From NCBI RefSeq assembly GCF_044324875.1, contig NZ_CP172188.1: a stretch of 64,000 nucleotides of DNA; one strand, given 5' to 3'. This DNA comes from Escherichia coli (GTDB taxonomy: Bacteria > Pseudomonadota > Gammaproteobacteria > Enterobacterales > Enterobacteriaceae). The position numbers were made by a program, and so were the translations under genes. How positions within the stretch are numbered: position 1 is the first letter of the stretch; every line of letters starts with the position of its first letter. This document shows, one piece after another, positions 1 to 64,000 of the stretch. The notes beneath the pieces are model-generated. The model had not been told where the DNA came from. It was given only the letters and a program-made list of their open reading frames with translations, and made no database searches.

Positions 1-307
1 GGTAGAAACCGTCGAGCAAATCAAGAAAGGCAATATTCCGGAAGGCTACATTGGCTACCGCCAGCTGGCGGCGAAATGCGGCCTGACTGAAGCCAAATGT
101 CGCAACCTTGTCAACGCTTACCGGATTCCCACCGATACACATGAGTTTTTAACTCCAGAGGGGGTATTGTCGCGTCGTTCCATCGTGGCCTTATCTCCCT
201 TCATGAATGCTTTTAACCGGATGATGTCGGAGGCTGAACACCGAGGAAAACGCTGGTATCACCCCAAAATGGGGCAATTCCAGGTGATCGGTTGGGGAGG
301 TGAGTGA
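1..307 (+). CDS. Rha-family antirepressor-like protein, 5'-truncated by window edge (Ant paralog lacking fused C-terminal domain)
   Basis: Frame 2 reads VETVEQIKKGNIPEGYIGYRQLAAKCGLTEAKCRNLVNAYRIPTDTHEFLTPEG..., closely matching the central part of the ORFs at 38647..39588 and 62385..63305; ends at TGA 305..307. Confidence 0.6.
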   Translation, partial: VETVEQIKKGNIPEGYIGYRQLAAKCGLTEAKCRNLVNAYRIPTDTHEFLTPEGVLSRRSIVALSPFMNAFNRMMSEAEHRGKRWYHPKMGQFQVIGWGGE

Positions 308-504
308 TGGACATCATGCAGGCGGTAAAAAAAATCAGGGAAGGACAGGCTGAAGTGTGCCGCCGTAAAGCATGGAGTGTTGGTGTATGGGCCTGGCCTG
401 ATAATTACTCTACTACCGGATGGTTTTGTATTAATGGACTCCAGATCCGGGAAGTTGATTTATCGACGGCTGATATAGTCGGTAATGATTGGATCGTGAC
501 TTGA
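304..504 (+). CDS. small DUF2829/Tad2-like domain protein, stand-alone version of the domain fused to Ant in the other two copies
   Basis: 66 aa; GTG 304 / ATG 307 overlaps upstream stop (TGATG); motifs CRRKAWSVGVWAWP and C-terminal GNDWIV resemble DUF2829 (R-x-x-W ... DW-E/I-V). Confidence 0.45.
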   Translation: MMDIMQAVKKIREGQAEVCRRKAWSVGVWAWPDNYSTTGWFCINGLQIREVDLSTADIVGNDWIVT

Positions 505-512
505 AGCGTGAT

Positions 513-538
513 GCCCCGGCCTGGCCGGGGCTTTTTTC
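513..538. terminator. rho-independent terminator hairpin GCCCCGGCCTGGCCGGGGC + T-run (bidirectional)
   Basis: Perfect GC stem followed by TTTTTT; same hairpin recurs after the other two ant copies (39597, 63314). Confidence 0.6.
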
Positions 539-1022
539 ATGCCTCATTAGTTGAGGTTGCTGCGTCTCCGACTGGTAACAGAGCGGTATTGCGTGGTTCG
601 CCAGCAGGCCAGCGATAGCCAGACACTCTTGATGTTGGGAATGCGCGAATATTAACCGCATCCCCCTGGTTCCCACCCAGGACAAGCAGATCGCCATTGG
701 CGCGGCGTCCGACAACGAAGCCTACGTGCCCACCGCCTACGCGGGTAAATACAACGATACATCCGTATGCCGGTGTATCTAATTTCTCGCCCCAATCCAG
801 ATAGGATTTTGCCGACTCAAATCTTGTTGAGCGGATGCCTACACGTTCCAGCATTGCACCGACAAATGCTGCGCACCACGGAGTTTCATCGTCTTTAATT
901 CCGCCGCGCTTGATGTCGCGCCAGAACTGAACGATTACAGGGTTGTGTTTAGCACCTTTTATTTCAGTCAGGCCAATGTGCTTACGGGCTTCAATTAGCC
1001 AGCGAGGTTCAATGTTTGCCAT
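537..1022 (-). CDS. putative cell-wall hydrolase, NlpC/P60-CHAP-like (TIGR02594-like)
   Basis: 161 aa; candidate Cys (PWCAAFVG) and His (GGGHVGFVVG) catalytic motifs; family assignment from memory. Confidence 0.45.
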   Translation of the reverse strand: MANIEPRWLIEARKHIGLTEIKGAKHNPVIVQFWRDIKRGGIKDDETPWCAAFVGAMLERVGIRSTRFESAKSYLDWGEKLDTPAYGCIVVFTRVGGGHVGFVVGRRANGDLLVLGGNQGDAVNIRAFPTSRVSGYRWPAGEPRNTALLPVGDAATSTNEA

Positions 1023-1097
1023 ATTTTTCTCCCGGTCATGGGTTAATAAGTAGGCAAACTATGGGGAGTATGTGATTTAGACGGTAGTATCGTCCCC

Positions 1098-4000
1098 GTG
1101 AAAATAACATTCTCCATACCCTCTCAACCGTACCGCATAGCGGATTTTTTACGGTTTAGAGGGGGTAATCCTTTGGATAAACTACTTCATTCAATCAGTG
1201 AAGCCTCCAGCTTAGGCGAACTGATTGAAATTGTTAGTCGGTTGCATAAATTACGTGCTGTTGCGACCTTTGGCGTTAAGAAAGTCGATGGTGTCAGCAT
1301 TCAAAAAACACGGCGGGCAGCAAACAACGCCGCAGTAGAGCTTCTTAATTCCCTTCCGCCCGGCTTCGATGGGGCGAAATTAACTGACGAACAACGTCAG
1401 ATTCTTGCCGGGTATACCGGTGAAGGCGGCCTGACAGATGGTGAGGGCAGCCAATACGAATACTACACACCACAGTTTATGGCTGAAGGTATATGGGATC
1501 TGTTTGCTGACTACGGTATTGATGGCGGGCACGTACTGGAACCATCAGCGGGCACAGGTATTTTCCAGGAGACAAAACGGCAGGGCATGATAATGACCAG
1601 CGCCGAACTATCTCCGATTTCCGGTCGAATAAACCAGCTTTTGCACCCGGAAGACGATGTGAATATCGGGGCGTTTGAGGCGCTGGCGGCGAAAGACGCA
1701 ATGTATGACCACGCTGTTGGTAACGTACCGTTTGGTGAAGGGCGTTCCGGCGTTGCCGGGCTTGATCCGGCATATGCAAACGAGAAGAACGTTGGCAATT
1801 ACTTTGTGCTGCGCACGATCGACAAGGTTAAGCCTGGTGGACTAATTGTATTGGTGGTGCCGAATGGCATGACCGATGGTACGAAATACAAAAAATTGCG
1901 CGATAAAGTCAGCCGTAAAGCGGAATTTTTGGGCGCACATCGTATGCCTTCTGGTACGTTCAGCGAATCCGGTACAGATACAGTGGTGGACGTATGGGTA
2001 TTGCGTAAACACCCGGAAACCTTCCTGGAGATGATCCCCGACACGGATGATGCAACGCTCAAGTCGGCAAACGTCCTTTGGGATACCTTCCTCAAAGGGA
2101 AATGGTTTACAACCGAAGGGAAGCGATTTGTTTACGGCGATATGGAGCGTACCAGCTTCCGCAATACCCTGGTGGTGAAAAAGGACGGTCGTGTATCCAA
2201 TGAGTCGATGAAAAACGCTCTATCGCGCCGCTTTGAAAGCCGCATTAATTGGGATTTGCTTGGCGTAACTACTCAGGCATGGCAGGGCGCGAAAGTGGGC
2301 GATAAACGCCTTGTAGGCGGCATCTGGCATGAGTTTGATGGCCTGAAATGGGTCAAGGACGCGACAACCAAATCCTCCGCGCTTGATGTAAATCGATATG
2401 GTGTTACGACGTTTGGTGATCTGCAGATCGCGTTTCAGTCAACAAATGGCATTCTGGCGTTGTCATGGGACCAGATATCGGCGATCGCGTCCGACTATCC
2501 GTCGGTTATCAGTGATGAAGTAGCGGCAATGATTCGCTTTGCTGGCAAGCAGAGAGAAAAAGACAGAGAACGCGTTATGCGCGGCGCACTGATAGGGCAG
2601 TTGATCAACAAGGCGCTTGATAAGCGTAATCTGGGGGAAAATGTTGATGATGAACTTGCTGATGCCGCGCGCCTGGCGGAAGCCGAAATTGCGAAGTATG
2701 GTCCGCCGCACGCGATTAAGCTGAATGGGATTGCTGAAGCTGGCGCTAAAAACTGGATGACTTTCACTGGCAACGTGAAACAGGACGGCTCTGCTTCTGA
2801 CCTCCTTGCTGGACGACTTGATGTAACGGATGGTGCTGCCGGTATTGACTTTACACGCCCGGAACAAGTTGTAACCCACCTTTTCAGTGACGTGGCACTT
2901 AATCCAATCACACTGGACGATTTTCGTGAGGCGTTTGCTGGCGAACTGCCAGAAGACGAAGATGCTGCTCTGGAATACCTGGCGAAATTTGATGATATCG
3001 CTATTGATGGGTATGGCTGCCTGCTGCCGATGGACCGCGCCACCAGCGGCGATATTGCAACCAAAACAGCATTGCTGGTGGGCTGGCGTGATGCGTCAAC
3101 AGGTGAGCAGAAAGCGAACTTTGAGCGTCAGTTGGCGAAAATCGAAGAGAAACGCATTTTCACGCCACTAAATAAAGTCACCGTTAATCTGAACGCCCGC
3201 TGGCTGGATCGCCGCTTGATAAAAGAGTTCCTGGCAGAGCAGGGCTATGACGAGTTTAAGTATACAGAACCCGACCTTAAGGTTGAGGACGGCATTCTGG
3301 TATCTCCGGACGATTACGAAGGTAAGGACGGGGTATTTACTGGCTATCAACTACGAACCGTAAACGGCAAAAACGGGAATGAGTTCAAGAAGGCCAACAA
3401 TAAAGACGGCTTCCTGAACCAGTTAGAAAACTACCTGAACGGCATTAAACCGCGTGGGCAGAACGCTAACGAGTACCTGGATAAGATTGCTCAACTGGAA
3501 ATTAGCTTCAACGACTGGTTACGCACTCACCCGCAGGCTGATCAGATAGCCCGCGACTATAACGACGCATTTAATGGCTTCATCCCGTTTACGCATTCTG
3601 ACGCACCGCTTGGCCTGGAGGGGATTAGTGGGAAGCGCATTCCTCTGACTTATCAGAATGAAGAAGTTCGGCGCTTGTCAGAAGATGGGCGCGGCATCAT
3701 GGGATTTGGTACCGGGCTGGGTAAAACCACGACCGCGCTTGCGCTTGAGGCGTATAACTTCGAAACAGGTCGCACTAAACGCACGTGTATTGTTGTTCCG
3801 AAGGCGGTTTATCAGAACTGGTATCACGAGGCACAGAGCTTCTACAGTGCTGATGCCTTCGCCAATATGATGTTTATCGGTCTGGATGAAGTTCGTGATG
3901 ACAGCGGAAATATTCTGACCGCGCCGGTGCTTGATGAAAATGGCGAACCACGCCTCGACAGTAACGGGCAGCCTCTTACCCGAAATGTTGTGAAAGAGTC

Positions 4001-7000
4001 CGCCAGCGCCGTTATCGTTCAGCGCATGAACATGATCCCGTCGTCAAATTGGCGAACGGTCATCATGACAAAAGAGCAATTCGCGTCTATCCCGCTACGA
4101 GAAGAAACCATTGAGGAAAACTCACAGCAAGCGGTCTTTAATGCTGTGGAAATGGGGCGTCTTGACCTGGCATCTGGCAAACACCGTGACGCGCAGAAGA
4201 AGAACAAGATTAAGGACCAGGCCGCAAATACCGGTACAACGAAGAAGCAGAATATCCCGTACTTTGAGGATATGAACTTCGATAGCGTAATTGCCGACGA
4301 AGGGCATAACTACCGCAACTCCTTTAGCGCCGGGCGCGAAGCGGGGCAACTGGCATATTTGCCTAACCCGGCAGTATCCAAAATGGCCCGCGACATGGCT
4401 GTAAAAGCTGCGTACATGATGAAACGCAACAACGGGCGTGGTGTGGTTATGCTGACGGCAACACCGCTGGTGAACAGCCCGATTGATGCTTTCAACATGC
4501 TGTCTACTGTCATTCCGCAGGAAGAGTGGATGCGCATGGGTATTGTTACGCCGGATGATTTCGTTCGCGTGTTCGGTAAAACAGCCACAGTTCAGGTTCA
4601 GAAAATTTCCGGTGAGGTGGAAGAGAAGCAGGGACTGGTGGGCTTCCAGAACCTGGATGGTCTGCGTGGTATTTTCCATCGCTGGACTACTCTGAAGACT
4701 GCTGCGGACGTCGGGGCGACGGTAAAAATCCCTGATATTGTCGAGAATACCTTGCAGATCCCGATGACAGGAGAGCAAGAGGCCATTTACGAAGAACTTC
4801 GTAAGCGTGCACAGGAGTTAAGTAGTAAAGATGCGCTGACGGTCGATGAAAACGGGCATATCACAAACGAAAAACCGGATGATTTCATCTTCTCCATCAT
4901 CCGCGACATGGATAAGGTTGCTATAGATCCTGATCTGTATGCCAGTGCGATTACATTCCAGTTCCCCGTTGAGCTTGCAGACAAGGTAAAAGCTATTGCT
5001 GATGCCCTGCCAAAAGTAGCTGGCGGTAAAGTGGCAGATGATGTAGACGAGGCCGAAGAAGATGGCGCTGGTGGGCTGGTCAGTACGCGTACCAGCAAGG
5101 TAGTGAAGACCACCTTTAGCGAACATCCGTCGCATGTTGAAATACGTGCTGGCATTGAACTGGAAGCTGAAATACTGAAGGCCATTGCGGCTGCCGGTAT
5201 TGATATGCAGCAGGTATCACACCCCATCCCGCCGAAGTATGCCGCGCTGATCGAAAACCTTCGTGAAGGTCTGAAGAACGGTAAACAAATCGTCTTCATT
5301 GATGAAAAAGCCCAGCACCAGAAGCTGCGCCGTATTATTGCCAGTGCACTGCAAATGCCGGAGCAGGAGATAGGCATTATCAATGCGACGACAGTTAGCC
5401 AGGCTGGCGGCGTCAAGCTGAAGAAGGTGAATAAGCCGACTGAACCTACGCCAAATAAAAACGGTGAATACAAAGAAGGTGCATGGGAAACCTACTACAG
5501 CAAACTTGCCCAATATGAGGATTATCTCTCAGCTAAAAATGATGCTGGCCTTGAGGGCATGGAAGGTATTGCCGCCGACTATAACGAAGGTCGCACGCGC
5601 ATCATAATCTGTAACAAGAAGGCTGAAGTAGGTATTAACTTGCACATCGGGACAACCGATATCCACCATCTGACACTACCCTGGACTCCTGCCAGTATCG
5701 ACCAACGTAATGGGCGCGGCGCTCGGGTAGGCTCACCACAAGAAAAGGTCAATGTTCACTACTATTGTGGCAAAGGCACATTTGATGACTTCCGTCTGGA
5801 TACGCTGAAACGTAAGAAGGACTGGATCAATATGGTGATGACCTCCGACATGTCAGAGATCGCCAATGGTGATGCGGATGACGCAGATGAACGCGCCATT
5901 ATGCTGGCGGCAAATCCGGAAGAACGCCGTGCAATCATGAGTCGTCAGGCGCAAGAGCGTGAAGAACGTCTGAAACTGAAAGCCCTACGCGAAGCCAATA
6001 ATGCTCTCGATAACTACCTGAAAGCGGCGAATGCTGCCGGGAAAGATATCGGCATGATGGAGACAGAACTGAAAAGCGCGATGGAGCAGGTAGAGCATTA
6101 CCAGCGCAATCTTGACGACCTGATTAAAGCGGGGACGAACAGGAACGGGCAGAAATATGTTCTGGAACAGTTGCGAGACTACAGAAAACGTGTGCGGGAG
6201 CTACGCTTTGCGATCACCAGAGCTAAAGACGCTGACACCGTTATGAAACGTTCTCGTGGTGATCTGGAACGTGCGATTAAAGCCGGGGTTCTGGAGCTTG
6301 ATGCCGATGTATTGCAGAACCCACAGGAGTATGTACGCACTGAGAAAAATATCTTGTTGCACAAGGGCAGCCATTATCGCGCGATCATCGATGAGAATCA
6401 CAATACGACAGCAATTGTTCGTGTTACCGCCATTGATGCGGAAAGGGGCGGGTGTACGTGCCGCATATCCTGGCTGGATGTGGCTAGTCGTTACTCTCGT
6501 TCTCCGGGGACGGCATTATTTTTGCCCTTTAACCTGATAATTGAATCGGTAACCTTTGAAGAGGGAGTTGCAGAATCGCGTGAAACAGCTGCACGTGGTG
6601 TTCAATGCCACCAGCTATCAACAACACTTACGCGCGATCAGTTCTATGATGCTATTCGCAATGGGGTAATGAATGTCACTGCCGGGAAGCCTAGTAGAGT
6701 ATGGGGCGGTGGTTCAGCTATTAAATACTGGGCTTATCGCACCGATGATGGTCAGATTGCACTGTCATCGGCTTATGATGGCGTAATAGGTCAAAAAATC
6801 GGGCGAGCATCGGATATAGCGCCTGAGCGGTGGATTTACCCTGATGGCAACGATGAGGCGCTGAAGCGTGAAGTGGCAAAAATACAAGCCAGTGATAACC
6901 CGCTGAATGTCGTGGACGGCGAGGGATTCCTCCAGGCATTGTATGGATATGATTACATCCAGGGAATGCAGGCATGGGGGTCACAGGCCACGATGGATGA

Positions 7001-8012
7001 TGTTTCCCAGGAGTTTGAAAACTGGATGGCAGGGCGTGGTTTGTCCGGTCGCTCACTTAATAAAGTTACTTCTGAAGATATTCTTAGCCTGTTCCGTAAA
7101 CCGTCCGGAGAAGGGCTGGAATCTTTCTGGAAGACCGTGGTGGCATACCGTTTATTCCAGGGCAGGATGAAAGCCTTTAGCAACACTGATGACATTGAAC
7201 GGATGTTTAATCAGGTGAAGGCCGCGAAAATTACGGCGAAAATTGAGAAAACACGAGCTGCGCTGGTGGCCTGGCGCGATGCATTGTTTGAGCAATATAA
7301 ATCACTCAGCGATGCCGATGGCTGGTCGGCATTGGAGCAGCTGGCTAATAATGGTGTCGATGGAGCGAAATTAGCCATTGTTCAGGCCGATAATCCTCTG
7401 GATTCGCCAGCAGCGCAGTGGATTAAGGTGGGGGCTGTCATCAATGCATTTGATGAAAAACACATTAGTAAGGACGATTTTGCTGATGCTGTTTCTGTTA
7501 ATCGCCTGGTAGAAATGGCTACCCGTCGCGCCCGTGAGTTGAAAGACGGCGACTATGTGAATGAGTTGCCGGATGCGCTCAAATCGGCAACGTGGCAGGA
7601 CTATGTATCGCTGAAAAACGGCGGGGCCACTGAATCAGAGATCGCGGAAAGGCTTGAGCAGGCTGAAAGCAAAAGAGAAGAGCAGGCGGCAGTGGCTGAA
7701 TCCAGAGCTGATGAAGCGGCGAATGATGACTATATCATTGTGGTTAATGATAAGCCGATTCGCGCTAAGGCGCGTGTTCGCGGGCGCTGGTGGAGCGTCA
7801 GCGAAGACGTTGGCGCGGTTTATCTCATTGCCGACCAGCCAGGTTCCTCGACAATACGGAACGCCAAAGACGCGATTAAGAAGATTGGCGGGCGTTTCTG
7901 GAATTTTGAAGCAAACCCGGTTGCTGATGTGAACTTTGACCGTCCGGCATGGATGGTATCTACGCGTTACTCGGTAGATGAACTGCGTAAAATAATCGCC
8001 GATGCGGCCTAA
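1098..8012 (+). CDS. darB: DarB-like giant antirestriction protein (N6-adenine DNA methyltransferase + SF2/SNF2-like helicase)
   Basis: 2304 aa single ORF; SAM-binding motif LEPSAGTGIF, catalytic-type motif NVPFG; helicase motifs GFGTGLGKTTT (Walker A), DEGHNYRN (DEAH-like), QRNGRGARVG (motif VI); size and domain order match phage P1 DarB. Confidence 0.8.
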   Translation: MKITFSIPSQPYRIADFLRFRGGNPLDKLLHSISEASSLGELIEIVSRLHKLRAVATFGVKKVDGVSIQKTRRAANNAAVELLNSLPPGFDGAKLTDEQRQILAGYTGEGGLTDGEGSQYEYYTPQFMAEGIWDLFADYGIDGGHVLEPSAGTGIFQETKRQGMIMTSAELSPISGRINQLLHPEDDVNIGAFEALAAKDAMYDHAVGNVPFGEGRSGVAGLDPAYANEKNVGNYFVLRTIDKVKPGGLIVLVVPNGMTDGTKYKKLRDKVSRKAEFLGAHRMPSGTFSESGTDTVVDVWVLRKHPETFLEMIPDTDDATLKSANVLWDTFLKGKWFTTEGKRFVYGDMERTSFRNTLVVKKDGRVSNESMKNALSRRFESRINWDLLGVTTQAWQGAKVGDKRLVGGIWHEFDGLKWVKDATTKSSALDVNRYGVTTFGDLQIAFQSTNGILALSWDQISAIASDYPSVISDEVAAMIRFAGKQREKDRERVMRGALIGQLINKALDKRNLGENVDDELADAARLAEAEIAKYGPPHAIKLNGIAEAGAKNWMTFTGNVKQDGSASDLLAGRLDVTDGAAGIDFTRPEQVVTHLFSDVALNPITLDDFREAFAGELPEDEDAALEYLAKFDDIAIDGYGCLLPMDRATSGDIATKTALLVGWRDASTGEQKANFERQLAKIEEKRIFTPLNKVTVNLNARWLDRRLIKEFLAEQGYDEFKYTEPDLKVEDGILVSPDDYEGKDGVFTGYQLRTVNGKNGNEFKKANNKDGFLNQLENYLNGIKPRGQNANEYLDKIAQLEISFNDWLRTHPQADQIARDYNDAFNGFIPFTHSDAPLGLEGISGKRIPLTYQNEEVRRLSEDGRGIMGFGTGLGKTTTALALEAYNFETGRTKRTCIVVPKAVYQNWYHEAQSFYSADAFANMMFIGLDEVRDDSGNILTAPVLDENGEPRLDSNGQPLTRNVVKESASAVIVQRMNMIPSSNWRTVIMTKEQFASIPLREETIEENSQQAVFNAVEMGRLDLASGKHRDAQKKNKIKDQAANTGTTKKQNIPYFEDMNFDSVIADEGHNYRNSFSAGREAGQLAYLPNPAVSKMARDMAVKAAYMMKRNNGRGVVMLTATPLVNSPIDAFNMLSTVIPQEEWMRMGIVTPDDFVRVFGKTATVQVQKISGEVEEKQGLVGFQNLDGLRGIFHRWTTLKTAADVGATVKIPDIVENTLQIPMTGEQEAIYEELRKRAQELSSKDALTVDENGHITNEKPDDFIFSIIRDMDKVAIDPDLYASAITFQFPVELADKVKAIADALPKVAGGKVADDVDEAEEDGAGGLVSTRTSKVVKTTFSEHPSHVEIRAGIELEAEILKAIAAAGIDMQQVSHPIPPKYAALIENLREGLKNGKQIVFIDEKAQHQKLRRIIASALQMPEQEIGIINATTVSQAGGVKLKKVNKPTEPTPNKNGEYKEGAWETYYSKLAQYEDYLSAKNDAGLEGMEGIAADYNEGRTRIIICNKKAEVGINLHIGTTDIHHLTLPWTPASIDQRNGRGARVGSPQEKVNVHYYCGKGTFDDFRLDTLKRKKDWINMVMTSDMSEIANGDADDADERAIMLAANPEERRAIMSRQAQEREERLKLKALREANNALDNYLKAANAAGKDIGMMETELKSAMEQVEHYQRNLDDLIKAGTNRNGQKYVLEQLRDYRKRVRELRFAITRAKDADTVMKRSRGDLERAIKAGVLELDADVLQNPQEYVRTEKNILLHKGSHYRAIIDENHNTTAIVRVTAIDAERGGCTCRISWLDVASRYSRSPGTALFLPFNLIIESVTFEEGVAESRETAARGVQCHQLSTTLTRDQFYDAIRNGVMNVTAGKPSRVWGGGSAIKYWAYRTDDGQIALSSAYDGVIGQKIGRASDIAPERWIYPDGNDEALKREVAKIQASDNPLNVVDGEGFLQALYGYDYIQGMQAWGSQATMDDVSQEFENWMAGRGLSGRSLNKVTSEDILSLFRKPSGEGLESFWKTVVAYRLFQGRMKAFSNTDDIERMFNQVKAAKITAKIEKTRAALVAWRDALFEQYKSLSDADGWSALEQLANNGVDGAKLAIVQADNPLDSPAAQWIKVGAVINAFDEKHISKDDFADAVSVNRLVEMATRRARELKDGDYVNELPDALKSATWQDYVSLKNGGATESEIAERLEQAESKREEQAAVAESRADEAANDDYIIVVNDKPIRAKARVRGRWWSVSEDVGAVYLIADQPGSSTIRNAKDAIKKIGGRFWNFEANPVADVNFDRPAWMVSTRYSVDELRKIIADAA

Positions 8013-8048
8013 CAGATAAGGAGCGGCCCCAACCGGGGCCGAATTTGA

Positions 8049-8483
8049 ATGACGACACTAATTGACACTGTAAAACCGACGGAATCCTACCTTGAGGAAA
8101 TCTTGCCGCAGGCACTCAATGGCAGGAGTGAAGAAGAATACCTGACAGTTTATCTTGATGGCATGGTAGAAAGGCTGAAGAAAAATCCACAGCTTTATCA
8201 CCTTTATGGTCCGTGGTGGCCCGCGCTCAAAACGATATTGCTGGAGCGCGGCGACATATCATTTGGACAAGTTGTAGATAGTGATGTGGCAGAGATCTAC
8301 AAAATGAGTCGCCCGGCGCTTACGGTTTTGGCTGGGCATCTGTATTCGAGCGATCGCCTGGAAAATGACGCGGTATACAATCCCGTTCATGCTCTGGAAG
8401 TCGCACCTTATGCTGATGATACAGAGCCATACGTGTACACAAGTTACGACGAGTCAATAGAGAAATATCGAATCATGGGGTAG
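8049..8483 (+). CDS. hypothetical protein
   Basis: 144-aa ORF, ATG start, co-directional and tightly spaced after darB. Confidence 0.5.
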   Translation: MTTLIDTVKPTESYLEEILPQALNGRSEEEYLTVYLDGMVERLKKNPQLYHLYGPWWPALKTILLERGDISFGQVVDSDVAEIYKMSRPALTVLAGHLYSSDRLENDAVYNPVHALEVAPYADDTEPYVYTSYDESIEKYRIMG

Positions 8484-8485
8484 CC

Positions 8486-8746
8486 ATGCGAAAGAATCGT
8501 AGGTTTACGGTCGAAGACCTAAAGGAATATTCCATATCGAAGGGGTATGTCCTTGAGTTTCACCGTTACAAGAAGGTTTTTACGCTGCGAAAAGCAGAAA
8601 ACCCAGCGAGCTGGAGCTGGGTATACTTCCCTCATACAGAAGACAAACTGGTAGAGCTTGTTGATGATTTAACCTATGAAGGGTGGTTGATCGCAATCGA
8701 CAAGACAATCACAGAAATATCCGAACCGGATAAAATAAACCTTTAA
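8486..8746 (+). CDS. hypothetical protein
   Basis: 86-aa ORF starting 3 nt after the previous stop. Confidence 0.5.
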   Translation: MRKNRRFTVEDLKEYSISKGYVLEFHRYKKVFTLRKAENPASWSWVYFPHTEDKLVELVDDLTYEGWLIAIDKTITEISEPDKINL

Positions 8747-8885
8747 AAATAACAAGTTGGGTAAATGCCATGCGATTTACCCTCCTTGTTGATTAAGGTC
8801 ACTTTTTACTCTAAAAGCAAATCCTACCTGTTGCATATAGCCCAGCCTTGAGTAGTATCTCTCTTGTTTTACAAATCTAACGCAG

Positions 8886-9377
8886 TTGTTATTATTTCGC
8901 TTATTTACTATCAATGGGTGTGTTAGAAAAATAGCGAGGAAAAGAAGGCGTCGCAGTGAATATTCTGAAACGTCCCCACATGCCGCAGCTCTCAGAGAAC
9001 TGGAGAAAAACCCAGATCTAATCAAAAGGAACCATGAGCATTACGAGCAGGTACGCGTCCTGGATTGGTTGTATCGCAATATGCGCTATGTGTATGAGCA
9101 TACACACGCCACTCCAAACGGCGGTCTGCGAGGCATAAGGACGGCAATAAAAATGGTGGCAGAGGGCCAAAAGAAGGGATATCCCGATCTTTCTATAGAC
9201 CTTGCTTGTGGGGGATACCACGGAATGCGCATTGAGATGAAACATGGGAGAAATCGCCTGACTCCCGAACAACTCGTCTGGATGACTCGCCTCACCGAAG
9301 CAGGTTACTACTGCTTTGAGGCGCGCAGTGCCGCTGAAGCCATAAAAGCTATCACGGAATATGTTTGTCTTGATTAA
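8886..9377 (+). CDS. VRR-NUC domain nuclease (PD-(D/E)XK family); true start uncertain (no in-frame ATG near 5' end, TTG/other likely)
   Basis: C-terminal region ...GYPDLSIDLACGGYHGMRIEMKHGRNRLTPEQLVWMTRLTEAGYY... fits the VRR-NUC pattern (G-x-PD ... E-x-K ... Q..W). Confidence 0.6.
   Translation: MLLFRLFTINGCVRKIARKRRRRSEYSETSPHAAALRELEKNPDLIKRNHEHYEQVRVLDWLYRNMRYVYEHTHATPNGGLRGIRTAIKMVAEGQKKGYPDLSIDLACGGYHGMRIEMKHGRNRLTPEQLVWMTRLTEAGYYCFEARSAAEAIKAITEYVCLD
8918..8934 (+). promoter_or_regulatory. operator-like motif copy (GTGTGTTAGAAAAATAG)
   Basis: Matches the recurrent TGTTAGAAAA core; lies at the 5' end of the VRR-NUC ORF. Confidence 0.45.
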
Positions 9378-9391
9378 ACGGAGAAATCGTT

Positions 9392-9592
9392 TTGCGTTTA
9401 CTTAACGTGGCTGAACTTATCCCTGCTGGTGCTAACGTTGTTGCTCGCCGTCGTTCCTGGCAGCAACCATTGTGTGTTGAGTTGTTGAAACACAGCAATG
9501 GAACAATAGAGGCTCGGAATATTGTCACTGGTGATAAGGTTCACATTACCCCGGAAAGTACAGGCGCTGATGATTGGGAGTTTGTACATTGA
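9392..9592 (+). CDS. small DUF2829/Tad2-like protein
   Basis: 66 aa, TTG start with GAGAAA RBS; VVARRRSWQQP ... ADDWEFVH. Confidence 0.4.
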   Translation: MRLLNVAELIPAGANVVARRRSWQQPLCVELLKHSNGTIEARNIVTGDKVHITPESTGADDWEFVH

Positions 9593-9888
9593 GCAAAAAA
9601 TATCATGTGAACCTGGCGTTTGCCGATGACGCCGGGAGGACGCGGAGCATTACGCTCAACACTGCCCGCAAGGTGGTAACAGCGCCTTTAATCCGGGAAG
9701 CACTCAGGGAGCTGGAAATGGGGGAGAACTCGACCCTTTTGTCGGTTAGTTGGTTAGGGAAAATGTCAGAGAAGGAATACGTAGACGGAGTTACTCCCAT
9801 GACAGCCATGAGGCTGCTTTCATTGCTGCAATGGGCTATCGTACCGGTATGCATCGTGTATTTTATCTACCAGGCAATGACACAATAA
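9574..9888 (+). CDS. hypothetical small protein with C-terminal transmembrane segment
   Basis: 104 aa; hydrophobic C-terminus LLSLLQWAIVPVCIVYFIY. Confidence 0.4.
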   Translation: MGVCTLSKKYHVNLAFADDAGRTRSITLNTARKVVTAPLIREALRELEMGENSTLLSVSWLGKMSEKEYVDGVTPMTAMRLLSLLQWAIVPVCIVYFIYQAMTQ

Positions 9889-9894
9889 CCGCTC

Positions 9895-9922
9895 AAAAAC
9901 CCGCCGATTAGCGGGTTTTTTG
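9895..9922 (+). terminator. rho-independent terminator
   Basis: AAAACCCGCCGATTAGCGGGTTTTTTG hairpin + T-run immediately after the 9574..9888 ORF. Confidence 0.7.
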
Positions 9923-9962
9923 TTTATCACATCTTTCGCTCTTGTTCTCATACTAATAAAAT

Positions 9963-9980
9963 ATGTTAGAAAACTAATTT
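9963..9980 (+). promoter_or_regulatory. operator-like motif copy (ATGTTAGAAAACTAATTT)
   Basis: Consensus copy directly upstream of the 10004..11212 CDS. Confidence 0.5.
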
Positions 9981-10003
9981 TGCAAAAAACAATGGGAACT
10001 GCA

Positions 10004-11212
10004 ATGAGTCAACAAACTGATACTTCTAATCTGGAAATCATCTCAGCCGCGATTGAAACGCTGCGGACACAGATCGCCCTTATTCAAAAGCGGAATCCGG
10101 GGGATGACCTGTCCAGACGGCTACATGAGAGCGTCATTGCCACTACTGATAACCTGGTCGCGGAGATCAACCAGCTACTTGAGGAAGGGACGGTTGATTA
10201 CAACAAGCTGGTGGATCAGTTTGAGGAATATCAACAAGCCGTTAATGATGGCTTGATCCGTTTTTCACAAGTCACAGGCGTATCAGCGACAGTTGAAAGT
10301 CTTGGCAATGCTGTTAATCAATTTGCCGCGAATATGCGTAGTGAGATCGGCAATCTGGAAGCGCGTCTTGAACAGGCAAACACACTGCGCAAATCCGCAG
10401 AAGCCGATTTGAGTCGTTACAAAAAAGACTATCCAGCCAGTCTGTCAAAACGACTGGATGTTGCGGAGAAGGATAACCGTGCGCTGAAAAGAGAGCGTCG
10501 GGAACTAAAAGAGCGTTTAACAGAGCTGAATCAGCAATGCATTAAGTATCAAGGCGAAGGCGTCACACTGCGTAAAAAGTTAGCAGCAGCGCAGAACATT
10601 ATTGAAACGCTGAAACGAGAGTGCTCACAGCTTGGTCATGATCTGAACCGCGCTTGTGGTATGGGACAAAGGCCAGAGACATTCCCGCTCATGTATGACG
10701 GGGTGGATGCTATTGCCTATATCCATGAGTACCCGCATGGTCTGGTTGCGGAGACTGGTCAGCGTGGTGAAGCTCTGTTGACGGCTAATTACCATCAACA
10801 AATTAGAACCAACCGCCTGCTGACGATGGATGTGATCCCATCAGTATGGGGAACGCCGCTTTACTATCGCCTGCCCGGCTTCGAAACGGACTGGAATACC
10901 GATATAGACGAATGCCTGGCAGATAAAATTATGGCGTACCTGGAGACTGATTTCCCGCGCCTGCATCGCCGGATTATGGACTCTAAGGATGCGCCGATCG
11001 ATGAATTGAAAATGCGCCCAGAGACGTTGGAAGCTATCAAACAGACTGCGTTTGATACCGTATTCAGCGTGGCCTGTATCCCAAGTAGTTTTCATGAAAG
11101 CATCCCCTTTATGCAGGGCGACCGTCGTCAAGAAATTATTGATGCCTGCCGGGTGTGGGCTAACGAATGGGACAAGAAGAATGGGGGCGTAGAAGATCTT
11201 TATGGGAAATAA
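10004..11212 (+). CDS. hypothetical protein with N-terminal coiled-coil region
   Basis: ORF 9920..11212; most likely start ATG 10004 (GGGAA RBS-like 7 nt upstream); heptad-like charged N-terminal third. Confidence 0.55.
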   Translation: MSQQTDTSNLEIISAAIETLRTQIALIQKRNPGDDLSRRLHESVIATTDNLVAEINQLLEEGTVDYNKLVDQFEEYQQAVNDGLIRFSQVTGVSATVESLGNAVNQFAANMRSEIGNLEARLEQANTLRKSAEADLSRYKKDYPASLSKRLDVAEKDNRALKRERRELKERLTELNQQCIKYQGEGVTLRKKLAAAQNIIETLKRECSQLGHDLNRACGMGQRPETFPLMYDGVDAIAYIHEYPHGLVAETGQRGEALLTANYHQQIRTNRLLTMDVIPSVWGTPLYYRLPGFETDWNTDIDECLADKIMAYLETDFPRLHRRIMDSKDAPIDELKMRPETLEAIKQTAFDTVFSVACIPSSFHESIPFMQGDRRQEIIDACRVWANEWDKKNGGVEDLYGK

Positions 11213-11213
11213 T

Positions 11214-11231
11214 ATGTTAGAAATCTAATTT
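11214..11231 (+). promoter_or_regulatory. operator-like motif copy (ATGTTAGAAATCTAATTT)
   Basis: Starts 2 nt after stop of the 10004..11212 CDS. Confidence 0.45.
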
Positions 11232-11368
11232 CATCAAACGAACATATTGATTGTGAGAGTAACTTAACTTAGAATTTTCCTTGCTGGTGGAGCGTTGCCA
11301 CATTTCGCTTGCTGGGCTTGATAGTCACTTATTGGTTGTTGTTCGCCCACCAGCAAATAACAAATTAA

Positions 11369-11385
11369 AGTGTTAGAAAATTACA
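11369..11385 (+). promoter_or_regulatory. operator-like motif copy (AGTGTTAGAAAATTACA)
   Basis: TGTTAGAAAA core at the start of the long non-coding tRNA region. Confidence 0.4.
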
Positions 11386-11967
11386 TGCATACAGGGACTC
11401 GCTTTGGCACCGAGCAAGCCAAAGTTCAGCAGGTTTAGTGCGTAAAGTGGTTTCAGAGAGAGCACTTTACGGAGTAAACAACAAGACATGTTGAGCCACG
11501 GAAGGTCTTTTTAAGATGTTCATTGATGATGGTCCGGCAGAGAGTAACGGGACTCGCCGCATCGAATCATCATCAATGCACATCCTCAACATTAAGGAGG
11601 CATAGGGATTTTTTTGTGGCGATTACCTTTTGCCCTAAGTCTCCTTAATGTTGCGGTAATGCACCTATGCGGATGCGGCCTTGCATTGTGTCTTGAAAGA
11701 ATGGGGTAAGGCCGGGGATATCCCCAGGGGGAGGCACCCCCGCTGCAACGAACAGCCACAGACGGCAGTCGAGTGATGGAAACGTGCAAAGACTTTAAAC
11801 CTCGTTACGGCTGGCGTGGCAAACGCGACAACCGAGACAGAGCGGTGACGGGCGGAGAGAGTGCCGCATCAAGAAAGAAGCCGACTTGTGATCCCTTTCT
11901 GCGGGCATTTGAAAGTGAATCCAGCTCAGGCAGTCGGCTTCTTTCTTGTGTGAGATGTAGCGTATTT

Positions 11968-11992
11968 GCCCATCTTCGGGTGGGCTTTTTTA
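11968..11992 (+). terminator. rho-independent terminator-like hairpin
   Basis: GCCCATCTTCGGGTGGGC followed by TTTTTT; no credible CDS upstream, so may terminate a non-coding transcript. Confidence 0.45.
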
Positions 11993-12451
11993 GGGTTTTC
12001 GTCATGGTTAGCGACTTTGCGGCGGTTTAGAACCCGACCATTAAAGTAAATGCAAACGATGATCTGATGATGGTAGCGGCCTAAGAAGCCTGACGCCACG
12101 GGGTATGAGTCGTCCCCCGTCAAAAAATCGACCGCAGAGTGTCCCCGTCTGTGTATTAGGGAACGGGGAGGCATAACAGGCAAGGGCGCTGGTGTGATTA
12201 ACCAGATGAATGAGAAGGGTCAGGTCTTTCTGGTCAGCGCCCTTACCTGTTACGTCCCTCCCGCGTAACAGCCATTGATTAATGGCTTTCTGGGATAACA
12301 TCCTACTACGGGTATATCCCGTCATGCTGAAGGCGCTAATCACGCTGGAAGCCAGGGTTGTGCATCCCCTGTTACCGAATTGCAGCCAGGGCGCGGTGCG
12401 CCGAAAAGCATACGGAGGTGGAAGCCCTCGCCGGAGACGTACCCGGCAAGT

Positions 12452-12528
12452 GATGGTGTAGCTCAGTAGGATAGAGCAGCAGCCTTCTAAGCTGTCGGTC
12501 GGTGGTTCGAATCCACCCACCATCGCCA
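12452..12528 (+). tRNA. tRNA-Arg (anticodon TCT)
   Basis: 77 nt; 7-bp acceptor stem GATGGTG/CACCATC, D-arm GCTC..GAGC, anticodon loop CTTCTAA, T-arm GGTGG TTCGAAT CCACC, encoded CCA. Confidence 0.9.
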
Positions 12529-12530
12529 AT

Positions 12531-12606
12531 GCCGGTTTAGCTCAGTTGGTAGAGCGCCTGCCTTGTAAGCAGGATGTCAGCGGTTCGAGTCCGTTAACCG
12601 GCACCA
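12531..12606 (+). tRNA. tRNA-Thr (anticodon TGT)
   Basis: 76 nt; acceptor GCCGGTT/AACCGGC, anticodon loop CTTGTAA, T-loop TTCGAGT, encoded CCA; P1 also carries a tRNA-Thr. Confidence 0.9.
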
Positions 12607-12608
12607 AC

Positions 12609-12694
12609 ACAACAGGTAAGGGTATTTTGCGACGTCGGAGATCGCCGTGCTTGGCAGAGGGTTCGAATCCCTACGAAGTACCCTTACCGTTGTG
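12609..12694 (+). other. tRNA-like remnant / structured element: 15-16 bp stem enclosing a T-loop-like GGTTCGAATCC
   Basis: ACAACAGGTAAGGGTA ... TACCCTTACCGTTGTG inverted repeat; no canonical D or anticodon arm identifiable. Confidence 0.25.
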
Positions 12695-13071
12695 ATGAAG
12701 TGCAGCTCTTTGAAGCAACCAGAAGATAAGCATCTGGCTTCACAACATAAACCGCAGGAACGACCAATAAACGGTAGTCCGTATGGAGAATACCCCGTTG
12801 AGGAAGAGGCCTGGCCGGAACCGTAACCGGCACTACAACGTTGAGAACACTGACGTAACGGGGTCATATCCCAATCTACGAATAAATGTTGCGTTGCAGC
12901 GTGACAACCAGTGTTCTCAACGTTGTGGTGGATTCGCAGACTGATGCGATAGCTTTCTTGGATGTTAGGGAAATGCGGCCGCAAACCTTCCCTTTCGCGA
13001 GCGGTGATCGTCCGTAGTCCTAATTGGCTGCACCGTATGCCGGAGATTCAGTACCGGCCACCACAACGGCC

Positions 13072-13158
13072 GGAGAGTAGGGAGCATGGTGCTCAAGCGG
13101 TCTTGAAAACCGTCCCATTGCGCAAGCGATGATGGTTCGATTCCATTACTCTCCGCCA
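13072..13158 (+). tRNA. atypical type-II (long variable arm) tRNA-like gene, anticodon possibly TGA (Ser-like); may be a pseudo-tRNA
   Basis: 87 nt; acceptor GGAGAGT/ACTCTCC, anticodon stem-loop GCGGT-CTTGAAA-ACCGT, T-arm GATGG TTCGATT CCATT, discriminator G + CCA; D-arm irregular. Confidence 0.4.
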
Positions 13159-13561
13159 TCGCAACGTTAAGAGTATTTGGCTAATTAAGCGAATGCCGGA
13201 AGCAGAACCGGATCAACAAATGCGTACAGGCGTCATCGCCGCCCAGCCAGCCAAGTGCTCTTACCATTGCGGTGAATGCGGCTAAGCGCACGCGGAACAG
13301 TTAAAACAATCCTGCTTACTAAACATCCCGGCGTTAATTGTTAACTGGTTAACGTCACCTGGAGGCACCAGGCACCGCAATCTAACAGCAATGGCGTTTT
13401 GTCTTAAAAGGTAGCTGCAAGTGATGGATTTTTGGGCCTTTGCCGATAAGAACCCTGGTTGGACATTTTTATTTCTGCTGGTGGTTGCATATGGGATCGA
13501 GCAAGCGGCAAAAGCCTTACGCGGTTCTGGCAAAAAGCGTAAGCGGAATTAACAGTAATCT

Positions 13562-13637
13562 GGCCCTTTAGCTCAGTGGTTAGAGCTGGCGACTCATAAT
13601 CGCACGGTCACCGGTTCAAGTCCGGTAGGGGCCACCA
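13562..13637 (+). tRNA. tRNA with CAT anticodon, most likely tRNA-Ile2 (lysidine type) rather than elongator Met
   Basis: 76 nt; GGCCCTT acceptor, anticodon loop CTCATAA, T-loop TTCAAGT; resembles enterobacterial ileX-type tRNA as I recall it; P1 also encodes a tRNA-Ile. Confidence 0.85.
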
Positions 13638-14090
13638 TATTTGGTTGTAACACGGCGTATGGCACATGCGTCGTTAGCGGTCTGGTGACGTTATAGGGGT
13701 TACCTTTTCCCCTAGCTCAGGCAACAAACCAGGTAGCCGGAATGTGCAAGCCCCGTTCATATCGTCGGACCGAGGACTCACCATCCTGGCGATTCGGTGT
13801 GACAGCCGGAAGAGTACGGCGCACAACAGGAAAAGGCGTTTAATTAACGTGAGCGCCGTTTCCGTTGTGGTAATTGCGGCTATGCGCTCGTGACGAAGCC
13901 ATTTTCATTCACTACGTTCTGATAAGTGACGTCGCCAGGAGTGGCTAACCTGGCAGGTGGAGTCACCACCGCCACAACTCCTTTCAATTCATCATATAGC
14001 CGCTCAGGCTGTAACCCTTAATTAATACGAAGTTTCGACATCTCTATCGGTTTAACCGAGGGATGGTCGCGCGTGTAAAAAGGAGACGTT

Positions 14091-14666
14091 ATGTTAACGG
14101 CGAACGATAACGCGTATGCAGAAGCAGATCTCATATTGAGTGACTTCATCGGTCAGCGGGAACGCTGGACACAAAAGCGAGAGGAACTTTATGCCTCGTT
14201 AGTTCGCAAAGGTGTCAACATTGAAACCGCTCAAAGCGGCGATATGACGGTAGTCAGTGTTGGATTACATGGTGTGAGCGTGTCCGCAGCCAATCATGAG
14301 CCATACGTAGCGTTATCCGAGTCGATGGCAAGGCTAATTAAGTTTCTGAAGCAAACAGAAGCCAATAATGTTTTCATCGCCAAAAAGAACATCAATTTTT
14401 CTGCCGCCATGTTCTGGATGATGAAGGGGCTGGATGCCCGCCGGGCATCATGGCCTAAAGGGAGCTATTTATCGATGTTCCGTGGCAGCATTGGCAGCAA
14501 AGAAAAGCTCTTCGAATTCTTGCCGGAAGAGGCATTCGATATTGTGGAAGGGTGCGATGTGATGGTTATGCCTCGCCTGGTAATGATGAATGGGGATTTA
14601 CAGGCGCAGACAGACTGGTTCGCAACTGGCGTGGATATTATCGCAACTGACTGGGAGGCATTCTGA
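14091..14666 (+). CDS. hypothetical protein with C-terminal DUF2829/Tad2-like domain
   Basis: 191 aa; C-terminal LDARRASWPKGSYL ... IIATDWEAF. Confidence 0.5.
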   Translation: MLTANDNAYAEADLILSDFIGQRERWTQKREELYASLVRKGVNIETAQSGDMTVVSVGLHGVSVSAANHEPYVALSESMARLIKFLKQTEANNVFIAKKNINFSAAMFWMMKGLDARRASWPKGSYLSMFRGSIGSKEKLFEFLPEEAFDIVEGCDVMVMPRLVMMNGDLQAQTDWFATGVDIIATDWEAF

Positions 14667-15058
14667 TGTACGAGACAACAAAATTAAGCATTCACGAAGT
14701 CTCCAACGTGGAGTGGAATATCGTCACCTGTAAGATTGTATCGTGTAATGCTGCGCGTACTGATGCAGGCCATAAGAGCACGATAACAGGCTACATGGTA
14801 ATGGCTTATAGGGGATTGAGAGTTCGCTTTATCTGGAAAGCTCGGCAATTGACACCATTCAGAGAGCCGTCAATGCCATTAGAGGTAGAACAGGATTATT
14901 TAAGCCTGCCGGAAATAGACGGTGCAACGCTGGTGGATTCTGATGGTCGTAAGGCTGATTTTGAAGTCAGCTTAAAGGTGGCGCAGGCCGTAATTAATAA
15001 CTCACGTGGTAAGTGGATCGCTAAGGTAAAACACGTCGTTCGCTTATCTCGCTGGTAG
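14666..15058 (+). CDS. hypothetical protein
   Basis: 130-aa ORF; start overlaps upstream stop (TGATG). Confidence 0.5.
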   Translation: MYETTKLSIHEVSNVEWNIVTCKIVSCNAARTDAGHKSTITGYMVMAYRGLRVRFIWKARQLTPFREPSMPLEVEQDYLSLPEIDGATLVDSDGRKADFEVSLKVAQAVINNSRGKWIAKVKHVVRLSRW

Positions 15059-15070
15059 TGTTAGATGAAT

Positions 15071-15089
15071 GGAATTAATTTTCTAATAT
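15071..15089 (-). promoter_or_regulatory. operator-like motif copy (reverse strand ATATTAGAAAATTAATTCC)
   Basis: 15 of 18 consensus positions; upstream of the Lpa-like candidate. Confidence 0.35.
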
Positions 15090-15166
15090 AACCAACTTTT
15101 TGCCAGTCTATACAGAAATAACATTCTCATTATCATCCCCTCGGTCATTTCCTGCCTGGGGGATTA

Positions 15167-15559
15167 ATGGAGCATATCAGCAGCGCAGAAATTGCGGATA
15201 TCATGATTAGGGCTGACTGCTATCTGACAGTCACCGAAATCACCACTCTAGCTAAAGAAAAATATCCTCACCTTCATGTTTCACGCGTAAGTGTAACCAA
15301 CATCATTCGGCATTTTGTGCGGTCAAGCCGAGCTATTTGTGAGCTTGATGATCGTGTTTACCCACGGAAATACTGGTTGCATGGCCTGAACGGATATCAG
15401 TTCAAGGTGCGCGGGCGCACGCCTGAATACGGTAGCTTACTGGTTAAAAACTGTAGCAGGAAATCAGTCGAACAGGCGCGAAAAGAGCAACGAGAGCTGG
15501 TGGACATGGCGAATAAGCTGTGGAATGCCGCCGTTAAAAAGCGTGGTGTTGCTTTATGA
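15167..15559 (+). CDS. candidate late-promoter activator (Lpa-like), by synteny only
   Basis: 130-aa basic protein immediately upstream of the terminase genes and preceded by an operator-like site, as for lpa in P1; no sequence-level confirmation. Confidence 0.3.
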   Translation: MEHISSAEIADIMIRADCYLTVTEITTLAKEKYPHLHVSRVSVTNIIRHFVRSSRAICELDDRVYPRKYWLHGLNGYQFKVRGRTPEYGSLLVKNCSRKSVEQARKEQRELVDMANKLWNAAVKKRGVAL

Positions 15560-16920
15560 GTCTGGTTAATTGGGAGGAGCACCGCGCCCGCTTTATAGCG
15601 TTGCGTGAAGAAAAAGGGATCACTGTAAAGGAATACTGTGAGGAGCATGGCCTTAGCTTCAATACAGCCAGAAAGCATCTCAATATGAAAAAAAATGAGG
15701 TGCGGTCGCAGGTGAAGACTACAAAAAAAAGCACCAAATCACCTGAAAAAAAACGGGCAGGAAGAGCAAAAAAAAGGCCAGAAGAGGGTACAGAAACAAC
15801 AAAATTTACAGAAACTGACAATTCACAGAGCGGAAGTTCTTTCCGGAGCATGCCGAGAAAGAAAACTTCGGATCATAAAAATAACGACAATAATAACAAT
15901 GAGATAAAAGAATCTGTCAGGAGATCATTGCGCGAAAAAATGGCGAAAATGATCCCCACCGAAGATAAATGCGCCTCAAAAATCGAGGGATCTTCAGCAA
16001 TGATCCCTGGCGGTGCTGTGCAGCGTGCCACGTTGCCCACTACGAGTGTGGCTCGCGACATGATGAAGAACGGCGCAGAAGAGCACCTGCGGTTAGCAAT
16101 TCAAATGGCGCAAGAACGCGCACTTCAGTACCAAAGCATTGTTGATCAGGAGGCCGAACGCCTACAGGCGGAGATAGACGCCCTGGGTGATGAACAGCCA
16201 GAAGGAATGCACCCTGGGCAGCGACTTCTCGGTCTAATCAGTGACGCGGCCTACTACATGAACGATTTTATCAGTAGGTTGGCAGCGATATATCAGTCCG
16301 AACAAAAGCTGCGACAGGGTGATGAAAAACTTCGTCAGGGTGCTCGCCAGCAAGCATTCAGAGAGGCCGAGGCCAGAGAAAAACTCGAATTAGCACGCCT
16401 ACAGGCCGAACAGCGTGGCAAAGAGATTGAATATCGCATTGGCGCTGACGCACGCGCAGCCAGAGTTATCGCCGCCGCTATACGTATGCGTGAGCGCGAG
16501 GAGCTGGATGATATCGGTGTTGCTGAATACATCGAGCGTCAGGGTGTCAGTGTCCCGGCTATCCTCGCGGCGCGCGCGGCGAAAGCTATCACTCTTCTCG
16601 AGCCTCCAGTTTCTGACATCAATGATGTTGATGATGAACAGCTGGACAAAGAAGCGAAGGAGTTTGCATCGCTTCAGGCTAACCATCCGCAATGGCTGGC
16701 AGAGCGCCGGGCGGATGTGGCAACCATTGTTGAAGATCTGGGGTGCGGAGATTACGACCACAATGGCGAGCGTAAGGCTGGGGAATTCGAGGCCAACGAC
16801 GAAGAGTTGGATATTGACCCTTCGGCTACGGCTGAAATTTACGGTGATTATGATGCATCAGACGCAGGATATGACGCCGGAGATGATGATATCGCGATAG
16901 AACCGCCGGAGGACGACTAA
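15556..16920 (+). CDS. terminase small subunit (PacA-like)
   Basis: 454 aa; N-terminal HTH-like region, Lys-rich linker, acidic C-terminus; overlaps large-subunit start (TAATG). Confidence 0.55.
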   Translation: MSLVNWEEHRARFIALREEKGITVKEYCEEHGLSFNTARKHLNMKKNEVRSQVKTTKKSTKSPEKKRAGRAKKRPEEGTETTKFTETDNSQSGSSFRSMPRKKTSDHKNNDNNNNEIKESVRRSLREKMAKMIPTEDKCASKIEGSSAMIPGGAVQRATLPTTSVARDMMKNGAEEHLRLAIQMAQERALQYQSIVDQEAERLQAEIDALGDEQPEGMHPGQRLLGLISDAAYYMNDFISRLAAIYQSEQKLRQGDEKLRQGARQQAFREAEAREKLELARLQAEQRGKEIEYRIGADARAARVIAAAIRMREREELDDIGVAEYIERQGVSVPAILAARAAKAITLLEPPVSDINDVDDEQLDKEAKEFASLQANHPQWLAERRADVATIVEDLGCGDYDHNGERKAGEFEANDEELDIDPSATAEIYGDYDASDAGYDAGDDDIAIEPPEDD

Positions 16921-18428
16921 TGGCTGGTGGGCGCAAGATTAAATGCGTCACCAGCGATCCACGCTGGCGCGATATGGTAATCAAATACCGCTACAACTTT
17001 ACCCAGGCTGTTGTTGATATTTTCGGGATGTTTCCCTCCCACCAGCAGCAGGAGATTATCCAGTCCGTACAGCAAAAAGGGAGCAGAACCACTGTTACTT
17101 CTGGTCACGGTACAGGGAAATCGTCGTTAACGGCTATGTTGTTGCTGATTTATTTGATTCTGTTCCCCGATGCCCGTGTCATCATTGTTGCTAACAAGAT
17201 AGGCCAGGTTAAAACAGGCGTATTCAAATACGTTAAACAGTATTGGGCGAATGCAGTTAAGCGTCACGGGTGGTTACAGACCTATTTTGTCCTGTCTGAC
17301 ACCATGTTTTATGAACGTTCCCGCAAAGGGATCTGGGAAGTTCTCTGCAAAGGTTATCGACTCGGTAACGAAGAAGCACTGGCGGGGGAGCACGCGGCAC
17401 ATTTGCTTCTAATTCTGGATGAAGCATCAGGTATATCTGATAAAGCGATCGGCGTAATGACTGGCGCTCTGACTGAAGAAGATAACCGAATGTTGATGCT
17501 ATCCCAGCCAACAAGGCCAAGTGGTTATTTCTACGATTCGCACCATTCTCAAGCTAAAACCCCAGACAACCCGAAAGGGATCTGGACAGCAATTGTTCTT
17601 AACTCAGAAGAATCACCGTTCGTCACACCACAATTCATCAGGCAGAAGCTTCTGGAATATGGCGGGCGCGATTCTATTGAGTACATGGTCAAGGTTCTTG
17701 GTCAGTTTCCTCGGGAGATTAACGGCTATTTGCTTGGTCGTGATGAATGCGATCGCGCTGCGCGGCGCAAGGTGTTGTTGGAGAAAAACTGGGGATGGGT
17801 GGCTACTGCTGACGTTGGTAACGGGCGAGACAAGTCAGTTCTTAATATCTGTAAAGTGTCTGGTCACCGGGAAAAGCGGCGTGTTGTTAACTTTAAGGTA
17901 ATGGAAATGCCAGGGACTATGGACCCGCTGGCTTTTGCTGACTTTATATACAACGAATGCACGCCGGATAAATACCCGAATATTACAATCGCGGTTGACG
18001 CAGACGGTTTTGGTTCAGATACCTGTGCGCAGCTGGTGCGCCGTGGGGCTAATCCGGTACGGATTCGGTGGGGGAAACCCATGTTTTCGAACAAAGACAA
18101 GGAGCGTTTTGTTAACCAGCGTGCCTACGCAAATATTATGGCTCGTGATGCCATAAAGTCAGGTCGTATGCGAATAGACAGCGACCCTAAAACGGCAGAG
18201 CAAGCGTCAAAAATCCCCTTTTTACTTAATGAAGAAGGGAAGATGGCGATGATGCGCAAGGAGCACATGCGGCAAAAGCTGAACATCAAATCACCTGACC
18301 GATGGGATACCTACTGCTTTACAATGCTGGTGGACTATGTTCCTGCTAATGAAGATATCGGCGCTGAAATGGCTACCTTCCGCGATCAGGTTCTTGCAGA
18401 TGTGGAAATGCCAGAGCTGGATATATAA
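16920..18428 (+). CDS. terminase large subunit (PacB-like; ATPase + nuclease)
   Basis: 502 aa; Walker A TSGHGTGKSS, Walker B LLLILDEASGISD, long C-terminal nuclease-type domain. Confidence 0.85.
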   Translation: MAGGRKIKCVTSDPRWRDMVIKYRYNFTQAVVDIFGMFPSHQQQEIIQSVQQKGSRTTVTSGHGTGKSSLTAMLLLIYLILFPDARVIIVANKIGQVKTGVFKYVKQYWANAVKRHGWLQTYFVLSDTMFYERSRKGIWEVLCKGYRLGNEEALAGEHAAHLLLILDEASGISDKAIGVMTGALTEEDNRMLMLSQPTRPSGYFYDSHHSQAKTPDNPKGIWTAIVLNSEESPFVTPQFIRQKLLEYGGRDSIEYMVKVLGQFPREINGYLLGRDECDRAARRKVLLEKNWGWVATADVGNGRDKSVLNICKVSGHREKRRVVNFKVMEMPGTMDPLAFADFIYNECTPDKYPNITIAVDADGFGSDTCAQLVRRGANPVRIRWGKPMFSNKDKERFVNQRAYANIMARDAIKSGRMRIDSDPKTAEQASKIPFLLNEEGKMAMMRKEHMRQKLNIKSPDRWDTYCFTMLVDYVPANEDIGAEMATFRDQVLADVEMPELDI

Positions 18429-18450
18429 AGCCCCGGCAATGCGGGGCTTG
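18429..18450. terminator. hairpin between convergent terminase and repressor-candidate genes
   Basis: AAGCCCCGGCAATGCGGGGCTT. Confidence 0.45.
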
Positions 18451-18453
18451 TGA

Positions 18454-19491
18454 TTACCAGAGTTTAGCGGCGTGCTGTGTTTGGGAGAAAGTGAACCCGT
18501 AACGTTCTTCTATGGTTTTACCGTATCTTTTCCGCGCGTCTGTCAGTTTTATGCCTGTCAGGTCATCTCCGGATGTCATCATTACGTCTAACAACTCCAG
18601 ATCCATTTTATTCAGTCGCGCCATCGCTTCGCGTGCTGTCTGTATTTTACGCTCAATGATATGGCGAATAGCCGGATCGGCTTCCTCAAGCATTTTGGCT
18701 GATTTGTTCTTTAAGCTCTCATTGCGGATGTCGATGTTTCGCAAGATGTATGACTTCGCAACATAGCTTGGTTGGTGTTTCTCCAGATCGCGAACGCGAT
18801 AGAGACTAAAGTCACCAAGCAGGCCGCAAGGTATCGACTCAACCCCAGAATAAATAGTAATGCTGCGACGTTCGCCGACATTATTAACAACGGGCACTGT
18901 GGTGTTCGGAAGTTTTGCGAACACTAAGGCTCCGTGTGCGCCTACCCTGAATCGTGACAGAGCATTGCTGCCTTCAATGTTTGTTGTAAGCACTACATCT
19001 GTGTATCCATCTTTGCGCGCCCGGTAAACTTCCCCTTCAGGTTCTGATGCGAAAAAACGGCGCTCTTCTTCAAGTGCACCAACAATCTGCGAAAATATCT
19101 TGTTTTTCAGGCTTTTCTTTATAATTGCATCATATTTTTTGAGCAGATTTTCGCGCGTAAATGAGCGGGTGGTGGTCGCGCTTTGCACAACAATATGCGT
19201 GCTTTGATTTGTGTCCTCGATAATGAATGGGATCGGAGAATATACAGACTCAACAATGTTAGACGCTTTGCCGTCAGCGTTACGGCACAAGTCAACAAAG
19301 GCTTTCCATTCTGTGAGGCACTTTTCAGCTTCTTCTAGCACATTCTGATCATGTGTTAGTGCAACATGGCGGAATTCCTCGCCGGCATAACTGGTATCAT
19401 GGAAAACAGAGTTTGCGACCACCAGCTCTTTCCACCGTTCAGCGGTTTGCAGGAACCGTTTGTACTCTTTCTCGATCGACTTCTTACTCAT
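18454..19491 (-). CDS. candidate C1-like master repressor (by position and operator cluster; sequence not confirmed)
   Basis: 345 aa; convergent with pacB as c1 is in P1; its upstream region 19504..19700 carries 2-3 operator-like motifs. Confidence 0.35.
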   Translation of the reverse strand: MSKKSIEKEYKRFLQTAERWKELVVANSVFHDTSYAGEEFRHVALTHDQNVLEEAEKCLTEWKAFVDLCRNADGKASNIVESVYSPIPFIIEDTNQSTHIVVQSATTTRSFTRENLLKKYDAIIKKSLKNKIFSQIVGALEEERRFFASEPEGEVYRARKDGYTDVVLTTNIEGSNALSRFRVGAHGALVFAKLPNTTVPVVNNVGERRSITIYSGVESIPCGLLGDFSLYRVRDLEKHQPSYVAKSYILRNIDIRNESLKNKSAKMLEEADPAIRHIIERKIQTAREAMARLNKMDLELLDVMMTSGDDLTGIKLTDARKRYGKTIEERYGFTFSQTQHAAKLW

Positions 19492-19503
19492 TATTCCTAC
19501 TCG

Positions 19504-19520
19504 ATTTAGTTTTCTAACAT
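19504..19520 (-). promoter_or_regulatory. operator-like motif copy (reverse strand ATGTTAGAAAACTAAAT)
   Basis: 13 nt upstream of the candidate repressor start codon. Confidence 0.5.
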
Positions 19521-19691
19521 AAAATTACTATGACAAATCTATGCCGAATAACAGGGTGAGTAAAGGATCAAGATGCATTTTTTTATCATCCAATTTAGAA
19601 AATTCTGCTTAAAAACTGCCAGGCATAACTTAAAGCCCACGCCAGCAATGCATTGCCCATCTGCGCGGAAAGGAAAAAAATTCCTAAGTTT

Positions 19692-19725
19692 CTAACTTTA
19701 GATAATTGGCATTATTTAAAGTTAG
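19692..19725. other. lox-like 34-bp recombination site (13-bp inverted arms, 8-bp spacer)
   Basis: CTAACTTTAGATA-ATTGGCAT-TATTTAAAGTTAG; arms differ at one position; 9 of 13 arm positions shared with loxP ATAACTTCGTATA; 150 bp upstream of the Cre-like gene. Confidence 0.55.
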
Positions 19726-19876
19726 GCTATAATTATGGGTAGATGATCAGTATTGACATCACTGAAAATACGTGCCTCGAATCAAAGGCTTGAATCTTGA
19801 AAATTAACTTATAGCTACCCTGTCATTTTTATATTTTTCGCGTAGCGTCATCTGTATATAGAGGTTAAATAGTTTC

Positions 19877-20905
19877 ATGAGTGAATTAATTATCTCTGGC
19901 AGCTCCGGTGGTTTTCTGCGCAACATTGGCAAAGAGTACCAGGAGGCCGCAGAAAACTTTATGCGGTTCATGAATGACCAGGGGGCTTACGCGCCGAATA
20001 CTTTGCGCGATCTCCGGTTAGTGTTTCACTCCTGGGCGAGATGGTGTCACGCTCGCCAGCTCGCCTGGTTCCCGATCTCACCAGAGATGGCCCGCGAGTA
20101 TTTTCTTCAGCTGCATGATGCTGATCTGGCTTCGACCACCATTGATAAGCACTACGCCATGCTTAACATGCTGCTTTCGCATTGTGGCCTTCCGCCACTT
20201 TCGGATGATAAAAGTGTTTCTCTGGCTATGCGGCGCATCCGGCGTGAAGCGGCAACTGAAAAAGGCGAACGAACAGGCCAGGCTATACCGCTGCGGTGGG
20301 ACGATCTGAAACTGCTCGACGTCCTGTTGTCCAGGTCAGAACGGCTGGTGGACCTGCGCAACCGGGCTTTTCTCTTTGTTGCATACAATACGCTGATGCG
20401 TATGTCGGAAATCTCGCGTATTCGTGTAGGAGATCTGGATCAAACAGGTGACACTGTCACGCTACATATTTCACACACGAAGACAATAACGACCGCCGCC
20501 GGGCTTGATAAGGTGCTTTCCCGTCGCACTACCGCTGTGCTGAATGACTGGCTGGATGTTTCCGGGCTTCGCGAACATCCTGACGCAGTGTTGTTCCCGC
20601 CGATACACCGTAGCAATAAGGCCAGGATCACGACAACGCCCCTTACTGCACCTGCAATGGAGAAAATATTCAGCGACGCCTGGGTGTTGCTGAATAAAAG
20701 AGATGCTACGCCAAACAAAGGAAGATACCGGACGTGGACCGGGCATAGTGCACGCGTCGGGGCCGCTATTGATATGGCTGAAAAGCAGGTGTCTATGGTG
20801 GAGATCATGCAGGAAGGAACCTGGAAGAAACCGGAAACACTTATGCGGTATCTTCGCCGTGGCGGCGTGTCTGTGGGGGCTAATAGCCGCCTGATGGATT
20901 CGTAA
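19877..20905 (+). CDS. cre: Cre-family tyrosine recombinase
   Basis: 342 aa; blocks resembling P1 Cre as recalled: MLNMLLSHCGLPPLSDDKSVSLAMRRIRRE, DLRNRAFLFVAYNTLMRMSEISRIRVGDL, WTGHSARVGAAIDMAEKQVSMVEIMQEGTWKKPETLMRYLR (R-H-R-Y region). Confidence 0.85.
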   Translation: MSELIISGSSGGFLRNIGKEYQEAAENFMRFMNDQGAYAPNTLRDLRLVFHSWARWCHARQLAWFPISPEMAREYFLQLHDADLASTTIDKHYAMLNMLLSHCGLPPLSDDKSVSLAMRRIRREAATEKGERTGQAIPLRWDDLKLLDVLLSRSERLVDLRNRAFLFVAYNTLMRMSEISRIRVGDLDQTGDTVTLHISHTKTITTAAGLDKVLSRRTTAVLNDWLDVSGLREHPDAVLFPPIHRSNKARITTTPLTAPAMEKIFSDAWVLLNKRDATPNKGRYRTWTGHSARVGAAIDMAEKQVSMVEIMQEGTWKKPETLMRYLRRGGVSVGANSRLMDS

Positions 20906-20922
20906 ATTAAAATTCTAACACA
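20905..20922 (-). promoter_or_regulatory. operator-like motif copy (reverse strand TGTGTTAGAATTTTAATT)
   Basis: Upstream of the 20979..24600 operon. Confidence 0.45.
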
Positions 20923-20978
20923 TCTTTTTAGATTAACGCCTTTGCTGTAAAGTACCCTCGCCTATTTAGGAGGGTGCT

Positions 20979-21323
20979 TTGCAGAGTCAAATCACGGAAT
21001 CAAGACGCTTCAAGGTGGATGGTTACACCGTAACCTTCGCCGCTGGTGTTAAGAACAGTCATGCTGTCGTTGTGTTCGGCATCATGACCGGGCTTGAGGC
21101 CGTCCCTGTGTTTACCCTCGAAAAAAACTGGCGAAATCTGGAGGAAGCAGAAAGCTACGTCCGGAAAGTAACCATCATTGCCGCCGAAAAACTCCTGGCC
21201 CACTATCAGGAAAATTATCGCACTATGGTCGAGAAGATTAATCTCGCTTTCACTCGCCCCACTACCGGCTTTATTGCACCGGATACTAATGCCGGTCGAT
21301 ATCCTGCAAGGGGGCGTCGGTGA
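20979..21323 (+). CDS. hypothetical protein
   Basis: 114 aa; TTG start with strong RBS TAGGAGGG. Confidence 0.45.
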   Translation: MQSQITESRRFKVDGYTVTFAAGVKNSHAVVVFGIMTGLEAVPVFTLEKNWRNLEEAESYVRKVTIIAAEKLLAHYQENYRTMVEKINLAFTRPTTGFIAPDTNAGRYPARGRR

Positions 21324-21796
21324 AAACTTATTACCCATCTCTGAATTGTTACCCGTCTTCCTATCCAGAATTATCCGGGAAGCTGTTAGCTCTATTAGCT
21401 AAAGCACCTACGGAATGGTTTAAGCCAGTCGTTATCAATCCACACTTCCTGGGGTACGGATCTGTTCGCACTCGTAACGAACTCAAAAACCTACTGGCGC
21501 ATGGATTCATTCGACACCGTGCCGGGAAAGGCTATCAGTTAGCGATTGCGCCAGAAGAGGCCGTGCGGCTATTCGCATATCGTGACAGCCAGACAAAAGC
21601 TCGGGTAATAGCTCAAATACTTCATAACGGCAGCACCTATGCCCGCCAGTTTGGCGGCGACACGTCGCAGTTCTTGCGGGCGGTGCGATCGCTGGAGGAG
21701 CAAGGAGTTATTGAAAGTTCCTGTCTTCCTGTTCCTACCGTTCCACATATCAAACGTCGGGTTTACACCTTCACGCAGAGAGCTAAAAAACAATGA
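21320..21796 (+). CDS. hypothetical protein
   Basis: 158 aa; GTG start overlapping upstream stop (GTGA). Confidence 0.45.
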   Translation: MKTYYPSLNCYPSSYPELSGKLLALLAKAPTEWFKPVVINPHFLGYGSVRTRNELKNLLAHGFIRHRAGKGYQLAIAPEEAVRLFAYRDSQTKARVIAQILHNGSTYARQFGGDTSQFLRAVRSLEEQGVIESSCLPVPTVPHIKRRVYTFTQRAKKQ

Positions 21797-22287
21797 TTTA
21801 CGTAAAAGTGAAACGCCTACATCCGGCAGCAAAACTTCCAGCTTATGCCACCTCCGGATCGGCGGCGATGGATTTTGAGGCTGTTGAAATAAAACCATGC
21901 GTCGATAGCAATGGTGCAATTTCCTCAAGCTGGTGGGTGTATACCGGACTGGCTATGGAGATCCCGCCCGGCTGGTGTCTGAAACTCTATCCGCGATCAG
22001 GATTGGGCTGCAAAAAACATACTCGCCTGGCTAACTGCGTAGGAATTATCGACTCCGATTATCGCGGCGAAATCATGGCAAAACTGATTACTGATCCAGG
22101 CGGGGAAGGCGTTTGTCTCAAGCCTGGAATGGCTGTCATGCAAGGAATTTTTGAGCGTGTTGAACAAGTCTCACTAGTCGAGGTTGAGGAACTCAACGAA
22201 ACGGAGCGTGGTGCTGGTGGCTTTGGTAGCACATCGGAAGGCCACTTTGAAATTAAGCGTTCACCGCTTCAGTACGAAAAGTTATAA
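21793..22287 (+). CDS. dut: dUTP diphosphatase (dUTPase) family protein
   Basis: 164 aa; motif YPRSGLG and motif G-x-ID-x-DYRGE (GIIDSDYRGE). Confidence 0.75.
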   Translation: MIYVKVKRLHPAAKLPAYATSGSAAMDFEAVEIKPCVDSNGAISSSWWVYTGLAMEIPPGWCLKLYPRSGLGCKKHTRLANCVGIIDSDYRGEIMAKLITDPGGEGVCLKPGMAVMQGIFERVEQVSLVEVEELNETERGAGGFGSTSEGHFEIKRSPLQYEKL

Positions 22288-22301
22288 GCAGAGAAAAGAC
22301 T

Positions 22302-22742
22302 ATGAATAACATGGCAACGAAAGAGCTTTTTAAGTTCCGTCCCAAATACAAAGCTCACAAAAAAAATGGAACCACGGTCATCATTACGGATGACAACGGC
22401 GTGATGATTAATCTTACCGGGAGCGTAACTATTTCTGCTGGTGGCATCACCACCCAGCAAGAAGAAATCGACCTTGAAGCAGCCGACTTTTCAGACGCGC
22501 TGATGTGGCTGAAGGAAGGCAAGAAAGTTGCTCGACGCGGGTGGAACGGCGAAAACCAATTCTGCTGGCTGGTTCCTGAAGGACAGTACCCGGCACGAAT
22601 GGAAGCCATTAAGGGATATTTCCCCGGCGACCTCGTTCCGTATGGTGCTTATTTCGCCTTAAAAAATGCACAAGGTGTAGTTGTTCCGTGGGTGCCTTCA
22701 GTTGGCGACCTGCTGGCCTGTGACTGGTTTGTTGTGGAGTGA
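22302..22742 (+). CDS. DUF2829/Tad2-like domain protein (candidate signalling-nucleotide sponge)
   Basis: 146 aa; C-terminal LMWLKEGKKVARRGWNGENQFCWLV ... PWVPSVGDLLACDWFVVE. Confidence 0.55.
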   Translation: MNNMATKELFKFRPKYKAHKKNGTTVIITDDNGVMINLTGSVTISAGGITTQQEEIDLEAADFSDALMWLKEGKKVARRGWNGENQFCWLVPEGQYPARMEAIKGYFPGDLVPYGAYFALKNAQGVVVPWVPSVGDLLACDWFVVE

Positions 22743-22748
22743 TTTGAC

Positions 22749-23516
22749 ATGGAAAGCACTAAAACAATTCAATACCGCTTGCGTAATGGCCTGCTGGTGG
22801 CTGTTAACGCCGACATGTCACTGCCGTTTGACACGATTGAACGCACTATCATGACGTATCTCGGCTTTAATGAAGAGCTGAATGAAGAGCATGGCGTAGC
22901 TATATGGAGTGATGCAGACAGCGGCGTTCGTCGTTACATCACCGCCAGGGGCAAAGACTACTCTCTGGAAGAACTGTTTGCCCTTGCGCAGTCTTTCGAA
23001 TGTGTAGCATTAGACCTGTTTAATGATCCTGCTATAGCGCAACGACTTATACGCGAGCTTGGGCTATCCGTTACACCAATTATATTTAAAAATGGCAGCC
23101 TGACTGGCACATGGCGCGTAGAACGCATCTCAAACTACCTTCCATATAACCGACAGTTAAATGGAGTAATCTCCGGCGTTAACCAGCCCGTAGCGTGTGA
23201 AAATGTAAACCTGGTTGTCGCTGTTTTGGCAACCGCATGTCGTGTTATCGGTTTGGCTAAACAGGCATTTATTCATTTCCCAAATGGTGCAGAAGGTAGC
23301 GCAGAGATTATCGCGTGTGATTTCGAATTTACCTGGATGCTACGCGAATATCTGGACCAAACAGTATTCCGTGCCGAAGAACTGGATATGTATATCACGT
23401 CAACGATTCCAGACGATGTGCGAGCTGAAGCAATCGCTACAGCCAGGGCGAAATGCCGTGCGGCGATTGCAGAACAGGCCAAAGAAGAAGTTAAGGAAGT
23501 GGCAGATGGCGACTAA
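22749..23516 (+). CDS. hypothetical protein
   Basis: 255-aa ORF in the same operon. Confidence 0.5.
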   Translation: MESTKTIQYRLRNGLLVAVNADMSLPFDTIERTIMTYLGFNEELNEEHGVAIWSDADSGVRRYITARGKDYSLEELFALAQSFECVALDLFNDPAIAQRLIRELGLSVTPIIFKNGSLTGTWRVERISNYLPYNRQLNGVISGVNQPVACENVNLVVAVLATACRVIGLAKQAFIHFPNGAEGSAEIIACDFEFTWMLREYLDQTVFRAEELDMYITSTIPDDVRAEAIATARAKCRAAIAEQAKEEVKEVADGD

Positions 23517-24600
23517 GAGCAATATTTATAAAGATCCGCGCTGGCTGTCGCTGGTGGAGAAATATAAAGACAATTGGGTACTGGCAGCAAAAGAATTGTT
23601 TGATATTGATTTAAGCCACCAGCAACAACAAATTGTTGAAGCTATACAGCCCAATAATGCAAAAGCTACTGTCACCACTCCGTATGGGATCGGACGACCG
23701 CAAGTGCTTGCTGTTATTAGTACCCTTTATACGATTATGTATCCTGATTCCCGGACAGTAATTGTTTATCCAAAATCAAATGTTTGCAAAAGAGGAATTG
23801 TTGCATATGTGTGGCAATGTTGGGAGGCATTGCTGAAAAAACAACCTTTTATCATTGAGTATTTTAAGGTCGGTGATAGCGGTCTGATGTTCAATGAATT
23901 TTGGGGAATGTGCTTTTGTAACTTCCGCCTTAACTATGAAGATAGCATTGCAGGTCACTACGCCGACCATCTTTTATTCATTATTGTGGATTCCGCACAT
24001 ATCAGCGATCGGGCATACAGCATTGTGTGGGCAAGCATGACTAGTGGTGATTCACGCATATTGCTCACTTCAATTCCGTCACCAGAGGAAATAGGCTTTT
24101 TTTATGATTCACATCATGGACGTGCTTTAGCTGAAGATAATCCGAGTGGTGTATATAAAGCCATTAAGCTGAGTGCGGAGGATTCACCATTTATTACCCA
24201 AGAATATCTTGATCATTTTGCCGAAAGGTATGGCGGGCGAAATAGTGATGACTATCGTCGTATGATTCTTGGTGAGTTCCCTGGTATTAGGGAGGCTGTT
24301 CTTGAATCAGATATGCCGAAGACAATGCGCTTTTCGATGCCTGATGGTAGTGAATGGACAATACCATTACGAGTGATAGCCCGGCATCATGCGCAGCACC
24401 ACGCCAAAAAACATGGCGTCACGACATTAGAATGGTTGAAATCGCACACCATTCCACTCTTCACTGCAGATCACAATGCTATCGTTGAGTGGGCAAAAAC
24501 AATTCCGTGGGAGAATGTCGCTGAATACGCCCACATGCTAAAACCGCCGAAAGACAGGCAAGAAATTAGCTGGCTGACAGCAGAAAAAATCATTGAGTGA
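23506..24600 (+). CDS. terminase-large-subunit ATPase-domain paralog with degenerate Walker motifs and no nuclease domain
   Basis: 364 aa from ATG 23506 (RBS AAGGAAG); aligns to PacB-like 16920..18428 (DPRW..KY, SHQQQ, YDSHH, DNP, YGGR, FPG) but Walker A GHGTGKS becomes PYGIGRP and Walker B ILDEAS becomes IIVDSA. Confidence 0.65.
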   Translation: MATKSNIYKDPRWLSLVEKYKDNWVLAAKELFDIDLSHQQQQIVEAIQPNNAKATVTTPYGIGRPQVLAVISTLYTIMYPDSRTVIVYPKSNVCKRGIVAYVWQCWEALLKKQPFIIEYFKVGDSGLMFNEFWGMCFCNFRLNYEDSIAGHYADHLLFIIVDSAHISDRAYSIVWASMTSGDSRILLTSIPSPEEIGFFYDSHHGRALAEDNPSGVYKAIKLSAEDSPFITQEYLDHFAERYGGRNSDDYRRMILGEFPGIREAVLESDMPKTMRFSMPDGSEWTIPLRVIARHHAQHHAKKHGVTTLEWLKSHTIPLFTADHNAIVEWAKTIPWENVAEYAHMLKPPKDRQEISWLTAEKIIE

Positions 24601-24606
24601 TAGTAA

Positions 24607-24636
24607 GAAGCCCGCCTGGTTGAGCGGGCTTCTTTT
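24607..24636. terminator. hairpin terminator between convergent genes
   Basis: GAAGCCCGCCTGGTTGAGCGGGCTTCTTTTC. Confidence 0.6.
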
Positions 24637-25016
24637 CAAATATTGGAACCATATAGTTCACGTAGTTTTTTCGCTACTGAAGATACGGGGATTTCACCAG
24701 TTGCAGCCCCCACTGCAAGCTCCACCAGCACGGGATCATCATATACCTGTATACCGTTACGGCGTAGAAATAGCAGCGCACTGTTTAGCGCGGTACGCTT
24801 ATTGGCATCATTGAATATATGCCCTCTCGCCGTAGCCACCAGGTAGGTGGCGGAGACTTCGAAAAGGTCGGTGATCTCTTCGTAGGCAACTCTGGCCTGA
24901 ACTCTCCCGATAATGGCCTCTGCCCTACCCGGATCTGACATTCCCGGCAGGCCGCCGTAGCGGCTTATATTCGCATCATGAAGCGCAATAAGTTCTTCCG
25001 GTGATATATGCCTCAT
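24636..25016 (-). CDS. doc: Doc toxin (Fic-family kinase) of the phd-doc addiction module
   Basis: 126 aa [40 protein letters not shown]...; essentially the P1 Doc sequence as I recall it. Confidence 0.93.
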
Positions 25017-25237
25017 TATCGGTTAACCAGTTCCTTGTTGGTGGAGTCCAGGGTGTCAAACAGGGATGCAAATTCGGCATCCAGCGCCGCTTTTTTGTAG
25101 GCTTCAAAAGTAGCCTTGCTGACAATTACTGCTGGCTCACGGCCTCTGCGGGTGATTTCAACCTCTTCCCCGGCTTCAACATTGTTGAGCACTTCAGAAA
25201 GGTTGCCACGCGCGGTACGGAAGTTAATGGATTGCAT
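25016..25237 (-). CDS. phd: Phd antitoxin
   Basis: 73 aa from second Met: [49 protein letters not shown]...; overlaps doc start. Confidence 0.93.
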
Positions 25238-25309
25238 AAACACCTCGTGTACTCGTTATGTGTACACAATTATAAACTTCACAGGCATAAAGCACCAGCA
25301 CTTTGCAGC

Positions 25310-25699
25310 TTAAATAACCGGACAATCATCAAATTCCCCACTTCGGGCATCATTGATGACATGAGTGATCACACCAAAAACAGCATTACTGCCCGTGTAT
25401 CCATCGTCATCTACTGGTAACGCCTCTTTCTTCCCGGTGCTTAAGTCCTCCAGGTGCTGGCGCGGATACTTCCTGTATCTCTTTATGCGATATTCACCCT
25501 CCATAGCGCACACAAGCAGAGAACCATCAACCGGAGTAAGCGAGGAATCAACCACCAGCAAAGCACCCTGCAATATTCCCTCACGGTGATGGCTATCAGC
25601 TGCCCGCATGAAGTAGGTCGCTGAAGGATGTCTAATTATCTGCTGATCAAGAGAAATTCGGCTTTCAACATAATCCGCCGCAGGAGAAGGGAAGCCCAT
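25310..25699 (-). CDS. humD: HumD (UmuD'-like, LexA/S24 peptidase family)
   Basis: 129 aa; FPSPAADYVESRISLDQQIIRHPSATYF ... AVFGVITHVIN parallels UmuD. Confidence 0.75.
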   Translation of the reverse strand: MGFPSPAADYVESRISLDQQIIRHPSATYFMRAADSHHREGILQGALLVVDSSLTPVDGSLLVCAMEGEYRIKRYRKYPRQHLEDLSTGKKEALPVDDDGYTGSNAVFGVITHVINDARSGEFDDCPVI

Positions 25700-25717
25700 A
25701 GCGTTTTACCTCAATGA

Positions 25718-25737
25718 TACTGTTTATTCATACAGTA
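25718..25737. promoter_or_regulatory. LexA box (SOS operator) in the humD promoter
   Basis: TACTGTTTATTCATACAGTA = CTGT-N8-ACAG palindrome about 20 nt upstream of the humD start. Confidence 0.7.
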
Positions 25738-25822
25738 TACATTGAAAAGGCATAGTTTGTGAAAGCGGGGTTTGTAGGCGCGCCACGCTGGGGGCTAATC
25801 ACATTTCTCCCCCATCTTGCCG

Positions 25823-26074
25823 TTATTTTTTTGGTGCATCCTCGTTCTGATACACCGGATCGCTCCCTTTTGGCAACTGGAGGCTTAACTGCCGGTAGTG
25901 CCGTAGCCGTTCCATGAAATAGGCGCGCAGGTTTTCCGGTTGCTCACGGGCCACCTGCTCTGCAATCACAGGTATATTCAGCCGTTCTTTGTAAGCAACG
26001 CCGCTGGCGGCAAGGTCTACGTTCACCTTGTCTCGCTCTTCCTGGCTTTTAGCTGCTATATTTCGATCTGACAC
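25823..26074 (-). CDS. hot: Hot (homolog of DNA polymerase III theta subunit)
   Basis: 83 aa; [43 protein letters not shown] parallels E. coli HolE. Confidence 0.75.
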
Positions 26075-26106
26075 AAGAAACCTCCAGGAGTTAGTGGATC
26101 AGGCAC

Positions 26107-26457
26107 ATGCACAATAACGTTCTCAATGTTAGCCGTTCAATTCAGACAATCAGAGACTGCACCAGTGTGGTGGCATCAATCCCATTGCGAAACAGCATAG
26201 ACGAACTGCAAATTCGTGTATTGAATCCGAATCAGGCTAATAAGCAATTGCGCTTTATTTTGACGCTGAAAAGTGAAACAGAGGGGATAAAGCACAGCGT
26301 AAAAGTGTTTTCTGAGGCCATTCTGCTTAATGGGAAGCTCCGGCATCTGGTAAGGCCAGAACGTCAATATCCTGACGTCCTGGCGCGTGAAAAAGACCTT
26401 CTTTCTGAAGTTCAGGATAGGGTGATCGATTTCGTCAAATGCTATCCCCTGCATTGA
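26107..26457 (+). CDS. hypothetical protein
   Basis: 116-aa ORF, ATG start. Confidence 0.4.
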   Translation: MHNNVLNVSRSIQTIRDCTSVVASIPLRNSIDELQIRVLNPNQANKQLRFILTLKSETEGIKHSVKVFSEAILLNGKLRHLVRPERQYPDVLAREKDLLSEVQDRVIDFVKCYPLH

Positions 26458-26726
26458 GGGCAGGTGTTCCCTTCCGCAAAGTAGGGAAAACTGCTATCAA
26501 GTTCATCACACCATCTGCGATGGTCGTAGCACCAAAACGCCTCCCACGGCGCACGGAAATACTTCATCCACCAGGACACCCGATCAGGTATATCTGCTGG
26601 TGGCAGTTCTTCTGGCAATAATTTGCCTGATAATTCCCTTTCCGCCCGCGACAGCATTTTTTTGAGGCTCGCGTTCTCTTTTTCAAGCTCATCTACGCGC
26701 ACCTGTAATTCAGCTTTCGTTGGCAT
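26442..26726 (-). CDS. hypothetical protein (start set at internal Met)
   Basis: ORF 26442..26807; likely start MPTKAELQ...; short coiled-coil then Cys/Trp-rich C-terminus. Confidence 0.35.
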   Translation of the reverse strand: MPTKAELQVRVDELEKENASLKKMLSRAERELSGKLLPEELPPADIPDRVSWWMKYFRAPWEAFWCYDHRRWCDELDSSFPYFAEGNTCPQCRG

Positions 26727-27582
26727 GGTCCGCCTCATGCTTTTCAGCCACCAGCGGCAATAAAGCCCTGGCCATCTTATGAACCAATAATGCATCAATA
26801 ATGCCAAGCGTATGCCCCGGCTTAATGTTTAATGCCGCCTCAAGGTGACACCTTTCCAAGCCACTTTTCTCGGCTTGTTTATGATGATCTGGTGTAATAA
26901 CGTCGCCCAAAACACGGCTAATTCTTTCTCGTAATTGCTGGGTGCCCGCACACTTGATCGCTGTATCGTGGAGACGGTTAACCAGTTCGCGATAAACATG
27001 CGGTTTAATGCGGATACGTTCACCGGTGACGCCCTTTCCTGGCACTGGCACCGAACTATCCGGAATATCCGGATAGTTGCCAGCCAGTCTACGCAAAACA
27101 GCCTTAATTGCATCAATACGGTCATCATCAACTTTTTCTACAATATTGGAATTTAAATACTTCGAAGCCTTGCTATGCCAATCGCTGGTTTTAGGGTCTT
27201 GTCCATCCATCAAACGCCAAGCTTCAGCGATTAACTCATAGCCAGTAACAGTGGCTTCCTGCGCATCACCAATCAGTTGTGTGATCTCTCTTTCAAGCAT
27301 GCTTAGAGCGTTAGGCATTGGTTTTTCTTCCGGTACTACTGGAACGGGGGGAGCGGCGTAGACCTCAATAATTCCATTATCAATAGGCCATTCTCCATCC
27401 TTGAGGTAGTCACTTGTGCCGTCAACTTGCTGTTCTGCAATGTGGAATGCACCTATTGGTTTTGCTTCCAGCGATGCCAGAGCAATTTCATAAGCACGGC
27501 GCTCAATATTGTCTCTCACATCCAGGCTACCTATGCGCTCTTTGATTTCTTTAATCAGTTCTTTGTCGGTTAAAGTGGTCAT
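26710..27582 (-). CDS. hypothetical protein; shares a module with the IS-disrupted gene at 36077..36796
   Basis: 290 aa; segment LHDTAIKCAGTQQLRERISRVL matches LRDVAIECHGTDQLRARLSNTL in 36077..36796. Confidence 0.5.
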   Translation of the reverse strand: MTTLTDKELIKEIKERIGSLDVRDNIERRAYEIALASLEAKPIGAFHIAEQQVDGTSDYLKDGEWPIDNGIIEVYAAPPVPVVPEEKPMPNALSMLEREITQLIGDAQEATVTGYELIAEAWRLMDGQDPKTSDWHSKASKYLNSNIVEKVDDDRIDAIKAVLRRLAGNYPDIPDSSVPVPGKGVTGERIRIKPHVYRELVNRLHDTAIKCAGTQQLRERISRVLGDVITPDHHKQAEKSGLERCHLEAALNIKPGHTLGIIDALLVHKMARALLPLVAEKHEADHANES

Positions 27583-27896
27583 TTGTTAATCCTCAAAACT
27601 TTATGCCCGGGCGCAAAAGCACGCGTTTTGTCTTTGCTTATTCGCCAGCCATCCTTGCGCGCCTCTTTTGCACAGCCAGCCCATGACGTACCGATATACT
27701 CACCGAAGTCTGGTGATTGATATTTACCATTTGTACACTGGCGACAATCACAGTAGAGATGCATGGTGTAACTTGCGGCAATAGCCATATCAGGCTCCTT
27801 TAGTGCGCAAGTGGTTTTTCCAGCGGTTTTGCGCCGCGCTGCGCTTATCTTTGATTCCCTCTCTGGCAATTCCAGAAAATGAAAACAACACCACAC
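27579..27896 (-). CDS. hypothetical Cys-rich protein
   Basis: 105 aa; YCDCRQC and WAGC motifs. Confidence 0.4.
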   Translation of the reverse strand: MWCCFHFLELPERESKISAARRKTAGKTTCALKEPDMAIAASYTMHLYCDCRQCTNGKYQSPDFGEYIGTSWAGCAKEARKDGWRISKDKTRAFAPGHKVLRINK

Positions 27897-28326
27897 AGCG
27901 ATTGCTAACTCTCAACCACTGGCTGGGATAGCAAAGTCTGTATACACGGGAGATAAGCATCTTAGCTTTACGGTTTTTCATCGCACTGCGTACCCCTTCT
28001 CTCGTCTGTTACGCGATGTGGTGGGTTTATAGTTAAATGCGAATACCACCCTACCAAACATGCCGATCACCGCCCGTTTGTGATTGCTGATTGGTAGCTT
28101 CTCGTACCCCGTCGAACGCGATAAAAGAAGTAATTTTGCTTTACGGTTTTTCATCGTTTTGCTCTCCTGCGTCTCTTTGCTGCTCGTCGTGCCGCTGCAA
28201 TACCGGTATGGCGGCGCTTTGGTGCCGGGATGATGTTGTCAGCCATCAGTACATGCGGCTTTGCAATTAGCGCAGAAGCCCAAAAACGAGTCGGGTATGG
28301 TAATAAACCGATAAACGCGACACGCA

Positions 28327-29037
28327 TTACGCACCTCCTTTGATGCGAATGCCTGCGGCGCGTGGCACATTAACTTCCACGATGCGCACTGTTGGTTTGT
28401 ACATCTCAATCGCTGTCAGCCAGTCAGCTCCTGTCATGCGCTTTTCCGCATCGCCATTAGTCCACTTAACCGGTACACCAATAGACTTCATCGCGATTTC
28501 TATTTCCCCGGCGATGGCGCTTTTTCCGCAACCAGTAAAACCAGATACAACGACAAGAACTTCGCCTTTGGCTGGTTTTATTTCCCGTGCTTCCTGCCCT
28601 GATTTGCGCAGCAAAACAGCGTACTTTAATGCGTCCTGGGCTTTCTGAAATTTCAGTGCATAGTCAGTGGCGATTTTCTCCAGTTCAGCAATACGCTTAC
28701 TCCCATCCGAGATAACACCTTCGTAATACTCACGCTGCTCGTTGAGTTTTGATTTTGCCAACTCCAGTTGTTTTGTTAGTTCCGCAATACGGCAAACATC
28801 GTTGATACGCGTTTCCTCTAATGCGTTGATCTCATCCAGCAGCGCCAGCACGGTAGCCGGATTGGCTGCGGCGATGAATTCAGCATCACGAGATTCGTTT
28901 TCACTGAACACCATAGCTATTTGCTCATGGTTTATGCCGTCAGTGGAGTAAATCTCATCGTCGAATTCAACAGCCCACTTACCTTTCGTAGCCTTCTCTG
29001 CCGCCTCACGCAGTGCCTGATAGTCAATCTTGCTCAC
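28327..29037 (-). CDS. Ea22/Ead-like family protein (paralog 1)
   Basis: 236 aa; N-terminus MSKIDYQALREAAEKATKGKW typical of lambdoid Ea22-like proteins. Confidence 0.6.
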   Translation of the reverse strand: MSKIDYQALREAAEKATKGKWAVEFDDEIYSTDGINHEQIAMVFSENESRDAEFIAAANPATVLALLDEINALEETRINDVCRIAELTKQLELAKSKLNEQREYYEGVISDGSKRIAELEKIATDYALKFQKAQDALKYAVLLRKSGQEAREIKPAKGEVLVVVSGFTGCGKSAIAGEIEIAMKSIGVPVKWTNGDAEKRMTGADWLTAIEMYKPTVRIVEVNVPRAAGIRIKGGA

Positions 29038-29714
29038 TGGTTGCCTCCTTTGCGAAGCTGGGCAGCAAAGTCAACTAACCACTCAGTCATTTCAACCTTC
29101 CCTACCAGGTCTGAACCAGGGTGCATACAGCAATCACTCTGCACCGCTTTGAAATCCTTATACTCATATTCTTGGGCCACCAGATTTTTTGCAGCTTCTA
29201 TAGCAGCATCCACCCCCTGCGCCCGGACTTCAGCCAGGAAAGCATCAGTGGTTGGCGTTTCAGGTATCTGTCTCCTCATCCGTTCTATTGCATGATTGAA
29301 CCCGAAGTCTTCCGCGAGAGATACGTCATCCATATTGTCATTGTCATCCTCAATATCCCGTGATTCTGGAATTGCAGACTTTATTCCCGCATTCTCCGCT
29401 GCCAGCGCCGCGCACTTGGCTTCAAGAGCGGCAACCACTTCCTGATGGTCTTTGTACTTAACGTATGAGCCGGAGATGTCATCACCTTCGGTGTTTAGCC
29501 ATGCGTCATTGCAATTCACTGCGTAGGTTCTGATGCTGATGCTCTCCCGCCCCTGACAGACGCCAGGCCAGTCAATAAAGTATCCGCAATGCCTACCCTC
29601 AGACGTGCGCGCAGGATAAATGCCGTTATGACCCGGCAAAATATATGCTACCCATTCATCTTGCGTTGCCTGTTCCGCCGCCTCGCGCAGTTCTTGATAG
29701 TTAATTTTGCTCAC
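29034..29714 (-). CDS. Ea22/Ead-like family protein (paralog 2, mosaic)
   Basis: 226 aa; N-terminus MSKINYQELREAAEQATQDEW; C-terminal module [17 protein letters not shown]...QLRKGGNQ shared with 32990..33757. Confidence 0.6.
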   Translation of the reverse strand: MSKINYQELREAAEQATQDEWVAYILPGHNGIYPARTSEGRHCGYFIDWPGVCQGRESISIRTYAVNCNDAWLNTEGDDISGSYVKYKDHQEVVAALEAKCAALAAENAGIKSAIPESRDIEDDNDNMDDVSLAEDFGFNHAIERMRRQIPETPTTDAFLAEVRAQGVDAAIEAAKNLVAQEYEYKDFKAVQSDCCMHPGSDLVGKVEMTEWLVDFAAQLRKGGNQ

Positions 29715-30402
29715 TGGTTGCCCCCTGAATACGCTTAAACTCGATTACCCACACCCAAGGATTAGCGTTCCAACTATCTTCGCCATAAATTGATTTCCAT
29801 AGGCTACGGAAACTTGGGTAATGCTTATCGCCAATGAGGGTCGATTCTGTTGGTGCGCCCTCAGCCCTTGCATCGCATTCGCTGATATCGTTCAACCGCT
29901 CAACGCGCACGTTGGTAATTTCCAGAAGAATGCGCGATGCCCAGCGCGGCATGTGAATTGATGGACACCACCCGCCATCAAATTTTTCATTCACAGTGTG
30001 AGGTTTCCAGTCGGCATCATCGGGTATCGACCACAAGCCGTAATCACCCGGCTTTTGCTCACAACTGGCCCGATAAATCCTTGCTGCGTTCTTCTCATCG
30101 CCACGACAAAGGTTGTCGTTCCAGTCCACACTGCAACCATCCTCATTGCCTAATATCGCCCACGCCTCACGGACCCATATGCGATCACCAACGTTACCGA
30201 ACGGGCATAAACCATGTTCAGGCGCATCCATAACGTGGGTATAGACACCATTGCGTTTCTTTGTCGGTTTACGGATAACCAGGCAGTTATCGGCCCTGAC
30301 ATTTTTTACAGGTCGGCGAGTCTGCGTCTTCCTTCCTTCGAGGATGGCCCTGACCATCTCATCGTTAAAAATCATCCCGCATTCTTTCATTTTTTGATCC
30401 AC
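29701..30402 (-). CDS. hypothetical phage protein, possibly ASCH-domain-like
   Basis: N-terminal MIFNDEMVRAILEGRKTQTRRP resembles ASCH-type proteins; from memory only. Confidence 0.35.
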   Translation of the reverse strand: MDQKMKECGMIFNDEMVRAILEGRKTQTRRPVKNVRADNCLVIRKPTKKRNGVYTHVMDAPEHGLCPFGNVGDRIWVREAWAILGNEDGCSVDWNDNLCRGDEKNAARIYRASCEQKPGDYGLWSIPDDADWKPHTVNEKFDGGWCPSIHMPRWASRILLEITNVRVERLNDISECDARAEGAPTESTLIGDKHYPSFRSLWKSIYGEDSWNANPWVWVIEFKRIQGATSEQN

Positions 30403-30406
30403 CTCA

Positions 30407-31402
30407 TCAGTTATTGAAAGTGATCACTCCGCGCTCGATGGCGAAGTCAAAAAGCTGGTTAGCGGCTACGTAAAGGCGTATGCCATGTGCTTTTTCCCAT
30501 GCCCGGACATCGTTTTCTGCGCTTCTGGCGCAGTCATCGCAAAGAGGAACAGCCCAGCGGTCGTGTTCGTTTAACGAGCGGGCGCGGTATATGAACGGGT
30601 GGTTAACTTTGCCACCGCATCCGATGCACGGACGAGAAACCACAAACCGGAGATAAGCCGGGCTTTTACCGAGGACCGCTTTTGGTCGGCGCATATAAAG
30701 CAGGCCGGAATCCTCATCTACAGACAGGTTGACGATCTGCTCTGCGGTTATGTCCACCAGCTCGCGGGTACTGTGCTCCCAGGTGATATCTGATTCTTTC
30801 AGCGTACCGGTAGGGATTTCAGTTTTTGGCTGACAAAATGCAATGCGACCGGCTTCATCTGGCAGCTCATCTTTCAGATTCCGGCGAATGGCCCAAAAAG
30901 TGAGTTCAACCATGCTCAGATCGCGTTCTGGCGGTAGTTTTAACTCGCTCGCAGCCCAGTTCATAACCCAGTTGGCACGATTCAGGGATAACTGGTCGTC
31001 CAGCTTGCTGTACCCCTTCATCATGTATTCCGCATCATGCTTCCAGCACAGGCGAACGGCAGAGCCGTTATAGAAATGAGTGGTTAGCTGGTGGCTGCAA
31101 TCGCGCTTATCGTGCGCCTGGCAATCGTGGATATTGGAACTTACCCAATGAACAAGCGAATCTTCACCGCCCAACGCGTTAAATACGCGCTCGCTTTGAA
31201 AAAACGGTTTCAGAGACTGGTTGGCAACCAGCGAATAATTCAGATCCACTACGCCATCTGGCGTGTTTTCAGCCTGTTCACGCGGAAGTGGGGAGATAAT
31301 GAAACGGCGACCTACGCCAATGTAGTTACTGGTGGGCTTGTCTACCGGAAAGACAGCCACACCAGCTCCGTTTACGAAATGAGGTGTGATTATTGCACTC
31401 AT
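30407..31402 (-). CDS. hypothetical protein with C-terminal Cys-cluster (zinc-binding) motif, DUF968-like
   Basis: 331 aa; C-terminal RPCIGCGGK ... VPLCDDCAR. Confidence 0.45.
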   Translation of the reverse strand: MSAIITPHFVNGAGVAVFPVDKPTSNYIGVGRRFIISPLPREQAENTPDGVVDLNYSLVANQSLKPFFQSERVFNALGGEDSLVHWVSSNIHDCQAHDKRDCSHQLTTHFYNGSAVRLCWKHDAEYMMKGYSKLDDQLSLNRANWVMNWAASELKLPPERDLSMVELTFWAIRRNLKDELPDEAGRIAFCQPKTEIPTGTLKESDITWEHSTRELVDITAEQIVNLSVDEDSGLLYMRRPKAVLGKSPAYLRFVVSRPCIGCGGKVNHPFIYRARSLNEHDRWAVPLCDDCARSAENDVRAWEKAHGIRLYVAANQLFDFAIERGVITFNN

Positions 31403-31443
31403 AATGTATACCGACTCTGTTTTGTTCCGAGCGGTAAAATAAT

Positions 31444-31477
31444 ATGTTAGAAAACTAAAATCAATGTTCTAACACAT
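31444..31477. promoter_or_regulatory. paired (inverted) operator-like motifs
   Basis: ATGTTAGAAAACTAAAATCAATGTTCTAACACAT: TGTTAGAA ... TTCTAACA inverted halves; upstream of the 30407..31402 gene. Confidence 0.5.
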
Positions 31478-31499
31478 TTTGAGTGCGTAAATGATTTGA

Positions 31500-32192
31500 T
31501 CAGACTTTAAGCTGTCCTCCCTTCACCTGCATTAGCGTCAGATTTCCGCAAAAAACCGCGCCCGTGTCTATGTAGTGCTGATTCCAGTATGCTTTTGGTC
31601 TTCGTACCGGTGTGTGCCCAAAGATAAAGCGATCTGCGCCTGTGATTTCTCCACCAATGCCATCTATCGAATCACCGACGCGACTGCGCGACCAGACAAC
31701 ATCAAAAAGCGACACATCCTTACCGAACTGGTACTCTCCACCTGGATAGTCGGCATGGGCTATAACGATAGTTTCATGCCCGGTGTTCAGCTCAATGATA
31801 TAGGGCAGACGCTTTACCAGCTCCACCAGCGCCCTGGCTAATATTTCCTGATCAGTGTCCAGCATGAAGAACCATTGACCGCCATTCATTAGCCAGTTAT
31901 TCACATTGCCTGCGGGACTTAACGCATCGATCATTAATCGCTCGTGGTTTCCCATAACCGACCGAAACCAGGGCATCTGCAATAGCTCCAGGCATTCAAC
32001 ATTTTCGGCGCCGCGATCGATAAGGTCGCCAACCGATATCAGTAAATCCTGTGTCGGGTCAAAATCCACACGATGGAGTTCATTCATAAGTAGGGTGTAG
32101 CAACCGTGCAAATCACCAATAACCCATATGTTTCTGTAGCCTGAACCATCAATACGGCTATATAAATTCACTTCATGCAGAGCCTGGATCAT
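31500..32192 (-). CDS. Ser/Thr protein phosphatase (lambda PPase / calcineurin-like metallophosphatase)
   Basis: Motifs GDLHG, GDLIDRG, GNHE; ATG overlaps upstream stop (ATGA). Confidence 0.85.
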
Positions 32193-32500
32193 GCGGCAAC
32201 CTTCTCCCGCAGCCAGATACAAACTGGACCATCTTCAGTGTCATGAATAGAGCCAACAAACCAGCCTTCACCCTCTGGTCGCTCCGGTTCCCAGGCGGCA
32301 ATATCGGGACCAGCTGCGTCCAGATCAAAATCATCTTCATCCATACTGCGAATAGTCCACTGAAGATTATTTTCCTTCATCCAGGCGTCAAATTCCTCAG
32401 TGGATATATATTCACGACCTGCGCAAAACTTTTCATACTCCGGATGTGTCCAGCAGCCATATTCATCACGTTCTACCGGCATTTCTTTAATGATGCTCAC
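32189..32500 (-). CDS. hypothetical protein
   Basis: 103-aa ORF in the same minus-strand gene array. Confidence 0.45.
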
Positions 32501-32721
32501 TCTTCATCCTCCAAGTCGGCAACGGCATCCATCACATCAGAACCGCGAATAACCTCAAAAGCACGGCAGGCCATTTCAAACACCTGTTGTTCTTGCGGAT
32601 GCGGTGACTCCCAATACTTAAAACCAGGTCGATGCTCGTAACCCATCATGGAATAAAAATCGCCAGCAAGTTCAATCGCGGCATCAACAAGTTCGCGATT
32701 TGTCATCGTCTGTTCTGTCAT
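32497..32721 (-). CDS. hypothetical protein
   Basis: 74-aa ORF, overlapping stop/start with neighbours. Confidence 0.4.
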   Translation of the reverse strand: MTEQTMTNRELVDAAIELAGDFYSMMGYEHRPGFKYWESPHPQEQQVFEMACRAFEVIRGSDVMDAVADLEDEE

Positions 32722-32993
32722 TTGGTTTTCTCCTGTCTGAACATCACTATCATCAGGTCGCCTTTTGTCGCTATCCTCGCTGTTGTGCCTGGTTCAATGC
32801 GGCTAAGTTCAAATGCGTCATAGAACGCCTCCAACGCTTTCTGGCGTTTTTCCTGTTTGCGGCGCTTTCCCCACTGCTTTAGAAAAACAGAGGCCGCCCA
32901 CTTCCCCGCACTGAACATGATGTAAAACCAACCGAGAAGTGCCAGACCGGTATTTAGGAGCGTATCGATCGTTATTGTCGTGTCGATATTCAC
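32718..32993 (-). CDS. hypothetical small membrane protein
   Basis: 91 aa; hydrophobic N-terminal segment GLALLGWFYIMFSAGKWAA. Confidence 0.4.
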   Translation of the reverse strand: MNIDTTITIDTLLNTGLALLGWFYIMFSAGKWAASVFLKQWGKRRKQEKRQKALEAFYDAFELSRIEPGTTARIATKGDLMIVMFRQEKTK

Positions 32994-33757
32994 TGGTTGC
33001 CTCCTTTGCGAAGCTGGTCGGCGAACAAACGTACACCAGACGCTTCACTGCGTAGAAACTTAACGGCATAATCAAAACCACCTCGTTCTGCGTCGTCTGC
33101 TGCGTTGTCGAGGTTATCTGCGTACATCTCTACCCCCTGCGCACGCACTTCAGCCAGGAAAGCGTCGGTGGCTGGGGTTTCAACACGGATGCTGTCGCGC
33201 AAGATGAAAAATGCATTGAGCATTCCTGTCTCTGGCACTTCATCCTGATGCTTCTCATACGCATCAAGAGCCTTCATCATCTCAGCTCCGAATGGTTGAG
33301 GGTGCACAGACTTCAGCTCCGCATTCTCCGCCGCCAGCACCACGCGTTCGCTCTCCAGTTCTGCAATGCGCTGTTTTGCGGCATCAAGTTCAATCGATAA
33401 TTTTTCCAACTGCTCTTTATGCTTCTTGTATTCCTGATATGCGTGCCAAGACTGACCTTTGCGCACACTATCCGTGATATCAGTAATCTGTTCTGGTGTT
33501 AGCGTGGTCAGTGGCTGTGCTGGGAAAATCAGCACTTTCCCGGAATCCCAATCAAAACCAGCGTGAATTGACTGAACCTCAACTGAAGGTGTTGAACCAA
33601 TGCTGCCAGGCGAATGAACAACGATCGTTACATCCATATCGCGACGATGGCTGTGGTTGTTGGACAAAATACGATTCACCAACTCAGAAAATTTGGAAAA
33701 TTTCATGCTGATTCCCTTTGCTCTTCCTGGATAATGTTGTTGCAATCTTTCACGCAC
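32990..33757 (-). CDS. Ea22-like family protein (paralog 3, mosaic)
   Basis: C-terminal [17 protein letters not shown] ... QLRKGGNQ shared with 29034..29714; coiled-coil middle. Confidence 0.55.
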
Positions 33758-34065
33758 TCGTTGCAGATGAAAACGTTGTCCCCGGCAATTAACTTTTTAA
33801 CGGTGTGCTGGGATTTGTTGCAGAAGCTGCAATAAAGCGTTGGACTGGCTGATACGGATGGTGCGCCAGATGTCAGCCGCGCGATGTCGTTCTTGCGACG
33901 CAATATCACACGGCTGCACTCGACCAGCATCTCCGGGGATATCTCCTCCTCCGTAGCGAGCGTTTCTAATCGTTCGAGTATGTGGAAGGCTTTTTCCTGG
34001 GTAATCCTGGGTAATTCAGCGTTACGCTCTGCCAGTTGTGCGGGCGTTAAACCTTCAGACTTCAT
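33703..34065 (-). CDS. protein with ClpX-type N-terminal zinc-binding-domain homology (stand-alone ZBD)
   Basis: 120 aa; C-terminal [39 protein letters not shown] parallels ClpX [39 protein letters not shown]. Confidence 0.6.
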
Positions 34066-34372
34066 ACACTCTCCTTTCGAAATAAACGTACTGATTAATC
34101 ATGCCCAGGGGCATTTCGAGTTTTTCCGCGATCTCACGGCGGGGAACACCACACTGATGAAGCTGCCGTGCCAGTTCTATATCGCTCTGCCGGTATTTGG
34201 CTGACGGATGAAAGTCACCTTTCAGAATCATTCTGATCCCCAGTTCCCGCGCTTTAGTCCTGACAGCATCTCCGGTACGCCCGATCAGCCTCCCTATACT
34301 CTCGACTGTCATAGTTCCGGCACACTGGCGGAGTATCATGATTTCTGCCCTTCTCCATCCCCGCCATCTCAC
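34055..34372 (-). CDS. putative HTH DNA-binding protein
   Basis: 105 aa; two HTH-like segments ([24 protein letters not shown]; [22 protein letters not shown]). Confidence 0.4.
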
Positions 34373-34519
34373 GCTGACATCCTCTTAGACATAAACTCAA
34401 CAAAACGAACTGCATCTTCAGAAACAACGCCGCATGACTTCAGCGAAAAACCGCCGAGAACCCTCGCCCAATGCGGGCGGGGAGGAAAGGCGGAAAAGCC
34501 CGAAGGGCTTTAAAAAAAA

Positions 34520-34945
34520 TCATTCCGGCGTTGACTGGTTTTGAACGTAAGCCCTGAGTGTTTCAATCGTTGCTCCTCCGGTACTACATGCAAAGTAGGC
34601 TCTCGACCAAAGCAAGCCTGTTTTGCTCTGTGTTCGTAAATGTGTGTTTTGTTGACGTAGCAGACGTGACGATACTGATTTCAAATTATTCACCATTACG
34701 CTGACTGCCAGCTTTGGCGGATAGGCAACCAGTAGATGTACATGATCTGCTTCTCCATCCATTTCAAGAATTTCGCATTCAAGTTTTGCAGCAGCGGAAC
34801 AAAAAGCTTCCCGTAGTTGCTCTATCATGCAGCCGTCAAAAAGTTTTCTGCGGTATTTTGTAGTGAAAATTAAATGCACAACGAGCTTACTCACGCTGTG
34901 ACGTTTCCGAAGGAATCCCTCAAGGGATTCATGCTGTTCGCTCAA
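34520..34945 (-). CDS. tnpA: IS200/IS605 transposase TnpA (HUH Y1)
   Basis: 141 aa; HUH motif DHVHLLV and catalytic Tyr region SRAYFACSTGG. Confidence 0.9.
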   Translation of the reverse strand: MSEQHESLEGFLRKRHSVSKLVVHLIFTTKYRRKLFDGCMIEQLREAFCSAAAKLECEILEMDGEADHVHLLVAYPPKLAVSVMVNNLKSVSSRLLRQQNTHLRTQSKTGLLWSRAYFACSTGGATIETLRAYVQNQSTPE

Positions 34946-35001
34946 TTGAAAAAACGCCTCAATTTGTTAAAATGATTGAATAATATCAATGAGCGCTGAG
35001 T

Positions 35002-36180
35002 ATGTTAAGAGCGACAAAAGTACGCATATATCCCACTACTGAACAGGCTGAGTATCTCAATGCCCAGTTCGGTGCGGTACGTTTTGCGTACAATAAAGCT
35101 CTTCACATCAAAAAACATGCTTACCAGCGATACGGGGTGAATTTAAGTCCGCGCAAAGATTTAAAGCCGTTGCTGTCTATAGCGAAGAAGTCCCGTAAGT
35201 ATGCCTGGCTCAAAGAGTTTGATTCAATGGCATTGCAACAGGCAGTAATTAATCTTGATGCGGCATTTTCCAACTTTTTTAATCCGAAGCTGAAAGCACG
35301 GTTCCCGACGTTTAAACGTAAACACGGGAGACAATCGAGCTATCACTGCACCGGAATCAAGGTGCTGGATGATGCCATTAAGATCCCTAAACTGAATCTG
35401 CCGATAAAGGCGCGTATACACCGTGTAATTACGGGAAAAGTAACGAGCATAACAATTACTCGCAATGCCGCTGGGGAATATCACGCATCCATCCTTTGTG
35501 ATGACGGTATTCCCGCGCCAGAGAAACCCACGTATCTGGAAGAAGAAAAGATTACTGGTGTGGACATGGGATTAACAGATTATGCCATCAAATCGGATGG
35601 TAATAAGGTTGGTAATCCTCGTCATCTCATCAATGCCAGTCGTAATCTGCGACGCAAACAAAAAGCGTTATCCCGCAAGCAAAAGGGAAGCGCGAACCGT
35701 AAAAAGGCCAGAATCCGTCTGGCAGCGTTACACGAACGGGTGGCTAATGCCCGTGCTGATTTTCAACACAAGCTCTCTCGTGCAATTGTTGACGAAAACC
35801 AAGCGGTAATTGTCGAGACGCTGAAAACAGCCAACATGATGAAAAACCACAATCTGGCAAGAGCGATAGGTGATGCAGGCTGGCATAGCTTCATCACAAA
35901 GCTGGAGTACAAGGCAGCGGAAAAAGGCGTTCACCTGGTAAAACTCGACCAGTGGTTTGCCAGTTCGAAAACGTGCCATTGTTGTGGTTACAAAATGCCG
36001 GAAATGCCGCTTCATAAACGCATCTGGCGATGCCCTGAATGTGGAGCAGAGCACGACCGCGATATCAATGCGGCGCTCAATATCCGGCAAAAAGGAATAC
36101 TGGAACTAAAGGCGGCGGGACTCGTCGTTTCTGTCCATGGAGGCCAGCGTAAATCCGTCGAACAGACGGTAGCGGCCTGA
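35002..36180 (+). CDS. tnpB: TnpB (OrfB; RNA-guided RuvC-like endonuclease)
   Basis: 392 aa; N-terminal MLRATKVRIYPTTEQAEYLNAQFGAVRFAYNKAL; C-terminal zinc finger CHCCGYK...CPECG and RuvC-III-like DRDINAALNI. Confidence 0.9.
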   Translation: MLRATKVRIYPTTEQAEYLNAQFGAVRFAYNKALHIKKHAYQRYGVNLSPRKDLKPLLSIAKKSRKYAWLKEFDSMALQQAVINLDAAFSNFFNPKLKARFPTFKRKHGRQSSYHCTGIKVLDDAIKIPKLNLPIKARIHRVITGKVTSITITRNAAGEYHASILCDDGIPAPEKPTYLEEEKITGVDMGLTDYAIKSDGNKVGNPRHLINASRNLRRKQKALSRKQKGSANRKKARIRLAALHERVANARADFQHKLSRAIVDENQAVIVETLKTANMMKNHNLARAIGDAGWHSFITKLEYKAAEKGVHLVKLDQWFASSKTCHCCGYKMPEMPLHKRIWRCPECGAEHDRDINAALNIRQKGILELKAAGLVVSVHGGQRKSVEQTVAA

Positions 36181-36796
36181 GAAGTGGGAAGCCTCGCCCG
36201 ACAGGGCGGGGAGCAGTCACATAATTCATTGCGTCATTAGGTAGCGGATTAGTTGGTTCGGCATTTGCCAGGGATTGAGATAAACGCGTGATTAATTTGA
36301 CCATTCTCCGCTGCCGGAGGTTGTATCCTTCAGCTAAAGACAGGTAACTGGAAAGGGTATTGCTTAAGCGGGCGCGAAGCTGATCCGTGCCGTGACATTC
36401 AATAGCAACATCACGTAACGCATCGACCAGTTCACGGTAAAGATGCGCTGCCATTCTGCAATCTGTGTCAGATGGTGCTTCATAAATTACCGTCAACCCC
36501 AGTTTTTCAGCCAGAGCGTGTTCTGCACGTGCTCCTGCGGACACATCCCATCCCTTAAGCAGATAGATCGCATCAGCAGAACGCACCATTGCCAGGCAAA
36601 TATCCATGTATTCACTCTGGCAAAGGCCACCAGGTAACACAGCTGGATTCAGAACGATATGCCCTTCAGACATCAGCTCGCTCGCTTTCGCATTAAACGC
36701 CGCACGGTTGTAGTCTGGATAACCAGTCATCGGCCCCGCGATGTAAATTTTCAAAACACGTTTCACCATCAAAATTTCCCCAAAATCGTGACGCAA
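36077..36796 (-). pseudogene. DUF4406 / nucleoside 2-deoxyribosyltransferase-like gene with 3' end replaced by IS sequence
   Basis: N-terminal KIYIAGPMTGYPDYN Rossmann-like motif; the last ~50 codons (below ~36226) read into the IS right end. Confidence 0.45.
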
Positions 36797-36961
36797 AACA
36801 TAAGCACTGCGAAAAGCTCAATACCAAGCTCAAGTAGCGCCAACGCCCCGAAAAACAACACATAGAACAGGCCAATCTCATTCACAGATGGCTGGTGGAT
36901 CGCACTTAAAGCTATAAGCATCATGTCCTCCAAACAGTTATCAGGAATGATATTAATGTTT

Positions 36962-36992
36962 TGTGTTAGAAAATCAATTTTGAATATCTAAC
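36962..36992. promoter_or_regulatory. operator-like motif pair upstream of ref
   Basis: TGTGTTAGAAAATCAATTTTG plus inverted ATATCTAAC; 50-80 nt upstream of ref. Confidence 0.5.
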
Positions 36993-37041
36993 TGTTTTGA
37001 TCAATCATAGAAAAATAGCTGAAAAGTAAGAGGCAGCCATC

Positions 37042-37620
37042 ATGCAGAAACAGAGCTATTGGGAGAAACAGAGACAAAAAGCCATGCAAAAATTGGCTGA
37101 CCCAGCCTGGCGAGAGGAACAAAGGGCAAAGCGCCTTCAACAAGCTCAACGCCAGCAGCAGCGAGCGAGAGAAAAAGCCGCATCGCCTGAATATCGGCAA
37201 AAGAAAATTGAAAAAGCAAAGCAATATGAACAGCGGAGAAAAGATAAAGCTGTATCCGCTCCGCCCAAAAAAACACGCACGTCACGCGGCCTGAAGGGCA
37301 GATCACTCACAGCCGATGAACGCCGGATACAGACCGCTATCGGTACTCTCCCCTGCATTGCCTGCCATATTCACGGGCAACATAGCCCAGTGGTATCCCT
37401 GCACCATATCTTCGGGAGAACGGCAGAGAACGCACATAAATATGTCCTCCCTTTGTGTAAATGGCACCACCAGTACGCAGCGCCAGCCGAGGTCCGAGAA
37501 CAATATCCCTGGCTGGTCCCTGTTCATGCTGATGGAAAAATAGGCGGAAAAGCAGATTTCATACGGCACAATGCCGATGAAATGGCGTTGTATCAGATGG
37601 CGATTGAATTAATAAATTAG
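37042..37620 (+). CDS. ref: Ref recombination-enhancement HNH-family endonuclease
   Basis: 192 aa; basic N-terminus then SRGLKGRSLTADERRIQTAIGTLPCIACHIHG ... CKWHHQYAAPAEVREQYPWLVPVHADG, matching P1 Ref as I recall it. Confidence 0.85.
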   Translation: MQKQSYWEKQRQKAMQKLADPAWREEQRAKRLQQAQRQQQRAREKAASPEYRQKKIEKAKQYEQRRKDKAVSAPPKKTRTSRGLKGRSLTADERRIQTAIGTLPCIACHIHGQHSPVVSLHHIFGRTAENAHKYVLPLCKWHHQYAAPAEVREQYPWLVPVHADGKIGGKADFIRHNADEMALYQMAIELIN

Positions 37621-37631
37621 TTTTCTAACAT
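37611..37631 (-). promoter_or_regulatory. operator-like motif copy (reverse strand ATGTTAGAAAACTAATTTATT); candidate control site for the downstream immunity module
   Basis: Overlaps the ref stop codon; consensus copy. Confidence 0.5.
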
Positions 37632-37951
37632 TTTAAGTTGAATTGTAAATTTCTCCGATGTACATTCACTACCGATTGGCACACCGGTCAACTTTTTGAG
37701 ACAAACTGTTTAGTTTTTCGTATTATTGCCCCCGCCATACCTATGGCGGTGCAATATAGGTGGCTGAAAAGCCCCCGTTGACTCACGGTGTTCCAGCCTT
37801 TATTGCGCCGCCACCAGACCGTGGAACAGTCGATGGCGGCTCCGAAAGCAAGGAGTCACTACACTATGAACAACTACAGTCTTTTCCCATCACTCGTCGT
37901 CCACCACTCACGCGATAATCTGCATTCTTTATTCGCGCTGGGGGAGTCAAA

Positions 37952-38119
37952 ATGACTGTTCGCTACCTCAACTTTCAAATCAAGAACATTACTGGCGGTT
38001 GCTATGACTGGTTTGTCACTCTCGGAAAAGAAGTGATTACCGGGAAGCTGGATGAAGTGAAAGCTAAAGCAATGGCCTACGCCTGCAAGCAAGCCCGGAA
38101 GAAATCCGCCAAAGCATAA
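37952..38119 (+). CDS. possible small protein (55 aa)
   Basis: ATG with GGGGGAG RBS 7 nt upstream; below the ORF-track size cutoff. Confidence 0.3.
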   Translation: MTVRYLNFQIKNITGGCYDWFVTLGKEVITGKLDEVKAKAMAYACKQARKKSAKA

Positions 38120-38139
38120 AATACTGACTGTTGCGCCCT

Positions 38140-38430
38140 GGCATTATCGTGGGGTATATTTCTACGGCACCTTAGAAAAACGGGTGCCGGGATTGGAACC
38201 CCGGATAATGCAAAAGGCGACACAGACGCCGAAAGCGTCTTTTCTTGTGTCATGCCATCGCACAGCCATACGTAGCGTTTAGCTCAGAGATCAATGGTAG
38301 TGCTGGCTGGGCTGCCGAAAGGCAGGCCGGTTCCCTTTTGCGCCGGTAGTTCCAACCCAGTCAGTGCTACCGCCATTGAGATTGGAACCTCACGCGGTAG
38401 CTCCTTAAATTAGCAAAAGGAGGCTGCCAA
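38140..38430 (+). ncRNA. candidate c4-like antisense RNA / leader region of immunity module A
   Basis: Structured leader upstream of the icd-like gene: direct repeats GATTGGAACC (38192, 38383) and a partly complementary GTTCCAACC (38346); hairpin GACGCCGAAAGCGTC + T-run near 38223. Confidence 0.3.
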
Positions 38431-38431
38431 T

Positions 38432-38647
38432 ATGGCTACTATCCCTACCCCAACTCATTCTGAATTTATCTGGCGTTTCTATTCCTGCCAAAAACACCTG
38501 TATATCTGCGTCATGGCTGCAACCGAAGCAGAAGCTCGTTCATACCTTCCTGAAGAACCCTGCATTTTTGCCGCACGCTTCACTCTTGATGCGATGGAGA
38601 TCCTCAATTACTGGAATCTGCCAATGAACTGCGTGGAGGTGCACTGA
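38432..38647 (+). CDS. Icd-like small protein (module A)
   Basis: 71 aa; paralog of 62161..62385 (shared SEFIWRF, QKH, AATE-EARS); stop overlaps ant start (TGATG) as for icd-ant coupling in P1. Confidence 0.5.
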   Translation: MATIPTPTHSEFIWRFYSCQKHLYICVMAATEAEARSYLPEEPCIFAARFTLDAMEILNYWNLPMNCVEVH

Positions 38648-39588
38648 TGAATCTGTCCATCTCTCAAAAAGCGACAATGACCAGCATTGAGATCGCGGAA
38701 CTGGTAGGAAGTCGCCAAGATAGTGTGAAGAGAACTATCGAAACACTGGCTAAAAAGAGTGTGATCCAATTTCCACAATCTGTGGAAATTGAAAATAAAC
38801 AATCAGTTGGCCCTCGTCGATTTTCCAAGGCTTACATCTTTGAAGGCGAACAAGGCAAGCGCGATAGTATCATTGTCGTCGCACAGCTCTCTCCGGAATT
38901 CACCGCCCGGCTGGTGGACCGCTGGCGCGAACTGGAGAATGCCAGGGGACCGTTAAAATCAAAAGCCGAAATCCTGGCTGAAATGGCGCAAATGCATCTT
39001 GAGCATGAACGCCGGATCAACGCCGTAAATGCCCAGGTAGCCGAGGTATCAGCACAAGTATCGATGGTCGCTGAAACACTCGAGCAAATAAAGAAAGGCA
39101 ATATGCCGGAAGGCTACATTGGCTACCGCCAGCTGGCGGCGAAATGCGGCCTGACTGAAGCCAAATGTCGCAACCTGGTTAACGCTTACCGGATACCCAC
39201 TGATACGCATGAGTTTTTGACTCCCGACGGTTTGCTTGCGCGACGCTCAATTGTGGCCCTGGCCCCCTTCCGGAAAGCCTTTAAGCAGGTTATGTCGGAG
39301 GCAGAACCACGCAACAAACGCTGGTATCATCCAAAGATGGGGATGTTTCAGGCAATCCACCATCCTGTGCCTGAAAGTCCAAAGGCAAACCTGTCGTTGC
39401 ATACCGCCAGAGAGAGGATTAAAACAGGGTATGCAATCGTATGCCGTCGAGCATCTTGGCCTGAAGGTGTATGGGTATGGCCCGAAGGTGGATCACGAAA
39501 GCACTGGCGCACTATCCGGGATGGGAAAATCCATGCGATTGATTTAGCTCCAGAGGATGTTGTTGCTACGGACTGGATTGTTAGTTAA
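38647..39588 (+). CDS. antirepressor-like protein: Rha-family N-terminal domain fused to DUF2829/Tad2-like C-terminal domain (module A)
   Basis: 313 aa; N-terminal MTSIEIAELVGSRQDSVKRTIE; C-terminal CRRASWPEGVWVWPEGG ... DLAPEDVVATDWIVS. Confidence 0.65.
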   Translation: MNLSISQKATMTSIEIAELVGSRQDSVKRTIETLAKKSVIQFPQSVEIENKQSVGPRRFSKAYIFEGEQGKRDSIIVVAQLSPEFTARLVDRWRELENARGPLKSKAEILAEMAQMHLEHERRINAVNAQVAEVSAQVSMVAETLEQIKKGNMPEGYIGYRQLAAKCGLTEAKCRNLVNAYRIPTDTHEFLTPDGLLARRSIVALAPFRKAFKQVMSEAEPRNKRWYHPKMGMFQAIHHPVPESPKANLSLHTARERIKTGYAIVCRRASWPEGVWVWPEGGSRKHWRTIRDGKIHAIDLAPEDVVATDWIVS

Positions 39589-39596
39589 TTACTGTT

Positions 39597-39620
39597 GCCC
39601 CGGCCTGTCCGGGGCTTTAA
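39597..39620 (+). terminator. rho-independent terminator
   Basis: GCCCCGGCCTGTCCGGGGCTTT. Confidence 0.6.
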
Positions 39621-39647
39621 CTACTAAATAACCGGATTCTCCGCACG

Positions 39648-39932
39648 ATGAAGAAAATAGATTTCACTTACTCTGCTGCCACAATCCAGCGACGTTTCAG
39701 TCTCATAAGGGAAGTGGAACTATCAAAAAACTGGTATCAAATTCTACTGGATGAAGAGTTTTCACTGATGGTTATAGCAGAAAAATTGGCTATGCCGAAT
39801 GACCGGCACAAGGTCATAGCCAGCCTGGATCTGGTGACAAACAGATACTGGGAATCCGAGGAACTACTTGAAGTTGGCTTGATACGCGAGATGATAGAAC
39901 AGGCTGTTCCCCTCCACTTACAGCAACCATAA
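39648..39932 (+). CDS. hypothetical protein
   Basis: 94-aa ORF, ATG start. Confidence 0.4.
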   Translation: MKKIDFTYSAATIQRRFSLIREVELSKNWYQILLDEEFSLMVIAEKLAMPNDRHKVIASLDLVTNRYWESEELLEVGLIREMIEQAVPLHLQQP

Positions 39933-40068
39933 TTGAAAGGTCTTAACGATAGTCTGCCACGAATAGTTACTTTCACTGCCTAAAGTTATTTAATTGCATT
40001 ACAAAGTGTAAATTAGTAACATTAGAATCTCACACAGCACTATAACTATATGTTTTTTATGTAAAAGG

Positions 40069-40428
40069 ATGATAATCGTGGCTACTAAAATTAAACTTGA
40101 AAACCCTCAAACTGGCGAATCAATCACCGGTTTTTATGGTTTTTCCTGGACTACATTCTTGTTTGGTGCTTTTCCAGCTTTGTTCAGGAAAGACTTTATA
40201 ACTTTTATTGGGGTATTCGTAGTGATGCTGATACTGGCATTCCTCACAGCCGGAATTGGCCCGTGGATTGCCTCATTTATCTGGGCGTTCATGTATAATA
40301 AATATTTCACCGTAAATAAGATAAAACAAGGCTTCATTTTTGCTGGTTCTCACACAGAAAATGAGTTGGCTGCTAGCAAGCTAGGATTGTCATTAAATCA
40401 AAACAACTGCAAAACTATTACCGAGTAA
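40069..40428 (+). CDS. small integral membrane protein
   Basis: 119 aa with two hydrophobic helices; AT-rich locus. Confidence 0.5.
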   Translation: MIIVATKIKLENPQTGESITGFYGFSWTTFLFGAFPALFRKDFITFIGVFVVMLILAFLTAGIGPWIASFIWAFMYNKYFTVNKIKQGFIFAGSHTENELAASKLGLSLNQNNCKTITE

Positions 40429-40468
40429 TAGCCAAAAAGCAGGCTTAATAGTAAGCCTGCTATGTCAA

Positions 40469-41290
40469 TCACGAATCTCTCTGACAATTCAGAAACATAA
40501 ACGCCCGCTTGTCTGTTAAATCCGTAACATAATACTCTCTCATGCCTGTAGGTTTTATTCTACGAGCATATACAAACTTATGAACTGGTTGTTTTTCCCC
40601 ATAACTTACATCAGTCCTAAATTCATCAACCACGCTACCATCTTTTTCGACTTCCTTCCTCACCAGCTTATTTTCTAATGCTGGCTTTAATTCGTCCATG
40701 CCACTAAAAGCATCCTGGCCTGTACTATTGCCTCGATTTCCGCGCGGCAAATCCCAGGAGAAATAAGTGCCATAGTCAGTAATCACACGATCCCAGACTC
40801 CGGTATCCCCCATATAGTTAGAGCGCTTTCCATTGTAGGTTACAGCCACTTTACAGGAGTACGTTTCTTCATTCCCTCCAGCCTTACTCGCTGTGGTTGC
40901 AGGGATATTTTGGATAGATGCGCTTACGTCATCTTGCGTTAATTCCTCAACTGGAGCAAATTCATATATGGGTGTGCCGAGGCTATTTAAATATAACTTA
41001 TATCTAACCCTAAGCGCACTTCCATCTGAGAATTCATACGTTCCCAGGCATTGGAGCTTATTTTTTTCTCTTATCTCATTGATCTGATAATAAGCATCAA
41101 TTACAGAGATTGCTTCCTGATCGTCCTTCAGCAGTTCATTATAATCATCAATTAACATCTGTCTGGTTTTAGGGGCATTGCAGTCAATTTTGCTAAAATC
41201 ATAAGCAAAGGCAAATGTGGGAACAGAGAGAGCAACAACAGTAGCAAGTATTGTTGAGGAACATCTTTTTCCATTTTTTATAAAAAACAT
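40469..41290 (-). CDS. secreted (signal-peptide) protein of unknown function
   Basis: Start ATG 41290 with GGAG RBS; N-terminal signal-like STILATVVALSVPTFAFA; AT-rich. Confidence 0.5.
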   Translation of the reverse strand: MFFIKNGKRCSSTILATVVALSVPTFAFAYDFSKIDCNAPKTRQMLIDDYNELLKDDQEAISVIDAYYQINEIREKNKLQCLGTYEFSDGSALRVRYKLYLNSLGTPIYEFAPVEELTQDDVSASIQNIPATTASKAGGNEETYSCKVAVTYNGKRSNYMGDTGVWDRVITDYGTYFSWDLPRGNRGNSTGQDAFSGMDELKPALENKLVRKEVEKDGSVVDEFRTDVSYGEKQPVHKFVYARRIKPTGMREYYVTDLTDKRAFMFLNCQRDS

Positions 41291-41530
41291 TTCATTAACT
41301 CCATACTTTACCATCTTAGCCGCGAGCGCGGTCCCTAAAACCATTAACTTCACTGCACCGTTCCTTCATGCAATCAAAATGACTTTTATGTTATAAAAAT
41401 AATCAGCCAAATCAACATGATTTAGGCCAAATGCGTATTCCGCTCTATTCGATCACGGATTGGCATCGAAGTCCGATCAGCGATTCGCATCCATTCGATC
41501 AACCGGGAACTTAACTTTTTCTACCGCTTT

Positions 41531-42286
41531 TTAACGCGTTTTTTCGCTGCTTTCCACTACCGGGGGATTTTTCCTCAGTGACTCTCCCTGAAGGACCACT
41601 CGGTGTGAGTTATGTACCAGTCTGTCCAGGATGGCATCTGCTGTTGTTGGGTTCTCCATCAGACCATGCCATTTATCTACCGGGAACTGGCTTACCACTA
41701 TCGTGCTGCTTTGTCCGTAACGATCCTCTATGAGCTCCAGAAGGTCATTACACTGGGCGTTACTTAACTGTTCCAGCCCCAGATCGTCCAGGATTAGAAC
41801 CTGTATTTTTTGCAACTGTTTCAGATATTTCAGCCAGCTGCCATCAACACGTCCCTGAGCCAGTTGTTCCAGTAATCGCCCGGTTCTACAGTACCGGACG
41901 CTGTGTTTCTGTCGACATGCCTGTTCGCCCAGCGCATTGGCTATCCAGCTCTTGCCACATCCTGTCGGACCGGTTATCAGCAGGTTTTTCCTGTGGGTTA
42001 TGTAGTGGCCGTTCAGCAGTTCTCTCATCTGTTCAGCCCGCAGACCTCTTGAGGCCGGATAGCGCAGCCCTTCCGGTGTTGCCTGGTATTTCAGGCCGGC
42101 ATTTTTTCTCAACCGTGCCACACGGCTGTTTTCCCTGCTCAGAAGCTCGTCATCAACCAGCAGCGTCAGCCTTTCCTCGAACGACAGTTCGTCGTAGGTC
42201 TGAGGCGTTTCCCGCTGCCGTATCAGGCTCCCGGCCATCGCCGGGAGTTTCAGTTGGGTCAGTTTGTTTAACAGGTTATCACTCAT
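41531..42286 (-). CDS. istB: IS21 helper ATPase IstB
   Basis: Walker A LLITGPTGCGKS, Walker B VLILDDLG; start set at MSDNLL. Confidence 0.88.
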   Translation of the reverse strand: MSDNLLNKLTQLKLPAMAGSLIRQRETPQTYDELSFEERLTLLVDDELLSRENSRVARLRKNAGLKYQATPEGLRYPASRGLRAEQMRELLNGHYITHRKNLLITGPTGCGKSWIANALGEQACRQKHSVRYCRTGRLLEQLAQGRVDGSWLKYLKQLQKIQVLILDDLGLEQLSNAQCNDLLELIEDRYGQSSTIVVSQFPVDKWHGLMENPTTADAILDRLVHNSHRVVLQGESLRKNPPVVESSEKTR

Positions 42287-42302
42287 ACTGTTGTTCCTTC
42301 TG

Positions 42303-43838
42303 TCAGTGGTAGTAGCCCGGACCACGCAGGTTTTCATGCTCTGAAGCATATGCCGGATGTTGTTCGCCCTGGCGGGATAATGGAAGCTCCAGGTTCTCCC
42401 GATGGTGACGCAGCAGATTGTCGATAAAGCGTCTGTCAGGGGCGTTATAGTGCAGGGCAACGTAACAGGCCTTTTCCAGCCGTTCCGGGCCGTATTTTTT
42501 CTGAAGTGCCAGCAGCCCCAGAACTGCACGATAAGCCAGTTCCGGATGGGGTTTTGCCTTCAGCATGGATTCAACCACCCGGCCTGTGGACGGGCCCGTA
42601 CGTTTTCCCTGCTCGATCAGGCGTTCCGGTGTCCATGTCCCGTGCTGCCGGTGGCGCTCTGGCATGTGAAGCGGATTGGTTGTGTGTTTATATTCATGTG
42701 TGCTGCGCGGATGTTGCGCCACACACTGCCCCTTGTGCCAGAGCTGTACCACCGACTGCCCCGCCTTCAGTGACAGACGCTGACCGACCAGTTCGTGTGG
42801 AACGGAGTACCAGTGACGGGCATATTCAACGTGGTAGTCAGGGCCAACCTTCACAGCTTTGTATTCCGTGTATTCATAAGGTGCCAGAGGCAGCGGAGAG
42901 AGTGCTGGCGCATCCAGTATGCGGAAGCGTTCTGCACGGGTTTGATTGCCGTACCCCTTCATTGGCCGGTTATTCATGTCTGTCAGTAACTCCCTAAGGC
43001 GCGCATTCAGCGCCCTGAGCGTGTGGAAGGTTTCATTACGGATGCGGGCAAGAAGCCATCGTTCAACGATGAGGACGCCGTTTTCTGCTTTTGGTTTATC
43101 TTTAGGTTTGCGTGGTCGGGCCGGGATGATAACCGTGCCATAGTGCTCAGCCAGTGCCTGATAACTGTCGTTGATGACAGGCTCATATCGATCGGCCTTT
43201 TTCACTGCGCTTCTGAGGTTATCGGGGATGAGCAGCTTCGGTACGCCGCCCAGGAAGGTCAGGCAACGGCTGTGGGCATTTAACCATGACATCATGTCCT
43301 GACCTTCGCACGCTTCAACGTAGGTATAGTTGGACGCCCCCATTACGGCCACGAAGATTGCCACGCGGCGTATCTCACCGGTGTCCGGATTAATAACAGG
43401 AACCGTAGGACCACAGAAGTCGATAAAAAGCTTTTCGCCGGCACGATGCTCCTGGCGCATGGAGAGACGTCGCGTTTTTTTCCACTCCCGGTAGCAACGG
43501 CAGAAGTGCGAGTATCCCATCGCTTTGTTACCCGCCTGTGCCTTGTATTCCATCCACAACAGTTGCCGCGTCACACCTGGTTTTCTCATTTCCGTATCGA
43601 AGTACAACATGTCAGGCATTACAAGCTCTGATGCAAAGGTGTCTTTGGGCGGAAAAATGAGTTTCTCCAGCGTGTCATGGGATATATCAGCAGGTAATGG
43701 CCATGACAGAGAAGAGGCTTTGAAGCGGGCAAGAACCTCAAAAACGGTTGAGGCGCTGATGTGTAACGTCAGTCCGATACAACGGTTAGTCAGCTTCTTG
43801 TCGAACTTGAGCTGAAGGATCTTAAAACAGGTTTCCAT
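42303..43838 (-). CDS. istA: IS21 transposase IstA
   Basis: 511 aa from METCFKIL; N-terminal HTH and DDE-type core. Confidence 0.85.
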   Translation of the reverse strand: METCFKILQLKFDKKLTNRCIGLTLHISASTVFEVLARFKASSLSWPLPADISHDTLEKLIFPPKDTFASELVMPDMLYFDTEMRKPGVTRQLLWMEYKAQAGNKAMGYSHFCRCYREWKKTRRLSMRQEHRAGEKLFIDFCGPTVPVINPDTGEIRRVAIFVAVMGASNYTYVEACEGQDMMSWLNAHSRCLTFLGGVPKLLIPDNLRSAVKKADRYEPVINDSYQALAEHYGTVIIPARPRKPKDKPKAENGVLIVERWLLARIRNETFHTLRALNARLRELLTDMNNRPMKGYGNQTRAERFRILDAPALSPLPLAPYEYTEYKAVKVGPDYHVEYARHWYSVPHELVGQRLSLKAGQSVVQLWHKGQCVAQHPRSTHEYKHTTNPLHMPERHRQHGTWTPERLIEQGKRTGPSTGRVVESMLKAKPHPELAYRAVLGLLALQKKYGPERLEKACYVALHYNAPDRRFIDNLLRHHRENLELPLSRQGEQHPAYASEHENLRGPGYYH

Positions 43839-43941
43839 AGTGCTCCTGGATTTTCTCTTTCTGGACATTGACGTCTCCACTGGTTTAAACACGGCAATGG
43901 AGACTGTGGTGAAAAGAGTTAATTCCCGGAGTGACTGGCAG

Positions 43942-44060
43942 GATGCCAATCAATGATCGGAAGCATGCCAAATCGTGATCGATTGTGATGCCAAACTGTG
44001 ATCGGAGATGGATGCCAAATCATGATCGATTCGAATGCCAAACTGCGATCGATTCAGATG
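43942..44060. repeat. five tandem ~23-bp repeats at the IS21-family end
   Basis: GATGCCAATCAATGATCGG / CATGCCAAATCGTGATCG / GATGCCAAACTGTGATCGG / GATGCCAAATCATGATCG / AATGCCAAACTGCGATCG. Confidence 0.7.
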
Positions 44061-44281
44061 CCATTTTGCAGCCAAATTTCTGTCAAAAAATAAAATCCAC
44101 AAAAAGTGGTTGACACTATTTTGGAAATCACAAACTGCACATAATCCATCGCGCTAACGGCTCCCGTTGAAGGTTCTTTTGACGATTAACTTTCAGCCGA
44201 AGCGCGGTAGGGAGTCATAACGCCAAAGCAGGCCGCCATGTGCGGCCTTTTTTTGTATCCGTCATCCGTGGAGGAAGGACA

Positions 44282-44935
44282 ATGGAAAAGATCGCAATAT
44301 TCAGCCTGACCACCAGCAAGCCTCAAATGCTCACTGCAATACTGAAAGACGGTGCTCTCATTATTAACGAAGTAAAACCCCTTCCCGCGTCAGCATTGGA
44401 GCAAAAGCAAAAAATTCCTCCAGCTATAGCAGCCCTGCGGAAAAGCAAATTTAAGGTACTGGTAGACGAAATTACGCCAACGATCTCCGCTGGCACCGGA
44501 GCAAGCCAGGTTACTCTCAAGACCCGTCATGCCGATGGCAGAGCAGCAATCATCGTCGGGATGGAAAGATACAGAGAGTTAAAACTCCAGAAGCTATTAT
44601 CCCTGCCGCAAAATAACAAAGGTGCTTTCGAAATCCCTGACTCCATCGTTGACACCGAATACAACGGTAACGGAGAAGAAGTCTACCGGGTGAACTGGCA
44701 GGATATCAGGCCGGAACATATTCTGATGGTCCTGTGTTGCTACGCGACCGTATACCACAACGTTGCCAGTGCAGATTACGTAGAGCAGATGACCGGCACA
44801 GTCGAGAAAGAGCAAAAAACAGGCATACTCGCTTCGTTCCTGTCCATTATTGGGCATGAAAAAGTTGAAGCAGGCACCTCCCAGCCAAAGTCACTGGCTG
44901 GGAAAGAAGTTGATGAAGATACCGTGATACTTTGA
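44282..44935 (+). CDS. hypothetical protein
   Basis: ORF 44240..44935; start set at MEKIAIF. Confidence 0.45.
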   Translation: MEKIAIFSLTTSKPQMLTAILKDGALIINEVKPLPASALEQKQKIPPAIAALRKSKFKVLVDEITPTISAGTGASQVTLKTRHADGRAAIIVGMERYRELKLQKLLSLPQNNKGAFEIPDSIVDTEYNGNGEEVYRVNWQDIRPEHILMVLCCYATVYHNVASADYVEQMTGTVEKEQKTGILASFLSIIGHEKVEAGTSQPKSLAGKEVDEDTVIL

Positions 44936-45271
44936 TCACATTAGTAGCTTTGTTAACTCCCTCAATACCAGGTAGAAGAGTAACAAAAACACTGACGTGG
45001 ATACCTGCTGAGTTAAAGAAGCACTAATGAATTTATTCAATAAATCAATCAGCTTATTAAAAATATTCATCTTTTCGAATCCATTCGATCGGTAAATAAC
45101 ACCCAGCTCACTATCGAGCTGGTCCACGCCTTAAGATTAATGAAAGTCACTTGTTGACAGTCAATAAATTCCAGGGTGGCGAAAAAACTCTGTCTATACG
45201 GATAGTGCTTGCATTTTACTCTTTCTGCGTGTAGCGTATATACACAGGTTGCACGCACGAATGGAATTATT

Positions 45272-45553
45272 TTGATTAAGTCATTTCGCCATAAAGGGCT
45301 TGAACGCTTTTTCAAGACAGGTTCAACCGCAGGCATTCAGGCCAAACATGCGGTTAAGCTACGCATTCAATTGACTGCGCTTAATACAGCTAAACGCCCG
45401 GACGATATGTCTGCGCCTGGATGGGAATTGCACCCTCTAAAGGGGGCGGACCTTAAAGGTCACTGGGCAATATCGGTAAACGGTAACTGGCGACTTACCT
45501 TCCGATTTGAAGGAGAAGACGCAATTCTAGTTGACTATCAGGATTATCATTGA
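45272..45553 (+). CDS. higB: HigB-family toxin (RelE/ParE superfamily, killer-protein type)
   Basis: TTG start; [13 protein letters not shown] ... WELHPLKG ... [21 protein letters not shown]. Confidence 0.75.
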
Positions 45554-45561
45554 GGAACACT

Positions 45562-45843
45562 ATGAGTCGTATGCATAATCCCGCGCATCCAGGCGCGGTT
45601 CTTCGTGAATATTTGGGAGACATGTCAGTCACAGACGCCGCTGCGGCATTAGGCATTACTCGCACGGCGCTTTCCCGAATTCTGAATGAAAAAGCAGGTA
45701 TATCTGCTGATATGGCACTTCGTCTGGAGTCCGCTCTTGGAACCAGTGCCGAAATGTGGACCGGTATGCAATCCCAGTATGAGCTTTGGGTTGCTTCGCA
45801 AACCACTCGCCCAAACATCCGTCCATTATTTTTCCACGCATAA
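45562..45843 (+). CDS. higA: HigA-family antitoxin (XRE HTH)
   Basis: GAGGA RBS; [44 protein letters not shown]. Confidence 0.75.
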
Positions 45844-45935
45844 TTTCACAGCGTCACCAGGCCTGGTGACGCTGCTTTCTCGCATTTCACACCCTGCATA
45901 CAGTTTTCCCCAGGTTATGACTGAGGGGCTTTGTT

Positions 45936-46265
45936 ATGGGCTATAGCAGACTCGACGATAGGTACATTGAAGACGATATTTTTCGTGCGCTGTTTCACCA
46001 GGAAATGATTAAGCGGGTATCGGAGTATCACTCTGATAATTTCCAGTACACGATAAAGATTGATGAAGTATATCGTTCAGACCTTGCAGCCTACAGGGCG
46101 TATGGCAATGCAGATTTGCGCTGGGTATTCCGGGTGCTGGTGGGCCATGAGTCAGAAATGGAAGAAATGCCCGCCGGGACCACGTTAACTCTTCCTGATG
46201 TGGCATGGCTGAGGAATAAGATCCGTGATTACGCGAGCGCGGAACCGGAGATAGAAAATGCCTGA
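45936..46265 (+). CDS. hypothetical protein
   Basis: 109-aa ORF. Confidence 0.4.
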   Translation: MGYSRLDDRYIEDDIFRALFHQEMIKRVSEYHSDNFQYTIKIDEVYRSDLAAYRAYGNADLRWVFRVLVGHESEMEEMPAGTTLTLPDVAWLRNKIRDYASAEPEIENA

Positions 46266-47448
46266 TTTCCTGAAAAACCAGGACGGGCGCTATATCACTG
46301 ACGGCCTGTCCTCTAAGGACTTCACGCGTTTATTCGACCTTATCAGGAAAGAACAAACCCGTAAGCGCCGGCAAGCTCACCGGACGCTGACGCCAGGTAG
46401 ACTGAGGAACAAATCCGCCGAAGATATTCTCAAGTTAGGGAAGAAAAAAGGCGGCACGTTCTTCACGCGAGACGACCTGAAAGGTTTCGAAAAGCTACGG
46501 AGTAAAACGCGCGAAAAATATGACAGCAAGACGGCTGGCATCACATACGCCCAGCTGGTGGCATCCAGCCAGGCAATCGATATTAAGCGTGCAAATAACG
46601 CCGTGGATGACGGATCTGGTATCAAAAGAGCTACACCCGTATCTCTTCGCCACAATGTGATTAATATCCGCGTAGAAGCATCGGATATATCCGTCCACCA
46701 GCACCATATCGTCCGGATACGCTTTGAAGAATGGGATCAGATGGTTGATGATATCGCAGAAGACGATAAATCAGCTCTCAAAATCACTAAATCACTGTGC
46801 GCCGGGCGAGTGTCTTTCGATTGTGACTGTGGTCGTCATCAATACTGGTATCGTTACATCGCCACTGCGGGTAACTTTGCCCTGGCACCGCCAAAAGAAT
46901 ACGCCTATCCAAAAGTTCGCAACCCGAAGCTGCAAGGCGTCGCCTGTAAACACGTGATCCACTCAATGACGCGGTTACAGTCCGCCAGTTGGCAAATGAG
47001 TATTGCTCGTGCGCTACAAAAGGCTGCAACGCAAATTGCATTTGGTGACGATCGCCGCCGTACAACCAAACACTTCTCAAAAGAAGACGAGAAGGAGTTT
47101 AATCGCAATCGTAGCAGTAAAACAAACGTTGAAGCCGCCAAACGCGAATGGAGGCTCTATCAGAAGCGCCAGGCAGCTTTAAGTACAAAACTGGCAAAGG
47201 ACAACGGCAATATCGACAAGCTACGTGACCAATTGACCAGGGCCAGAAAGTTGTCAGACGCACAGAAAAAACGGGCGGCTGCAAAAGAAGCGGCCTTGCA
47301 ACGTGAGAAACAGAAAAATAAGGAACTTCAGCAACGCCTTGCCGATCAGTTCGCACTGAAGAAGCAGGCGTTCATTGATGCGCTTGTCATGGCTGGAACA
47401 CCACCAGCACAAGCTGAAAAAATGTTCATGGAGTACATAAAAAATTAA
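46258..47448 (+). CDS. hypothetical protein with SWIM-like zinc-finger motif and basic coiled-coil C-terminus
   Basis: 396 aa; C-x-C ... C-x-H pattern in FDCDCGRHQYW ... ACKHVIH. Confidence 0.45.
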   Translation: MPDFLKNQDGRYITDGLSSKDFTRLFDLIRKEQTRKRRQAHRTLTPGRLRNKSAEDILKLGKKKGGTFFTRDDLKGFEKLRSKTREKYDSKTAGITYAQLVASSQAIDIKRANNAVDDGSGIKRATPVSLRHNVINIRVEASDISVHQHHIVRIRFEEWDQMVDDIAEDDKSALKITKSLCAGRVSFDCDCGRHQYWYRYIATAGNFALAPPKEYAYPKVRNPKLQGVACKHVIHSMTRLQSASWQMSIARALQKAATQIAFGDDRRRTTKHFSKEDEKEFNRNRSSKTNVEAAKREWRLYQKRQAALSTKLAKDNGNIDKLRDQLTRARKLSDAQKKRAAAKEAALQREKQKNKELQQRLADQFALKKQAFIDALVMAGTPPAQAEKMFMEYIKN

Positions 47449-47459
47449 CAAAGGTGGGT

Positions 47460-48200
47460 TTATCCCACCTTTTTATTAGCATCGCATTTAATTTTTTCAA
47501 GTGAATCAGAAAGCTTTGAGAGAATCTCCTCAAGTGTCTCCCTGTCATTTGTATCACCCGAACGAAAAGATGAGTTTTTCACGGCAGTAAAAAATTCATA
47601 AAAATCATCCAACGAATTTAAGCTCTCACCTTTCTCTCTATATAATTTAATAACATGACGGATATCGCTATCCACACATTCAATCTGTTCCCTAACTTCT
47701 TCTACCTTTCTTTTTAATGATTCATGTTCTTCTTTTTCTTTTTCAAGACGCTCTTCAACGTCTTTCCGTTTCTTAGTAAGATCATTAATGTCTCTGTTAA
47801 TTTTTCTTACTTGTTCTTTTTTGTCTTCAATTTTATCTATCTCTCTCAATTTAGCGTATATTGTGCCAGTCACCATAGAAATTAGTAAAGTTAACATTGG
47901 GGCTAATATTGAAGCCACAACACCATAAATAAAAGGCAAGACAAAATGAGCTACGAATGAGGGTACAAAAACATTCCCAAATAATGGAATCTTTTCCCCA
48001 ACAAACACCATAGATAATGTATACATAACATCATCTTTTGACTTCAACAATATAAATATATCTCGCCAGTTAGAAATTAAAAATGAAATAAAAATGTAGG
48101 CAAAAACCTTATTAAACAACTTATCTTTTACAGCATCTTCTATCAGATTTTGGGCGGATGATTTTTCATTTTCCTTTTCTATTGATGAATCAGTGCTCAT
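47460..48200 (-). CDS. membrane protein with cytoplasmic coiled-coil domain (AT-rich cargo)
   Basis: 246 aa; transmembrane stretches (FAYIFISFLISNW; FVAHFVLPFIYGVVASILAPMLTLLISMV) then E/K-rich heptad region. Confidence 0.5.
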   Translation of the reverse strand: MSTDSSIEKENEKSSAQNLIEDAVKDKLFNKVFAYIFISFLISNWRDIFILLKSKDDVMYTLSMVFVGEKIPLFGNVFVPSFVAHFVLPFIYGVVASILAPMLTLLISMVTGTIYAKLREIDKIEDKKEQVRKINRDINDLTKKRKDVEERLEKEKEEHESLKRKVEEVREQIECVDSDIRHVIKLYREKGESLNSLDDFYEFFTAVKNSSFRSGDTNDRETLEEILSKLSDSLEKIKCDANKKVG

Positions 48201-48260
48201 ATAATCACCAAATATTTAAACCTTGATTTTATGTAAAATCGGCCCTCCAGACTGCCAAAC

Positions 48261-48641
48261 TTAAACACCAACTAGGCTTTCAAGAGGAATGCCAAACTGG
48301 GAATGTAAACGACGAATCATAGGTAACGTTAAATTTCGTGTCCCATTTAGCACTTCGTAAACACGATTTGACTTACCAATCGCCGGTTCCAGATCCTTCA
48401 CGGTCAACCCTTGCTATTCCATACGGGATTTAATGGCTTCAATAGGTGATGGCGGCTCAATTGGGTAATGTTTTTTCTCGTACTCCTCAATGAGAAGACA
48501 CATAACCTCCAAGAAATTACCTTCCGGGGTGTTCGTTTCCGGTTCGTTATCGAACATCGGTTCTACCGCACGCAGTGCGGCCTCATAATCTTGTTCTGTA
48601 CGGATAGTTTTAATGTTCATTAATTCCAAAGGAAAGCCCAC
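48261..48641 (-). pseudogene. HigA-type antitoxin homolog interrupted by an in-frame amber codon
   Basis: N-terminal part (48414..48641) then TAG at 48414..48416, same frame continues QGLTVKDLEPAIGKSNRVYEVLNGTRNLTLPMIRRLHSQFGIPLESL (HTH), parallel to E. coli HigA LTLSDLPEIGSKSMVSRVLSGKRKLTLEHAKKLATRFGISPALF. Confidence 0.5.
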
Positions 48642-48676
48642 TTGTTAAGTGGGCTTTTTGTATGTGTTTTACTATA

Positions 48677-49015
48677 TCAGGCTGCTTTTTTATTCAGGTT
48701 CCGCTGAGAAATAAATTTTTCAGCAGTATTGATACGACTTAACTCTTCCTGAACGCGCATGTCATTTTCGACTTCCCACAGGTCTACTGCGGTCTGGAGA
48801 TTAATCCAAAAATCTACAGAAGTATCGAATGCTTTTGCCAGGCGATATGCCATATCCATCGTTAGCTTACGATTATTATTAACAAGAGCACTTACGGTGT
48901 TACGATGAACATGAAGTATTTCTGCTAACTCGTTGATCTTCAGCTCTAACGGCTCCAGGTATTCGTACAGCAGGATATCACCTACGGTCGTCGGTTTTCT
49001 GGTTGCCTGTTTCAT
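48677..49015 (-). CDS. higA: HigA-family antitoxin (XRE HTH)
   Basis: VGDILLYEYLEPLELKINELAEILHVHRNTVSALVNNNRKLTMDMAYRLAKAF. Confidence 0.75.
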   Translation of the reverse strand: MKQATRKPTTVGDILLYEYLEPLELKINELAEILHVHRNTVSALVNNNRKLTMDMAYRLAKAFDTSVDFWINLQTAVDLWEVENDMRVQEELSRINTAEKFISQRNLNKKAA

Positions 49016-49085
49016 TTTTTGCCCTTACTAGCGTGCGTATTAAGTGGACTCTGGTCAGAACCCGGTCCGTAACCGGGTATCTGTT

Positions 49086-49388
49086 TTAGTATTTGTGAGG
49101 GTCGAGATACAAGTCCTCGGCCTTTCCGTTAACCCACTTAAAAATTAACCTATATTGCTTATTCACCCTTACTGATGAATAGCCATTTAGCTTCCCTGAC
49201 AGTTCCTCATACCGATTACCTGGTGGTGATCTTAAATCCTTACAGGTAGTTGCGGCATTGATAATGTCCAACTTCCGTGACAATGTCATATGAATATCAG
49301 GAGGTATCTTTCTATGTGGTGTTGAAAATTCAAAAAAATCATCAAGCCACGCATCCCTGAAATCCTTTATGTTAATTTTTTTGGTCAT
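49086..49388 (-). CDS. higB: HigB-family toxin (RelE/ParE superfamily)
   Basis: DLRSPPGNRYEELSGKLNGYSSVRVNKQYRLIFKWVNGKAEDLYLDPHKY. Confidence 0.75.
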   Translation of the reverse strand: MTKKINIKDFRDAWLDDFFEFSTPHRKIPPDIHMTLSRKLDIINAATTCKDLRSPPGNRYEELSGKLNGYSSVRVNKQYRLIFKWVNGKAEDLYLDPHKY

Positions 49389-49550
49389 TAGTCATTTGAT
49401 CCTCCGTGATGATTACCGAATGCCATAACTATAGCGCACTGTTGCACTGTGCGCAAGTGCATTTTATGAATTCCCCCTCCTTCATCCAAAATCACAATCT
49501 CCCGAAAATCTTCCTTTCGATACCTGACAGATCGACCTTTGAGGATGCTT

Positions 49551-50342
49551 ATGGGCCGTTTTGACGAATGGTTTGCTGACGATGCAAACCTGGCAAGTAA
49601 GGAGTCAGAACATGACAGCACGCAGAGAGAAACGCCAGCACCGATTGAAGCGAATGCAGGAGGCGCGCCGGAACATGGCAATACCGGTTCGGATTCATTC
49701 AGCATTCTGGAAGAGCAACCCGCCGCCAAAGCTGATAGCCATGATAATTTTGCTGATAGCAACGGTGGCCTTACTTCGGATGCTGGCGAATCAGATATAG
49801 CCATACTTCCATCTTCCCTGGCTGGCAGAGAACCGACTCCACAGTTAAAAGCACGCTATAACGGGCATAAAGCCTTTAACGACCAAATCCGCGCAGACTG
49901 GATGCTGATTATTGAATCCAGCCCAGACGCGTTTCAGGCTCTCTTATATCGACCAGATGTTGGCACATATGGGGTAGTCAGCGACGAAACAGGAGAAGAG
50001 TCATTCACCGAACTGGATAACAACCAACGCGAACTGACTTACCAGGAACCTGAAATCGTTTATGTGCTGGATAACCCTGACGGGCGTGACTCTTTCCATG
50101 CGATTGACGCAGACGGTGAGCAGGATGGCTTAACCGATGATGTTCTGATTCTGCGTATTGCAGCAAATAACGTCCCCGTCGGCTCAATTCTTGAATGGAA
50201 TGAAGAGATGGTAAACGGCGTAGCGCGCCGCTGGTGGTACGTGCACCGTATTTTTAGCTACGGCACACAGCATGTTGGTTCGCTTTACTACTGCATACCT
50301 GCCAGGAATTTTGATACGACTCAAAACGGAGTGATCGAATGA
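49551..50342 (+). CDS. hypothetical protein, possibly virion/baseplate-associated
   Basis: ORF 49539..50342 with start at MGRFDEW (GAGGATG RBS); first of four overlapping genes ending in a gpV-like spike. Confidence 0.4.
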   Translation: MGRFDEWFADDANLASKESEHDSTQRETPAPIEANAGGAPEHGNTGSDSFSILEEQPAAKADSHDNFADSNGGLTSDAGESDIAILPSSLAGREPTPQLKARYNGHKAFNDQIRADWMLIIESSPDAFQALLYRPDVGTYGVVSDETGEESFTELDNNQRELTYQEPEIVYVLDNPDGRDSFHAIDADGEQDGLTDDVLILRIAANNVPVGSILEWNEEMVNGVARRWWYVHRIFSYGTQHVGSLYYCIPARNFDTTQNGVIE

Positions 50343-51106
50343 CTTCAAATAAAACCCTCCTGGCGCGAACAGGTGAATGGCAAACCTCACGCACAGGAAA
50401 ATTCCAGACCACGGGCTTTGAAAACGTGGATAACGCGTTTGCGACGCTAATCAGCAACATTTTTTCTGATATCTTACTGGTGGCCCCCGCGCCGGAAGAA
50501 AAACGCTTTGCGTCATTCCTGAATCGTCCACCAGCAGAGCGTGTCTATGTGGCCCGTTTCGACAATGCGATCGAGTTTCTTAAAGCAGTTCGTCGCGCAA
50601 ATGCCGGGCAAGGGAGAAAACCTGAAAACCAGAACATTAACCGGGATGCTCTCCCCCTGGTCAATATCTCACGCAATATGGATATCAATTATATCAACGA
50701 TGATCAGCAGATTGACCGCAAAAAAGTAGCCAGTTTTTGCGAACCGGATACCGGAATGCCTTTAGCAGAACTGGAATACACCCAGGCCATTCTGACGTAT
50801 GACGTTACGTTAATGGCAACTGATAAAGCGACCATGAGTCTGATGTGTAATTCGCTGGGCGCACGGCTTCGCCTGATGACAGGTACACAATTTGAAGCAA
50901 CCACTCACCTTGTTCGTGTCCCGGTCCCGCTGATTAGCTCGATACAGGATGCCAAAGAAGTCGGCTTTACGGATGTTTCAGCACCAATTGGAGAAGAGCG
51001 TATTTATGCCACACAAGCGCCGATAAGTGTGATTGCAGACGTGATCACAGCATGGGAGTTGGACGCAAAACGTATTATTACCGAAACCTCGATATCTATG
51101 GGGTGA
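50339..51106 (+). CDS. hypothetical protein, possibly baseplate-associated
   Basis: 255 aa; ATGA overlap with upstream gene. Confidence 0.4.
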   Translation: MTSNKTLLARTGEWQTSRTGKFQTTGFENVDNAFATLISNIFSDILLVAPAPEEKRFASFLNRPPAERVYVARFDNAIEFLKAVRRANAGQGRKPENQNINRDALPLVNISRNMDINYINDDQQIDRKKVASFCEPDTGMPLAELEYTQAILTYDVTLMATDKATMSLMCNSLGARLRLMTGTQFEATTHLVRVPVPLISSIQDAKEVGFTDVSAPIGEERIYATQAPISVIADVITAWELDAKRIITETSISMG

Positions 51107-51109
51107 TAA

Positions 51110-52090
51110 GTGGCCCAGGAGTTACAACAATATTTTCTACAGTCAGTGCTCATTAACGATAACAAAGTGCCACGAGACTGGATTTTTACCGCAGTATATG
51201 TAGAAAAAACCAGCCTCAAAGCCCCTTTGCTAAAACTGGAAATTCATGACGCTACCGGCACCGTAATTGATGACTGGAAAGCCAAATACGGTGCATCGCT
51301 GGTGGCTGAAATGGGCGATCCAAACGGTAATGCAGGCACTTTTAAAACAGATTTCTTTGTTACGTCTGCAATGCTGGCTGGTGATGTTGTTACCGTTATT
51401 GCTGTCAGTGAAGACGTGCGCAGGTTTAAGATCCCCTCCCCGCGCACAAATTTACATACCAACAAAACACCAGACGCTATATTCAAGGCATATTCCGGCA
51501 AGCTTAAAATTACCAGCAGCGTGCTAAAACGCGCAGTTACATATCATCTGAATGCCGGTGACAAACCGTCAAAAATGCTTTCGGAGATAGCGCGAGACAA
51601 AGGTGCATTATGTTGGGTATGCCGGGGGGAATTTAACTTTTACACCCTGGATGATCTGATGAAGCAAACGCCATCATTTACCTACGAGGGGAATAACCCT
51701 AAAGCAGAATACACTTTGTCCAAAATGCGCCTACTCCAACAGGAACATGCGACAACAGCAAAGAATCAATATCGTTTTGTTGGGTATTCCATGACCGATG
51801 GCTACGTCGAATATGGCGATAGCTCACTCCCAGTGCGTTATATATCCGACTCTGATATGGAAACTCTTCGCAATATGCAGCTGTCTCTCGTCCCCAAAAT
51901 GGATATAGAAGTCGCAGGCAATCCGGATATAAAACCGGGAATGGTAATAGAGATTATCGTATACCGCTATGACCAGGAAAACCGCATTGATGAATCAATG
52001 CCCCGCAAGCTGATAGTAAAAAATGTTGCGCACTTTGAAGACCGCGTAGGCTACACAACACGAATGATATTAGGAGTGCCGAACAAATGA
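51110..52090 (+). CDS. putative baseplate hub (gpD / gp27-like) protein
   Basis: 326 aa immediately upstream of the gpV-like spike; assignment by position and size. Confidence 0.35.
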   Translation: MAQELQQYFLQSVLINDNKVPRDWIFTAVYVEKTSLKAPLLKLEIHDATGTVIDDWKAKYGASLVAEMGDPNGNAGTFKTDFFVTSAMLAGDVVTVIAVSEDVRRFKIPSPRTNLHTNKTPDAIFKAYSGKLKITSSVLKRAVTYHLNAGDKPSKMLSEIARDKGALCWVCRGEFNFYTLDDLMKQTPSFTYEGNNPKAEYTLSKMRLLQQEHATTAKNQYRFVGYSMTDGYVEYGDSSLPVRYISDSDMETLRNMQLSLVPKMDIEVAGNPDIKPGMVIEIIVYRYDQENRIDESMPRKLIVKNVAHFEDRVGYTTRMILGVPNK

Positions 52091-52740
52091 AGCGTAGAGC
52101 GCAAATTGTTGGAACTGTGCACCCGGCAGGGCTTATGCGTGCTCAGGTCCGTGTTTTACCAGACTGGAATGGCGTTCCTGATGACGATCTACCCTGGGCA
52201 GAATACCTGTTACCCATAGGTAACGCGTTTGTACCTACAGTAAAAGGCGACCTGGTATGGGTAGAGTTTCCTTATCTGGATGTTAATGGTCGAATTGATA
52301 CCAGACGCCCAATGATAGTTGGCGCAGCTCAGGATGCGCCTGGCGGAGTACCAAACGTCGCGCCGGAGGCGTCAGGCAATGGTAGCGGCTGGACGCCACC
52401 AGAAGTAGACGGAGCGCCTCCCCGCCCGCAATTTTCGGCGACAAAAGATTTCGTGATTCACCGCAACAATGTGCTCGAAGTGCGAACGGCTGGCGGTGGA
52501 TATGAAATAGCGAATACGGCAGCAGGCTCAAGGATTGGAATGAATGAATCAGGGCAGATATACATCATTGGTCCGGCTGATGTAGTAGTGAATGCGGGAG
52601 GGAGTGTTAACGTCAAATCAGCCGATAACATCAGCGTTAATGGCAAAAACATTACTGTGACAGCCGACGAAAATATTGATTTCAAGGCTGGAGGCACCTT
52701 CCAGGCTATCGCAAGCAACTTTGATTTCAAGAAGGGATAG
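52087..52740 (+). CDS. baseplate spike protein (gpV / Mu gp45-like OB-fold)
   Basis: N-terminal GTVHPAGLMRAQVRVLPDWNGVPDDDLPWAEYLLPIGNAFVPTVKGDLVWVEFPYLDVNG resembles gpV family. Confidence 0.55.
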   Translation: MKRRAQIVGTVHPAGLMRAQVRVLPDWNGVPDDDLPWAEYLLPIGNAFVPTVKGDLVWVEFPYLDVNGRIDTRRPMIVGAAQDAPGGVPNVAPEASGNGSGWTPPEVDGAPPRPQFSATKDFVIHRNNVLEVRTAGGGYEIANTAAGSRIGMNESGQIYIIGPADVVVNAGGSVNVKSADNISVNGKNITVTADENIDFKAGGTFQAIASNFDFKKG

Positions 52741-52750
52741 AAAACACATC

Positions 52751-52792
52751 CAATTGTGTTAGATAATTGAACAGAATTTTCTAACACAATTG
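52751..52792. promoter_or_regulatory. palindromic operator-like site upstream of rdgC
   Basis: CAATTGTGTTAGA ... TCTAACACAATTG, perfect 13-bp inverted arms. Confidence 0.6.
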
Positions 52793-52799
52793 GTGAAAC

Positions 52800-53705
52800 A
52801 TGAGATCAGTCGCTTTCAAAAACATCTTCATCTATCGTCTTTCACGTGAAGTTAACTGGAGTGCCGCAGAAGTATCCGATGCTCTTAGCAAATTCGTGTT
52901 TACTCCTTGCGGTTCTCAGGACACAGCTAAAGTCGGTTGGACACCTGTTCTTGGTGACAACCTCACCCATGAATACCAGGGTTTTCTGCTAATACAGCAT
53001 AAGCGAGAAGAAAAAATTCTCCCCTCGCAGGTGCTCAAGGAAGAGTTGCAGAAAAAAGTCCTGAAACTCGAAGAAGAGCAAGCCCGCAAGCTGAAGAAAA
53101 CGGAAAGAGACAGTCTTAAAGATGAAGTCCTGCATTCCCTTTTGCCTCGCGCGTTCACGAGAAAATCACTCGCCAAAATCCTGATCGACCGCAGCAACCA
53201 TCTGGTATTCGTTGAGGCAAGCAGCGCCAAAAAGGCAGAGGACCAGCTGGCTTTATTGCGAAAATCGCTCGGCAGCCTGCCTGTCATTCCATTCACACCA
53301 CGCGAACCGCTGGAAATTACAATGACCGAGTGGTTTAAAAACGGCTTCCCTGCCGGATTTACAGCAGGTGAAGACGCCACATTAAAGGGTCTGCTCGATA
53401 ATGGTGGTGCCGTTCGCTGCAACAAAGTTGATCTACAGTCCGACGAGATTATGTCTCACATTGAGGCGGGGAAAGTAGCTACGACCGTTGCAATTAACTG
53501 GATGGAACGCGCGTCGTTCAGAGTCAACGATGATATGAGTATCAAAGCCCTGACATTCTGTGATGATCTCTATGACCAGAACGACGATATCGACCGGGAG
53601 GATGTAGCACAACGATTTGATGCTGATTTCGTGCTCTTTACGGGCGAATTATCTGCACTGTTTAACGCGCTGGTGGAGGCCATTGGCGGTGAAGCAGAAC
53701 GATAA
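52800..53705 (+). CDS. rdgC: RdgC recombination-associated protein
   Basis: 301 aa; near-colinear with E. coli RdgC ([61 protein letters not shown]). Confidence 0.9.
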
Positions 53706-53718
53706 TAACCGACAGCTT

Positions 53719-54369
53719 GTTGTGAGTCTTTGTGATTTTACGGGGGCAATGGTTGCCCCCTGGCTGGAATACGGTGTCGATGCCGCTATCGTCGATCCAC
53801 AGCACTTATCGACCAGTGACGAGCGGATGCAATCAGGTGCCGTTCTGACGCGTATTAGTGCGATCATCGATAGCGATGAAGTATACGCTTTTCTTCGTAA
53901 GAATTTGCAGCGCATCGTGTTTCTGGCCGGGTTCCCACCGTGTACTGACCTGGCTGTTTCCGGCGCGCGCTGGTTTTCTGACAAGGCTAATAAAGATCCG
54001 GTTTTCCAGTTCAAAGCAATGCAGGTTGTCTGGCAGTGTTACGACATTGCAAAGATGATTGGTTGCCCGTACATGATTGAAAACCCGGTCAGCCAAATAT
54101 CGACATTCTGGCGTAAACCTGATCACATCTTCCATCCTTACCACTTCACTGCATATTGCAAGGAAGACAATTACACCAAAAAAACATGCCTCTGGAGCGG
54201 GCAAGGCTTTGTCATGCCTGATGCCCTAATGGACGAATCATTAGGCAAGCCAGATAACAGAATCCATACCGCGCCACCTGGACCTGAAAGGGCTAATTTT
54301 CGAAGTGCTACTCCGCATGGATTCGCAAAGGCAGTTTTCGAAGCGAATAAGGGGGTGCTCTATGAGTAA
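53719..54369 (+). CDS. compact C5-cytosine-methyltransferase-like protein (start uncertain, GTG/TTG near 53719)
   Basis: Motif-IV-like FLAGFPPCTDLAVSGA (Pro-Cys) and motif-VI-like IENPV; no clear target-recognition domain. Confidence 0.4.
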   Translation, partial: VVSLCDFTGAMVAPWLEYGVDAAIVDPQHLSTSDERMQSGAVLTRISAIIDSDEVYAFLRKNLQRIVFLAGFPPCTDLAVSGARWFSDKANKDPVFQFKAMQVVWQCYDIAKMIGCPYMIENPVSQISTFWRKPDHIFHPYHFTAYCKEDNYTKKTCLWSGQGFVMPDALMDESLGKPDNRIHTAPPGPERANFRSATPHGFAKAVFEANKGVLYE

Positions 54370-55267
54370 ATCTATAGCAAGCATAGCCATAGAAAAACAG
54401 GATACGATGGCTGAAATTAGCTATATGCGCACCATTCGGACTCAGGATGAATATGAGCGCCCGATCTTCAAATGGGTAGGCGGTAAATTCTCAGAGTTGC
54501 CTACAGTGCTTGAGCATCTACCACACGGCAAGCGGTTAATAGAACCATTCGTTGGTGGCGGTTCCGTATTTACAAATGCAGGATTTCGCCACAACCTGCT
54601 TAATGATATTAACGGTGACCTGATTAACTTCTATCAGACATTGCAGCGAGAAGGACATTCGCTCGTCACGCTGTCATATAGTTTTTTCCAAAATTACAAC
54701 AACGCTGACGCTTACCTCGAAGTGCGTGAGGCATTTAACAGAGGAAAGTATGACCAGCTACATCATGCTGCCGCCTTTTTGTACCTTAATCGGCACTGTT
54801 TTAATGGCGTAACGCGGTACAACCAAAATGGCGAGTTCAACGTGGGGTATGGCAAATACAAAGCGCCCTACTTCCCACATGCAGAGATGGAGGCATTTTT
54901 GGCTGATGACGTACTCAAAAACACGTCCTTTGTATCAGGTGACTTTGCTGGCGTCATCGAGGCGGCTGGTGAAGGCGATGTGATTTTTTGCGATCCGCCG
55001 TATGAACCGCTGCCGGATACAGAAGGGTTTACCAGTTATTCAGGAAATAGCTTCCGTTTCGACGAACAGAAACGGCTGGTATCTCTATTGGTGGAAGCCC
55101 ACCAGCGCGGCGCTAAGGTAGTGATAACAAATAGTGGTGCGCCAAACATCCGTGAACTATATGAAGGAAACGGGTTTAAAGTACATCATATGGCAGCCAG
55201 ACGGTCGGTTTCCTGCAAGGCGTCAACACGTGTAGTTGCTAACGATATAATTGCAATAATGAAGTAA
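54362..55267 (+). CDS. dam: DNA adenine methyltransferase (Dam family)
   Basis: FKWVGGK ... EPFVGGGSVF (SAM binding) and catalytic DPPY; overlaps upstream gene by 8 nt. Confidence 0.85.
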   Translation: MSKSIASIAIEKQDTMAEISYMRTIRTQDEYERPIFKWVGGKFSELPTVLEHLPHGKRLIEPFVGGGSVFTNAGFRHNLLNDINGDLINFYQTLQREGHSLVTLSYSFFQNYNNADAYLEVREAFNRGKYDQLHHAAAFLYLNRHCFNGVTRYNQNGEFNVGYGKYKAPYFPHAEMEAFLADDVLKNTSFVSGDFAGVIEAAGEGDVIFCDPPYEPLPDTEGFTSYSGNSFRFDEQKRLVSLLVEAHQRGAKVVITNSGAPNIRELYEGNGFKVHHMAARRSVSCKASTRVVANDIIAIMK

Positions 55268-55297
55268 AAAACGCCGCAGTAGCGGCGTTTACTTTTT
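55266..55297. terminator. bidirectional rho-independent terminator between dam and glnS
   Basis: AAAAACGCCGCAGTAGCGGCGTTTACTTTTTC. Confidence 0.7.
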
Positions 55298-55315
55298 CAT
55301 GTGGCGAAATACCTA

Positions 55316-56977
55316 TTAACCTAACTTCGCCCAGGTATCACGCAGCCCAACGGTGCGGTTAAATACCGGTTTTTCCGCCGTAGAATGGCGGCTATCGAGG
55401 CAGAAGTAACCTTCACGCTCAAACTGGAATGCTTTACCCGCAACCGCATCTTTCAGCGACGGTTCAGCAAAGCCCTGTTTGATCACCAGCGATTCCGGGT
55501 TAATCACCGACAGGAAATCATCCGCAGCACCTGGGTTAGGCACGCTGAACAGACGATCGTACAGGCGGATTTCAACCGGCAGCGCATGTGCCGCGCTCAC
55601 CCAGTGAATAACGCCTTTCACTTTACGACCATCTGCCGGATCTTTGCTTAAGGTGTCGGCGTCATAAGTACAGAAGATGGTGGTGATATTGCCTTCGGCA
55701 TCTTTCTCCACGCGTTCAGCCTTAATGACGTAAGCATTACGCAGACGCACTTCTTTACCCAGCACCAGACGTTTGTACTGCTTGTTAGCTTCTTCGCGGA
55801 AATCGGCGCGGTCGATCCAAATCTCACCGCTAAACGGCACCTGACGGCTACCCATTTCCGGTTTGTTCGGATGGTTCGGCATGGTGACCATTTCGCCTTC
55901 GCCCTGGTAGTTTTCGATAACCAGTTTCACCGGATCGATAACCGCCATTGCGCGCGGCGCATTTTCGTTGAGATCTTCACGGATGCAGGATTCCAGCGAC
56001 GCCATCTCAATGGTGTTGTCCTGCTTGGTCACGCCGATGCGTTTGCAGAACTCACGAATAGAAGCCGCAGTGTAACCACGACGACGCAGACCGGAAATGG
56101 TCGGCATACGCGGGTCATCCCAGCCTTCAACGTGTTTGTCGGTCACCAGCAGGTTCAGCTTACGCTTGGACATCACGGTGTATTCCAGATTCAGGCGCGA
56201 GAATTCGTACTGGCGCGGGTGAACAGGAATGGTGATGTTGTCCAGCACCCAGTCGTACAGGCGACGGTTGTCCTGGAACTCAAGCGTACACAGAGAGTGC
56301 GTAATACCTTCCAGCGCATCGCTGATGCAATGGGTGAAGTCGTACATCGGGTAGATGCACCACTTGTTGCCAGTCTGGTGGTGTTCAGCAAATTTAATGC
56401 GGTACAGCACCGGATCGCGCATTACGATAAATGGCGACGCCATGTCGATTTTCGCACGCAGGCAGGCTTTACCTTCTTCAAAACCACCGGCACGCATTTT
56501 TTCGAACAGCGCCAGGTTCTCTTCAACGCTGCGATCGCGGTACGGGCTGTTTTTACCCGGCTGCGTCAGGGTGCCGCGGTATTCGCGGATCTGTTCCGGC
56601 GTCAGTTCGTCAACATACGCCAGGCCTTTGTTGATCAGTTCAACAGCATAGGCGTGGAGCTGATCAAAATAATCGGAGGAGTAACGGATGTTGCCAGACC
56701 AGTGAAAACCTAACCATTCAACGTCGTTTTTAATCGACTCGACGTACTCGATATCTTCTTTTACCGGGTTAGTGTCGTCGAAACGCAGGTTGCACTGGCC
56801 TTTATAGTCCTGGGCGATCCCGAAGTTCAGGCAGATAGATTTCGCATGACCAATATGCAGATAGCCATTCGGTTCCGGCGGGAAACGGGTATGTACTGTG
56901 GTGTGCTTACCACTGGCCAGATCTTCATCGATGATCTGACGAATAAAGTTAGTCGGGCGGGCTTCTGCCTCACTCAT
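55316..56977 (-). CDS. glnS: glutaminyl-tRNA synthetase
   Basis: 553 aa; class I HIGH (HIGHAKS) and KMSKS-type (VMSKRK) motifs; essentially colinear with enterobacterial GlnRS. Confidence 0.95.
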
Positions 56978-57168
56978 TGTGGATTCCTCAAAGCGTAAAC
57001 AACGTATAACAGCGTATGATCTTATAAGCCGAATAGGCTGACAACCACTAGTTGATTAGAAATTGCTTTCTATCGTTATTTCAATAATGAGCTTTTTCAT
57101 TAAGCCCACTTTTGCGCATAAGTAAATTAATGACAAATGGTACACAATTGGAACCAAAAAGGATGTAA

Positions 57169-57201
57169 AGGTGCACCAAATTAGTGGTGTATTGGTGCAC
57201 C
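57169..57201. repeat. palindrome GGTGCACCAA-N13-TTGGTGCACC
   Basis: Perfect 10-bp inverted arms downstream of the parG-like gene / upstream of glnS; adjacent TTGGAACCA-type motifs. Confidence 0.5.
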
Positions 57202-57245
57202 TTTGGTTCAAGACTTTTTAAGTTCTAAAACCAACCTGAAAGACT

Positions 57246-57533
57246 TTATTTTGCTTCCTCAGACTCCGCTAACATGAGGATAGCATGGCGGATCATATTC
57301 AATTTGCTACGATTATGCTTTTTACTTAACGCATCAAGTACCTGGTACTCGTATTCATTGAAACCAACACGAATAGATTTAAAATCACGTGGAGCGTCCT
57401 TATCGAGCACTTTGTTGTCTTCTGGTTGCTCACCCGGCACCAAATCAGCCTTACTTGCAAAATCCTCAATTCGGCGTTCAAGATCGGGGTCTTTTACTTC
57501 GGGGGCTTTTACCGATTTACGAGGCTTAATCAC
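57246..57533 (-). CDS. ParG-like ribbon-helix-helix partition protein
   Basis: 95 aa; C-terminal RHH-like SIRVGFNEYEYQVLDALSKKHNRSKLNMIRHAILML; start overlaps ParF-like stop. Confidence 0.5.
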   Translation of the reverse strand: MIKPRKSVKAPEVKDPDLERRIEDFASKADLVPGEQPEDNKVLDKDAPRDFKSIRVGFNEYEYQVLDALSKKHNRSKLNMIRHAILMLAESEEAK

Positions 57534-58167
57534 TTAATAACTCCTTAACCAACATCTGGATTTCACCTTTAGCTTTCCCGTTGTCCATCTCAACAACGCC
57601 CTTCCCTTCAGCCATGCAATCGCGGTAAACCTTACGATCACGAATGATGGTTTTCAGCAACTTCAGTTGCGGATATTCAGCCAGGTACTCTTTGGCCTCA
57701 TTGGTTTCATTCACAACCGGATTGGATGGGGCCATTGTTAAGACTGCGAACGCCTTAATGCTAGGATTAGGCATCAGGTCCAAAGCCTCTTCAAACACTT
57801 CAACAAAGTGTGCCAGCGTGTCTAAATCTGGTTGAGATGGTCTGAATGGGACCAACACAATATCTGCAGCGGTTATGCCTGTACGCATCTCTTTGCTATC
57901 GCGCCCGGCTGTATCAACAACTACAAATTCATAACGCTTATCCAGATCGAGAAGTGTTTCTCGAATATTACCAAACTTCTGGACACAATGAATTACAGGA
58001 GAAACCTCTGCCGTGTTACGGTCAGCGGCCCAGCGGGCAGCTGTTCCTTGCTTGTCTGCATCTAGTAACACTACATCCTTATTTTCGCGGGCAAGCTCCG
58101 CACAGATGTTTACGCTTGTGGTTGATTTTCCACAGCCACCTTTTTGGCTGACTACCAATATAATCAT
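57526..58167 (-). CDS. ParA/ParF-family partition ATPase
   Basis: 213 aa; deviant Walker A VVSQKGGCGKST and motif LLDADKQG. Confidence 0.8.
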   Translation of the reverse strand: MIILVVSQKGGCGKSTTSVNICAELARENKDVVLLDADKQGTAARWAADRNTAEVSPVIHCVQKFGNIRETLLDLDKRYEFVVVDTAGRDSKEMRTGITAADIVLVPFRPSQPDLDTLAHFVEVFEEALDLMPNPSIKAFAVLTMAPSNPVVNETNEAKEYLAEYPQLKLLKTIIRDRKVYRDCMAEGKGVVEMDNGKAKGEIQMLVKELLSD

Positions 58168-58189
58168 ATCCGTTCCTCGGTGTTATTTT

Positions 58190-58406
58190 GGTATCAAACT
58201 GGTTCCAAACAGAAGCCTTATTGATGCGGTTTTGGCTCTATAGTGGAGTCATTATGCTTTGCAAAAGTATAACACTAATCATTCTAAATTTGCCCTCTGT
58301 TGCATCCTGTTTAACACGAAATCAGCACTAAATTGGAACCAGATACAAAGCAGCACCATAACAACACCGTTTTGGTACTAAAAGAGCACCAAACTAGAAC
58401 CATAAC
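58190..58406. repeat. repeat-rich putative centromere/operator region of the ParF/ParG module
   Basis: CAAACTGGTTCCAAAC, TAAATTGGAACCAGATAC, AAACTAGAACCATAAC and related copies. Confidence 0.45.
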
Positions 58407-58452
58407 GGTATAAAAAAGGCTGCAAATTGCAGCCTTTGAAGATGTAGATTGG

Positions 58453-58824
58453 TTAATCAGGGAGTGAGTTTGCCAAATTCTGAGCAGAGCGGCTTTTCGG
58501 AACGCCTGGTTTTTTTACATCCTCTGAGACAGAGGTTTTTCCTTCAGTAGGTTCCCGAACTTCATGCGAAATTTCAAGAAACGAAACCAGCATTTTTCTG
58601 ATCACTTCAGAGCTATTATCACCGGATAAAAGCGATGCCAACATGGGAGGTAATCTGCTATCAACCTCGCCAAGAGCGATACCTGCAAGCATCGCAGTGC
58701 GCACCATATCATTGCGATCACTTAATGGATGGGCCTCAATTTTTGCCACAGCATATTGCTCACTGGCGTAAGCGTTAAGATCTGAACGAAGATAAAACAT
58801 TATTTTTCGACGTTCTTTAGACAT
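58453..58824 (-). CDS. parR: ParR-like centromere-binding protein
   Basis: 123 aa immediately downstream of parM; hairpin terminator follows at 58410..58436. Confidence 0.5.
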   Translation of the reverse strand: MSKERRKIMFYLRSDLNAYASEQYAVAKIEAHPLSDRNDMVRTAMLAGIALGEVDSRLPPMLASLLSGDNSSEVIRKMLVSFLEISHEVREPTEGKTSVSEDVKKPGVPKSRSAQNLANSLPD

Positions 58825-58834
58825 GGCAACCTCA

Positions 58835-59794
58835 TCAACCGATAGATTTTAGACCATATACAAGAGCAAGTTGTGGATCATCAGCAACGAAAAACCTATC
58901 GTCACGAATGTTTACCTGCTCACGGATAGCATCAGCAACAAGCGGCGCGCCGCCACCAATTACCATAACATGTGTGTATCCTTTGAAATCACTGATCACA
59001 TCCAGTACGCGTGTACGGAGTCGCTCTATGCTTGACGAAATGGCTTTCTTAACATCATCAATAGCAGACGGATCGTTAATATTGTCGGTCAGATAATCCT
59101 CATCATCTCGATTAATGATTAATTGATCGACGTTATAATTAGAGGTTTCGGTATTAGCTTTTGCAAGTGCCTGTCTGACCTCTTTAGTTACCAGCGAAAC
59201 GCCGAGATTAGAATCGCCAAATACGCGAGAAACGGCGGTCATTTGCCCGGCAACCATCGACACATCCAGAGTAGTCCCGCCAAGATCAACAATAAGCACA
59301 GAATGCGCTGGCACAAGGCTGTCGCACAGACCGATCCCTGCGGGTATTGACTCCGGGCGCACAGTCACTTTTTTGATAGTAAAAACCTGACCTTTGTTAA
59401 GGGTGACTGGTCGCATCAGGCTGGCCTTTTTCCGCTCAATATTTTTCATGTTGTATTGTGCGTCGTCGTCATAAAACTCTGCCAGTGGCAACGTGACTAC
59501 TATTTCCACTTCTTGAGGCTCAATGCCACTTGTAAGCAGGGCATGATGAACAGCAAGCACATTAAGCGGGCTGTATTGCCATTCAACGTTATTCGTTGGC
59601 AGAGCATCCGGCGAGATCAAGTCATATGAATATTTTTCGTCATCAATGATGTAGTTAAACGTTTTTCCTGCGCCAAATGTGGCGGACCATCCACGTTTAA
59701 AACTGTTCGGGCAGATATGGGTTCGAGTTTCCCCGTCTTGTTCCCACAGCATTTTGATATTGGTAGAACCATCGTCGATAAAAATGCGCATCAT
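58835..59794 (-). CDS. parM: ParM/StbA actin-like segregation ATPase
   Basis: Start MMRIFIDDGSTNIK (GGAG RBS); blocks SPNSF, VHHALLTSG, IVDLGGTTLDVS, GDSNLGVSLVT, YTHVMVIGGGA match R1 StbA as recalled. Confidence 0.85.
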   Translation of the reverse strand: MMRIFIDDGSTNIKMLWEQDGETRTHICPNSFKRGWSATFGAGKTFNYIIDDEKYSYDLISPDALPTNNVEWQYSPLNVLAVHHALLTSGIEPQEVEIVVTLPLAEFYDDDAQYNMKNIERKKASLMRPVTLNKGQVFTIKKVTVRPESIPAGIGLCDSLVPAHSVLIVDLGGTTLDVSMVAGQMTAVSRVFGDSNLGVSLVTKEVRQALAKANTETSNYNVDQLIINRDDEDYLTDNINDPSAIDDVKKAISSSIERLRTRVLDVISDFKGYTHVMVIGGGAPLVADAIREQVNIRDDRFFVADDPQLALVYGLKSIG

Positions 59795-59890
59795 ATTGCT
59801 CCACTTCTGAGACACATTTGAGAAAGAATTGAATCTTATATGAGAAAACAAAATAAAACCAGAAGTTGAGAGAGCAAAAAGCACCAGATT

Positions 59891-59956
59891 TGAGACAAAC
59901 CAGAGACAAACCAGAGACAAACTAGAGACACACTAGAGACAAGTATGAGAAACAAG
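59891..59956. repeat. parC-like centromere: five to six tandem 11-bp iterons
   Basis: TGAGACAAACC AGAGACAAACC AGAGACAAACT AGAGACACACT AGAGACAAGTA upstream of parM. Confidence 0.65.
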
Positions 59957-60013
59957 AAATCTTAAGAGTGAAAATCACAAAGTGGAGAAGATTTAAGAAA
60001 AAGGAGGTGTTAG

Positions 60014-60298
60014 ATGAGTGCAATAGCGACCTGTGACACAGTTTGTTCCGGTCATGGAGGATTCCCTCCGCGACCTGTAGCAGAAACAGTTTCCTGGTTT
60101 ACCGTAAATGGAAAGCCAGTTGTTGTAGATGGTGCCATGTTTCCCAGTCACACTGACGGTAACAGTGCACATCCAGGGGCAGCTGTATCGACGCGAGTAT
60201 GGTTTTCGATAGGTGGAAAGGGAGTTGTCTGTGTAGGCGATCCGCTTTCTTGTGGTTCTGTTATCGCCAACGGCGAGGATATTTTTCAGGTTGCATAA
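60014..60298 (+). CDS. PAAR-like spike-tip protein
   Basis: 94 aa, Cys/Gly-rich with HPGAAV and repeated G-x-V segments; my reading of the printed sequence around 60013-60061 differs from the ORF track by one base, track coordinates used. Confidence 0.45.
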   Translation: MSAIATCDTVCSGHGGFPPRPVAETVSWFTVNGKPVVVDGAMFPSHTDGNSAHPGAAVSTRVWFSIGGKGVVCVGDPLSCGSVIANGEDIFQVA

Positions 60299-61104
60299 TG
60301 CTTGATTCAATAGGTGAAGTTAAAGCCTTCAAAATTCTGTCAGATGCCGGTATCTCTACACCAGAATCTATAACCATAAGCCGGGCAGCTTCTGTAAAAG
60401 CCTCATCGCTCGCCAGCGCCATACAGGGAATAGTTCACGCCGATAAAACCTATCCTGATTCTGTTTCGGCCTGGACTACTCAATTGCTTGGCTTTTCTGA
60501 ACAGCTCAATGAGGCCAGCAAAGCGTCTTCATCACTGGCTGATTCTCTTTCCCCATACACCAAGCCATCAGAGCTGTTACAGATGAAGATTGGCTGGGAA
60601 TGCTACGCAAAAGGTAACGAGCTGACCCCCATACCTGCTTTCGCCCTTGTTGAGGGAATGGGGAATGTTTCCATTCCGCAATCTCTAACGGACGCATTGA
60701 CGGCGCTAAAACTTGATGCTCTGAAAACCGCCATGAACGCCATTAACGCAAAAATTGAAGCTGCCGGAAGTGCTGGTGGTGGTGAAAGCAATGGTGGACA
60801 GGGTGGTGCTGGGGGCGCTCAGGCTCCAGTCATTACTCAGGATGAAATTGATGCTTTACGGGAAGCAGTGACAGCCGCCGAAGTTTTACTCTCCGAAATT
60901 AACTCAGCAAGTGAGGGTGTCGTAGCCCTTACAGGTCGCATTAAAACGTCAACCACTCAGGCAACCAAAGGTTTAGAGAACGCTGTCGCCATCACGTTAA
61001 CTGGTTCTCTACTGGATGATGCAGTAATGAGTCCGGCAATCAGTTTAATCATGCCACAAGGCGTTATTGATGCGCTCCAAAAGAACACCAAAAAGGAACC
61101 ATAG
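60298..61104 (+). CDS. hypothetical protein (start at MLDSIGE, TAATG overlap with PAAR-like gene)
   Basis: ORF 60199..61104; Gly-rich linker GSAGGGESNGGQGGAGGAQAP. Confidence 0.45.
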   Translation: MLDSIGEVKAFKILSDAGISTPESITISRAASVKASSLASAIQGIVHADKTYPDSVSAWTTQLLGFSEQLNEASKASSSLADSLSPYTKPSELLQMKIGWECYAKGNELTPIPAFALVEGMGNVSIPQSLTDALTALKLDALKTAMNAINAKIEAAGSAGGGESNGGQGGAGGAQAPVITQDEIDALREAVTAAEVLLSEINSASEGVVALTGRIKTSTTQATKGLENAVAITLTGSLLDDAVMSPAISLIMPQGVIDALQKNTKKEP

Positions 61105-61159
61105 AAACACCACTTAGGCACACAAAAGGATGTATATTGGTACATGTTTAACACCAAAA

Positions 61160-61633
61160 ATGAACCTGAAGAGGATGGTTTTGAAAAAGATAATTTTGAT
61201 TGTAATTGCGCTTTTAGCCATTTCTGGAATTTACCGAACAACGACGGCAGTTATCGAACACATCAGGTATGTCCGATCGCTTGAAGACTCAAAATCACAA
61301 CTGGAAAGCACGAACAACACGCTTTCTACCGCATTACAGTTAAGTGAGAACGCTCGCTCAGCCATGCTGACCGAAAACGAAAGAATTAAAGCACTGGAAA
61401 AGGAGTACCAGCGCAAAACAGCAGAACTGAATGCCAACCTAATCAAACAACGAGAGGAAAGCCAGAATGAAATCACTCGCCTTGAAAATGCGTTGCGCCG
61501 TGCTGGGATTAACGATGTGCGTGTGCCTGATGACGTTATCAGGATGCAGCGGGAACGGGCAAAAGCCATCAACCAGCGTGCCAGTGAAAATTACCGTAGA
61601 AGCCACCAGCAAGCCGCAGGCAAATCTGATTGA
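61160..61633 (+). CDS. i-spanin (Rz-like): N-terminal TM anchor + periplasmic coiled-coil
   Basis: ORF 61130..61633; KKIILIVIALLAISGIY then coiled-coil. Confidence 0.6.
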   Translation: MNLKRMVLKKIILIVIALLAISGIYRTTTAVIEHIRYVRSLEDSKSQLESTNNTLSTALQLSENARSAMLTENERIKALEKEYQRKTAELNANLIKQREESQNEITRLENALRRAGINDVRVPDDVIRMQRERAKAINQRASENYRRSHQQAAGKSD

Positions 61634-61793
61634 TTACTCCCCTTGTTTAGTGCCAGAGGACACGCCAGTGCTGTTAAACAAGTATCCGACATACGCTGAA
61701 CAGTTATTCAGCACGATCGACGAATGCAACCAACGAAACGCACTGAATAACCAAAGAAACAGGGAGATTTGGGAAGGGAAGGGGCGGCAGTGA
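61467..61793 (+). CDS. o-spanin (Rz1-like lipoprotein), overlapping the i-spanin in the +1 frame
   Basis: Lipobox LTMCVCLMTLSGCSG; starts inside the i-spanin gene and extends past its stop. Confidence 0.6.
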   Translation: MKSLALKMRCAVLGLTMCVCLMTLSGCSGNGQKPSTSVPVKITVEATSKPQANLIDYSPCLVPEDTPVLLNKYPTYAEQLFSTIDECNQRNALNNQRNREIWEGKGRQ

Positions 61794-61820
61794 GCTTCAC
61801 AAAATCTATATAGCTATTTT

Positions 61821-61838
61821 ATGTTAGAAAAATAATTT
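61821..61838 (+). promoter_or_regulatory. operator-like motif copy (ATGTTAGAAAAATAATTT), candidate control site of immunity module B
   Basis: Consensus copy ~100 nt upstream of the c4-like leader. Confidence 0.5.
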
Positions 61839-61899
61839 GAATTTTCGAACATAAACAATAAAATAAATCATCAAAAATTTGATGTTGATCTTCCATGTT

Positions 61900-62160
61900 T
61901 TCAGGCTTATATTCACGCCGTTGCAGCAAATTCTGCGACCGGGTTTAGCAGCCTGAATGTACATGCGGACAACCGCAGATATCCGATATTGCGGTATTTT
62001 TGTGTCCGTAAAACCATGTTACGCCCGAATTATGGTGGGGCGTGATGGGGAGGCTTCGGCCTGCTGGTTTCATGTACGCCAGTCTGCTAACCCCGTCACG
62101 TCCTGCCACCCGTTTAGCAGCGGGTAGCAGGTTGTTAAACCTGTACATGAGGCCGTAACT
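61900..62160 (+). ncRNA. candidate c4-like antisense RNA locus of immunity module B
   Basis: Paired elements a=TTTAGCAG and b=GTACATG occur at 61945/61958 and again at 62112/62141; complements (CATGTAC at 62066, CTGCTAA at 62085) lie between in reversed order. Confidence 0.35.
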
Positions 62161-62385
62161 ATGGTTAATGCCAATCCTTGCTCACGTCCAGAATTCATCT
62201 GGCGTTTTCACTCCCTGCAAAAACACTGCGATCACTTCGCAATTGCCGCAACTGAAAAAGAAGCCCGTTCTCTGATCCCTGATCAGTATGGTGTTCTTAC
62301 TGGTCGTTTCTCTACTTCCCCACAACCAAACACTAATCCCTGGTATCGCAATATTACCAATCCCGGAATTGCGGAGGCACACTGA
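62161..62385 (+). CDS. Icd-like small protein (module B)
   Basis: 74 aa; paralog of 38432..38647; stop overlaps ant start (TGATG). Confidence 0.5.
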   Translation: MVNANPCSRPEFIWRFHSLQKHCDHFAIAATEKEARSLIPDQYGVLTGRFSTSPQPNTNPWYRNITNPGIAEAH

Positions 62386-63305
62386 TGGATATCTGCATTC
62401 TTGAAAAGCCATCAATGACCAGCATTGAGATCGCGGAGCTGGTGGGAAGTCGTCCAGATAACGTAAAAATATCAATAGAGCGCCTGGCTAAATCTGGAGT
62501 TATTCAACTTCCTGCATTGCAGGTTTTCGAAAAAATCAATAACTTAGGACTACGCCGTAGTGTCGAGGCTTACGTCTTCGAAGGCGAGCAAGGCAAACGA
62601 GACAGCATTATTGTCGTTGCGCAGCTCTCTCCCGAATTCACCGCCCGGCTGGTGGACCGCTGGCGCGAACTGGAAGAACAAGTACGCCAGCCGTTGACCG
62701 AAATAGAGATGATCGCCGCAATGGCTGCAAATGCAGTTCAGCAGCAAAAGCGGCTTCATGTTGTTGAGTCAAAGGTTAGCCAGGTTGCTGAAACCGTCGA
62801 GCAGATCAAGAAGGGCAACATGCCAGAAGGTTACATTGGCTACCGCCAGCTGGCGGCGAAATGTGGCCTGACTGAAGCCAAATGTCGCAACCTGGTTAAC
62901 GCTTTCCGGATTCCCACCGATACGCATGAGTTTTTAACTCCAGATGGTTTGCTTGCGCGACGCTCCATTGTGGCCCTGGCCCCCTTCCGGAAAGCCTTTA
63001 AGCAGGTGATGTCGGAGGCAGAACCACGCAACAAACGCTGGTATCATCCGAAGATGGGGCTGTTTCAGGCAATCCATCATCCTGTGCCTGAAAGCCCAAA
63101 GGATAATCTGTCACTACATACCGTCAGAGAGAAGATCAGGACTGGATACGCAACAGTGTGTCGTCGTTCTTCCTGGCCTGAAGGTATATGGGTGTGGCCC
63201 GAAGGTGGATCACGAAAGCACTGGCGCACTATCCGGGACGGGAAAATCCATGCTATTGATTTAGCGCCAGAGGATATTGTTGCTACGGACTGGATTGTTA
63301 GTTAA
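62385..63305 (+). CDS. antirepressor-like protein: Rha-family N-terminal domain fused to DUF2829/Tad2-like domain (module B)
   Basis: 306 aa; N-terminal 60 aa and middle linker differ from module A, C-terminal 200 aa nearly identical. Confidence 0.65.
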   Translation: MDICILEKPSMTSIEIAELVGSRPDNVKISIERLAKSGVIQLPALQVFEKINNLGLRRSVEAYVFEGEQGKRDSIIVVAQLSPEFTARLVDRWRELEEQVRQPLTEIEMIAAMAANAVQQQKRLHVVESKVSQVAETVEQIKKGNMPEGYIGYRQLAAKCGLTEAKCRNLVNAFRIPTDTHEFLTPDGLLARRSIVALAPFRKAFKQVMSEAEPRNKRWYHPKMGLFQAIHHPVPESPKDNLSLHTVREKIRTGYATVCRRSSWPEGIWVWPEGGSRKHWRTIRDGKIHAIDLAPEDIVATDWIVS

Positions 63306-63313
63306 TTACTGTT

Positions 63314-63336
63314 GCCCCGGCCTGTCCGGGGCTTTC
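63314..63336. terminator. terminator hairpin
   Basis: GCCCCGGCCTGTCCGGGGCTTTCG. Confidence 0.55.
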
Positions 63337-63340
63337 GTGA

Positions 63341-63745
63341 CTAAAAATCTGTTCGCTGTCGCCATGCGTTTTTTAACTCAGGAATATCCGCCATTTCAAT
63401 TAACTTGCGAAGTCCAGCACTGACTTTCCCATTGCCAACCATAGCAAGCCAATCTCTTACAGCTTTCGGCATGTAGAGCGTTGCAGTTACCGGCTCTTCA
63501 ACCCTGGCAGGACATCCGCATACAGGCCATTTAATTGATTCCATAACTTCGGATGCCGGGGTGAGGGCGGGGACATTGAGTATATCTCTACCAGAAAACT
63601 GGATAACGATCCGTTCAGCGAGCGAGAGTATCTCACTTTCGGCAAGAATTGATGCCAACTGCGCCTCAACAAGAAAGCGACTTGTTGTGTTCAGAGAGTG
63701 GCTCTTAGCGCCATTTTTATACGAAACAAAGATTCGATACGCCAT
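63341..63745 (-). CDS. hypothetical protein
   Basis: 134-aa ORF; operator-like motif just upstream of its start. Confidence 0.45.
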   Translation of the reverse strand: MAYRIFVSYKNGAKSHSLNTTSRFLVEAQLASILAESEILSLAERIVIQFSGRDILNVPALTPASEVMESIKWPVCGCPARVEEPVTATLYMPKAVRDWLAMVGNGKVSAGLRKLIEMADIPELKNAWRQRTDF

Positions 63746-63758
63746 AACTCTAATGATT

Positions 63759-63778
63759 TGTGTTAGAAAACTAAAATT
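63759..63778 (+). promoter_or_regulatory. operator-like motif copy (TGTGTTAGAAAACTAAAATT)
   Basis: 14 nt upstream of the 63341..63745 start. Confidence 0.5.
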
Positions 63779-64000
63779 AAATCACATAACAACATGTGTG
63801 TTAATAGATTTTATTTTACTAAACCTATTGACTAAATCACAAAGTAGGTATTGTTAGCCCGTCAAAAGAACCTTCACGCCGCGCCCGAATTTAGGGCTTA
63901 ACCGTGAATAAAAACATTCAGCCAGCTCGTGATCGCGAGCGCGAGATTATGAATCGGGCGGCAAGCGTCATGGCTATGACCGTCGATCCGACCACCGATG

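Follow-up and report, generated by a model that had tools for sequence, protein, structure and literature searches.

Gene organisation of the ant-mat interval

The stretch of DNA analysed here (64,000 nucleotides of Escherichia coli, henceforth the window) comes from a D6-type member of the P1-like phage-plasmids, and the region from 39600 to 41432 constitutes an accessory slot bordered by the immunity-I-like genes icd-ant on one side and by mat, a late gene, on the other. This slot holds three small AT-rich genes that are also found in phage D6 as orf81, orf80 and orf79. The features of the slot and its border are as follows:

39597..39615, plus strand: GC-rich hairpin GCCCCGG-CCTGT-CCGGGGC directly past the ant/Rha stop codon, as read from the sequence
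39648..39932, plus strand: pmgF-like gene, 94 aa, corresponding to D6 orf81 and annotated there as 'similar to P1 gene pmgF'
40069..40428, plus strand: small inner-membrane protein, 119 aa, corresponding to D6 orf80, 'HrgC'/DUF2628-like family
40438..40461, no strand assigned: hairpin common to both convergent genes, from the terminator scan (10-pair stem, then TTTTTGG)
40469..41290, minus strand: Sec-exported two-domain protein, 273 aa (mature form about 27.9 kDa, pI 5.0), corresponding to D6 orf79
41291..41432, minus strand: 142 bp upstream of orf79, the remaining native intergenic region cut off by the insertion sequence (IS)
41433..44070, minus strand: ISSso4-like IS21-family element, 2638 bp, istA and istB, with breakpoints taken from the alignment to IS-free relatives

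With respect to base composition, positions 39600-41400 have a G + C content of 39.9% as compared to 48.1% on average over the window (the sd between 1.8-kb windows being 2.8%). This corresponds to a deviation of about -2.9 sd and to the 2nd percentile of the 1.8-kb windows, and an equally low value is reached in just one further patch of the whole window, at about 46400-48200. At the level of single genes, GC and GC3 are likewise low in orf80 (0.38 and 0.41) and orf79 (0.40 and 0.35) when compared to ant, ref and mat (both about 0.50). The sharp drop in composition described in a preceding sequence-only reading of this DNA is therefore confirmed, and the two genes called there are genuine: the homologs of orf80 fall into 183 clusters and its AlphaFold2 model reaches a pLDDT of 92.5, and orf79 begins at the ATG already chosen, with a GGAG motif 8 nt upstream, and encodes a Sec signal. 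Their orientation, given before as divergent, is in fact convergent (40069-40428 on the plus and 40469-41290 on the minus strand). The pmgF-like gene is a third gene inside the interval; its product matches phrog_7349 (E 3e-53), and scans of all three islet proteins gave no Pfam, NCBIfam or PADLOC match of significance for it.

As regards transcription signals, a GC-rich hairpin follows ant and is possibly the ant terminator referred to previously, but its T-tract is weak, with only TTTA after the GC stem, and the terminator scan gave no call at 39597-39615. The T-tract of the hairpin at 40438-40461 lies on the minus strand only, and this element is therefore a terminator for the secreted-protein gene orf79. 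Promoter scans returned no candidate upstream of orf79 or orf80, neither in this copy nor in pE2863-2, where the intergenic region is intact; a consensus sigma-70 site was not found in 41291-41432, and P1-type C1 operators (ATTGCTCTAATAAATTT, up to 3 mismatches) were not found within the window.

A variable segment of D6-type phage-plasmids

The islet is already known, having been sequenced before in D6 and in dozens of related E. coli and Salmonella phage-plasmids. Its nucleotide identity is 96% with phage D6 and as high as 100% with IS-free phage-plasmids (100% in pE2863-2), and the gene order icd-ant-pmgF-orf80-orf79-mat is kept, without any IS, in D6 and about 56 phage-plasmids. Collinearity extends into both flanks, as both 36222-41432 and 44071-44997 can be aligned in unchanged order with D6 and pE2863-2, at 94-99%. 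Phage D6 (orf79-orf81; MF356679 / NC_050154) and the D6-like plasmid prophages pE2863-2 and pYU39_89 share the genes, their order and their flanks with the copy described here; at the protein level, orf79 is 90% and orf80 100% identical to the D6 counterpart. The present copy differs by the ISSso4-like IS 142 bp upstream of orf79, from which D6 and its relatives are free, and by other small departures from the D6-like elements such as an extra higBA-like pair beyond mat.

A D6-type mat gene can be found in 119 PLSDB plasmids, of which 56-57, i.e. about half, carry the islet; others harbour different genes in the ant-mat slot. One example is pSL26_91, in whose alternative cargo a PADLOC scan found no match. 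The literature likewise supports a variable ant-mat slot (PMC6799933), and the P1 genes simA, simB and simC, which are discussed below, are non-essential for lytic growth (PMC10695390). The low GC and GC3, the carriage by only about half of the mat plasmids, the other cargo in pSL26_91 and the dispensability of the P1 genes together argue for an accessory nature of the islet. The earlier designation as laterally acquired cargo thus holds in spirit, in that the islet is a variable, AT-rich accessory segment, whereas the proposed IS21 origin does not hold. The ant-mat interval accordingly emerges as a swap-slot for accessory genes in the D6-type lineage.

These data also bear on the possibility that the islet genes serve the lytic cycle of the phage, in morphogenesis, injection or the timing of lysis. 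The neighbouring mat and pmgF-like genes are annotated in that way, and orf80 has relatives in strictly lytic phages. However, the islet is not recognisable in about half of the plasmids with a D6-type mat, the P1 sim genes are non-essential, and a Sec signal peptide as found in orf79 would be unusual for a virion or assembly protein, so that we consider a lytic-cycle function improbable.

The adjacent IS21-family element is a separate insertion

The IS is flanked by the direct repeats GCCAAAT at 41426-41432 and 44071-44077; if it begins with TG at 41432, the target duplication comprises the 6 bp GCCAAA, and its length is hence 6-7 bp. Many conjugative plasmids carry copies that are 100% identical to it and bear the annotation IS21 or ISSso4-family IstB. 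The element sits in the orf79-mat intergenic region outside the islet. It is a later, unrelated simple insertion that is separate from the islet.

That the islet was brought in by, or mobilised together with, this element was suggested only by their adjacency and by the AT-rich composition, and is hardly credible any longer. The islet occupies the identical position in the IS-free D6 and about 56 plasmids, and the IS is a complete 2638-bp unit with its own target duplication and identical copies elsewhere. In addition, among the PLSDB matches listed none crosses the junction, the best ending at 41432. A composite IS21 transposon was considered as well and rejected, since there is a single IS copy, with no second copy or IS end bracketing 39600-41432, the islet lies outside the boundaries of the IS, and relatives free of the IS have it as well. 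A false lead is thereby dismissed: rather than being IS-borne, the islet is part of the D6-type phage-plasmids, which are widespread among E. coli and Salmonella of livestock and human origin.

orf80 codes for a small membrane protein of the HrgC/DUF2628-like type

The true start of orf80 is probably the GTG at 40078, which would give a protein of 116 aa, because the members of the family open with MATKI and an AAGGA motif is found upstream. The AlphaFold2 model features a hydrophobic helical hairpin (helices 43-59 and 63-86), in agreement with the two-helix membrane protein recognised earlier, and a C-terminal helix. According to this model the membrane hairpin would expose just the short 60-62 turn, presumably on the periplasmic side.

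The protein matches phrog_4915 (E 3e-47), and some of its chromosomal homologs are named DUF2628 by UniRef. Proteins of the jumbo-phage 121Q group annotated as HrgC are about 54-58% identical to orf80, and a Foldseek comparison with BFVD revealed a fold match to phage DUF2628/PF10947 proteins (probability 1.0, TM 0.63-0.76, including superpositions at 0.73-0.76, E down to 6e-6). The corresponding Pfam family PF10947 (DUF2628) gave no match for orf80 at E <= 1, nor in 41 family members at E <= 0.1. The link to HrgC rests on the phage 121Q protein (54% identity to orf80), which was aligned as 'Escherichia HrgC' in PMC4615327, and not on the Helicobacter pylori sequence; in the literature on the DUF2628 / HrgC family, functional data for any member were not found.

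A membrane-active toxin or abortive-infection effector unrelated to orf79, as speculated for H. pylori HrgC, would be in line with the HrgC annotation of the jumbo-phage homologs, and a type I toxin-like role of HrgC was put forward in PMC4615327, where it is stated to be without experimental support. However, with 116 aa, a hairpin at the N-terminal side that is folded and conserved, and a C-terminal helix, orf80 is no minimal toxic peptide, it has no PADLOC match, and it exists as stable solitary copies in chromosomes, in one and the same locus across Cedecea strains. We therefore regard a toxin function as very unlikely. Clear homology to housekeeping envelope proteins had been named beforehand as speaking against a cargo islet, and the close homologs of orf80 in ordinary chromosomal loci touch on this point; in the Cedecea and Duganella chromosomes the gene is solitary.

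Being neighbours with low G + C content that co-occur in about 56 plasmids and D6, orf80 and orf79 could also be conceived as a two-component envelope system of a membrane anchor or sensor and a periplasmic effector, comparable to Imm plus Sp of phage T4. These two T4 factors (Lu & Henning 1994, as cited in PMC13128918) are said to be small envelope proteins that stop the entry of related-phage DNA, one a membrane protein and the other an inhibitor of the tail lysozyme. The parallel is one of working principle only. A relationship in sequence was not detected, and the PHROG matches of the islet proteins are all function-unknown, with no superinfection-exclusion family amongst them; moreover, for orf79, the larger protein of the islet, a soluble periplasmic state is predicted, and the islet belongs to a temperate element. 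Against such a system it must further be held that the two genes are convergent and hence not co-transcribed, that a variant locus (L004) encodes an orf79-type protein without orf80, that orf80 has relatives without any orf79 relative in lytic jumbo phages, Lactobacillus phages and chromosomes, and that its hairpin would expose just the 60-62 turn. Since both genes are found separately elsewhere, the functional pair proposed earlier is unlikely, and a two-component system in particular strikes us as having little chance of being correct; orf80 is most likely an independent gene with a putative membrane function and not a partner of orf79.

orf79 is an exported protein composed of two domains

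orf79 is a Sec-exported protein with two independently folding domains. Its sequence features are those of a classic Sec signal (n-region with K5, K8 and R9, hydrophobic core 12-25, cleavage motif AFA|YD), in accordance with the secreted protein announced in the first reading, and its mature form would be a soluble protein of the periplasm. The signal peptide (residues 1-29) is followed by a SimB-like domain with a cystatin-like predicted fold (30-116), a disordered linker (117-137) and a rare beta-barrel domain (141-273) with a GNRGNSTG loop (residues 185-192), whose invariant form in the family is G-x-[RG]-G-[ND]-S-T-G. Each domain contains one cysteine pair: C37/C81 is kept in SimB of P1 and most SimB-like homologs, and C146/C269 in all barrel homologs except one.

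Among 1.8 billion representative proteins the barrel domain forms just 29 clusters; a profile search with it yielded no additional relatives. Three further N-termini are found attached to this barrel, and each of the two domains is also encountered on its own. SimB-like proteins can further be found as isolated chromosomal genes outside prophages, and barrel-domain proteins on ParM/StbA plasmids and in a chromosomal islet. Neither orf79 nor orf80 belongs to a significant Pfam, NCBIfam or PADLOC family (no PADLOC match at E <= 1); a Lactamase_B_2 match of orf79 (E 0.006) was below the cutoff and was dismissed as noise. Profile searches of PDB sequences gave no relatives, and Foldseek searches with the orf79 model against viral structures retrieved uncharacterised proteins only.

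Relationship to the sim region of P1 and putative function

The only relative of orf79 from a characterised locus is SimB of the P1 superimmunity region, with 45% identity between the N-domain and SimB residues 2-111 over the full SimB length (E 3e-26). Like orf79, SimA, SimB and SimC of P1 all have signal peptides, and the sim genes (simA-simB-simC) adjoin c4-icd-ant, as orf79 lies 0.9 kb from ant and, in the variant locus L004, directly beside it. In contrast, orientation and position relative to ant differ from P1 sim, and P1 SimB is a stand-alone protein of 111 aa whereas orf79 carries the SimB-like domain fused to a barrel of 130 aa that is absent from P1.

Kliem & Dreiseikelmann (1989) as well as Maillou & Dreiseikelmann (1990) reportedly mapped the exclusion activity of P1 to a sim ORF, the one that is today named SimC. 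In line with this, the P1 record labels simC 'superimmunity' and simB just 'putative accessory'. A SimC homolog is absent here (BLASTP of orf79 against SimC, E 0.78; tblastn of SimC against the whole window, best E 1.9), as is a SimA homolog from the window (tblastn, best E 1.6). SimC itself has a weak resemblance to the OB fold of PF12869 (E 1e-3, below the cutoff), and in one distant locus of a barrel protein (L009) a PF12869 gene lies two genes downstream; this was too weak to propose a SimC-like partner. Since neither SimC nor SimA has a homolog here, the sole link of orf79 to exclusion is SimB, the role of which is itself unproven. In a published analysis of D6-like elements, orf79 was already listed as the simB homolog (PMC6799933). 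What the literature presents under this name as their superinfection-exclusion gene is in fact a SimB-like domain joined to a very rare barrel, and SimC, the proven effector of P1, is lacking.

An envelope-acting role of orf79 in superinfection exclusion is nevertheless plausible. The prophage would then express it as an envelope factor akin to those of P1 sim (superimmunity), and it might bind in the periplasm an exposed part of the injection machinery of an incoming related phage, or a host component used by that machinery, so that adsorption would not be followed by DNA entry. The N-domain, which is swappable, might confer specificity and the constant barrel act as effector or anchor, or the reverse. 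As an alternative, orf79 might be a periplasmic inhibitor, e.g. of lysozymes, lytic transglycosylases or proteases from the host environment or from competitors, and thus a factor of lysogenic conversion instead of phage exclusion, which appears rather unlikely to us. To the overall explanation, comprising a D6-type slot, a later IS, a SimB-like exported orf79 as exclusion factor of the sim kind and an independent orf80, we would give an even chance. If orf79 does exclude phages, this would provide a first function for SimB of P1, too.

Further observations at odds with a sim-type role are the occurrence of SimB-like proteins as isolated genes outside prophages and of barrel proteins on plasmids and in a chromosomal islet, the missing assignment to a PADLOC, Pfam or NCBIfam family, and the lack of an identified promoter, to which a possible change of expression by the IS is to be added.

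Finally, in an unlikely but wider extension, the SimB-like domain and the GNRG(D/N)STG barrel might be modules that are exchanged within a hitherto undescribed family of gatekeepers of the periplasm, encoded on phage-plasmids and plasmids. Such gatekeepers would block the DNA of incoming phages (or plasmids), e.g. by binding or inhibiting the transglycosylase/tape-measure tip of the phage tail, and the 'accessory' SimB of P1 would then itself belong to an effector of this type.

The AT-rich islet and its genes

The interval 39600-41400 has a G + C content of 39.9% as compared to a window mean of 48.1%, which places it in the 2nd percentile of all 1.8-kb windows of the stretch (sd 2.8%) and bears out the AT-rich patch proposed by the sequence-only reading. 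The G + C fraction is about 0.50-0.53 in ant (38647-39588), goes down to 0.36-0.44 at 39800-41400 and is again 0.50-0.58 inside the neighbouring insertion sequence (IS), while the G + C content at third codon positions is 0.41 in the membrane-protein gene and 0.35 in the secreted-protein gene as opposed to about 0.50 in ant, ref and mat. Because of this percentile and this codon-position contrast, the drop is genuine and not a chance fluctuation. Comparably low values are reached in only a single other patch of the window, at about 46400-48200 (minimum 37.8%). It contains a 246-aa ORF (47460-48200, minus strand) whose N-terminal half is hydrophobic and whose C-terminal half is charged and coiled-coil-like; this ORF is the counterpart of D6 orf73, which is annotated as hypothetical.

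Both genes previously called in the islet exist, but they are convergent and not divergent as had been stated, and a third gene lies within the interval. For the secreted protein, the ATG at 41290 chosen before is the best start, with GGAG 8 nt upstream and homologs starting at the signal peptide; for the membrane protein, GTG at 40078 is likelier, as relatives begin with MATKI and AAGGA lies upstream. The terminator hairpin ascribed to ant (39597-39615) is present, but its T-tract is weak. The remaining features are:

39648-39932, pmgF-like gene, the third gene inside the interval
40438-40461, hairpin common to both convergent genes, with a T-tract for the minus-strand gene only
41433-44070, complete ISSso4-like IS21-family element, 2638 bp

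Relation to D6-type phage-plasmids and to the IS

Over 39400-41432 the sequence shares 96% identity with Escherichia phage D6 and up to 100% with non-mobilisable plasmids of about 90 kb from E. coli and Salmonella, e.g., pE2863-2. In the D6 record the same order is found, namely icd, a Rha-type anti-repressor, orf81 ('similar to P1 pmgF'), orf80 (hypothetical, 'similar to p492 of phage 121Q'), orf79 ('putative superimmunity accessory function, similar to P1 simB') and mat, followed by baseplate and tail genes. The islet and its simB-like label are already known, being public for D6 and many plasmids; modestly new are the division of orf79 into domains, the finding that its barrel domain is rare and has a conserved loop, and the recognition of ant-mat as a slot for gene exchange.

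The islet had also been read as laterally acquired cargo beside the IS21-family element, but that it is cargo of this IS is rejected by the alignment to D6-type relatives. This alignment stops at 41432 and restarts at 44071, 7 bases being used in both parts, with GCCAAAT found at both 41426-41432 and 44071-44077, and 100% identical copies of the 2638-bp insert, annotated as IS21-family istA and ISSso4-family istB, reside on many conjugative plasmids. On these sequence grounds the IS is a simple, recent and separate insertion, located between orf79 and mat at 142 bp upstream of orf79. Among the matches listed, no PLSDB record spans the insertion site. As transcription of istA and istB runs toward the orf79 start, read-through could now drive orf79.

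The variable slot between ant and mat

The proposal of accessory, laterally exchanged genes, though not tenable for the IS, fits the ant-mat slot, since its contents differ across D6-like plasmids. D6-type mat occurs in 119 PLSDB plasmids, only 56-57 of which have the islet. In another D6-like plasmid (L004) a single gene (6001-6876) lies directly between mat and ant, and its product shares the C-terminal domain of orf79 but has a different N-terminal domain; neither the pmgF-like nor the membrane-protein gene is present in this slot. In pSL26_91 (NZ_CP032492) five other genes occupy the slot (1322-5037), including one for a dCTP-deaminase-like protein (PF22769, E 1e-30), and PADLOC gave no matches to this cargo. 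This is in agreement with the substitution of the simB region noted earlier among D6-like elements (PMC6799933). The more distant element L007 (88 kb) carries an orf79 relative of 57% identity, which comes after a different gene of 202 aa.

The secreted protein orf79 and superimmunity

The orf79 family is rare, with 11 clusters in a set of 5.8 billion sequences and 29 among 1.84 billion representatives, and its matches split into N-domain-only and C-domain-only groups. The first consists of stand-alone proteins of 86-148 aa aligned to residues ~20-116, typified by P1 SimB (45% identity, E 3e-26, both cysteines kept); one such gene is solitary on a bacterial chromosome, where an oligopeptide transporter and a LysR regulator flank it. 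The second covers only residues ~125-271, either stand-alone (145-170 aa) or behind unrelated N-terminal regions, and is found on phage-like contigs, ParM/StbA plasmids and one chromosomal islet. This C-domain has a loop with invariant residues (F-x-[WY]-x3-[RH]-G-x-[RG]-G-[ND]-S-T-G), and its cysteine pair is missing from only one of the aligned sequences. In the AlphaFold2 model two domains are well folded (pLDDT mostly >90), with a disordered linker (117-137) between them; the first has one helix on a four-stranded sheet and the second is an all-beta barrel. PDB sequence searches found nothing. As judged from sequence and model, orf79 thus encodes a signal-peptide-bearing, presumably exported, two-domain and cysteine-paired protein with a SimB-like N-domain.

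In P1, simA, simB and simC adjoin c4-icd-ant and all three products have a signal peptide, and the P1 record gives simC as 'superimmunity' and simB only as 'putative accessory function'. Exclusion, a post-adsorption block, was reportedly attributed by Kliem and Dreiseikelmann in 1989 and by Maillou and Dreiseikelmann in 1990 to the processed protein encoded by what is today named simC. Since the window contains no SimC or SimA homolog, orf79 does not qualify for inclusion in the Sim system, the defining effector SimC being missing. D6-like plasmids have likewise been reported to lack both (PMC6799933), and none of the three P1 genes is needed for lytic growth (PMC10695390). What is left for orf79 is homology to an uncharacterised accessory protein and a similar genomic setting.

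A distant barrel protein of 383 aa is encoded on a metagenomic phage-like contig (L009, 5001-7639), where a tRNA_anti-like OB-fold protein (PF12869, E 5e-10) is encoded two genes downstream. To this PF12869 family P1 SimC bears a weak, below-cutoff resemblance (E 1e-3), a hint that the barrel family and SimC-like OB proteins may occur together repeatedly.

The orf79 gene belongs to a temperate phage-plasmid and occupies an accessory slot next to its antirepressor region, and we tentatively infer that its product might act from the lysogen periplasm, where it would stop the DNA of related phages from entering, one domain providing specificity and the other a conserved activity. The main rival, a periplasmic enzyme inhibitor serving the host, seems unlikely, a generic fold resemblance being its sole hint.

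The membrane protein orf80

Homologs of orf80 form 183 clusters and the protein matches phrog_4915, a PHROG without known function, while Pfam, NCBIfam and PADLOC models gave no match and a literature search of the family gave no member with known function. Lytic jumbo phages of the 121Q type encode relatives, in some cases annotated 'HrgC', as do Lactobacillus phages, and solitary copies (~54-73% identity) are found in Pantoea, Cedecea, Mangrovibacter, Enterobacter and Duganella assemblies, the Cedecea homolog lying in one ordinary metabolic neighbourhood kept across several strains. The name HrgC stems from a Helicobacter pylori gene whose product was speculated to be a type I toxin-like membrane protein, experimentally unsupported according to its authors (PMC4615327), and such a role for orf80 is very doubtful.

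The confident AlphaFold2 model (pLDDT 92.5) has a beta-hairpin at the N-terminus, short helices at 27-39, two hydrophobic helices paired as a hairpin (43-59 and 63-86) and a further helix at the C-terminus. It can be superposed on phage proteins that carry the label DUF2628/PF10947 (TM 0.73-0.76). As R40/K41 precede and K78/K83/K85 follow the helical hairpin, both ends are probably cytoplasmic, and hardly any of the protein would be exposed on the periplasmic side. Because, in addition, the two genes are convergent and either is found without the other elsewhere, it is highly improbable that orf79 and orf80 work as a functional pair.

Neighbouring loci

Just upstream of mat, a strong GC hairpin followed by seven T on the plus strand (L002 8186-8204, corresponding to about 44230-44248 in the window) could be a terminator or attenuator separating the accessory slot from the late gene. 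D6 and pE2863-2 lack the segment 44997-45872, in which a HigB/RelE-like 114-aa ORF (45209-45553) overlaps a 97-aa HTH antitoxin-like ORF (45550-45843); it looks as if an additional toxin-antitoxin pair had been inserted between mat and the baseplate genes. Finally, the ant/Rha protein (38647-39588) shares 34% identity (E 1e-10) over its C-terminal ~65 residues (39385-39585) with a 109-aa protein that stands alone in a related phage-plasmid (L007, 5857-6186). That protein falls just short of the Pfam cutoff for the Tad2-like/DUF2829 (Thoeris anti-defence 2-like) domain, with E 4.6e-5 and 24.3 bits as opposed to 25; the Ant protein may therefore end in a Tad2-like module.

Follow-up and report, generated by a model that had tools for sequence, protein, structure and literature searches.

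A HigA-type antitoxin gene, probably stranded by cassette exchange, carries an amber codon in the cargo hotspot of a D6-like phage-plasmid of Escherichia coli

In a stretch of 64,000 nucleotides from Escherichia coli (contig NZ_CP172188.1 of assembly GCF_044324875.1; hereafter, the window), a gene for a HigA-type antitoxin on the minus strand contains an in-frame amber codon and is followed by an AT-rich gene. This raises the question whether the stop codon belongs to a decaying toxin-antitoxin or abortive-infection module or to a gene regulated by readthrough, both of which had been suggested by a first-pass annotation made from the sequence. The TAG which it reported was read directly on the minus strand (...CGT ATG GAA TAG CAA GGG TTG ACC GTG AAG...); it is in frame with an ATG at 48620 and with the part encoding the helix-turn-helix (HTH) domain, which ends at the TAA at 48261..48263. 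The gene end formerly placed at 48641 had to be moved, as it is a mechanical GTG start of the open reading frame, and the ATG at 48620, annotated as the start in relatives, is the true one. The features of the locus are listed in Table 1.

Table 1. Features of the cargo hotspot and its flanks, in window coordinates.
Feature	Position	Strand	Basis
Left flank, tail protein, homologue of P1 gene 25	46258..47448	+	D6 orf74 annotation, 99% aa identity
Hairpin resembling an intrinsic terminator	47450..47472	-	9-bp stem with 5 GC pairs, then GTTAATTTTT (terminator scan)
Membrane-anchored coiled-coil protein, 246 aa, intact	47460..48200	-	phrog_8191, E 1e-74
higA2 pseudogene, E. coli K-12 HigA (YgjM)-type, 119 codons	48261..48620	-	phmmer to PDB HigA 5IFG/5YCL
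Amber codon, CAG (Gln69) to TAG	48414..48416	-	Alignment; identical in IMG/VR contig L011/L013
13-bp hairpin between higA1 and higA2	48631..48659	.	Terminator scan
higA1, HigA antitoxin cognate to higB1, 112 aa, intact	48677..49015	-	TIGR02607 antidote_HigA + HTH_3
higB1, RelE/ParE-type HigB toxin, 100 aa, intact	49086..49388	-	PF05015 HigB-like_toxin, E 4e-35
Right flank, tail protein, homologue of P1 gene 7	49539..50342	+	D6 orf69 annotation, 99% aa identity

The product of higA2, with the stop codon repaired, was matched by phmmer to the HigA chains 5IFG_B and 5YCL_A with an E-value of 6e-9 over residues 6-112, and its residues 63-115 match the Pfam family HTH_3 (26.1 bits, cut-off 23). The layout, a toxin-binding domain at the N-terminus and an Xre/HTH_3 domain at the C-terminus, is that of HigA of the E. 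coli K-12 YgjM type; its reading frame in the window is interrupted at codon 69. HigA2 also matches phrog_1373 and the first 119 positions of the PADLOC profile PD-Lambda-2_B. Since the HTH_3 match starts at residue 63, the stop falls six residues into it and lies inside the first HTH helix. The N-terminal domain and the HTH are thus in the same frame, as had been described, but the stop lies within helix 1 and not between the two domains. Full-length orthologues of 119 aa are found in D6 and in many plasmids. Aligned with orf72 of phage D6 and with two plasmids of E. coli, the gene shows the lesion to be one C-to-T change; codon 69 is CAG in phage D6, in each of the 18 further full-length D6-like alleles that were compared and in all lambdoid alleles. 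Because the amber codon interrupts helix 1 of the HTH, higA2 of the window is a pseudogene.

The element in the window is a D6-like (P1-like) phage-plasmid. Escherichia phage D6 and some 100 phage-plasmids from E. coli, Salmonella and Shigella share 92-93% nucleotide identity with the region and have the same flanking genes. The gap which separates the gene-25 homologue from the gene-7 homologue (tail genes, P1 naming) is a cargo hotspot; in the window, four minus-strand genes (higB1, higA1, higA2 and the gene for the 246-aa membrane protein) are located between the two plus-strand tail genes. Four cassette sets were found here: the membrane gene with higA2, higA1 and higB1 (D6 and the window), the same set with the membrane gene missing, higB2 and higA2 with the membrane gene, and higB2 and higA2 with nothing else. 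The terminator-like hairpin overlaps the stop codon of the membrane gene, faces the 3' end of the gene-25 homologue and marks the end of the cargo unit. At the other side, higB1 and higA1 form an addiction module of the PF05015/TIGR02607 kind, in which the genes are adjacent with the toxin first. Both reading frames are intact, as the first-pass annotation had it, and both products score above the curated cut-offs (HigB1 against PF05015, 120.5 bits, cut-off 27; HigA1 against TIGR02607, 102.5 bits, cut-off 47.7); HigB1 is 100% identical to D6 orf70. The 13-bp hairpin sits at the 3' edge of this incoming cassette, 10 nt short of the higA2 ATG; it is found in D6 and is missing from the higB2-type locus. 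Its T-run is on the plus strand, so for the coding (minus) strand it would be a weak terminator at best.

In other elements, higA2 has a different upstream neighbour. A trio of higB2, higA2 and the membrane gene is present in pF374-2, two Enterobacter phage-plasmids, a Klebsiella IncFIB plasmid and many IMG/VR contigs. HigB2 is a 'HigB family toxin' of 100-103 aa, whose gene is located upstream of higA2 and abuts or overlaps it in pF374-2, the IMG/VR loci L014-L019 and L049, an ENA contig (L062), Enterobacter and the Klebsiella IncFIB plasmid. HigB2 scores 117 bits against PF09907, has a match in the solved HigB of E. coli and is the canonical partner of K-12-type HigA; in pF374-2, it is WP_021551810. 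A PF09907 higB upstream of higA2 was confirmed in, among others, pF374-2, L014-L019 and L062. Many lambdoid prophages contain a higB2-higA2 pair (~90% at the amino acid level) beside the immunity region, without the membrane gene, and therefore the pair is a self-sufficient two-gene toxin-antitoxin system. The trios of E. coli and Enterobacter have diverged in parallel (26%, 29% and 32% identity), and the trio has been transferred as a block into the Klebsiella plasmid.

When the window is aligned with pF374-2, the two sequences cease to be homologous some 90 nt from the gene-7 side; they become so again at the higA2 ATG or a few bases before it, where the right-hand breakpoint of an exchange would be placed. 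The swap took out higB2, a promoter-like region (TTTACA, 17 nt, TACTAT) and two TCCCA-N3-TGGGA palindromes, one of which sits inside the promoter spacer upstream of higB2 in pF374-2. From this position we infer that the palindromes are the HigA2 operator. In the window, no exact copy of the palindrome was found and matches with one mismatch are at chance level (3 versus 2.0 expected), and an autoregulatory operator of the YgjM type was not detected for higA2. The genes upstream of higA2 in the window encode HigB1 of PF05015 and HigA1 of TIGR02607 instead of a cognate PF09907 HigB; the HigB2 toxin gene is missing from the locus, and no copy was detected in the 10 kb searched (43001..53000). Because the swap removed the toxin gene and the palindromes, higA2 is orphaned in D6 and in the window. 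The ancestral hotspot would have carried, on the minus strand, the promoter with the two palindromes, higB2, higA2 and the membrane/coiled-coil gene. In the D6 lineage, recombination would then have put an unrelated, self-contained higB1-higA1 cassette with its hairpin in place of promoter, palindromes and higB2, which left higA2 without operator-like palindromes nearby and, presumably, without a cognate toxin to neutralise.

The fate of higA2 after the exchange was followed in 60 loci analysed locally. These loci are phylogenetically non-independent and the three lesion types represent only three independent events, so the contrast between orphan and cognate copies is suggestive and falls short of statistical rigour: next to higB2 (34 loci), 33 copies are full length and one has a 1-nt deletion in an A-run (L050), whereas next to higB1-higA1 (23 loci) the gene is intact in 9 loci, carries the amber codon in 2 genomes, is frameshifted by a 1-nt insertion at about codon 53 in one locus (L054) and is reduced to a 66-aa ORF in 11 loci, its 3' half having been swapped for a different membrane-gene cassette. 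The 66-aa form explains phrog_10398, a profile of 66 positions which matches only HigA2 residues 1-64. For the D6-like higA2 copies, pN/pS was calculated pairwise after Nei-Gojobori and is 0.01 beside higB2 versus 0.09 in the orphans (0.14 for the orphan N-terminal domain). The allele of the window has ten private changes, i.e., P5T, M29T, D35N, F37L, F65S, Q69* and four synonymous ones. In the N-terminal domain, five non-synonymous and two synonymous changes were counted, compared to none and two in the HTH-coding part; for the N-terminal domain, this looks like relaxed constraint. The intact orphan alleles are still constrained, as their pN/pS of 0.09 is far from about 1. Either the orphaning is recent, or the intact copies may keep a function, for instance neutralising the HigB2 of competitors.

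Taken together, we consider it likely that higA2 was orphaned by the cassette swap and subsequently hit by a nonsense mutation in the course of ordinary decay, the membrane gene being an independent accessory. Relaxed selection on the orphan would have allowed separate lineages to inactivate it by separate routes. In the lineage of the window, a C-to-T change would have turned Gln69 into an amber codon in HTH helix 1, after five private amino acid changes in the toxin-binding domain. The decaying toxin-antitoxin module proposed at first is borne out as far as the antitoxin is pseudogenised, but the partner was wrong: the lost toxin would be the upstream HigB of PF09907, which was replaced by another higBA. 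For annotation, higA2 of the window should be labelled a pseudogene, and the 66-aa ORFs of phrog_10398 are to be regarded as truncated HigA remnants. The novelty is low, since this is another instance of an already known type of event. The locus provides a small, clean example of a cassette exchange in a phage-plasmid hotspot that strands an antitoxin gene, which is then decayed differently by different lineages. The intact orphan copies may be anti-addiction genes directed against competitors with HigB2.

It has to be considered whether the two halves of the interrupted gene are still useful. The N-terminal domain of 68 aa might neutralise HigB2 without binding DNA and thus act in anti-addiction, or the HTH part might be re-initiated at a GTG at 48401, 12 nt after the TAG. 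The amber codon and the 3' replacement, which arose independently, both leave a similar N-terminal part of 63-68 residues as an ORF, and targets exist in the near-identical higB2-higA2 pairs (~90%) of the many lambdoid prophages. An AAGGG motif is found 6 nt upstream of the GTG, and the HTH part is free of private amino acid changes, although the numbers (0 non-synonymous, 2 synonymous) are small. Against a useful N-terminal fragment, all five private amino acid changes fall into just this domain in the ratio of 5:2 that resembles relaxed constraint, and the frameshift of L054 lies within it. A protein started at the GTG would be without helix 1 of the HTH_3 fold, and the swap has removed the original ribosome-binding context. 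Retained use of either half is therefore judged unlikely, and decay of an orphan remains the preferred explanation.

The gene downstream of higA2 is AT-rich, as first noted: its GC content is 32%, compared to 49-50% in the tail genes on either side and 48% in the window as a whole. Its product had been described as a membrane protein with a long coiled coil. The coiled coil is supported by an AlphaFold2 model (pLDDT 79), which predicts one helix at residues 81-189 with the membrane segment running on into a charged coiled coil. Regarding the membrane part, a single hydrophobic segment is unambiguous (residues 81-113, uncharged, Kyte-Doolittle mean over 19 residues up to 2.1), and a weaker one is found at residues 31-52. 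The hydrophobic segments are followed by a highly charged helix and then by two more helices. A profile search against 1.8 billion representatives gave 96 relatives, 31 of them with an E-value ≤ 1e-10. Conserved in the family are an N-terminal motif, (K/R)D(K/R)L-N...Y...S...NW...I(L/I).KS..D, and a second segment, HF.LP...G..AS...P..T, while the coiled coil is highly variable and mosaic. Membership of this reading frame in a characterised non-toxic family would have spoken against the module proposed by the first-pass annotation; phrog_8191 is the only family which was matched in Pfam, NCBIfam, PADLOC and PHROG profiles, and no named family was. Matches to SMC, Rad50, JetC and LmuB were discarded as compositional, sub-threshold coiled-coil noise. 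A Foldseek search against PDB and BFVD did not yield a match of the fold at E ≤ 0.001, and no literature was found by protein accession or PHROG id.

Could this membrane protein be the toxin of higA2, so that both genes form a two-gene toxin-antitoxin or abortive-infection pair, either decaying or de-repressed by the broken antitoxin? The genes are neighbours on one strand with 60 nt between them; in every D6-like locus with the membrane gene, it is located downstream of a HigA-type gene, and it has moved together with higBA into the Klebsiella IncFIB plasmid. An obligate co-occurrence of antitoxin and membrane gene was, however, not observed. The membrane gene is intact beside truncated, frameshifted or amber higA2 in at least 14 genomes, which is hard to square with a toxin that is not neutralised, and it is missing from three loci (L003, L015 and L016) where the toxin-antitoxin genes remain. 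In L019 and L021 it is itself truncated, and in Klebsiella plasmids IS903B splits it. Each of the five distant homologues inspected stands alone behind 350-680 nt of upstream intergenic DNA, and none has a HigA or HigB neighbour. They are located between gpV and gpS in P2-like prophages or, in islands, beside DUF4942/DUF1173/H-NS, a WYL regulator or an AAA_13 ATPase. Since these homologues stand alone, the membrane protein is not the toxin of HigA2, whose canonical cognate toxin is HigB2. The pairing implied by the first-pass annotation is thus very improbable.

Apart from its neighbour higA2, the membrane gene would be an autonomous accessory, which is kept, swapped and diversified on its own account. 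Its product would most likely be a prophage-encoded membrane factor, for example a phage-exclusion or abortive-infection protein. More specifically, the phrog_8191 family (about 96 representatives) might constitute a hitherto undescribed single-gene factor of phage exclusion or abortive infection, a proposal that we put forward as rather doubtful. The family is widespread in cargo sites of prophages, such as the gene 25-7 gap of P1/D6 and the gpS-gpV gap of P2; it is AT-rich, mosaic and diverges fast, and can reasonably be regarded as a candidate phage-exclusion protein of a new kind. The parallel divergence of the trio and its block transfer to Klebsiella favour a looser functional link to HigBA. 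Given its parallel divergence with the HigB-HigA pair, the membrane protein might be a third component of a defence unit linked to toxin-antitoxin genes, comparable to the three-gene systems PD-lambda-2 and CmdTAC. If so, orphan or broken higA2 copies would be the mark of a repeated rewiring of this unit.

The occurrence of the amber allele bears on the remaining explanations. No 100% match was found among 5,426 complete genomes of E. coli or 72,556 plasmids (PLSDB), where the best match reaches 95.6% (4 mismatches over 91 nt). In IMG/VR, a pattern search retrieved the 86.6-kb contig IMGVR_UViG_2681813421_000002 (L011/L013), which matches the window over 47113..49825 without a single mismatch. 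The sequence flanking this 2.7-kb tract differs by about 1-2%, and by up to 16% farther out, and the segment 44997..45872 is structurally different. Therefore, one amber allele is present in two different backbones. Three other IMG/VR matches to the 17-mer pattern (L009, L010 and L012) are unrelated chance matches.

Readthrough, the other suggestion made at first, would make the TAG a regulatory element, with full-length HigA2 produced only by means of a suppressor or a near-cognate tRNA-Gln. UAG is read as Gln in supE-type hosts and, rarely, by near-cognate tRNA-Gln. As the replaced residue is Gln, either would restore wild-type HigA2, and residual full-length protein would come only from such low-level reading or from a supE-type host. 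In addition, the TAG is followed by C, and a GlnRS-like gene is present on the element, which is treated as a coincidence. A programmed stop is opposed by its lack of conservation, as it occurs in one lineage only, CAG being found in the 18 other D6-like alleles and in every lambdoid allele, and by its rarity in the genomes and plasmids searched. A suppressor tRNA was not found in the window, where the four tRNAs are Arg-TCT, Thr-TGT, Ser-TGA and Met-CAT, none with a CUA anticodon. In sister lineages, the same gene was destroyed by deletion and frameshift. Programmed or host-dependent readthrough is thus extremely unlikely. A sequencing or assembly error, named at the outset as what could undo the finding, would fit a TAG that differs by one base from every close relative that the curated collections contain, but its probability is close to negligible in view of nine further private substitutions in the same allele and of the identical allele in an independent contig with another backbone. 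Because this independently assembled phage-plasmid contig carries the same allele, the amber codon is genuine and no read error.

Among known systems, HigB-HigA of E. coli K-12 (YgjN-YgjM; PDB 5IFG, 5YCL and 6KML) is similar in several respects. HigA2 aligns with HigA over nearly the full length and has the same layout, HigB2 of the relatives matches the solved HigB and belongs to PF09907, and the toxin gene precedes the antitoxin gene, which it overlaps or abuts. HigA2 is the shorter protein (119 aa versus 138 aa) and shares only about 30% identity; the window lacks the cognate toxin and the promoter, and its antitoxin gene has the amber codon.

Orphan antitoxins and anti-addiction modules are toxin-less chromosomal or plasmid antitoxins which neutralise incoming toxins. 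Similarly, many lineages have kept higA2 although the toxin is gone, with some purifying selection left (pN/pS 0.09), and HigB2 toxins compatible with it are carried by related phage-plasmids and lambdoid prophages. In the window, by contrast, higA2 is inactivated.

The anti-phage system PD-lambda-2 consists of a HigB-like protein, a HigA-like protein and a third, accessory gene product (Vassallo et al. 2022, PMC9519451). PD-Lambda-2_B is the top PADLOC match of HigA2 (E 4e-42). In this system, B is a HigA-like HTH protein fused to a C-terminal peptidase of the ImmA/IrrE type, and C is similar to a P4 antitoxin (PMC9519451). HigA2 ends at residue 119 without a peptidase domain, and the third gene here encodes a membrane coiled-coil protein, unlike the P4 antitoxin-like protein. 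Membership in PD-lambda-2 was rejected because HigA2 covers only the HigA-like N-terminal positions 1-119 of the 402 positions of the B profile.

The comparison with phage D6 itself (orf70-orf73, MF356679) and with D6-like plasmid prophages of E. coli and Salmonella concerns the same hotspot. D6 orf72 is intact with CAG at codon 69, in contrast to the amber codon of the window, and D6 orf73 is only 42% identical to the membrane protein of the window. Two 'HigA family' genes are annotated at the hotspot in the D6 record. The gene order is the same and HigB1 and HigA1 are identical, and for D6-like prophages higA-higB has been described as a post-segregational killing system (PMC6799933).

Over 47113..49825 the window and the phage-plasmid contig L011 (IMGVR_UViG_2681813421_000002), which carries the same amber-interrupted higA2 allele, were compared without a single mismatch in 2.7 kb, and this tract includes the entire cargo unit. 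The flanks of the tract diverge by 1-2%, and at 52000..53100 divergence climbs to 11-41 mismatches per 250 nt. The comparison suggests that the cargo cassette was recently moved between backbones by recombination and that the tail region downstream is hypervariable.

The membrane/coiled-coil gene (47460..48200) was compared with its relatives. In the membrane proteins of P0008 and L019, residues 1-44 are of the window type and the remainder is sequence of the type found in L018. The membrane proteins are thus mosaics; the N-terminal membrane part is conserved and the coiled coil is exchanged or diversified. Two distant solitary homologues (loci L068 and L070) are adjoined by scraps encoding the final 23-28 residues of a P1 gene-25-like tail protein (57-70% identity, E ~1e-4), and homologue and scrap are convergent, as in the window. 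The membrane gene may accordingly move together with a fragment of its phage-plasmid flank.

In pF374-2, which keeps the ancestral higB2-higA2-membrane gene trio, two perfect palindromes, TCCCAGCATGGGA and GTCCCATATTGGGAC, are located 5' of higB2 (L008:2196-2246, +), the second of which occupies the whole 17-nt spacer between TTTACA and TACTAT. Both are candidate HigA2 operators.

A third toxin-antitoxin pair lies inside the segment 44997..45872, which is unaligned in the otherwise close relative L011; pF374-2 carries this same pair (PF05015 toxin and HTH_3 antitoxin). A very long ORF (1098..8012, +), encoding 2304 aa, occupies the beginning of the window.

Further features of the window and of the loci of distant membrane gene homologues
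Feature	Position	Strand	Evidence
Four-tRNA cluster (Arg-TCT, Thr-TGT, Ser-TGA, Met-CAT)	12452..13637	+	tRNA genes
IS21-family element	41531..43949	-	IstA-like transposase and IstB-like ATPase
IstB-like ATPase of this element	41531..42529	-	204 bits
IstA-like transposase of this element	42303..43949	-	rve and Mu-transpos_C_2
HigB-like toxin, third pair	45251..45553	+	PF05015, 74.8 bits
Antitoxin, third pair, 3' of toxin gene	45562..45843	+	HTH_3
Class I Glu/Gln tRNA synthetase-like protein, 553 aa	55316..56977	-	tRNA-synt_1c, 433 bits, and both anticodon-binding domains
Gene-25-like tail scrap, directly 3' of solitary homologue	L068:4297-4365	-	translated similarity
Gene-25-like tail scrap, directly 3' of solitary homologue	L070:3707-3790	-	translated similarity

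A glnS gene has been reported on D6-like prophages (PMC6799933), and the synthetase-like gene of the window agrees with it.

Follow-up and report, generated by a model that had tools for sequence, protein, structure and literature searches.

The small reading frame that precedes a Dam-type methyltransferase gene in the window (the whole 64,000-nucleotide stretch of Escherichia coli contig NZ_CP172188.1 analyzed here) most likely encodes an active SAM-dependent DNA cytosine-C5 methyltransferase of phrog_757, a compact phage family whose members are about 215-240 aa long. The window is an E. coli phage-plasmid, D6-like and of the P1 type, and the reading frame, here called ORF1, is an intact member of a large and already described family of compact phage C5 methyltransferases. 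Its enzymatic activity we infer from a homologue that is 36% identical. The ORF1-dam pair itself is little new, as the corresponding pair of phage D6 is already annotated and the family has an experimentally studied member. In the D6 record (GenBank MF356679) orf64 is labelled 'putative DNA-cytosine methylase' and orf63 'site-specific DNA-adenine methylase, similar to C-term half of P1 dmt only'; these are the orthologues of ORF1 (97% protein identity) and Dam (100%), in the same order, rdgC-orf64-orf63-glnS. Nothing of substance separates the pair from that of D6; the window is a variant plasmid that shares 96% of its nucleotides with D6 across this region.

Three overlapping genes on the plus strand make up the locus. 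The first, at 52800-53705, encodes a 301-aa RdgC/HrdC homologue (PF04381 RdgC, E 5.8e-103) whose D6 counterpart, orf65, is labelled 'similar to P1 hrdC'. ORF1 occupies 53689-54369 (226 aa), and is followed at 54362-55267 by the gene for a 301-aa Dam-family N6-adenine DNA methyltransferase, orthologous to D6 orf63 and to the C-terminal half of P1 Dmt. Both methyltransferase genes had been reported in the initial annotation with an overlap of 8 nt, and the overlap is exactly that: ATGAGTAA (54362-54369), running from the Dam start codon ATG at 54362 to the ORF1 stop codon TAA at 54367-54369, with the same junction in D6. The start proposed there for the upstream frame, 53719, did not hold, as the codon is GTT, and translation from it gives 216 aa rather than the 217 aa claimed. 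The frame is open from 53617. The best candidate start is GTG 53689, which would give 226 aa and an overlap of 17 nt with the end of rdgC; it is preferred because a Shine-Dalgarno sequence, GGAGG, can be read 9 nt upstream on the plus strand (53675-53679, identical in D6), because the D6 GenBank entry begins the gene at the same codon, and because it fits the N-termini of homologues. The PGAP start, ATG 53749, cuts off the invariant LCDxTG motif. A possible Shine-Dalgarno sequence for dam, AAGGGGG, lies at 54349-54355 and, with the 8-nt overlap, suggests translational coupling of ORF1 and dam; a possible alternative Dam start, ATG 54407 (Met16), would leave a 37-nt gap and zero overlap. The same gene order with overlapping junctions is found in three further P1/D6-like contigs (L009, L010, and L011), the ORF1-dam overlap being 4 nt in L011 and 19 nt in L009, and the arrangement is kept down to 64-72% identity. 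The neighbors of ORF1 are rdgC and the convergent glnS, and no restriction gene is adjacent.

ORF1 reads as a genuine gene rather than a chance frame, because it matches phrog_757 at E 2.2e-77 (residues 1-214 of the 216-aa translation from 53719), because a homologue search returns over 7000 proteins, each some 220 aa long, and because its dN/dS against phage D6 is 0.10. Family matches occur in 1590 phage records, and full-length homologues are mostly 206-258 aa in length, ORF1 itself being a single domain. Matches to Pfam, NCBIfam, and PADLOC models are zero. The profile search against PF00145 that the initial annotation had proposed gives no match for ORF1 at E<=1, and only four of 74 homologues match this model, with a best E of 0.0039. 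Searches of PDB sequences, both with the single sequence and with a profile HMM, return noise only (ornithine decarboxylase, E 0.3; DNMT2, E 0.52); DNMT2 is the top profile match, and its non-significant alignment sets the PPC of ORF1 on (T/P)PC and its ENP on ENV. By sequence-profile methods as a whole (Pfam, NCBIfam, PADLOC, PDB, and hhalign), a significant link between ORF1 and the canonical C5-methyltransferases was not found.

The C5-methyltransferase-like character proposed for ORF1 is nonetheless borne out by fold and motif conservation. The structural model is compact and confident, and its predicted fold is that of a C5-methyltransferase catalytic domain, nearer to C5-methyltransferases than to other Rossmann-like proteins. 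With E. coli Dcm and M.HhaI it shares the catalytic fold, the Pro-Cys nucleophile, the Glu-Asn of motif VI, and a C-terminal motif X helix, whereas it falls below the PF00145 threshold, has neither a target-recognition domain (TRD) nor a small domain, and is diverged in motifs I and VIII. The structural reference is DNMT3A, but sequence identity to the DNMT3A and DNMT3B catalytic domains is only 10-14%, and these eukaryotic enzymes work as DNMT3L-assisted oligomers, whereas ORF1 is not known to oligomerize.

Conservation was counted over 74 homologue sequences that are 34-91% identical to ORF1, and D36, C85, E131, P133, and K164 are invariant in all of them, with N132 kept in 69. The peptide FLAGFPPCTD, noted earlier as reminiscent of motif IV, is indeed present at residues 78-87; the motif IV equivalent is F82-P83-P84-C85 (codons 53932-53943), within which Cys85 (53941-53943) is the predicted catalytic nucleophile. 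One homologue (P0266) carries an intein directly before this cysteine. The ENP noted as reminiscent of motif VI corresponds to E131-N132-P133 (54079-54087), the equivalent of ENV, and this stretch aligns with E128 of the phage K42 Dcm. The motif I region reads L-x-D16-x-T-G19 in place of FxGxG, with D16 present in 70/74 sequences and G19 in 62/74, while Asp36 lies at the end of strand 2. The Arg-x-Arg of motif VIII is absent; the strand reads Y-T-K164-K165-T-C-L-W, and position 165 is Lys or Arg in 54/74. The motif X equivalent is R205-S206-x-T208-P209. Between the last two motifs, where other enzymes carry the TRD, lies a short coil comprising residues 172-204 (54202-54300), with almost no regular secondary structure (DSSP on the model) and block-mean pLDDT of 93-98. 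The spacer from K164 to R205 measures 40 residues in ORF1 and 36-68 across the family (median 40), and is subject to indels, such as the 28 additional aa found in two members (P0006 and P0009). The suspicion that ORF1 has no separate TRD is thus upheld, with some 40 residues, coiled in the model, between the motif VIII and X equivalents.

The partner gene is a clear member of its own family. Dam matches PF02086 over profile positions 1-252 of 253 (E 1.9e-56; 192 bits against a cut-off of 22) and TIGR00571 with 249 bits (cut-off 115), carries the catalytic DPPY motif at 54992-55003 (within FCDPPYEP, residues 209-216), and has an orphan methyltransferase as its top PADLOC match (E 8e-85). It is a family member and not the host-type Dam, since its score against the E. 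coli Dam equivalog NF008152 is 241, under the cut-off of 441. Identity to D6 Dam is complete at the amino acid level with a dN/dS of 0.04, and the gene is intact. In the RefSeq record PGAP flags it as 'incomplete, missing N-terminus', a pseudogene flag that arises artefactually because Dam is measured against the longer Dmt; the Dam reading frame spans the whole of both the PF02086 and TIGR00571 models.

P1 Dmt is, as the initial annotation states, a single bifunctional protein: it is one polypeptide of 754 aa, with PF00145 in the N-terminal part and PF02086 in the C-terminal part. The two systems share their position, directly after hrdC/rdgC, and combine a C5-type with an N6-adenine methylase, and their Dam moieties are orthologous, with 69% identity between Dam and Dmt residues 478-753 (E 5e-146). 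In P1, however, both activities sit on one polypeptide, whereas here each has its own gene, in its own reading frame. The C5 components differ more profoundly, since that of P1 is a canonical PF00145 domain of about 470 aa with approximately 235 residues between motif VIII (QRRRR) and motif X (GNS), whereas ORF1 has 226 aa in all, and no similarity between the two could be detected at the sequence level. The alignment with P1 Dmt that had been suggested as a check gave a best BLASTP E of 2.8 for ORF1 against the N-terminal half. Comparison of the ORF1 family with the P1 Dmt N-domains by hhalign returned a match probability of 0.16 against a shallow template (Neff 1.2) containing only close P1 relatives; this same non-significant alignment sets the ENP of ORF1 on the ENV of P1 Dmt. 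The PHROG assignments also differ, being phrog_757 for ORF1 and phrog_116 and phrog_363 for the N-terminal half of Dmt. Because similarity to this half is undetectable, the C5 module of the D6 lineage is of a different type, a TRD-less module at the position of P1 dmt that is neither split nor decayed. P1 and D6 offer a clean case of non-orthologous replacement, in which Dam is partnered either by a TRD-bearing C5 domain, fused to it, or by a TRD-less one encoded by a separate gene.

Experimental evidence within the family comes from lytic siphoviruses. The 'Dcm' of Drexlerviridae has been reported to produce 5mC and to trigger retron Ec86; the K42 enzyme, active when expressed alone from a plasmid, raised 5mC in msDNA as measured by LC-MS, and a quadruple mutant, in which C82 is one of four residues changed together, did not (bioRxiv 10.1101/2023.08.16.553469). 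KarlJaspers (Bas06) serves here as a proxy for K42, the two genomes being reported as 95.4% identical with a dcm gene of 711 bp in both. Its gp55 'Dcm-like' protein matches phrog_757 (E 6e-86) and aligns with ORF1 over the full length at 36% identity (E 9e-42), with C82, E128, K175, and K176, the four positions altered in the K42 mutant, aligned to C85, E131, K164, and K165 of ORF1. Pantoea phage AAS23 gp52 is 34% identical to ORF1 (E 4e-39), and AAS23 DNA is Dcm-methylated according to its authors' restriction digests (PMC8004638). Searching the literature for methylomes of phrog_757 members yielded only the K42 and AAS23 reports. These Drexlerviridae proteins resemble ORF1 in their family, full-length similarity, and conserved Cys, Glu, and Lys-Lys, have 235-236 aa and no Pfam domain, and likewise have DNMT3A as structural reference. 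In contrast to ORF1, they have 14 residues inserted ahead of the YxKxTCLW motif and another loop between motifs VIII and X, so that target specificity need not be common to them and ORF1; their genes also stand alone, uncoupled from dam, and the LC-MS and digest evidence is theirs only. The homologues with evidence of activity are thus only 34-36% identical to ORF1 and differ in the loops likeliest to contact DNA. For K42, assignment of CCWGG as the target is based on mutation of a site in msDNA in a dcm+ host rather than on a methylome (bioRxiv 10.1101/2023.08.16.553469), and CCWGG as the target of ORF1 is only weakly suggested by such distant homologues.

Two alternatives would derive ORF1 from a longer protein. 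In one, ORF1 would be without activity, either a pseudo-enzyme or what is left of a larger C5 methyltransferase after loss of its TRD; an inactive remnant was among the options of the initial annotation. Its length, about 100 residues under that of the smallest familiar C5-methyltransferases, the absence of a Pfam match, and the PGAP name 'hypothetical protein' would fit, but the short length is common to more than 7000 family proteins, the catalytic Cys and Glu and the proposed SAM-binding Asp are invariant, the model is compact and confident, a homologue makes 5mC, and the intein at the catalytic Cys of another is of a kind typical of functionally critical sites. Moreover, besides its low dN/dS, ORF1 is better conserved than both of its neighbors, with 70-72% amino acid identity to the relatives L011 and L009 compared with 46-62% for rdgC and 45-61% for dam. 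A remnant is accordingly very unlikely. Of the three options given originally, a reduced methyltransferase comes closest, in that ORF1 is indeed small; the reduction, though, is old and family-wide and not a local event. The other alternative, that a frameshift or nonsense mutation broke a P1-type Dmt gene into ORF1 and Dam, is extremely improbable. It draws on the shared position after hrdC/rdgC, on the 69% identity of Dam to Dmt, and on the PGAP flag of a missing N-terminus, and it is contradicted by the dissimilarity of ORF1 to Dmt residues 1-476 in BLASTP, hhalign, and PHROG assignment, by its 226 aa against 476 aa, by its C-terminus, which is the natural end of its family, by the different frame of Dam, and by the maintenance of the arrangement among diverged relatives. 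The flag, as described above, is artefactual.

Other alternatives accept an active protein and change its partner or substrate. ORF1 may need Dam, forming a complex with the co-translated protein, borrowing its DNA binding, and methylating cytosines in or next to GATC as one subunit of a bifunctional enzyme. The stop-start overlap of ORF1 and dam in four lineages, a naturally occurring protein that joins an ORF1-like domain to Dam (P0121), the fusion of a C5 domain to the orthologous Dam in P1, and the absence of a recognizable TRD all point this way. Against these stand the family members inspected outside P1/D6-like elements, which occur alone or far from Dam (in KarlJaspers, Dam, at 33.0 kb, and the Dcm-like gene, at 40.1 kb, are encoded on opposite strands, and PaulSarasin, AAS23, and the lambdoid L012 are similar), the activity of K42 Dcm when expressed alone, and the fact that P0121 is based on a single 2-kb assembled contig; dependence on Dam is therefore unlikely. 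Transfer of another group, for example carboxymethyl from carboxy-SAM (the E. coli CmoA product) as by phage CmoX, is highly unlikely. The hallmark of CmoX is an Arg at the position of M.HhaI Asn304 (CmoX R350, in G-R-M-V-P-P; PMC12783734). In the ORF1 family the variants G-S-I-T-P and R-N-A-T-P place Ser206, not Arg205, at this position, in a register taken from sequence, and residue 205 is Gly in four of the 74 members; in addition, no cmoA or cmoY-like gene adjoins ORF1, and the K42 homologue raised 5mC. ORF1 does have PPC, part of the SPPC that accompanies this Arg in CmoX, but PPC is also found in DNMT2. Equally improbable is an RNA substrate in place of DNA, for example tRNA as for DNMT2.

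If ORF1 is an active DNA cytosine-C5 methyltransferase, phrog_757 would retain the catalytic core of Dcm and the DNMTs, with a loop of about 40 residues where others carry the TRD. In the chemistry that we infer, the target cytosine would be flipped out and attacked at C6 by the Cys85 thiolate, Glu131 would protonate N3, the methyl group would move from SAM to C5, and beta-elimination would free the enzyme. The D16-x-T-G19 loop and Asp36 may bind SAM, with Lys164 and Lys165 standing in for the motif VIII arginines. ORF1 would be cotranscribed with rdgC and dam, with probable translational coupling to both, and together with Dam would do with two genes what the fused Dmt does in P1, the C5 module being non-orthologous. 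The pair probably serves as orphan methylases acting on the DNA of the phage-plasmid itself, with C5 methylation perhaps protecting from restriction and Dam, by analogy to P1, serving GATC-dependent packaging and replication. Because it has no TRD, ORF1 may read only a 2-3 bp motif or act nearly without specificity, as a minimal 'blanket' C5 methylase, an idea that we regard as tentative and rather doubtful. The K42 homologue is reported to be toxic and to increase 5mC in a host with a Dcm of its own (bioRxiv 10.1101/2023.08.16.553469), observations compatible with a specificity broader than CCWGG. Blanket methylation would provide broad anti-restriction cover and could trigger 5mC-sensing defenses such as retron Ec86 or McrBC, and in the D6 lineage such action could be tied to Dam via co-translation.

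How an enzyme picks its sites when only some 40 residues stand where a TRD would be is the question that this family raises. Its more than 7000 compact C5 methyltransferases go undetected by Pfam, NCBIfam, and PADLOC. In the RefSeq record PGAP calls ORF1 'hypothetical' and starts it late, and other RefSeq plasmids list the same two product names. Surveys of methylomes and defense evasion in E. coli phage-plasmids will overlook the family.

A scan of the window for the P1 C1 operator consensus gave zero matches within three mismatches, leaving P1-style C1 control of the rdgC-ORF1-dam operon unsupported. A promoter scan gave one weak sigma-70-like site before rdgC (52738-52767), no better than chance. 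Downstream of dam, at 55269-55290, is a GC-rich hairpin, reported on both strands, with a 9-bp stem containing six GC pairs and T-runs on both strands, which is likely a bidirectional terminator common to dam and the convergent glnS.

The gene pair belongs to a conserved phage-plasmid locus. The segment 52700-55400 shares 96% identity with Escherichia phage D6 (MF356679), a P1-like plasmid prophage, and up to 99.6% identity with E. coli plasmids of approximately 90 kb, e.g., pAPEC201603. The D6 record lists orf65 (RdgC family, "similar to P1 hrdC"; here at 52800-53705), orf64 ("putative DNA-cytosine methylase"), orf63 ([quoted passage not shown]), and the convergent orf62 (glutaminyl-tRNA synthetase). 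ORF1 is the orthologue of orf64, and is thus the counterpart of an already annotated gene. On the + strand, it sits in the open frame spanning 53617-54369, and the Dam gene in another spanning 54305-55267. The reported 8-nt overlap is confirmed: ATGAGTAA contains both the start codon of Dam (ATG 54362) and the stop codon of ORF1 (TAA 54367-54369), and the D6 junction is identical. The initial annotation had begun ORF1 at 53719, where the codon is GTT and not a start. The D6 record uses GTG 53689, which has GGAGG upstream at a 9-nt spacing and yields an N-terminus in agreement with homologues. Counted from this GTG, both reported motifs are present, FLAGFPPCTD at residues 78-87 and ENP at 131-133.

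In RefSeq, the PGAP annotation is misleading at this locus. PGAP starts ORF1 at ATG 53749, losing the conserved LCDxTG motif, names the product "hypothetical protein", and flags dam as a pseudogene ("incomplete, missing N-terminus"), an artefact of comparison with longer, fused Dmt proteins. The places affected include 53749 and 54449 in the window and 5050-5670 and 5750-6568 in a compared contig (NZ_CP127300.1); among the other RefSeq plasmids listed, the product names are likewise "hypothetical protein" and "DNA adenine methylase". The 301-aa Dam protein (54362-55267, +) is a complete D12-class enzyme: it covers the entire PF02086 model (E 1.9e-56), scores 249 bits against TIGR00571 (cut-off 115), contains a DPPY motif, shares 69% identity with P1 Dmt (754 aa) across residues 478-753, and matches D6 orf63 without differences. 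ATG 54407, whose Met is conserved in one relative, is a possible alternative start.

ORF1 has no match in Pfam, NCBIfam, or PADLOC, and the proposed PF00145 check was accordingly negative. In PHROGs it falls in phrog_757, "DNA methyltransferase" (E 2e-77). The family is an already described and experimentally sampled phage family. It comprises more than 7000 proteins in a 5.8-billion-sequence set (1608 cluster representatives at E<=0.001), nearly all of 206-258 aa and nearly all with no precomputed Pfam domain. Among phage records, 1590 contain a match, those of T1-like, rV5-like, RB49/JSE-like, and Webervirus phages among them, under labels that vary from "DNA methyltransferase" and "Dcm-like C5 cytosine methyltransferase" to "hypothetical protein". 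In a 74-sequence alignment (lowest identity to ORF1 34%), D36, C85, E131, P133, and K164 are among the invariant residues, and D16, F82, P83, N132, R205, S206, T208, and P209 are almost invariant, giving the patterns LxDxTG, (V)D, FPPC(T), ENP, YxKxTCLW, and RSxTPxGF.

An AlphaFold2 model built from this alignment is a confident single domain (pLDDT 95.7, pTM 0.91). Its top 50 Foldseek matches in the PDB are exclusively DNMT3A, DNMT3B, or DNMT3C catalytic domains (best E 1.5e-5), and sequence alignments, themselves non-significant, place the ORF1 PPC on (T/P)PC and ENP on ENV in the right register. ORF1 therefore has the C5-methyltransferase fold and catalytic motifs IV and VI, and at this level the original reading was right. 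It was also right about the missing target-recognition domain (TRD), in place of which the model has 40 residues of coil (36-68 in the family), among the indel-rich segments. What remains of interest is how a C5 methyltransferase lacking a TRD selects its sites, together with the annotation gap left by a family without a Pfam or NCBIfam model, in which PGAP shortens ORF1 and calls dam a pseudogene.

The suggestion of an inactive remnant is contradicted by five lines of evidence. No variation is seen at the catalytic Cys and Glu or at Asp36, which is predicted to bind SAM. The dN/dS of ORF1 relative to D6 is 0.10, and in comparisons with more distant phage-plasmids, in which synonymous sites have reached saturation, its protein identity (70-72%) exceeds that of its neighbours rdgC (46-62%) and dam (45-61%). 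One homologue carries an intein at a type of position that inteins prefer: in P0266, a 548-aa metagenomic protein, a Hint/LAGLIDADG intein begins immediately after GFPP and is followed directly by the catalytic Cys (GFPP|C...HN|CTNL), which therefore also serves as the +1 extein nucleophile. The fourth line comes from phage K42, whose Dcm is reported to raise 5mC in retron Ec86 msDNA as measured by LC-MS, an effect not seen with a quadruple mutant, and to trigger Ec86 defence (bioRxiv 10.1101/2023.08.16.553469). In KarlJaspers (Bas06), a phage 95% identical to K42, the "Dcm-like" gene has the same 711-bp length as is stated for K42 dcm. Its product shares the ORF1 PHROG and aligns with ORF1 at 36% identity from end to end (E 9e-42), and the residues mutated in K42 (C82, E128, K175, and K176) align with C85, E131, K164, and K165 of ORF1. 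Finally, gp52 of Pantoea phage AAS23 (34% identity to ORF1, E 4e-39) was described as lacking a conserved domain but having an HHpred match to a Shigella C5-MTase, and on the basis of a restriction-digest panel including EcoRII the authors concluded that AAS23 DNA carries Dcm methylation (PMC8004638). Both papers point to CCWGG specificity, but on weak grounds, and these homologues and ORF1 diverge in the loops that are the likeliest to contact DNA.

P1 Dmt does combine C5 and N6-adenine domains, as the initial annotation stated: in P1, hrdC is followed by dmt, encoding an N-terminal PF00145 and a C-terminal PF02086 domain. The D6-type pair is nonetheless not a broken Dmt, because ORF1 and Dmt residues 1-476 are not similar (BLASTP E 2.8; hhalign probability 0.16), that half of Dmt is assigned to other PHROGs, the C-terminus of ORF1 is the one typical of its family, and dam lies in another frame. 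The slot of the C5 part of dmt is occupied by a different, compact C5 module. True split or interrupted P1-type Dmt may exist in other elements, since P1-like elements encode P0271 (473 aa, 123 member sequences), which corresponds to just the N-terminal C5 domain of Dmt (99% identity, with PF00145 as its sole domain), and P0366 (740 aa), a variant of that domain with a Hint and LAGLIDADG intein. The order rdgC-ORF1-dam recurs in 3 further contigs (ORF1 64-72% identical) with junction overlaps of 4 nt and 19 nt. A mechanistic dependence of ORF1 on Dam is unlikely, however: wherever a context outside P1/D6-like elements was inspected, the ORF1-family gene stands alone, so the association looks lineage-specific. 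One 563-aa protein, P0121 (218-1909 of its contig, L004), fuses an ORF1-like domain (57% identity) to Dam (48%) through a linker of about 50 aa, and its TRD-equivalent loop carries 28 inserted residues; it does not adjoin rdgC, its context differs, and it is known from a single 2-kb assembled contig, so that an assembly error is possible. Another candidate activity is that of CmoX, a close structural neighbour and a natural cytosine C5-carboxymethyltransferase defined by SPPC and an Arg in place of the motif X Asn (PMC12783734). Motif X of CmoX, read from the phage S-B43 gene, is G-R-M-V-P-P. Rare ORF1-family variants (G-S-I-T-P and R-N-A-T-P) set the register such that Ser206, not Arg205, occupies the Asn/Arg position, and residue 205 is Gly in four members. 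Given this register and the 5mC measured for K42 Dcm, carboxymethyl transfer by ORF1 is improbable.

Across the 64-kb window, no site matches the operator consensus of the P1 C1 repressor, ATTGCTCTAATAAATTT, even when 3 mismatches are allowed. The P1 uhr-hrdC-dmt operon is under C1 control, and regulation of the equivalent genes here must therefore differ. Downstream, a GC-rich hairpin at 55269-55290, with a perfect 9-bp stem and T-runs on both strands, lies between the dam and glnS stop codons and looks like a bidirectional terminator common to both. The convergent glnS (55316-56977, -; D6 orf62) encodes a full-length glutaminyl-tRNA synthetase of 553 aa and is approximately 97% identical in nucleotide sequence to chromosomal E. 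coli glnS; 80 glnS-matching places were found on plasmids, and many hosts thus carry a second copy.

Follow-up and report, generated by a model that had tools for sequence, protein, structure and literature searches.

The morons of phages described by Hendrix and colleagues, such as bor and lom of phage lambda, are extra genes that carry their own promoter and terminator, lie between genes that are adjacent in relatives, and differ in base composition. Duplicate essential genes of translation on mobile elements are rarely explained, and functional data exist for cysS of plasmid pBT1 alone, the only case with a demonstrated function, in which the plasmid copy is essential (PMC6785131). A passage of PMC6799933 gives the chromosomal cysS as strongly down-regulated in the pBT1 host strain D23580. 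A glutaminyl-tRNA synthetase (GlnRS) gene on D6-type elements is also already known from the annotation of Escherichia phage D6 and from the same 2019 study, which reports glnS in all D6-like genomes (PMC6799933). The chromosomal glnS promoter is derepressed in dam mutants according to a passage of PMC11741368 that cites Plumbridge and Soll (1987). We analyzed a stretch of 64,000 nucleotides from an Escherichia coli assembly (GCF_044324875.1, contig NZ_CP172188.1), here called the window, in which an earlier note had pointed to a complete glnS among phage-plasmid maintenance genes. For annotation, the feature is the known D6-type glnS. What is added here is the capture of a whole unit, 20 sister plasmids with an empty site, dN/dS estimates, the mosaic structure of the coding sequence, and the retention of chromosomal glnS. 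We read the region, with a probability of roughly 0.6, as a moron: a host transcription unit, complete in itself, that has entered the backbone of a D6-lineage phage-plasmid between two operons.

Identity and distribution of the element

Positions 52000 to 60500 of the window, the region around glnS, are 93.3% identical to phage D6 over 94% of their length, and both share the gene order of tail and baseplate genes, rdgC, methylases, glnS, a parA module, and stbAB. By sequence, the element is a D6-like phage-plasmid; its earlier description as P1-like holds at the level of the P1 supercluster but not for P1 itself. The relatives are circular plasmids of 87 to 95 kb, all typed as rep_cluster_1704. 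Sequence searches found glnS at the same site in D6 and about 100 complete plasmids hosted by E. coli, Salmonella, and Shigella. These include the sequenced D6 virion genome (91,159 bp), 96 circular PLSDB plasmids, and 69 complete RefSeq E. coli genomes, and the same junctions also occur in IMG/VR viral contigs.

The site is empty in 20 further PLSDB plasmids of the same replicon cluster, in which dam and orf61-parA are adjacent and separated by about 135 bp with a different terminator. These 20 plasmids carry the tail, rdgC, dam, parA, and parM genes, and the best match to the partition module of the window (96.6%) comes from a plasmid that lacks glnS. Among the sister plasmids present in complete E. 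coli genomes, about 80 are glnS positive and about 20 are glnS negative. A divergent Escherichia fergusonii plasmid, with a 5%-divergent glnS copy, has the same junction sequences on both sides of the gene, which argues for a single origin of the insertion.

Limits of the captured segment

The captured unit, as delimited by sequence comparison, is a whole transcription unit with a predicted native promoter and terminator. Its parts are as follows.

55260 to 57057, minus strand: captured chromosomal segment of about 1.8 kb (promoter, coding sequence, and terminator), defined by identity to E. coli chromosomes and by the empty-site comparison
57016 to 57044, minus strand: predicted native glnS sigma-70 promoter, with −35 TTGTCA at 57044 to 57039, a 17-nt spacer, and −10 GATCAT at 57021 to 57016
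55316 to 56977, minus strand: glnS coding sequence, from an ATG start to a TAA stop, for a GlnRS of 553 amino acids (class I aminoacyl-tRNA synthetase)
55269 to 55290, minus strand: predicted intrinsic terminator, AAACGCCGC-TACT-GCGGCGTTT followed by a T-run, found by scanning and predicted on both strands (bidirectional)

Identity to E. coli chromosomes is 97% in the coding sequence and 85 to 87% from −80 to −1, and it falls to 35 to 40%, equivalent to no homology, beyond −80. Chromosomal homology thus ends near 57057, about −80 from the ATG, instead of at a junction at about 57.25 kb as previously supposed. On the dam side, homology to the empty-site plasmids stops inside the last three dam codons, and the T-run of the terminator overlaps the dam stop codon (55265 to 55267).

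The promoter matches the consensus at 9 of 12 positions, and its −10 hexamer contains a Dam site, GATC. In alignments, the two hexamers and the Shine-Dalgarno sequence are identical or conserved between the plasmid and chromosomal genes. The 80 nt upstream of the plasmid glnS otherwise carry 10 to 12 substitutions relative to the chromosome, several of them in the spacer of this D6-type promoter. The claim that the gene has its own terminator was borne out by a predicted signal homologous to the chromosomal one, and the same stem occurs 3′ of glnS in chromosomes of Citrobacter, Pseudescherichia, and Escherichia sp. ESNIH1. The aligned E. coli chromosomes have extra intergenic sequence, REP-like by reading, between the glnS stop codon and the terminator, and this sequence is absent from the plasmid copy.

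Neighboring backbone genes

Domain matches and the D6 annotation agree with the earlier description of the flanks, with dam and rdgC on one side of glnS and two partition systems on the other.

52800 to 53705, plus strand: rdgC homologue (P1 hrdC-like), backbone; an open reading frame annotated as rdgC in D6 and plasmids, with PF04381 on homologues
54305 to 55267, plus strand: Dam-family adenine methylase, backbone, convergent with glnS (TIGR00571, 249 bits; D6 orf63)
57167 to 57179 and 57192 to 57204, no strand: arms of a perfect 13-nt inverted repeat, AAAGGTGCACCAA and TTGGTGCACCTTT, 12 nt apart, found by a repeat search just downstream of the operon of the ParA partner
57246 to 58167, minus strand: first partition module, oriented like glnS and upstream of it, with a small ParA ATPase (57526 to 58167) and a 95-amino-acid partner (57246 to 57533)
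58453 to 59920, minus strand: second partition module, with StbB (58453 to 58824) and ParM/StbA (58835 to 59920), from the D6 annotation and PF10784 and PF06406 on homologous genes

The small ParA scored 162.8 bits against NF041546 (ParA_partition), under the cutoff of 180. Its partner corresponds to phrog_9169 and has a C terminus that weakly resembles the ribbon-helix-helix of Arc (E = 1.8e-4). The coordinates of ParM/StbA are those of the longest open reading frame, and its homologues have 318 amino acids. The dam open reading frames are intact in the relatives; a dam pseudogene in some of them was rejected, since the gap in the gene tables is one of annotation.

The palindromic element noted upstream of glnS is present, and the inverted repeat is identical in D6. 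It lies in the backbone and does not belong to the glnS unit, because chromosomal homology ends short of it. No further exact or good copy was found in the window, and a role as a repeated par site was rejected, as matches with up to three mismatches are no more common there than in shuffled sequences.

Coding sequence, composition, and tRNA genes

The window GlnRS scored 1,069.1 bits in a profile search against the NCBIfam glnS equivalog TIGR00440 (cutoff, 425.8), with residues 28 to 551 matching the complete profile (1 to 524 of 524). The class I motifs HIGH and VMSKR (KMSKS type) are present in the translation and are the same as those in the aligned solved E. coli enzyme. In the end-to-end alignment with E. 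coli GlnRS of PDB entry 1o0b, the differences are V97I, I112V, V552L, and the missing E554, to be read with the fact that several solved GlnRS chains end at residues 547 to 549, without the C-terminal residues. All three substitutions are conservative, and identity between the protein and the host enzyme is about 99%. From this identity to PDB entries 1o0b and 1gtr, the product probably charges tRNA-Gln with glutamine and is likely to be fully active and equivalent to the host enzyme. The unusual C terminus could have marked the end of homology; this was ruled out, because WAKLG-stop arose from WAKVGE-stop through point changes, and the homology extends across the conserved terminator. These matches confirm that the phage-plasmid carries a complete glnS derived from a chromosome. 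At the nucleotide level, the comparison that had been proposed gave 96.4 to 97.9% identity to E. coli chromosomal glnS, and identity to the plasmid copies is 97 to 99.3%.

Codon usage, also proposed as a check, showed a composition foreign to the window. The GC3 of glnS is 0.61, compared with 0.48 ± 0.06 for the other open reading frames, and all 15 of its Gln codons are CAG, compared with 63% in the remaining frames. Glutamine accounts for about 4.4% of residues in E. coli proteins. In the predicted proteins of the element it is 3.6%, which is not visibly raised, and extra demand for glutamine was dropped as a reason for carrying glnS.

Four tRNA genes lie at 12452 to 13637, none of them for tRNA-Gln. 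The codons that they read (AGA, ACA, UCA, and AUA) look overused in the open reading frames of the element, judged against E. coli reference values. As they lie 40 kb from glnS, the tRNAs look like a separate feature, and the proposal that they and glnS represent one capture of translation apparatus is not supported.

Selection and exchange with the chromosome

The plasmid glnS is intact and under strong purifying selection, as seen in sequence comparisons: among 11 plasmid copies, dN/dS was 0.029, with synonymous polymorphism in 87 codons and nonsynonymous polymorphism in 8. Among six chromosomal alleles, dN/dS was 0.007; the resulting 4-fold excess of plasmid over chromosome (8 versus 3 codons) is not significant. 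The low dN/dS could partly come from conversion that imports already filtered chromosomal sequence, rather than from selection on the plasmid copy.

Sequence comparisons also show the plasmid coding sequence to be a mosaic, with repeated exchange of tracts with chromosomal glnS alleles. Among plasmids, glnS is 97 to 99% identical, and the neighboring backbone is 74 to 99% identical in the rdgC-dam part and 81 to 83% identical in the par region. Nucleotides 1093 to 1583, approximately, of the D6 coding sequence match the K-12/O157 allele with 3 differences, compared with 19 to the closest plasmid relative (max-chi2 P = 0.0005). This tract does not reflect a laboratory event in the host C600, because two wild plasmids (L122 and L125) have it as well. 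Another plasmid copy (L007) carries a tract like that of Escherichia albertii (max-chi2 P = 0.0005). The window and D6 have differing chromosomal-type tracts in the 3′ half of glnS; the max-chi2 test against plasmid and chromosomal parents was not significant for the window (P = 0.10) or for one relative (L008; P = 0.30). The 80 loci obtained from one contig scan did not include the chromosomal glnS of E. fergusonii or Salmonella.

A draft contig of assembly GCA_053850155.1 (L127) runs from nagB-nagE and the chromosomal glnS promoter into a glnS and a backbone of the D6 type, changing from one to the other between nt −1 and +87. This contig may be a short-read chimera.

Proposed origin and alternative explanations

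The locus agrees with the description of a moron in each respect that we could compare. The flanking genes are adjacent in relatives, as the dam-orf61 gap of the 20 empty-site plasmids shows; the gene has its own promoter and terminator, by prediction and by homology to the chromosomal signals; and its GC3 is unlike that of its neighbors. The sequence comparisons show that a D6-lineage ancestor took up about 1.8 kb of Escherichia-type chromosome with the glnS promoter, coding sequence, and terminator, and that this segment lies in the intergenic gap where dam and the parA operon converge. In the plasmid-prophage state, the sigma-70 promoter of glnS itself would drive its transcription, outside phage lytic control. 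The gene dose of glnS would be about 2-fold in a lysogen and far higher on lytic replication. Methylation of the GATC in the −10 hexamer represses chromosomal glnS, and the plasmid promoter retains this site; peak expression of the plasmid gene would thus be expected while its DNA is unmethylated or hemimethylated, immediately after it enters the cell or is replicated. Such Dam-coupled expression of the plasmid copy is drawn by analogy from the chromosomal promoter and would apply to a D6-type promoter with a substituted spacer. The benefit would most likely be a modest gain, to the lysogen or to phage growth, in robustness or in the capacity to charge tRNA, with no new enzymatic property. The 20 glnS-less sister plasmids show that the phage-plasmid lifestyle does not require the gene, which is probably dispensable for the element, so the benefit may be small or nil.

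An alternative that we consider unlikely is a harmless passenger without enzymatic benefit that is repaired by gene conversion, with 1.7 kb of near identity to the chromosome permitting cointegration, marker exchange, and nag-glnS transduction. The mosaicism with chromosomal alleles is clear, the gene is absent from sister plasmids, and the draft contig described above joins the chromosomal nag region to D6-type glnS and backbone. However, when 5,426 complete E. coli genomes were searched with a 3.2-kb probe of the D6 backbone, the matches lay on 100 plasmids and on no chromosome; stable insertion of the element at the chromosomal glnS was therefore rejected and is at best rare. Moreover, about 100 copies, including the 5%-divergent one of E. 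fergusonii and those on Salmonella-borne plasmids, keep the reading frame, the terminator, the Shine-Dalgarno sequence, and both promoter hexamers. Conversion by the more divergent Salmonella host gene would be expected to be inefficient.

We regard as quite unlikely a reading in which the second glnS is a selected, regulated module and not passive cargo. A Dam-sensitive burst of GlnRS from unmethylated or newly replicated phage-plasmid DNA at entry or induction would protect or restore the charging of tRNA-Gln, for example, against toxins that cleave the tRNA-Gln acceptor stem, and conversion would keep the enzyme matched to the tRNA-Gln of each host. In a variant, the shared 1.7 kb would allow transient cointegration at glnS and mobilize neighboring chromosomal DNA.

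Addiction by take-over of an essential gene, in which the host relies on the plasmid glnS, the chromosomal copy is silenced or decayed, and loss of the phage-plasmid is lethal, is highly unlikely. It has a precedent in pBT1, which supplies the essential CysRS of strain D23580, and 30 complete aminoacyl-tRNA synthetase genes were counted among 13,661 plasmids (PMC6785131). The same idea has been put forward for D6-like glnS (PMC6799933), and the gene adjoins maintenance modules. However, the element already has toxin-antitoxin systems, with a RelE/HigA pair in D6 and with phd-doc and higA-higB reported (PMC6799933). Virtually all E. coli genomes searched also retain the chromosomal gene, with 5,427 chromosomal glnS places counted across the 5,424 that gave a match, and in both carriers inspected (Survcare253 and CUVET16-559), the chromosomal and plasmid genes are annotated as intact and are distinct alleles. 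Judged on presence and intactness, the chromosomal copy is thus neither lost nor broken in carriers.

The suggestion that a second GlnRS buffers the host against toxins or inhibitors of Gln-tRNA charging, by protecting or recharging tRNA-Gln, is also very improbable. Other aminoacyl-tRNA synthetases do provide examples of resistance conferred by a second copy, such as the mupirocin-resistant IleRS. A resistant paralogue would be expected to diverge clearly from the sensitive enzyme, but here the protein, with three conservative substitutions and one C-terminal residue fewer, is still about 99% identical to that of the host, which makes a toxin-resistant variant unlikely; dosage alone could still act. 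E. coli toxins that cut the tRNA-Gln acceptor stem exist (CdiA-CT of EC869; PMC9071432), but a literature search yielded neither a toxin nor a natural inhibitor known to act on E. coli GlnRS itself. In addition, PADLOC defense models gave no match to GlnRS or its neighbors, other than that of the methylase to methyltransferase models, and there is no adjacent toxin or immunity gene.

An assembly artifact, with the contig chromosomal or chimeric at the glnS junctions, can be dismissed almost entirely: every host does have a near-identical chromosomal paralogue and the draft contig L127 looks chimeric, but phage-plasmid backbone lies on both flanks of glnS, and the same junctions recur in the D6 virion genome, the 96 circular PLSDB plasmids, the 69 complete E. 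coli genomes, and IMG/VR contigs.

Comparison with known systems

The moron reading is best seen next to the systems that resemble it. The glnS of D6 (orf62, annotated as glutaminyl-tRNA synthetase) and that of D6-like plasmid prophages such as pYU39_89 (Gilcrease and Casjens, 2018; PMC6799933) occupy the same position, with dam on one side and the parA operon on the other. Both D6 and the window encode the 553-amino-acid form ending in WAKLG, with coding sequences that are 97.7% identical and 80 upstream nucleotides that are 100% identical, and their differences are allelic only. The chromosomal glnS of E. coli K-12 (b0680), with its Dam-repressed promoter, encodes the same enzyme except for V97I, I112V, V552L, and the loss of E554, and it shares the hexamers with GATC, the Shine-Dalgarno sequence, and the terminator stem. 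In contrast to the K-12 gene, the plasmid copy has neither nagE upstream nor the extra intergenic sequence and resides on a low-copy element that amplifies at induction.

The D6 lineage offers a clean natural experiment, with glnS-positive and glnS-negative sisters, a promoter that is Dam sensitive in its chromosomal form, and visible exchange between plasmid and chromosome. If the copy proves beneficial, it would show a phage-plasmid tuning host translation; if it proves neutral, it would be a good example of a paralogue kept intact through gene conversion.

The cysS of pBT1 in Salmonella Typhimurium D23580 is likewise a second, complete gene for an aminoacyl-tRNA synthetase that is carried by a large plasmid of an enterobacterium (PMC6785131). 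However, the pBT1 CysRS is biochemically distinct from the chromosomal enzyme, charging tRNA less efficiently and being less stable (PMC6785131), whereas the window GlnRS is nearly identical to that of the host, and chromosomal glnS, judged on presence, is retained in carriers of D6-type elements. Typical morons encode surface or virulence factors, whereas this glnS is a duplicate of an essential housekeeping gene that is still recombining with its chromosomal source.

A complete glutaminyl-tRNA synthetase gene on a D6-like phage-plasmid

The glutaminyl-tRNA synthetase (GlnRS) gene reported in the earlier note is real and complete, and its coordinates proved exact.

55316-56977, minus strand: glnS open reading frame, 553 codons, ATG start, TAA stop

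The predicted protein scored 1069 bits over the full NCBIfam profile TIGR00440 (glnS equivalog; cut-off, 425.8 bits). It aligned end to end with the crystallised E. coli GlnRS (PDB 1o0b), differing only in V97I, I112V, V552L, and a missing final residue. Both signature motifs, HIGH and VMSKR, were intact, and judging from its sequence the plasmid-borne enzyme is very probably functional. The unusual C terminus (WAKLG-stop versus WAKVGE-stop) arises by point changes, GTA to TTA and GAG to TAA, which rules it out as a capture junction. The protein also matched phrog_12136 of PHROGs v4 over all 553 positions of the profile (1354 bits); this family is clearly GlnRS despite its label, "unknown function."

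The flanking genes were also as the note described them. On one side are rdgC, a putative cytosine methylase gene, and the Dam methylase gene; on the other, a small ParA and its partner of 95 aa (weak Arc/RHH-like match) are followed by StbB/ParM. Escherichia phage D6 matched the 8.5 kb around glnS with 93.3% identity over 94% of the length and in the same gene order, and its orf62 is annotated as "glutaminyl-tRNA synthetase, similar to E. coli GlnS." In PLSDB, 96 plasmids of E. coli, Salmonella, and Shigella covered 80% or more of this 8.5-kb region, and the full glnS context was present in 69 complete E. coli genomes and in IMG/VR viral contigs. The backbone occurred in 100 of 5,426 complete E. 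coli genomes, each time on a plasmid. This recurrence rules out an assembly artefact at the glnS junctions, so that the proposed phage-plasmid location withstands the possibility of a chimeric or chromosomal contig, and it therefore identifies the window, from sequence comparison, as a D6-like plasmid prophage of the P1 supercluster. In a comparison with 50,697 phage genomes at the sensitivity of megablast, the glnS part matched D6 alone, so it is absent from P1 and P7.

Boundaries of the captured unit

The window was aligned with K-12, five other E. coli chromosomes, E. albertii, Citrobacter, and others. Identity to the E. coli chromosomes was 97% in the coding sequence, 85 to 87% in the 80 nt upstream of the ATG, and 35 to 40% (no homology) beyond -80, which marks the upstream limit of chromosomal homology (window position ~57057). 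Two predicted signals bracket the gene.

57044-57016, minus strand: predicted glnS promoter, -35 TTGTCA, 17-nt spacer, -10 GATCAT; this is the known chromosomal glnS promoter
55269-55290, both strands: predicted terminator, stem AAACGCCGC-NNNN-GCGGCG plus T-run, 27 nt beyond the C-terminal end

The promoter hexamers and the Shine-Dalgarno sequence were unchanged from chromosomal glnS, and the upstream differences, several of them in the promoter spacer, were common to all D6-type copies (glnS on D6-like plasmids). The same terminator stem follows glnS in Citrobacter, Pseudescherichia, and Escherichia sp. ESNIH1. The aligned E. coli chromosomes carry extra intergenic sequence, which we read as REP-like, between the stop codon and the terminator; this is missing from the D6-type copy, whose T-run overlaps the stop codon of dam. 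With promoter, coding sequence, and terminator, the insert is thus a whole transcription unit of ~1.8 kb, roughly 55260 to 57057.

A query joining the last 700 nt of dam to 700 nt of the neighbouring orf61-parA operon found 20 plasmids, from E. coli, Shigella dysenteriae, and E. marmotae, in which both halves were contiguous with ~135 bp between them. The three inspected belong to the same replicon cluster, with the same tail, rdgC, dam, parA, and parM genes; no trace of glnS is present in their spacer, which contains another bidirectional terminator, AAAAGCCCCATATGGGGCTTTT. Towards dam, homology stops inside the last three codons of that gene. Since a glnS-less sister lineage exists, the statement of PMC6799933 (2019) that glnS is in "all D6-like genomes" does not strictly hold, and the gene is dispensable for the element. 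The glnS of an E. fergusonii plasmid diverges by 5% and encodes 554 aa with the ending WAKVEG, and its junctions on either side match in sequence, which argues for one capture that would predate the split of these lineages.

The earlier note had also associated glnS with a palindrome and with element-encoded tRNAs, and neither association was supported.

57167-57204: perfect 13-nt inverted repeat, AAAGGTGCACCAA / TTGGTGCACCTTT, 12-nt spacer, directly after the ParA-partner gene
12452-13637: four tRNA genes, Arg-UCU, Thr-UGU, Ser-UGA, and Met-CAU, 40 kb from glnS

The inverted repeat falls outside the captured unit and belongs to the backbone. It is identical in D6, while E. fergusonii and the empty-site relatives share only the TTTTGGTTCC...TGTGTA motif; it may be the par operon terminator or a protein-binding or centromere-like site. 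None of the four tRNAs reads Gln codons. Their codons, AGA, ACA, UCA, and possibly AUA, occur at 7.6, 14.6, 13.9, and 12.9 per 1,000 in the window's reading frames, frequencies that look higher than those of E. coli. The tRNA genes look like codon-usage compensation with no relation to glnS. The first was called Arg by ARAGORN but is listed as Asn for pYU39_89 in PMC6799933.

The two partition modules (57246 to 59920) were 96.6% identical to those of the glnS-less D6-like plasmid pEC361_3 (NZ_AP027414.1) and only 81 to 83% identical to the corresponding modules of most plasmids with glnS; modules beside glnS have therefore been shuffled between both lineages.

Origin, selection, and gene conversion

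Nucleotide identity of glnS copies
D6-type copies with each other: 96.6-99.6%
D6-type copies versus E. coli chromosomal alleles: 95.5-98.4%
E. coli chromosomal alleles with each other: 96.7-100%
D6-type copies versus E. albertii: about 94.5%
D6-type copies versus Citrobacter: about 87.6%

Identity was highest to the E. coli alleles, and the source was therefore an Escherichia-type chromosome. Codon choice is still host-like, with a GC3 of 0.61, ~2 standard deviations above the element's other reading frames. The dN/dS was 0.029 for eleven plasmid copies and 0.007 for six chromosomal alleles, both indicating strong constraint; the apparent four-fold relaxation in the plasmid copies comes from 8 codons versus 3, a non-significant difference.

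Mosaicism was examined at 98 informative sites. Nucleotides ~1093 to 1583 of the D6 coding sequence match the K-12/O157 allele, with 3 differences versus 19 to the nearest plasmid relative (max-chi2 P = 0.0005), and in an IMG/VR copy (L007) one tract resembles E. albertii (P = 0.0005). Two wild plasmids (L122 and L125) have the K-12-like tract as well, so it is no laboratory event. Weaker patterns in the window glnS and in a further copy (L008) were not significant by max-chi2. Among plasmids, glnS is 97 to 99% identical, compared to 74 to 99.7% for rdgC-dam and mostly 81 to 83% for the par region. The promoter diverges by 13 to 15% from E. coli, about as much as from Citrobacter (16%), compared to 3% for the coding sequence; this contrast, drawn from only 80 nt, fits an old capture whose coding sequence would have been held E. 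coli-like by selection and repeated gene conversion.

Several other records were found. A 134-kb Enterobacter ludwigii plasmid that is not D6-like (NZ_CP116349.1; L005:3255-6929) carries a glnS with 87% nucleotide identity beside two site-specific integrase genes, dinQ, and an SNF2-related gene, a second, separate capture by a mobile element. Three IMG/VR contigs (L018, L019, and L020; one of 159 kb) encode GlnRS-like proteins 48 to 55% identical to that of the window, and the L020 protein (2983 to 4566) matches phrog_12136. In the D6-like plasmids CP088384.1 (H86) and CP042632.1 (H102), glnS aligned over 1,663 nt versus 1,662 and is missing from the gene table of PLSDB; a 1-nt indel may be present in each, marking either a pseudogene or a sequencing error. 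The 169-kb record of Salmonella sp. pSa1423-160k (NZ_MK356558.1; L004), where glnS matches in two places with just 90% identity and hardly any genes are annotated nearby, looks like an error-rich or duplicated D6-like assembly.

Possible roles of the second glnS

The main effect would most likely be a higher dose of GlnRS, both in the lysogen and when the phage grows lytically. No special Gln demand of the element was evident: the Gln share of its proteins, 3.6%, does not seem elevated. Mutation of dam derepresses the chromosomal gene (Plumbridge and Soll 1987, cited by PMC11741368), and RNA-seq in PMC11741368 gave a log2 fold change of +1.08. Given that the captured promoter retains GATC in its -10 hexamer, it is plausible, by analogy, that plasmid glnS would be transcribed most from under-methylated DNA, just after entry or in rapid replication.

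Extra dosage could in principle also serve defence or counter-defence against toxins that target tRNA-Gln; one such toxin of E. coli, CdiA-CT EC869, cleaves this tRNA (PMC9071432). Nothing found here supports such protection: GlnRS had no PADLOC match, and no toxin or immunity gene adjoins it. Shared glnS could alternatively let the element recombine with the chromosome. In a 34-kb draft contig (L127; GCA_053850155.1, JBSPSX010000016.1), positions 2700 to 4700 run from nagB-nagE and the chromosomal glnS promoter into D6-type glnS and D6 backbone, with the switch between nucleotides -1 and +87 of the coding sequence. This contig is either a Campbell-type cointegrate formed by homologous recombination at glnS or, equally, a short-read chimera across ~120 identical nucleotides, and none of 5,426 complete E. 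coli genomes shows integration at glnS. Addiction by essential-gene take-over, in which the host comes to rely on the plasmid copy, would go with loss or silencing of the chromosomal gene. Loss was not seen: 5,424 E. coli genomes with a match held 5,427 chromosomal glnS places, and in the carriers Survcare253 and CUVET16-559 both copies are intact and their alleles differ. An inhibitor- or toxin-resistant variant is rejected as unlikely, as the enzyme is ~99% identical to that of the host, with changes that are conservative or at the C-terminal end.

Plasmid glnS is best described as a moron, apparently an old capture of a host transcription unit by the D6 phage-plasmid lineage that persists under purifying selection and still recombines with the chromosomal gene. 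Our literature search found no later functional study of D6-type glnS. The observation itself was published in 2018-2019 and is thus already known; added here are where exactly the unit begins and ends, a sister lineage with an empty site, an estimate of selection, and evidence of gene conversion. PMC6799933, which credits the original observation to Gilcrease and Casjens (2018), called D6-like glnS a moron and suggested a role in fitness or plasmid maintenance by analogy with cysS of pBT1.
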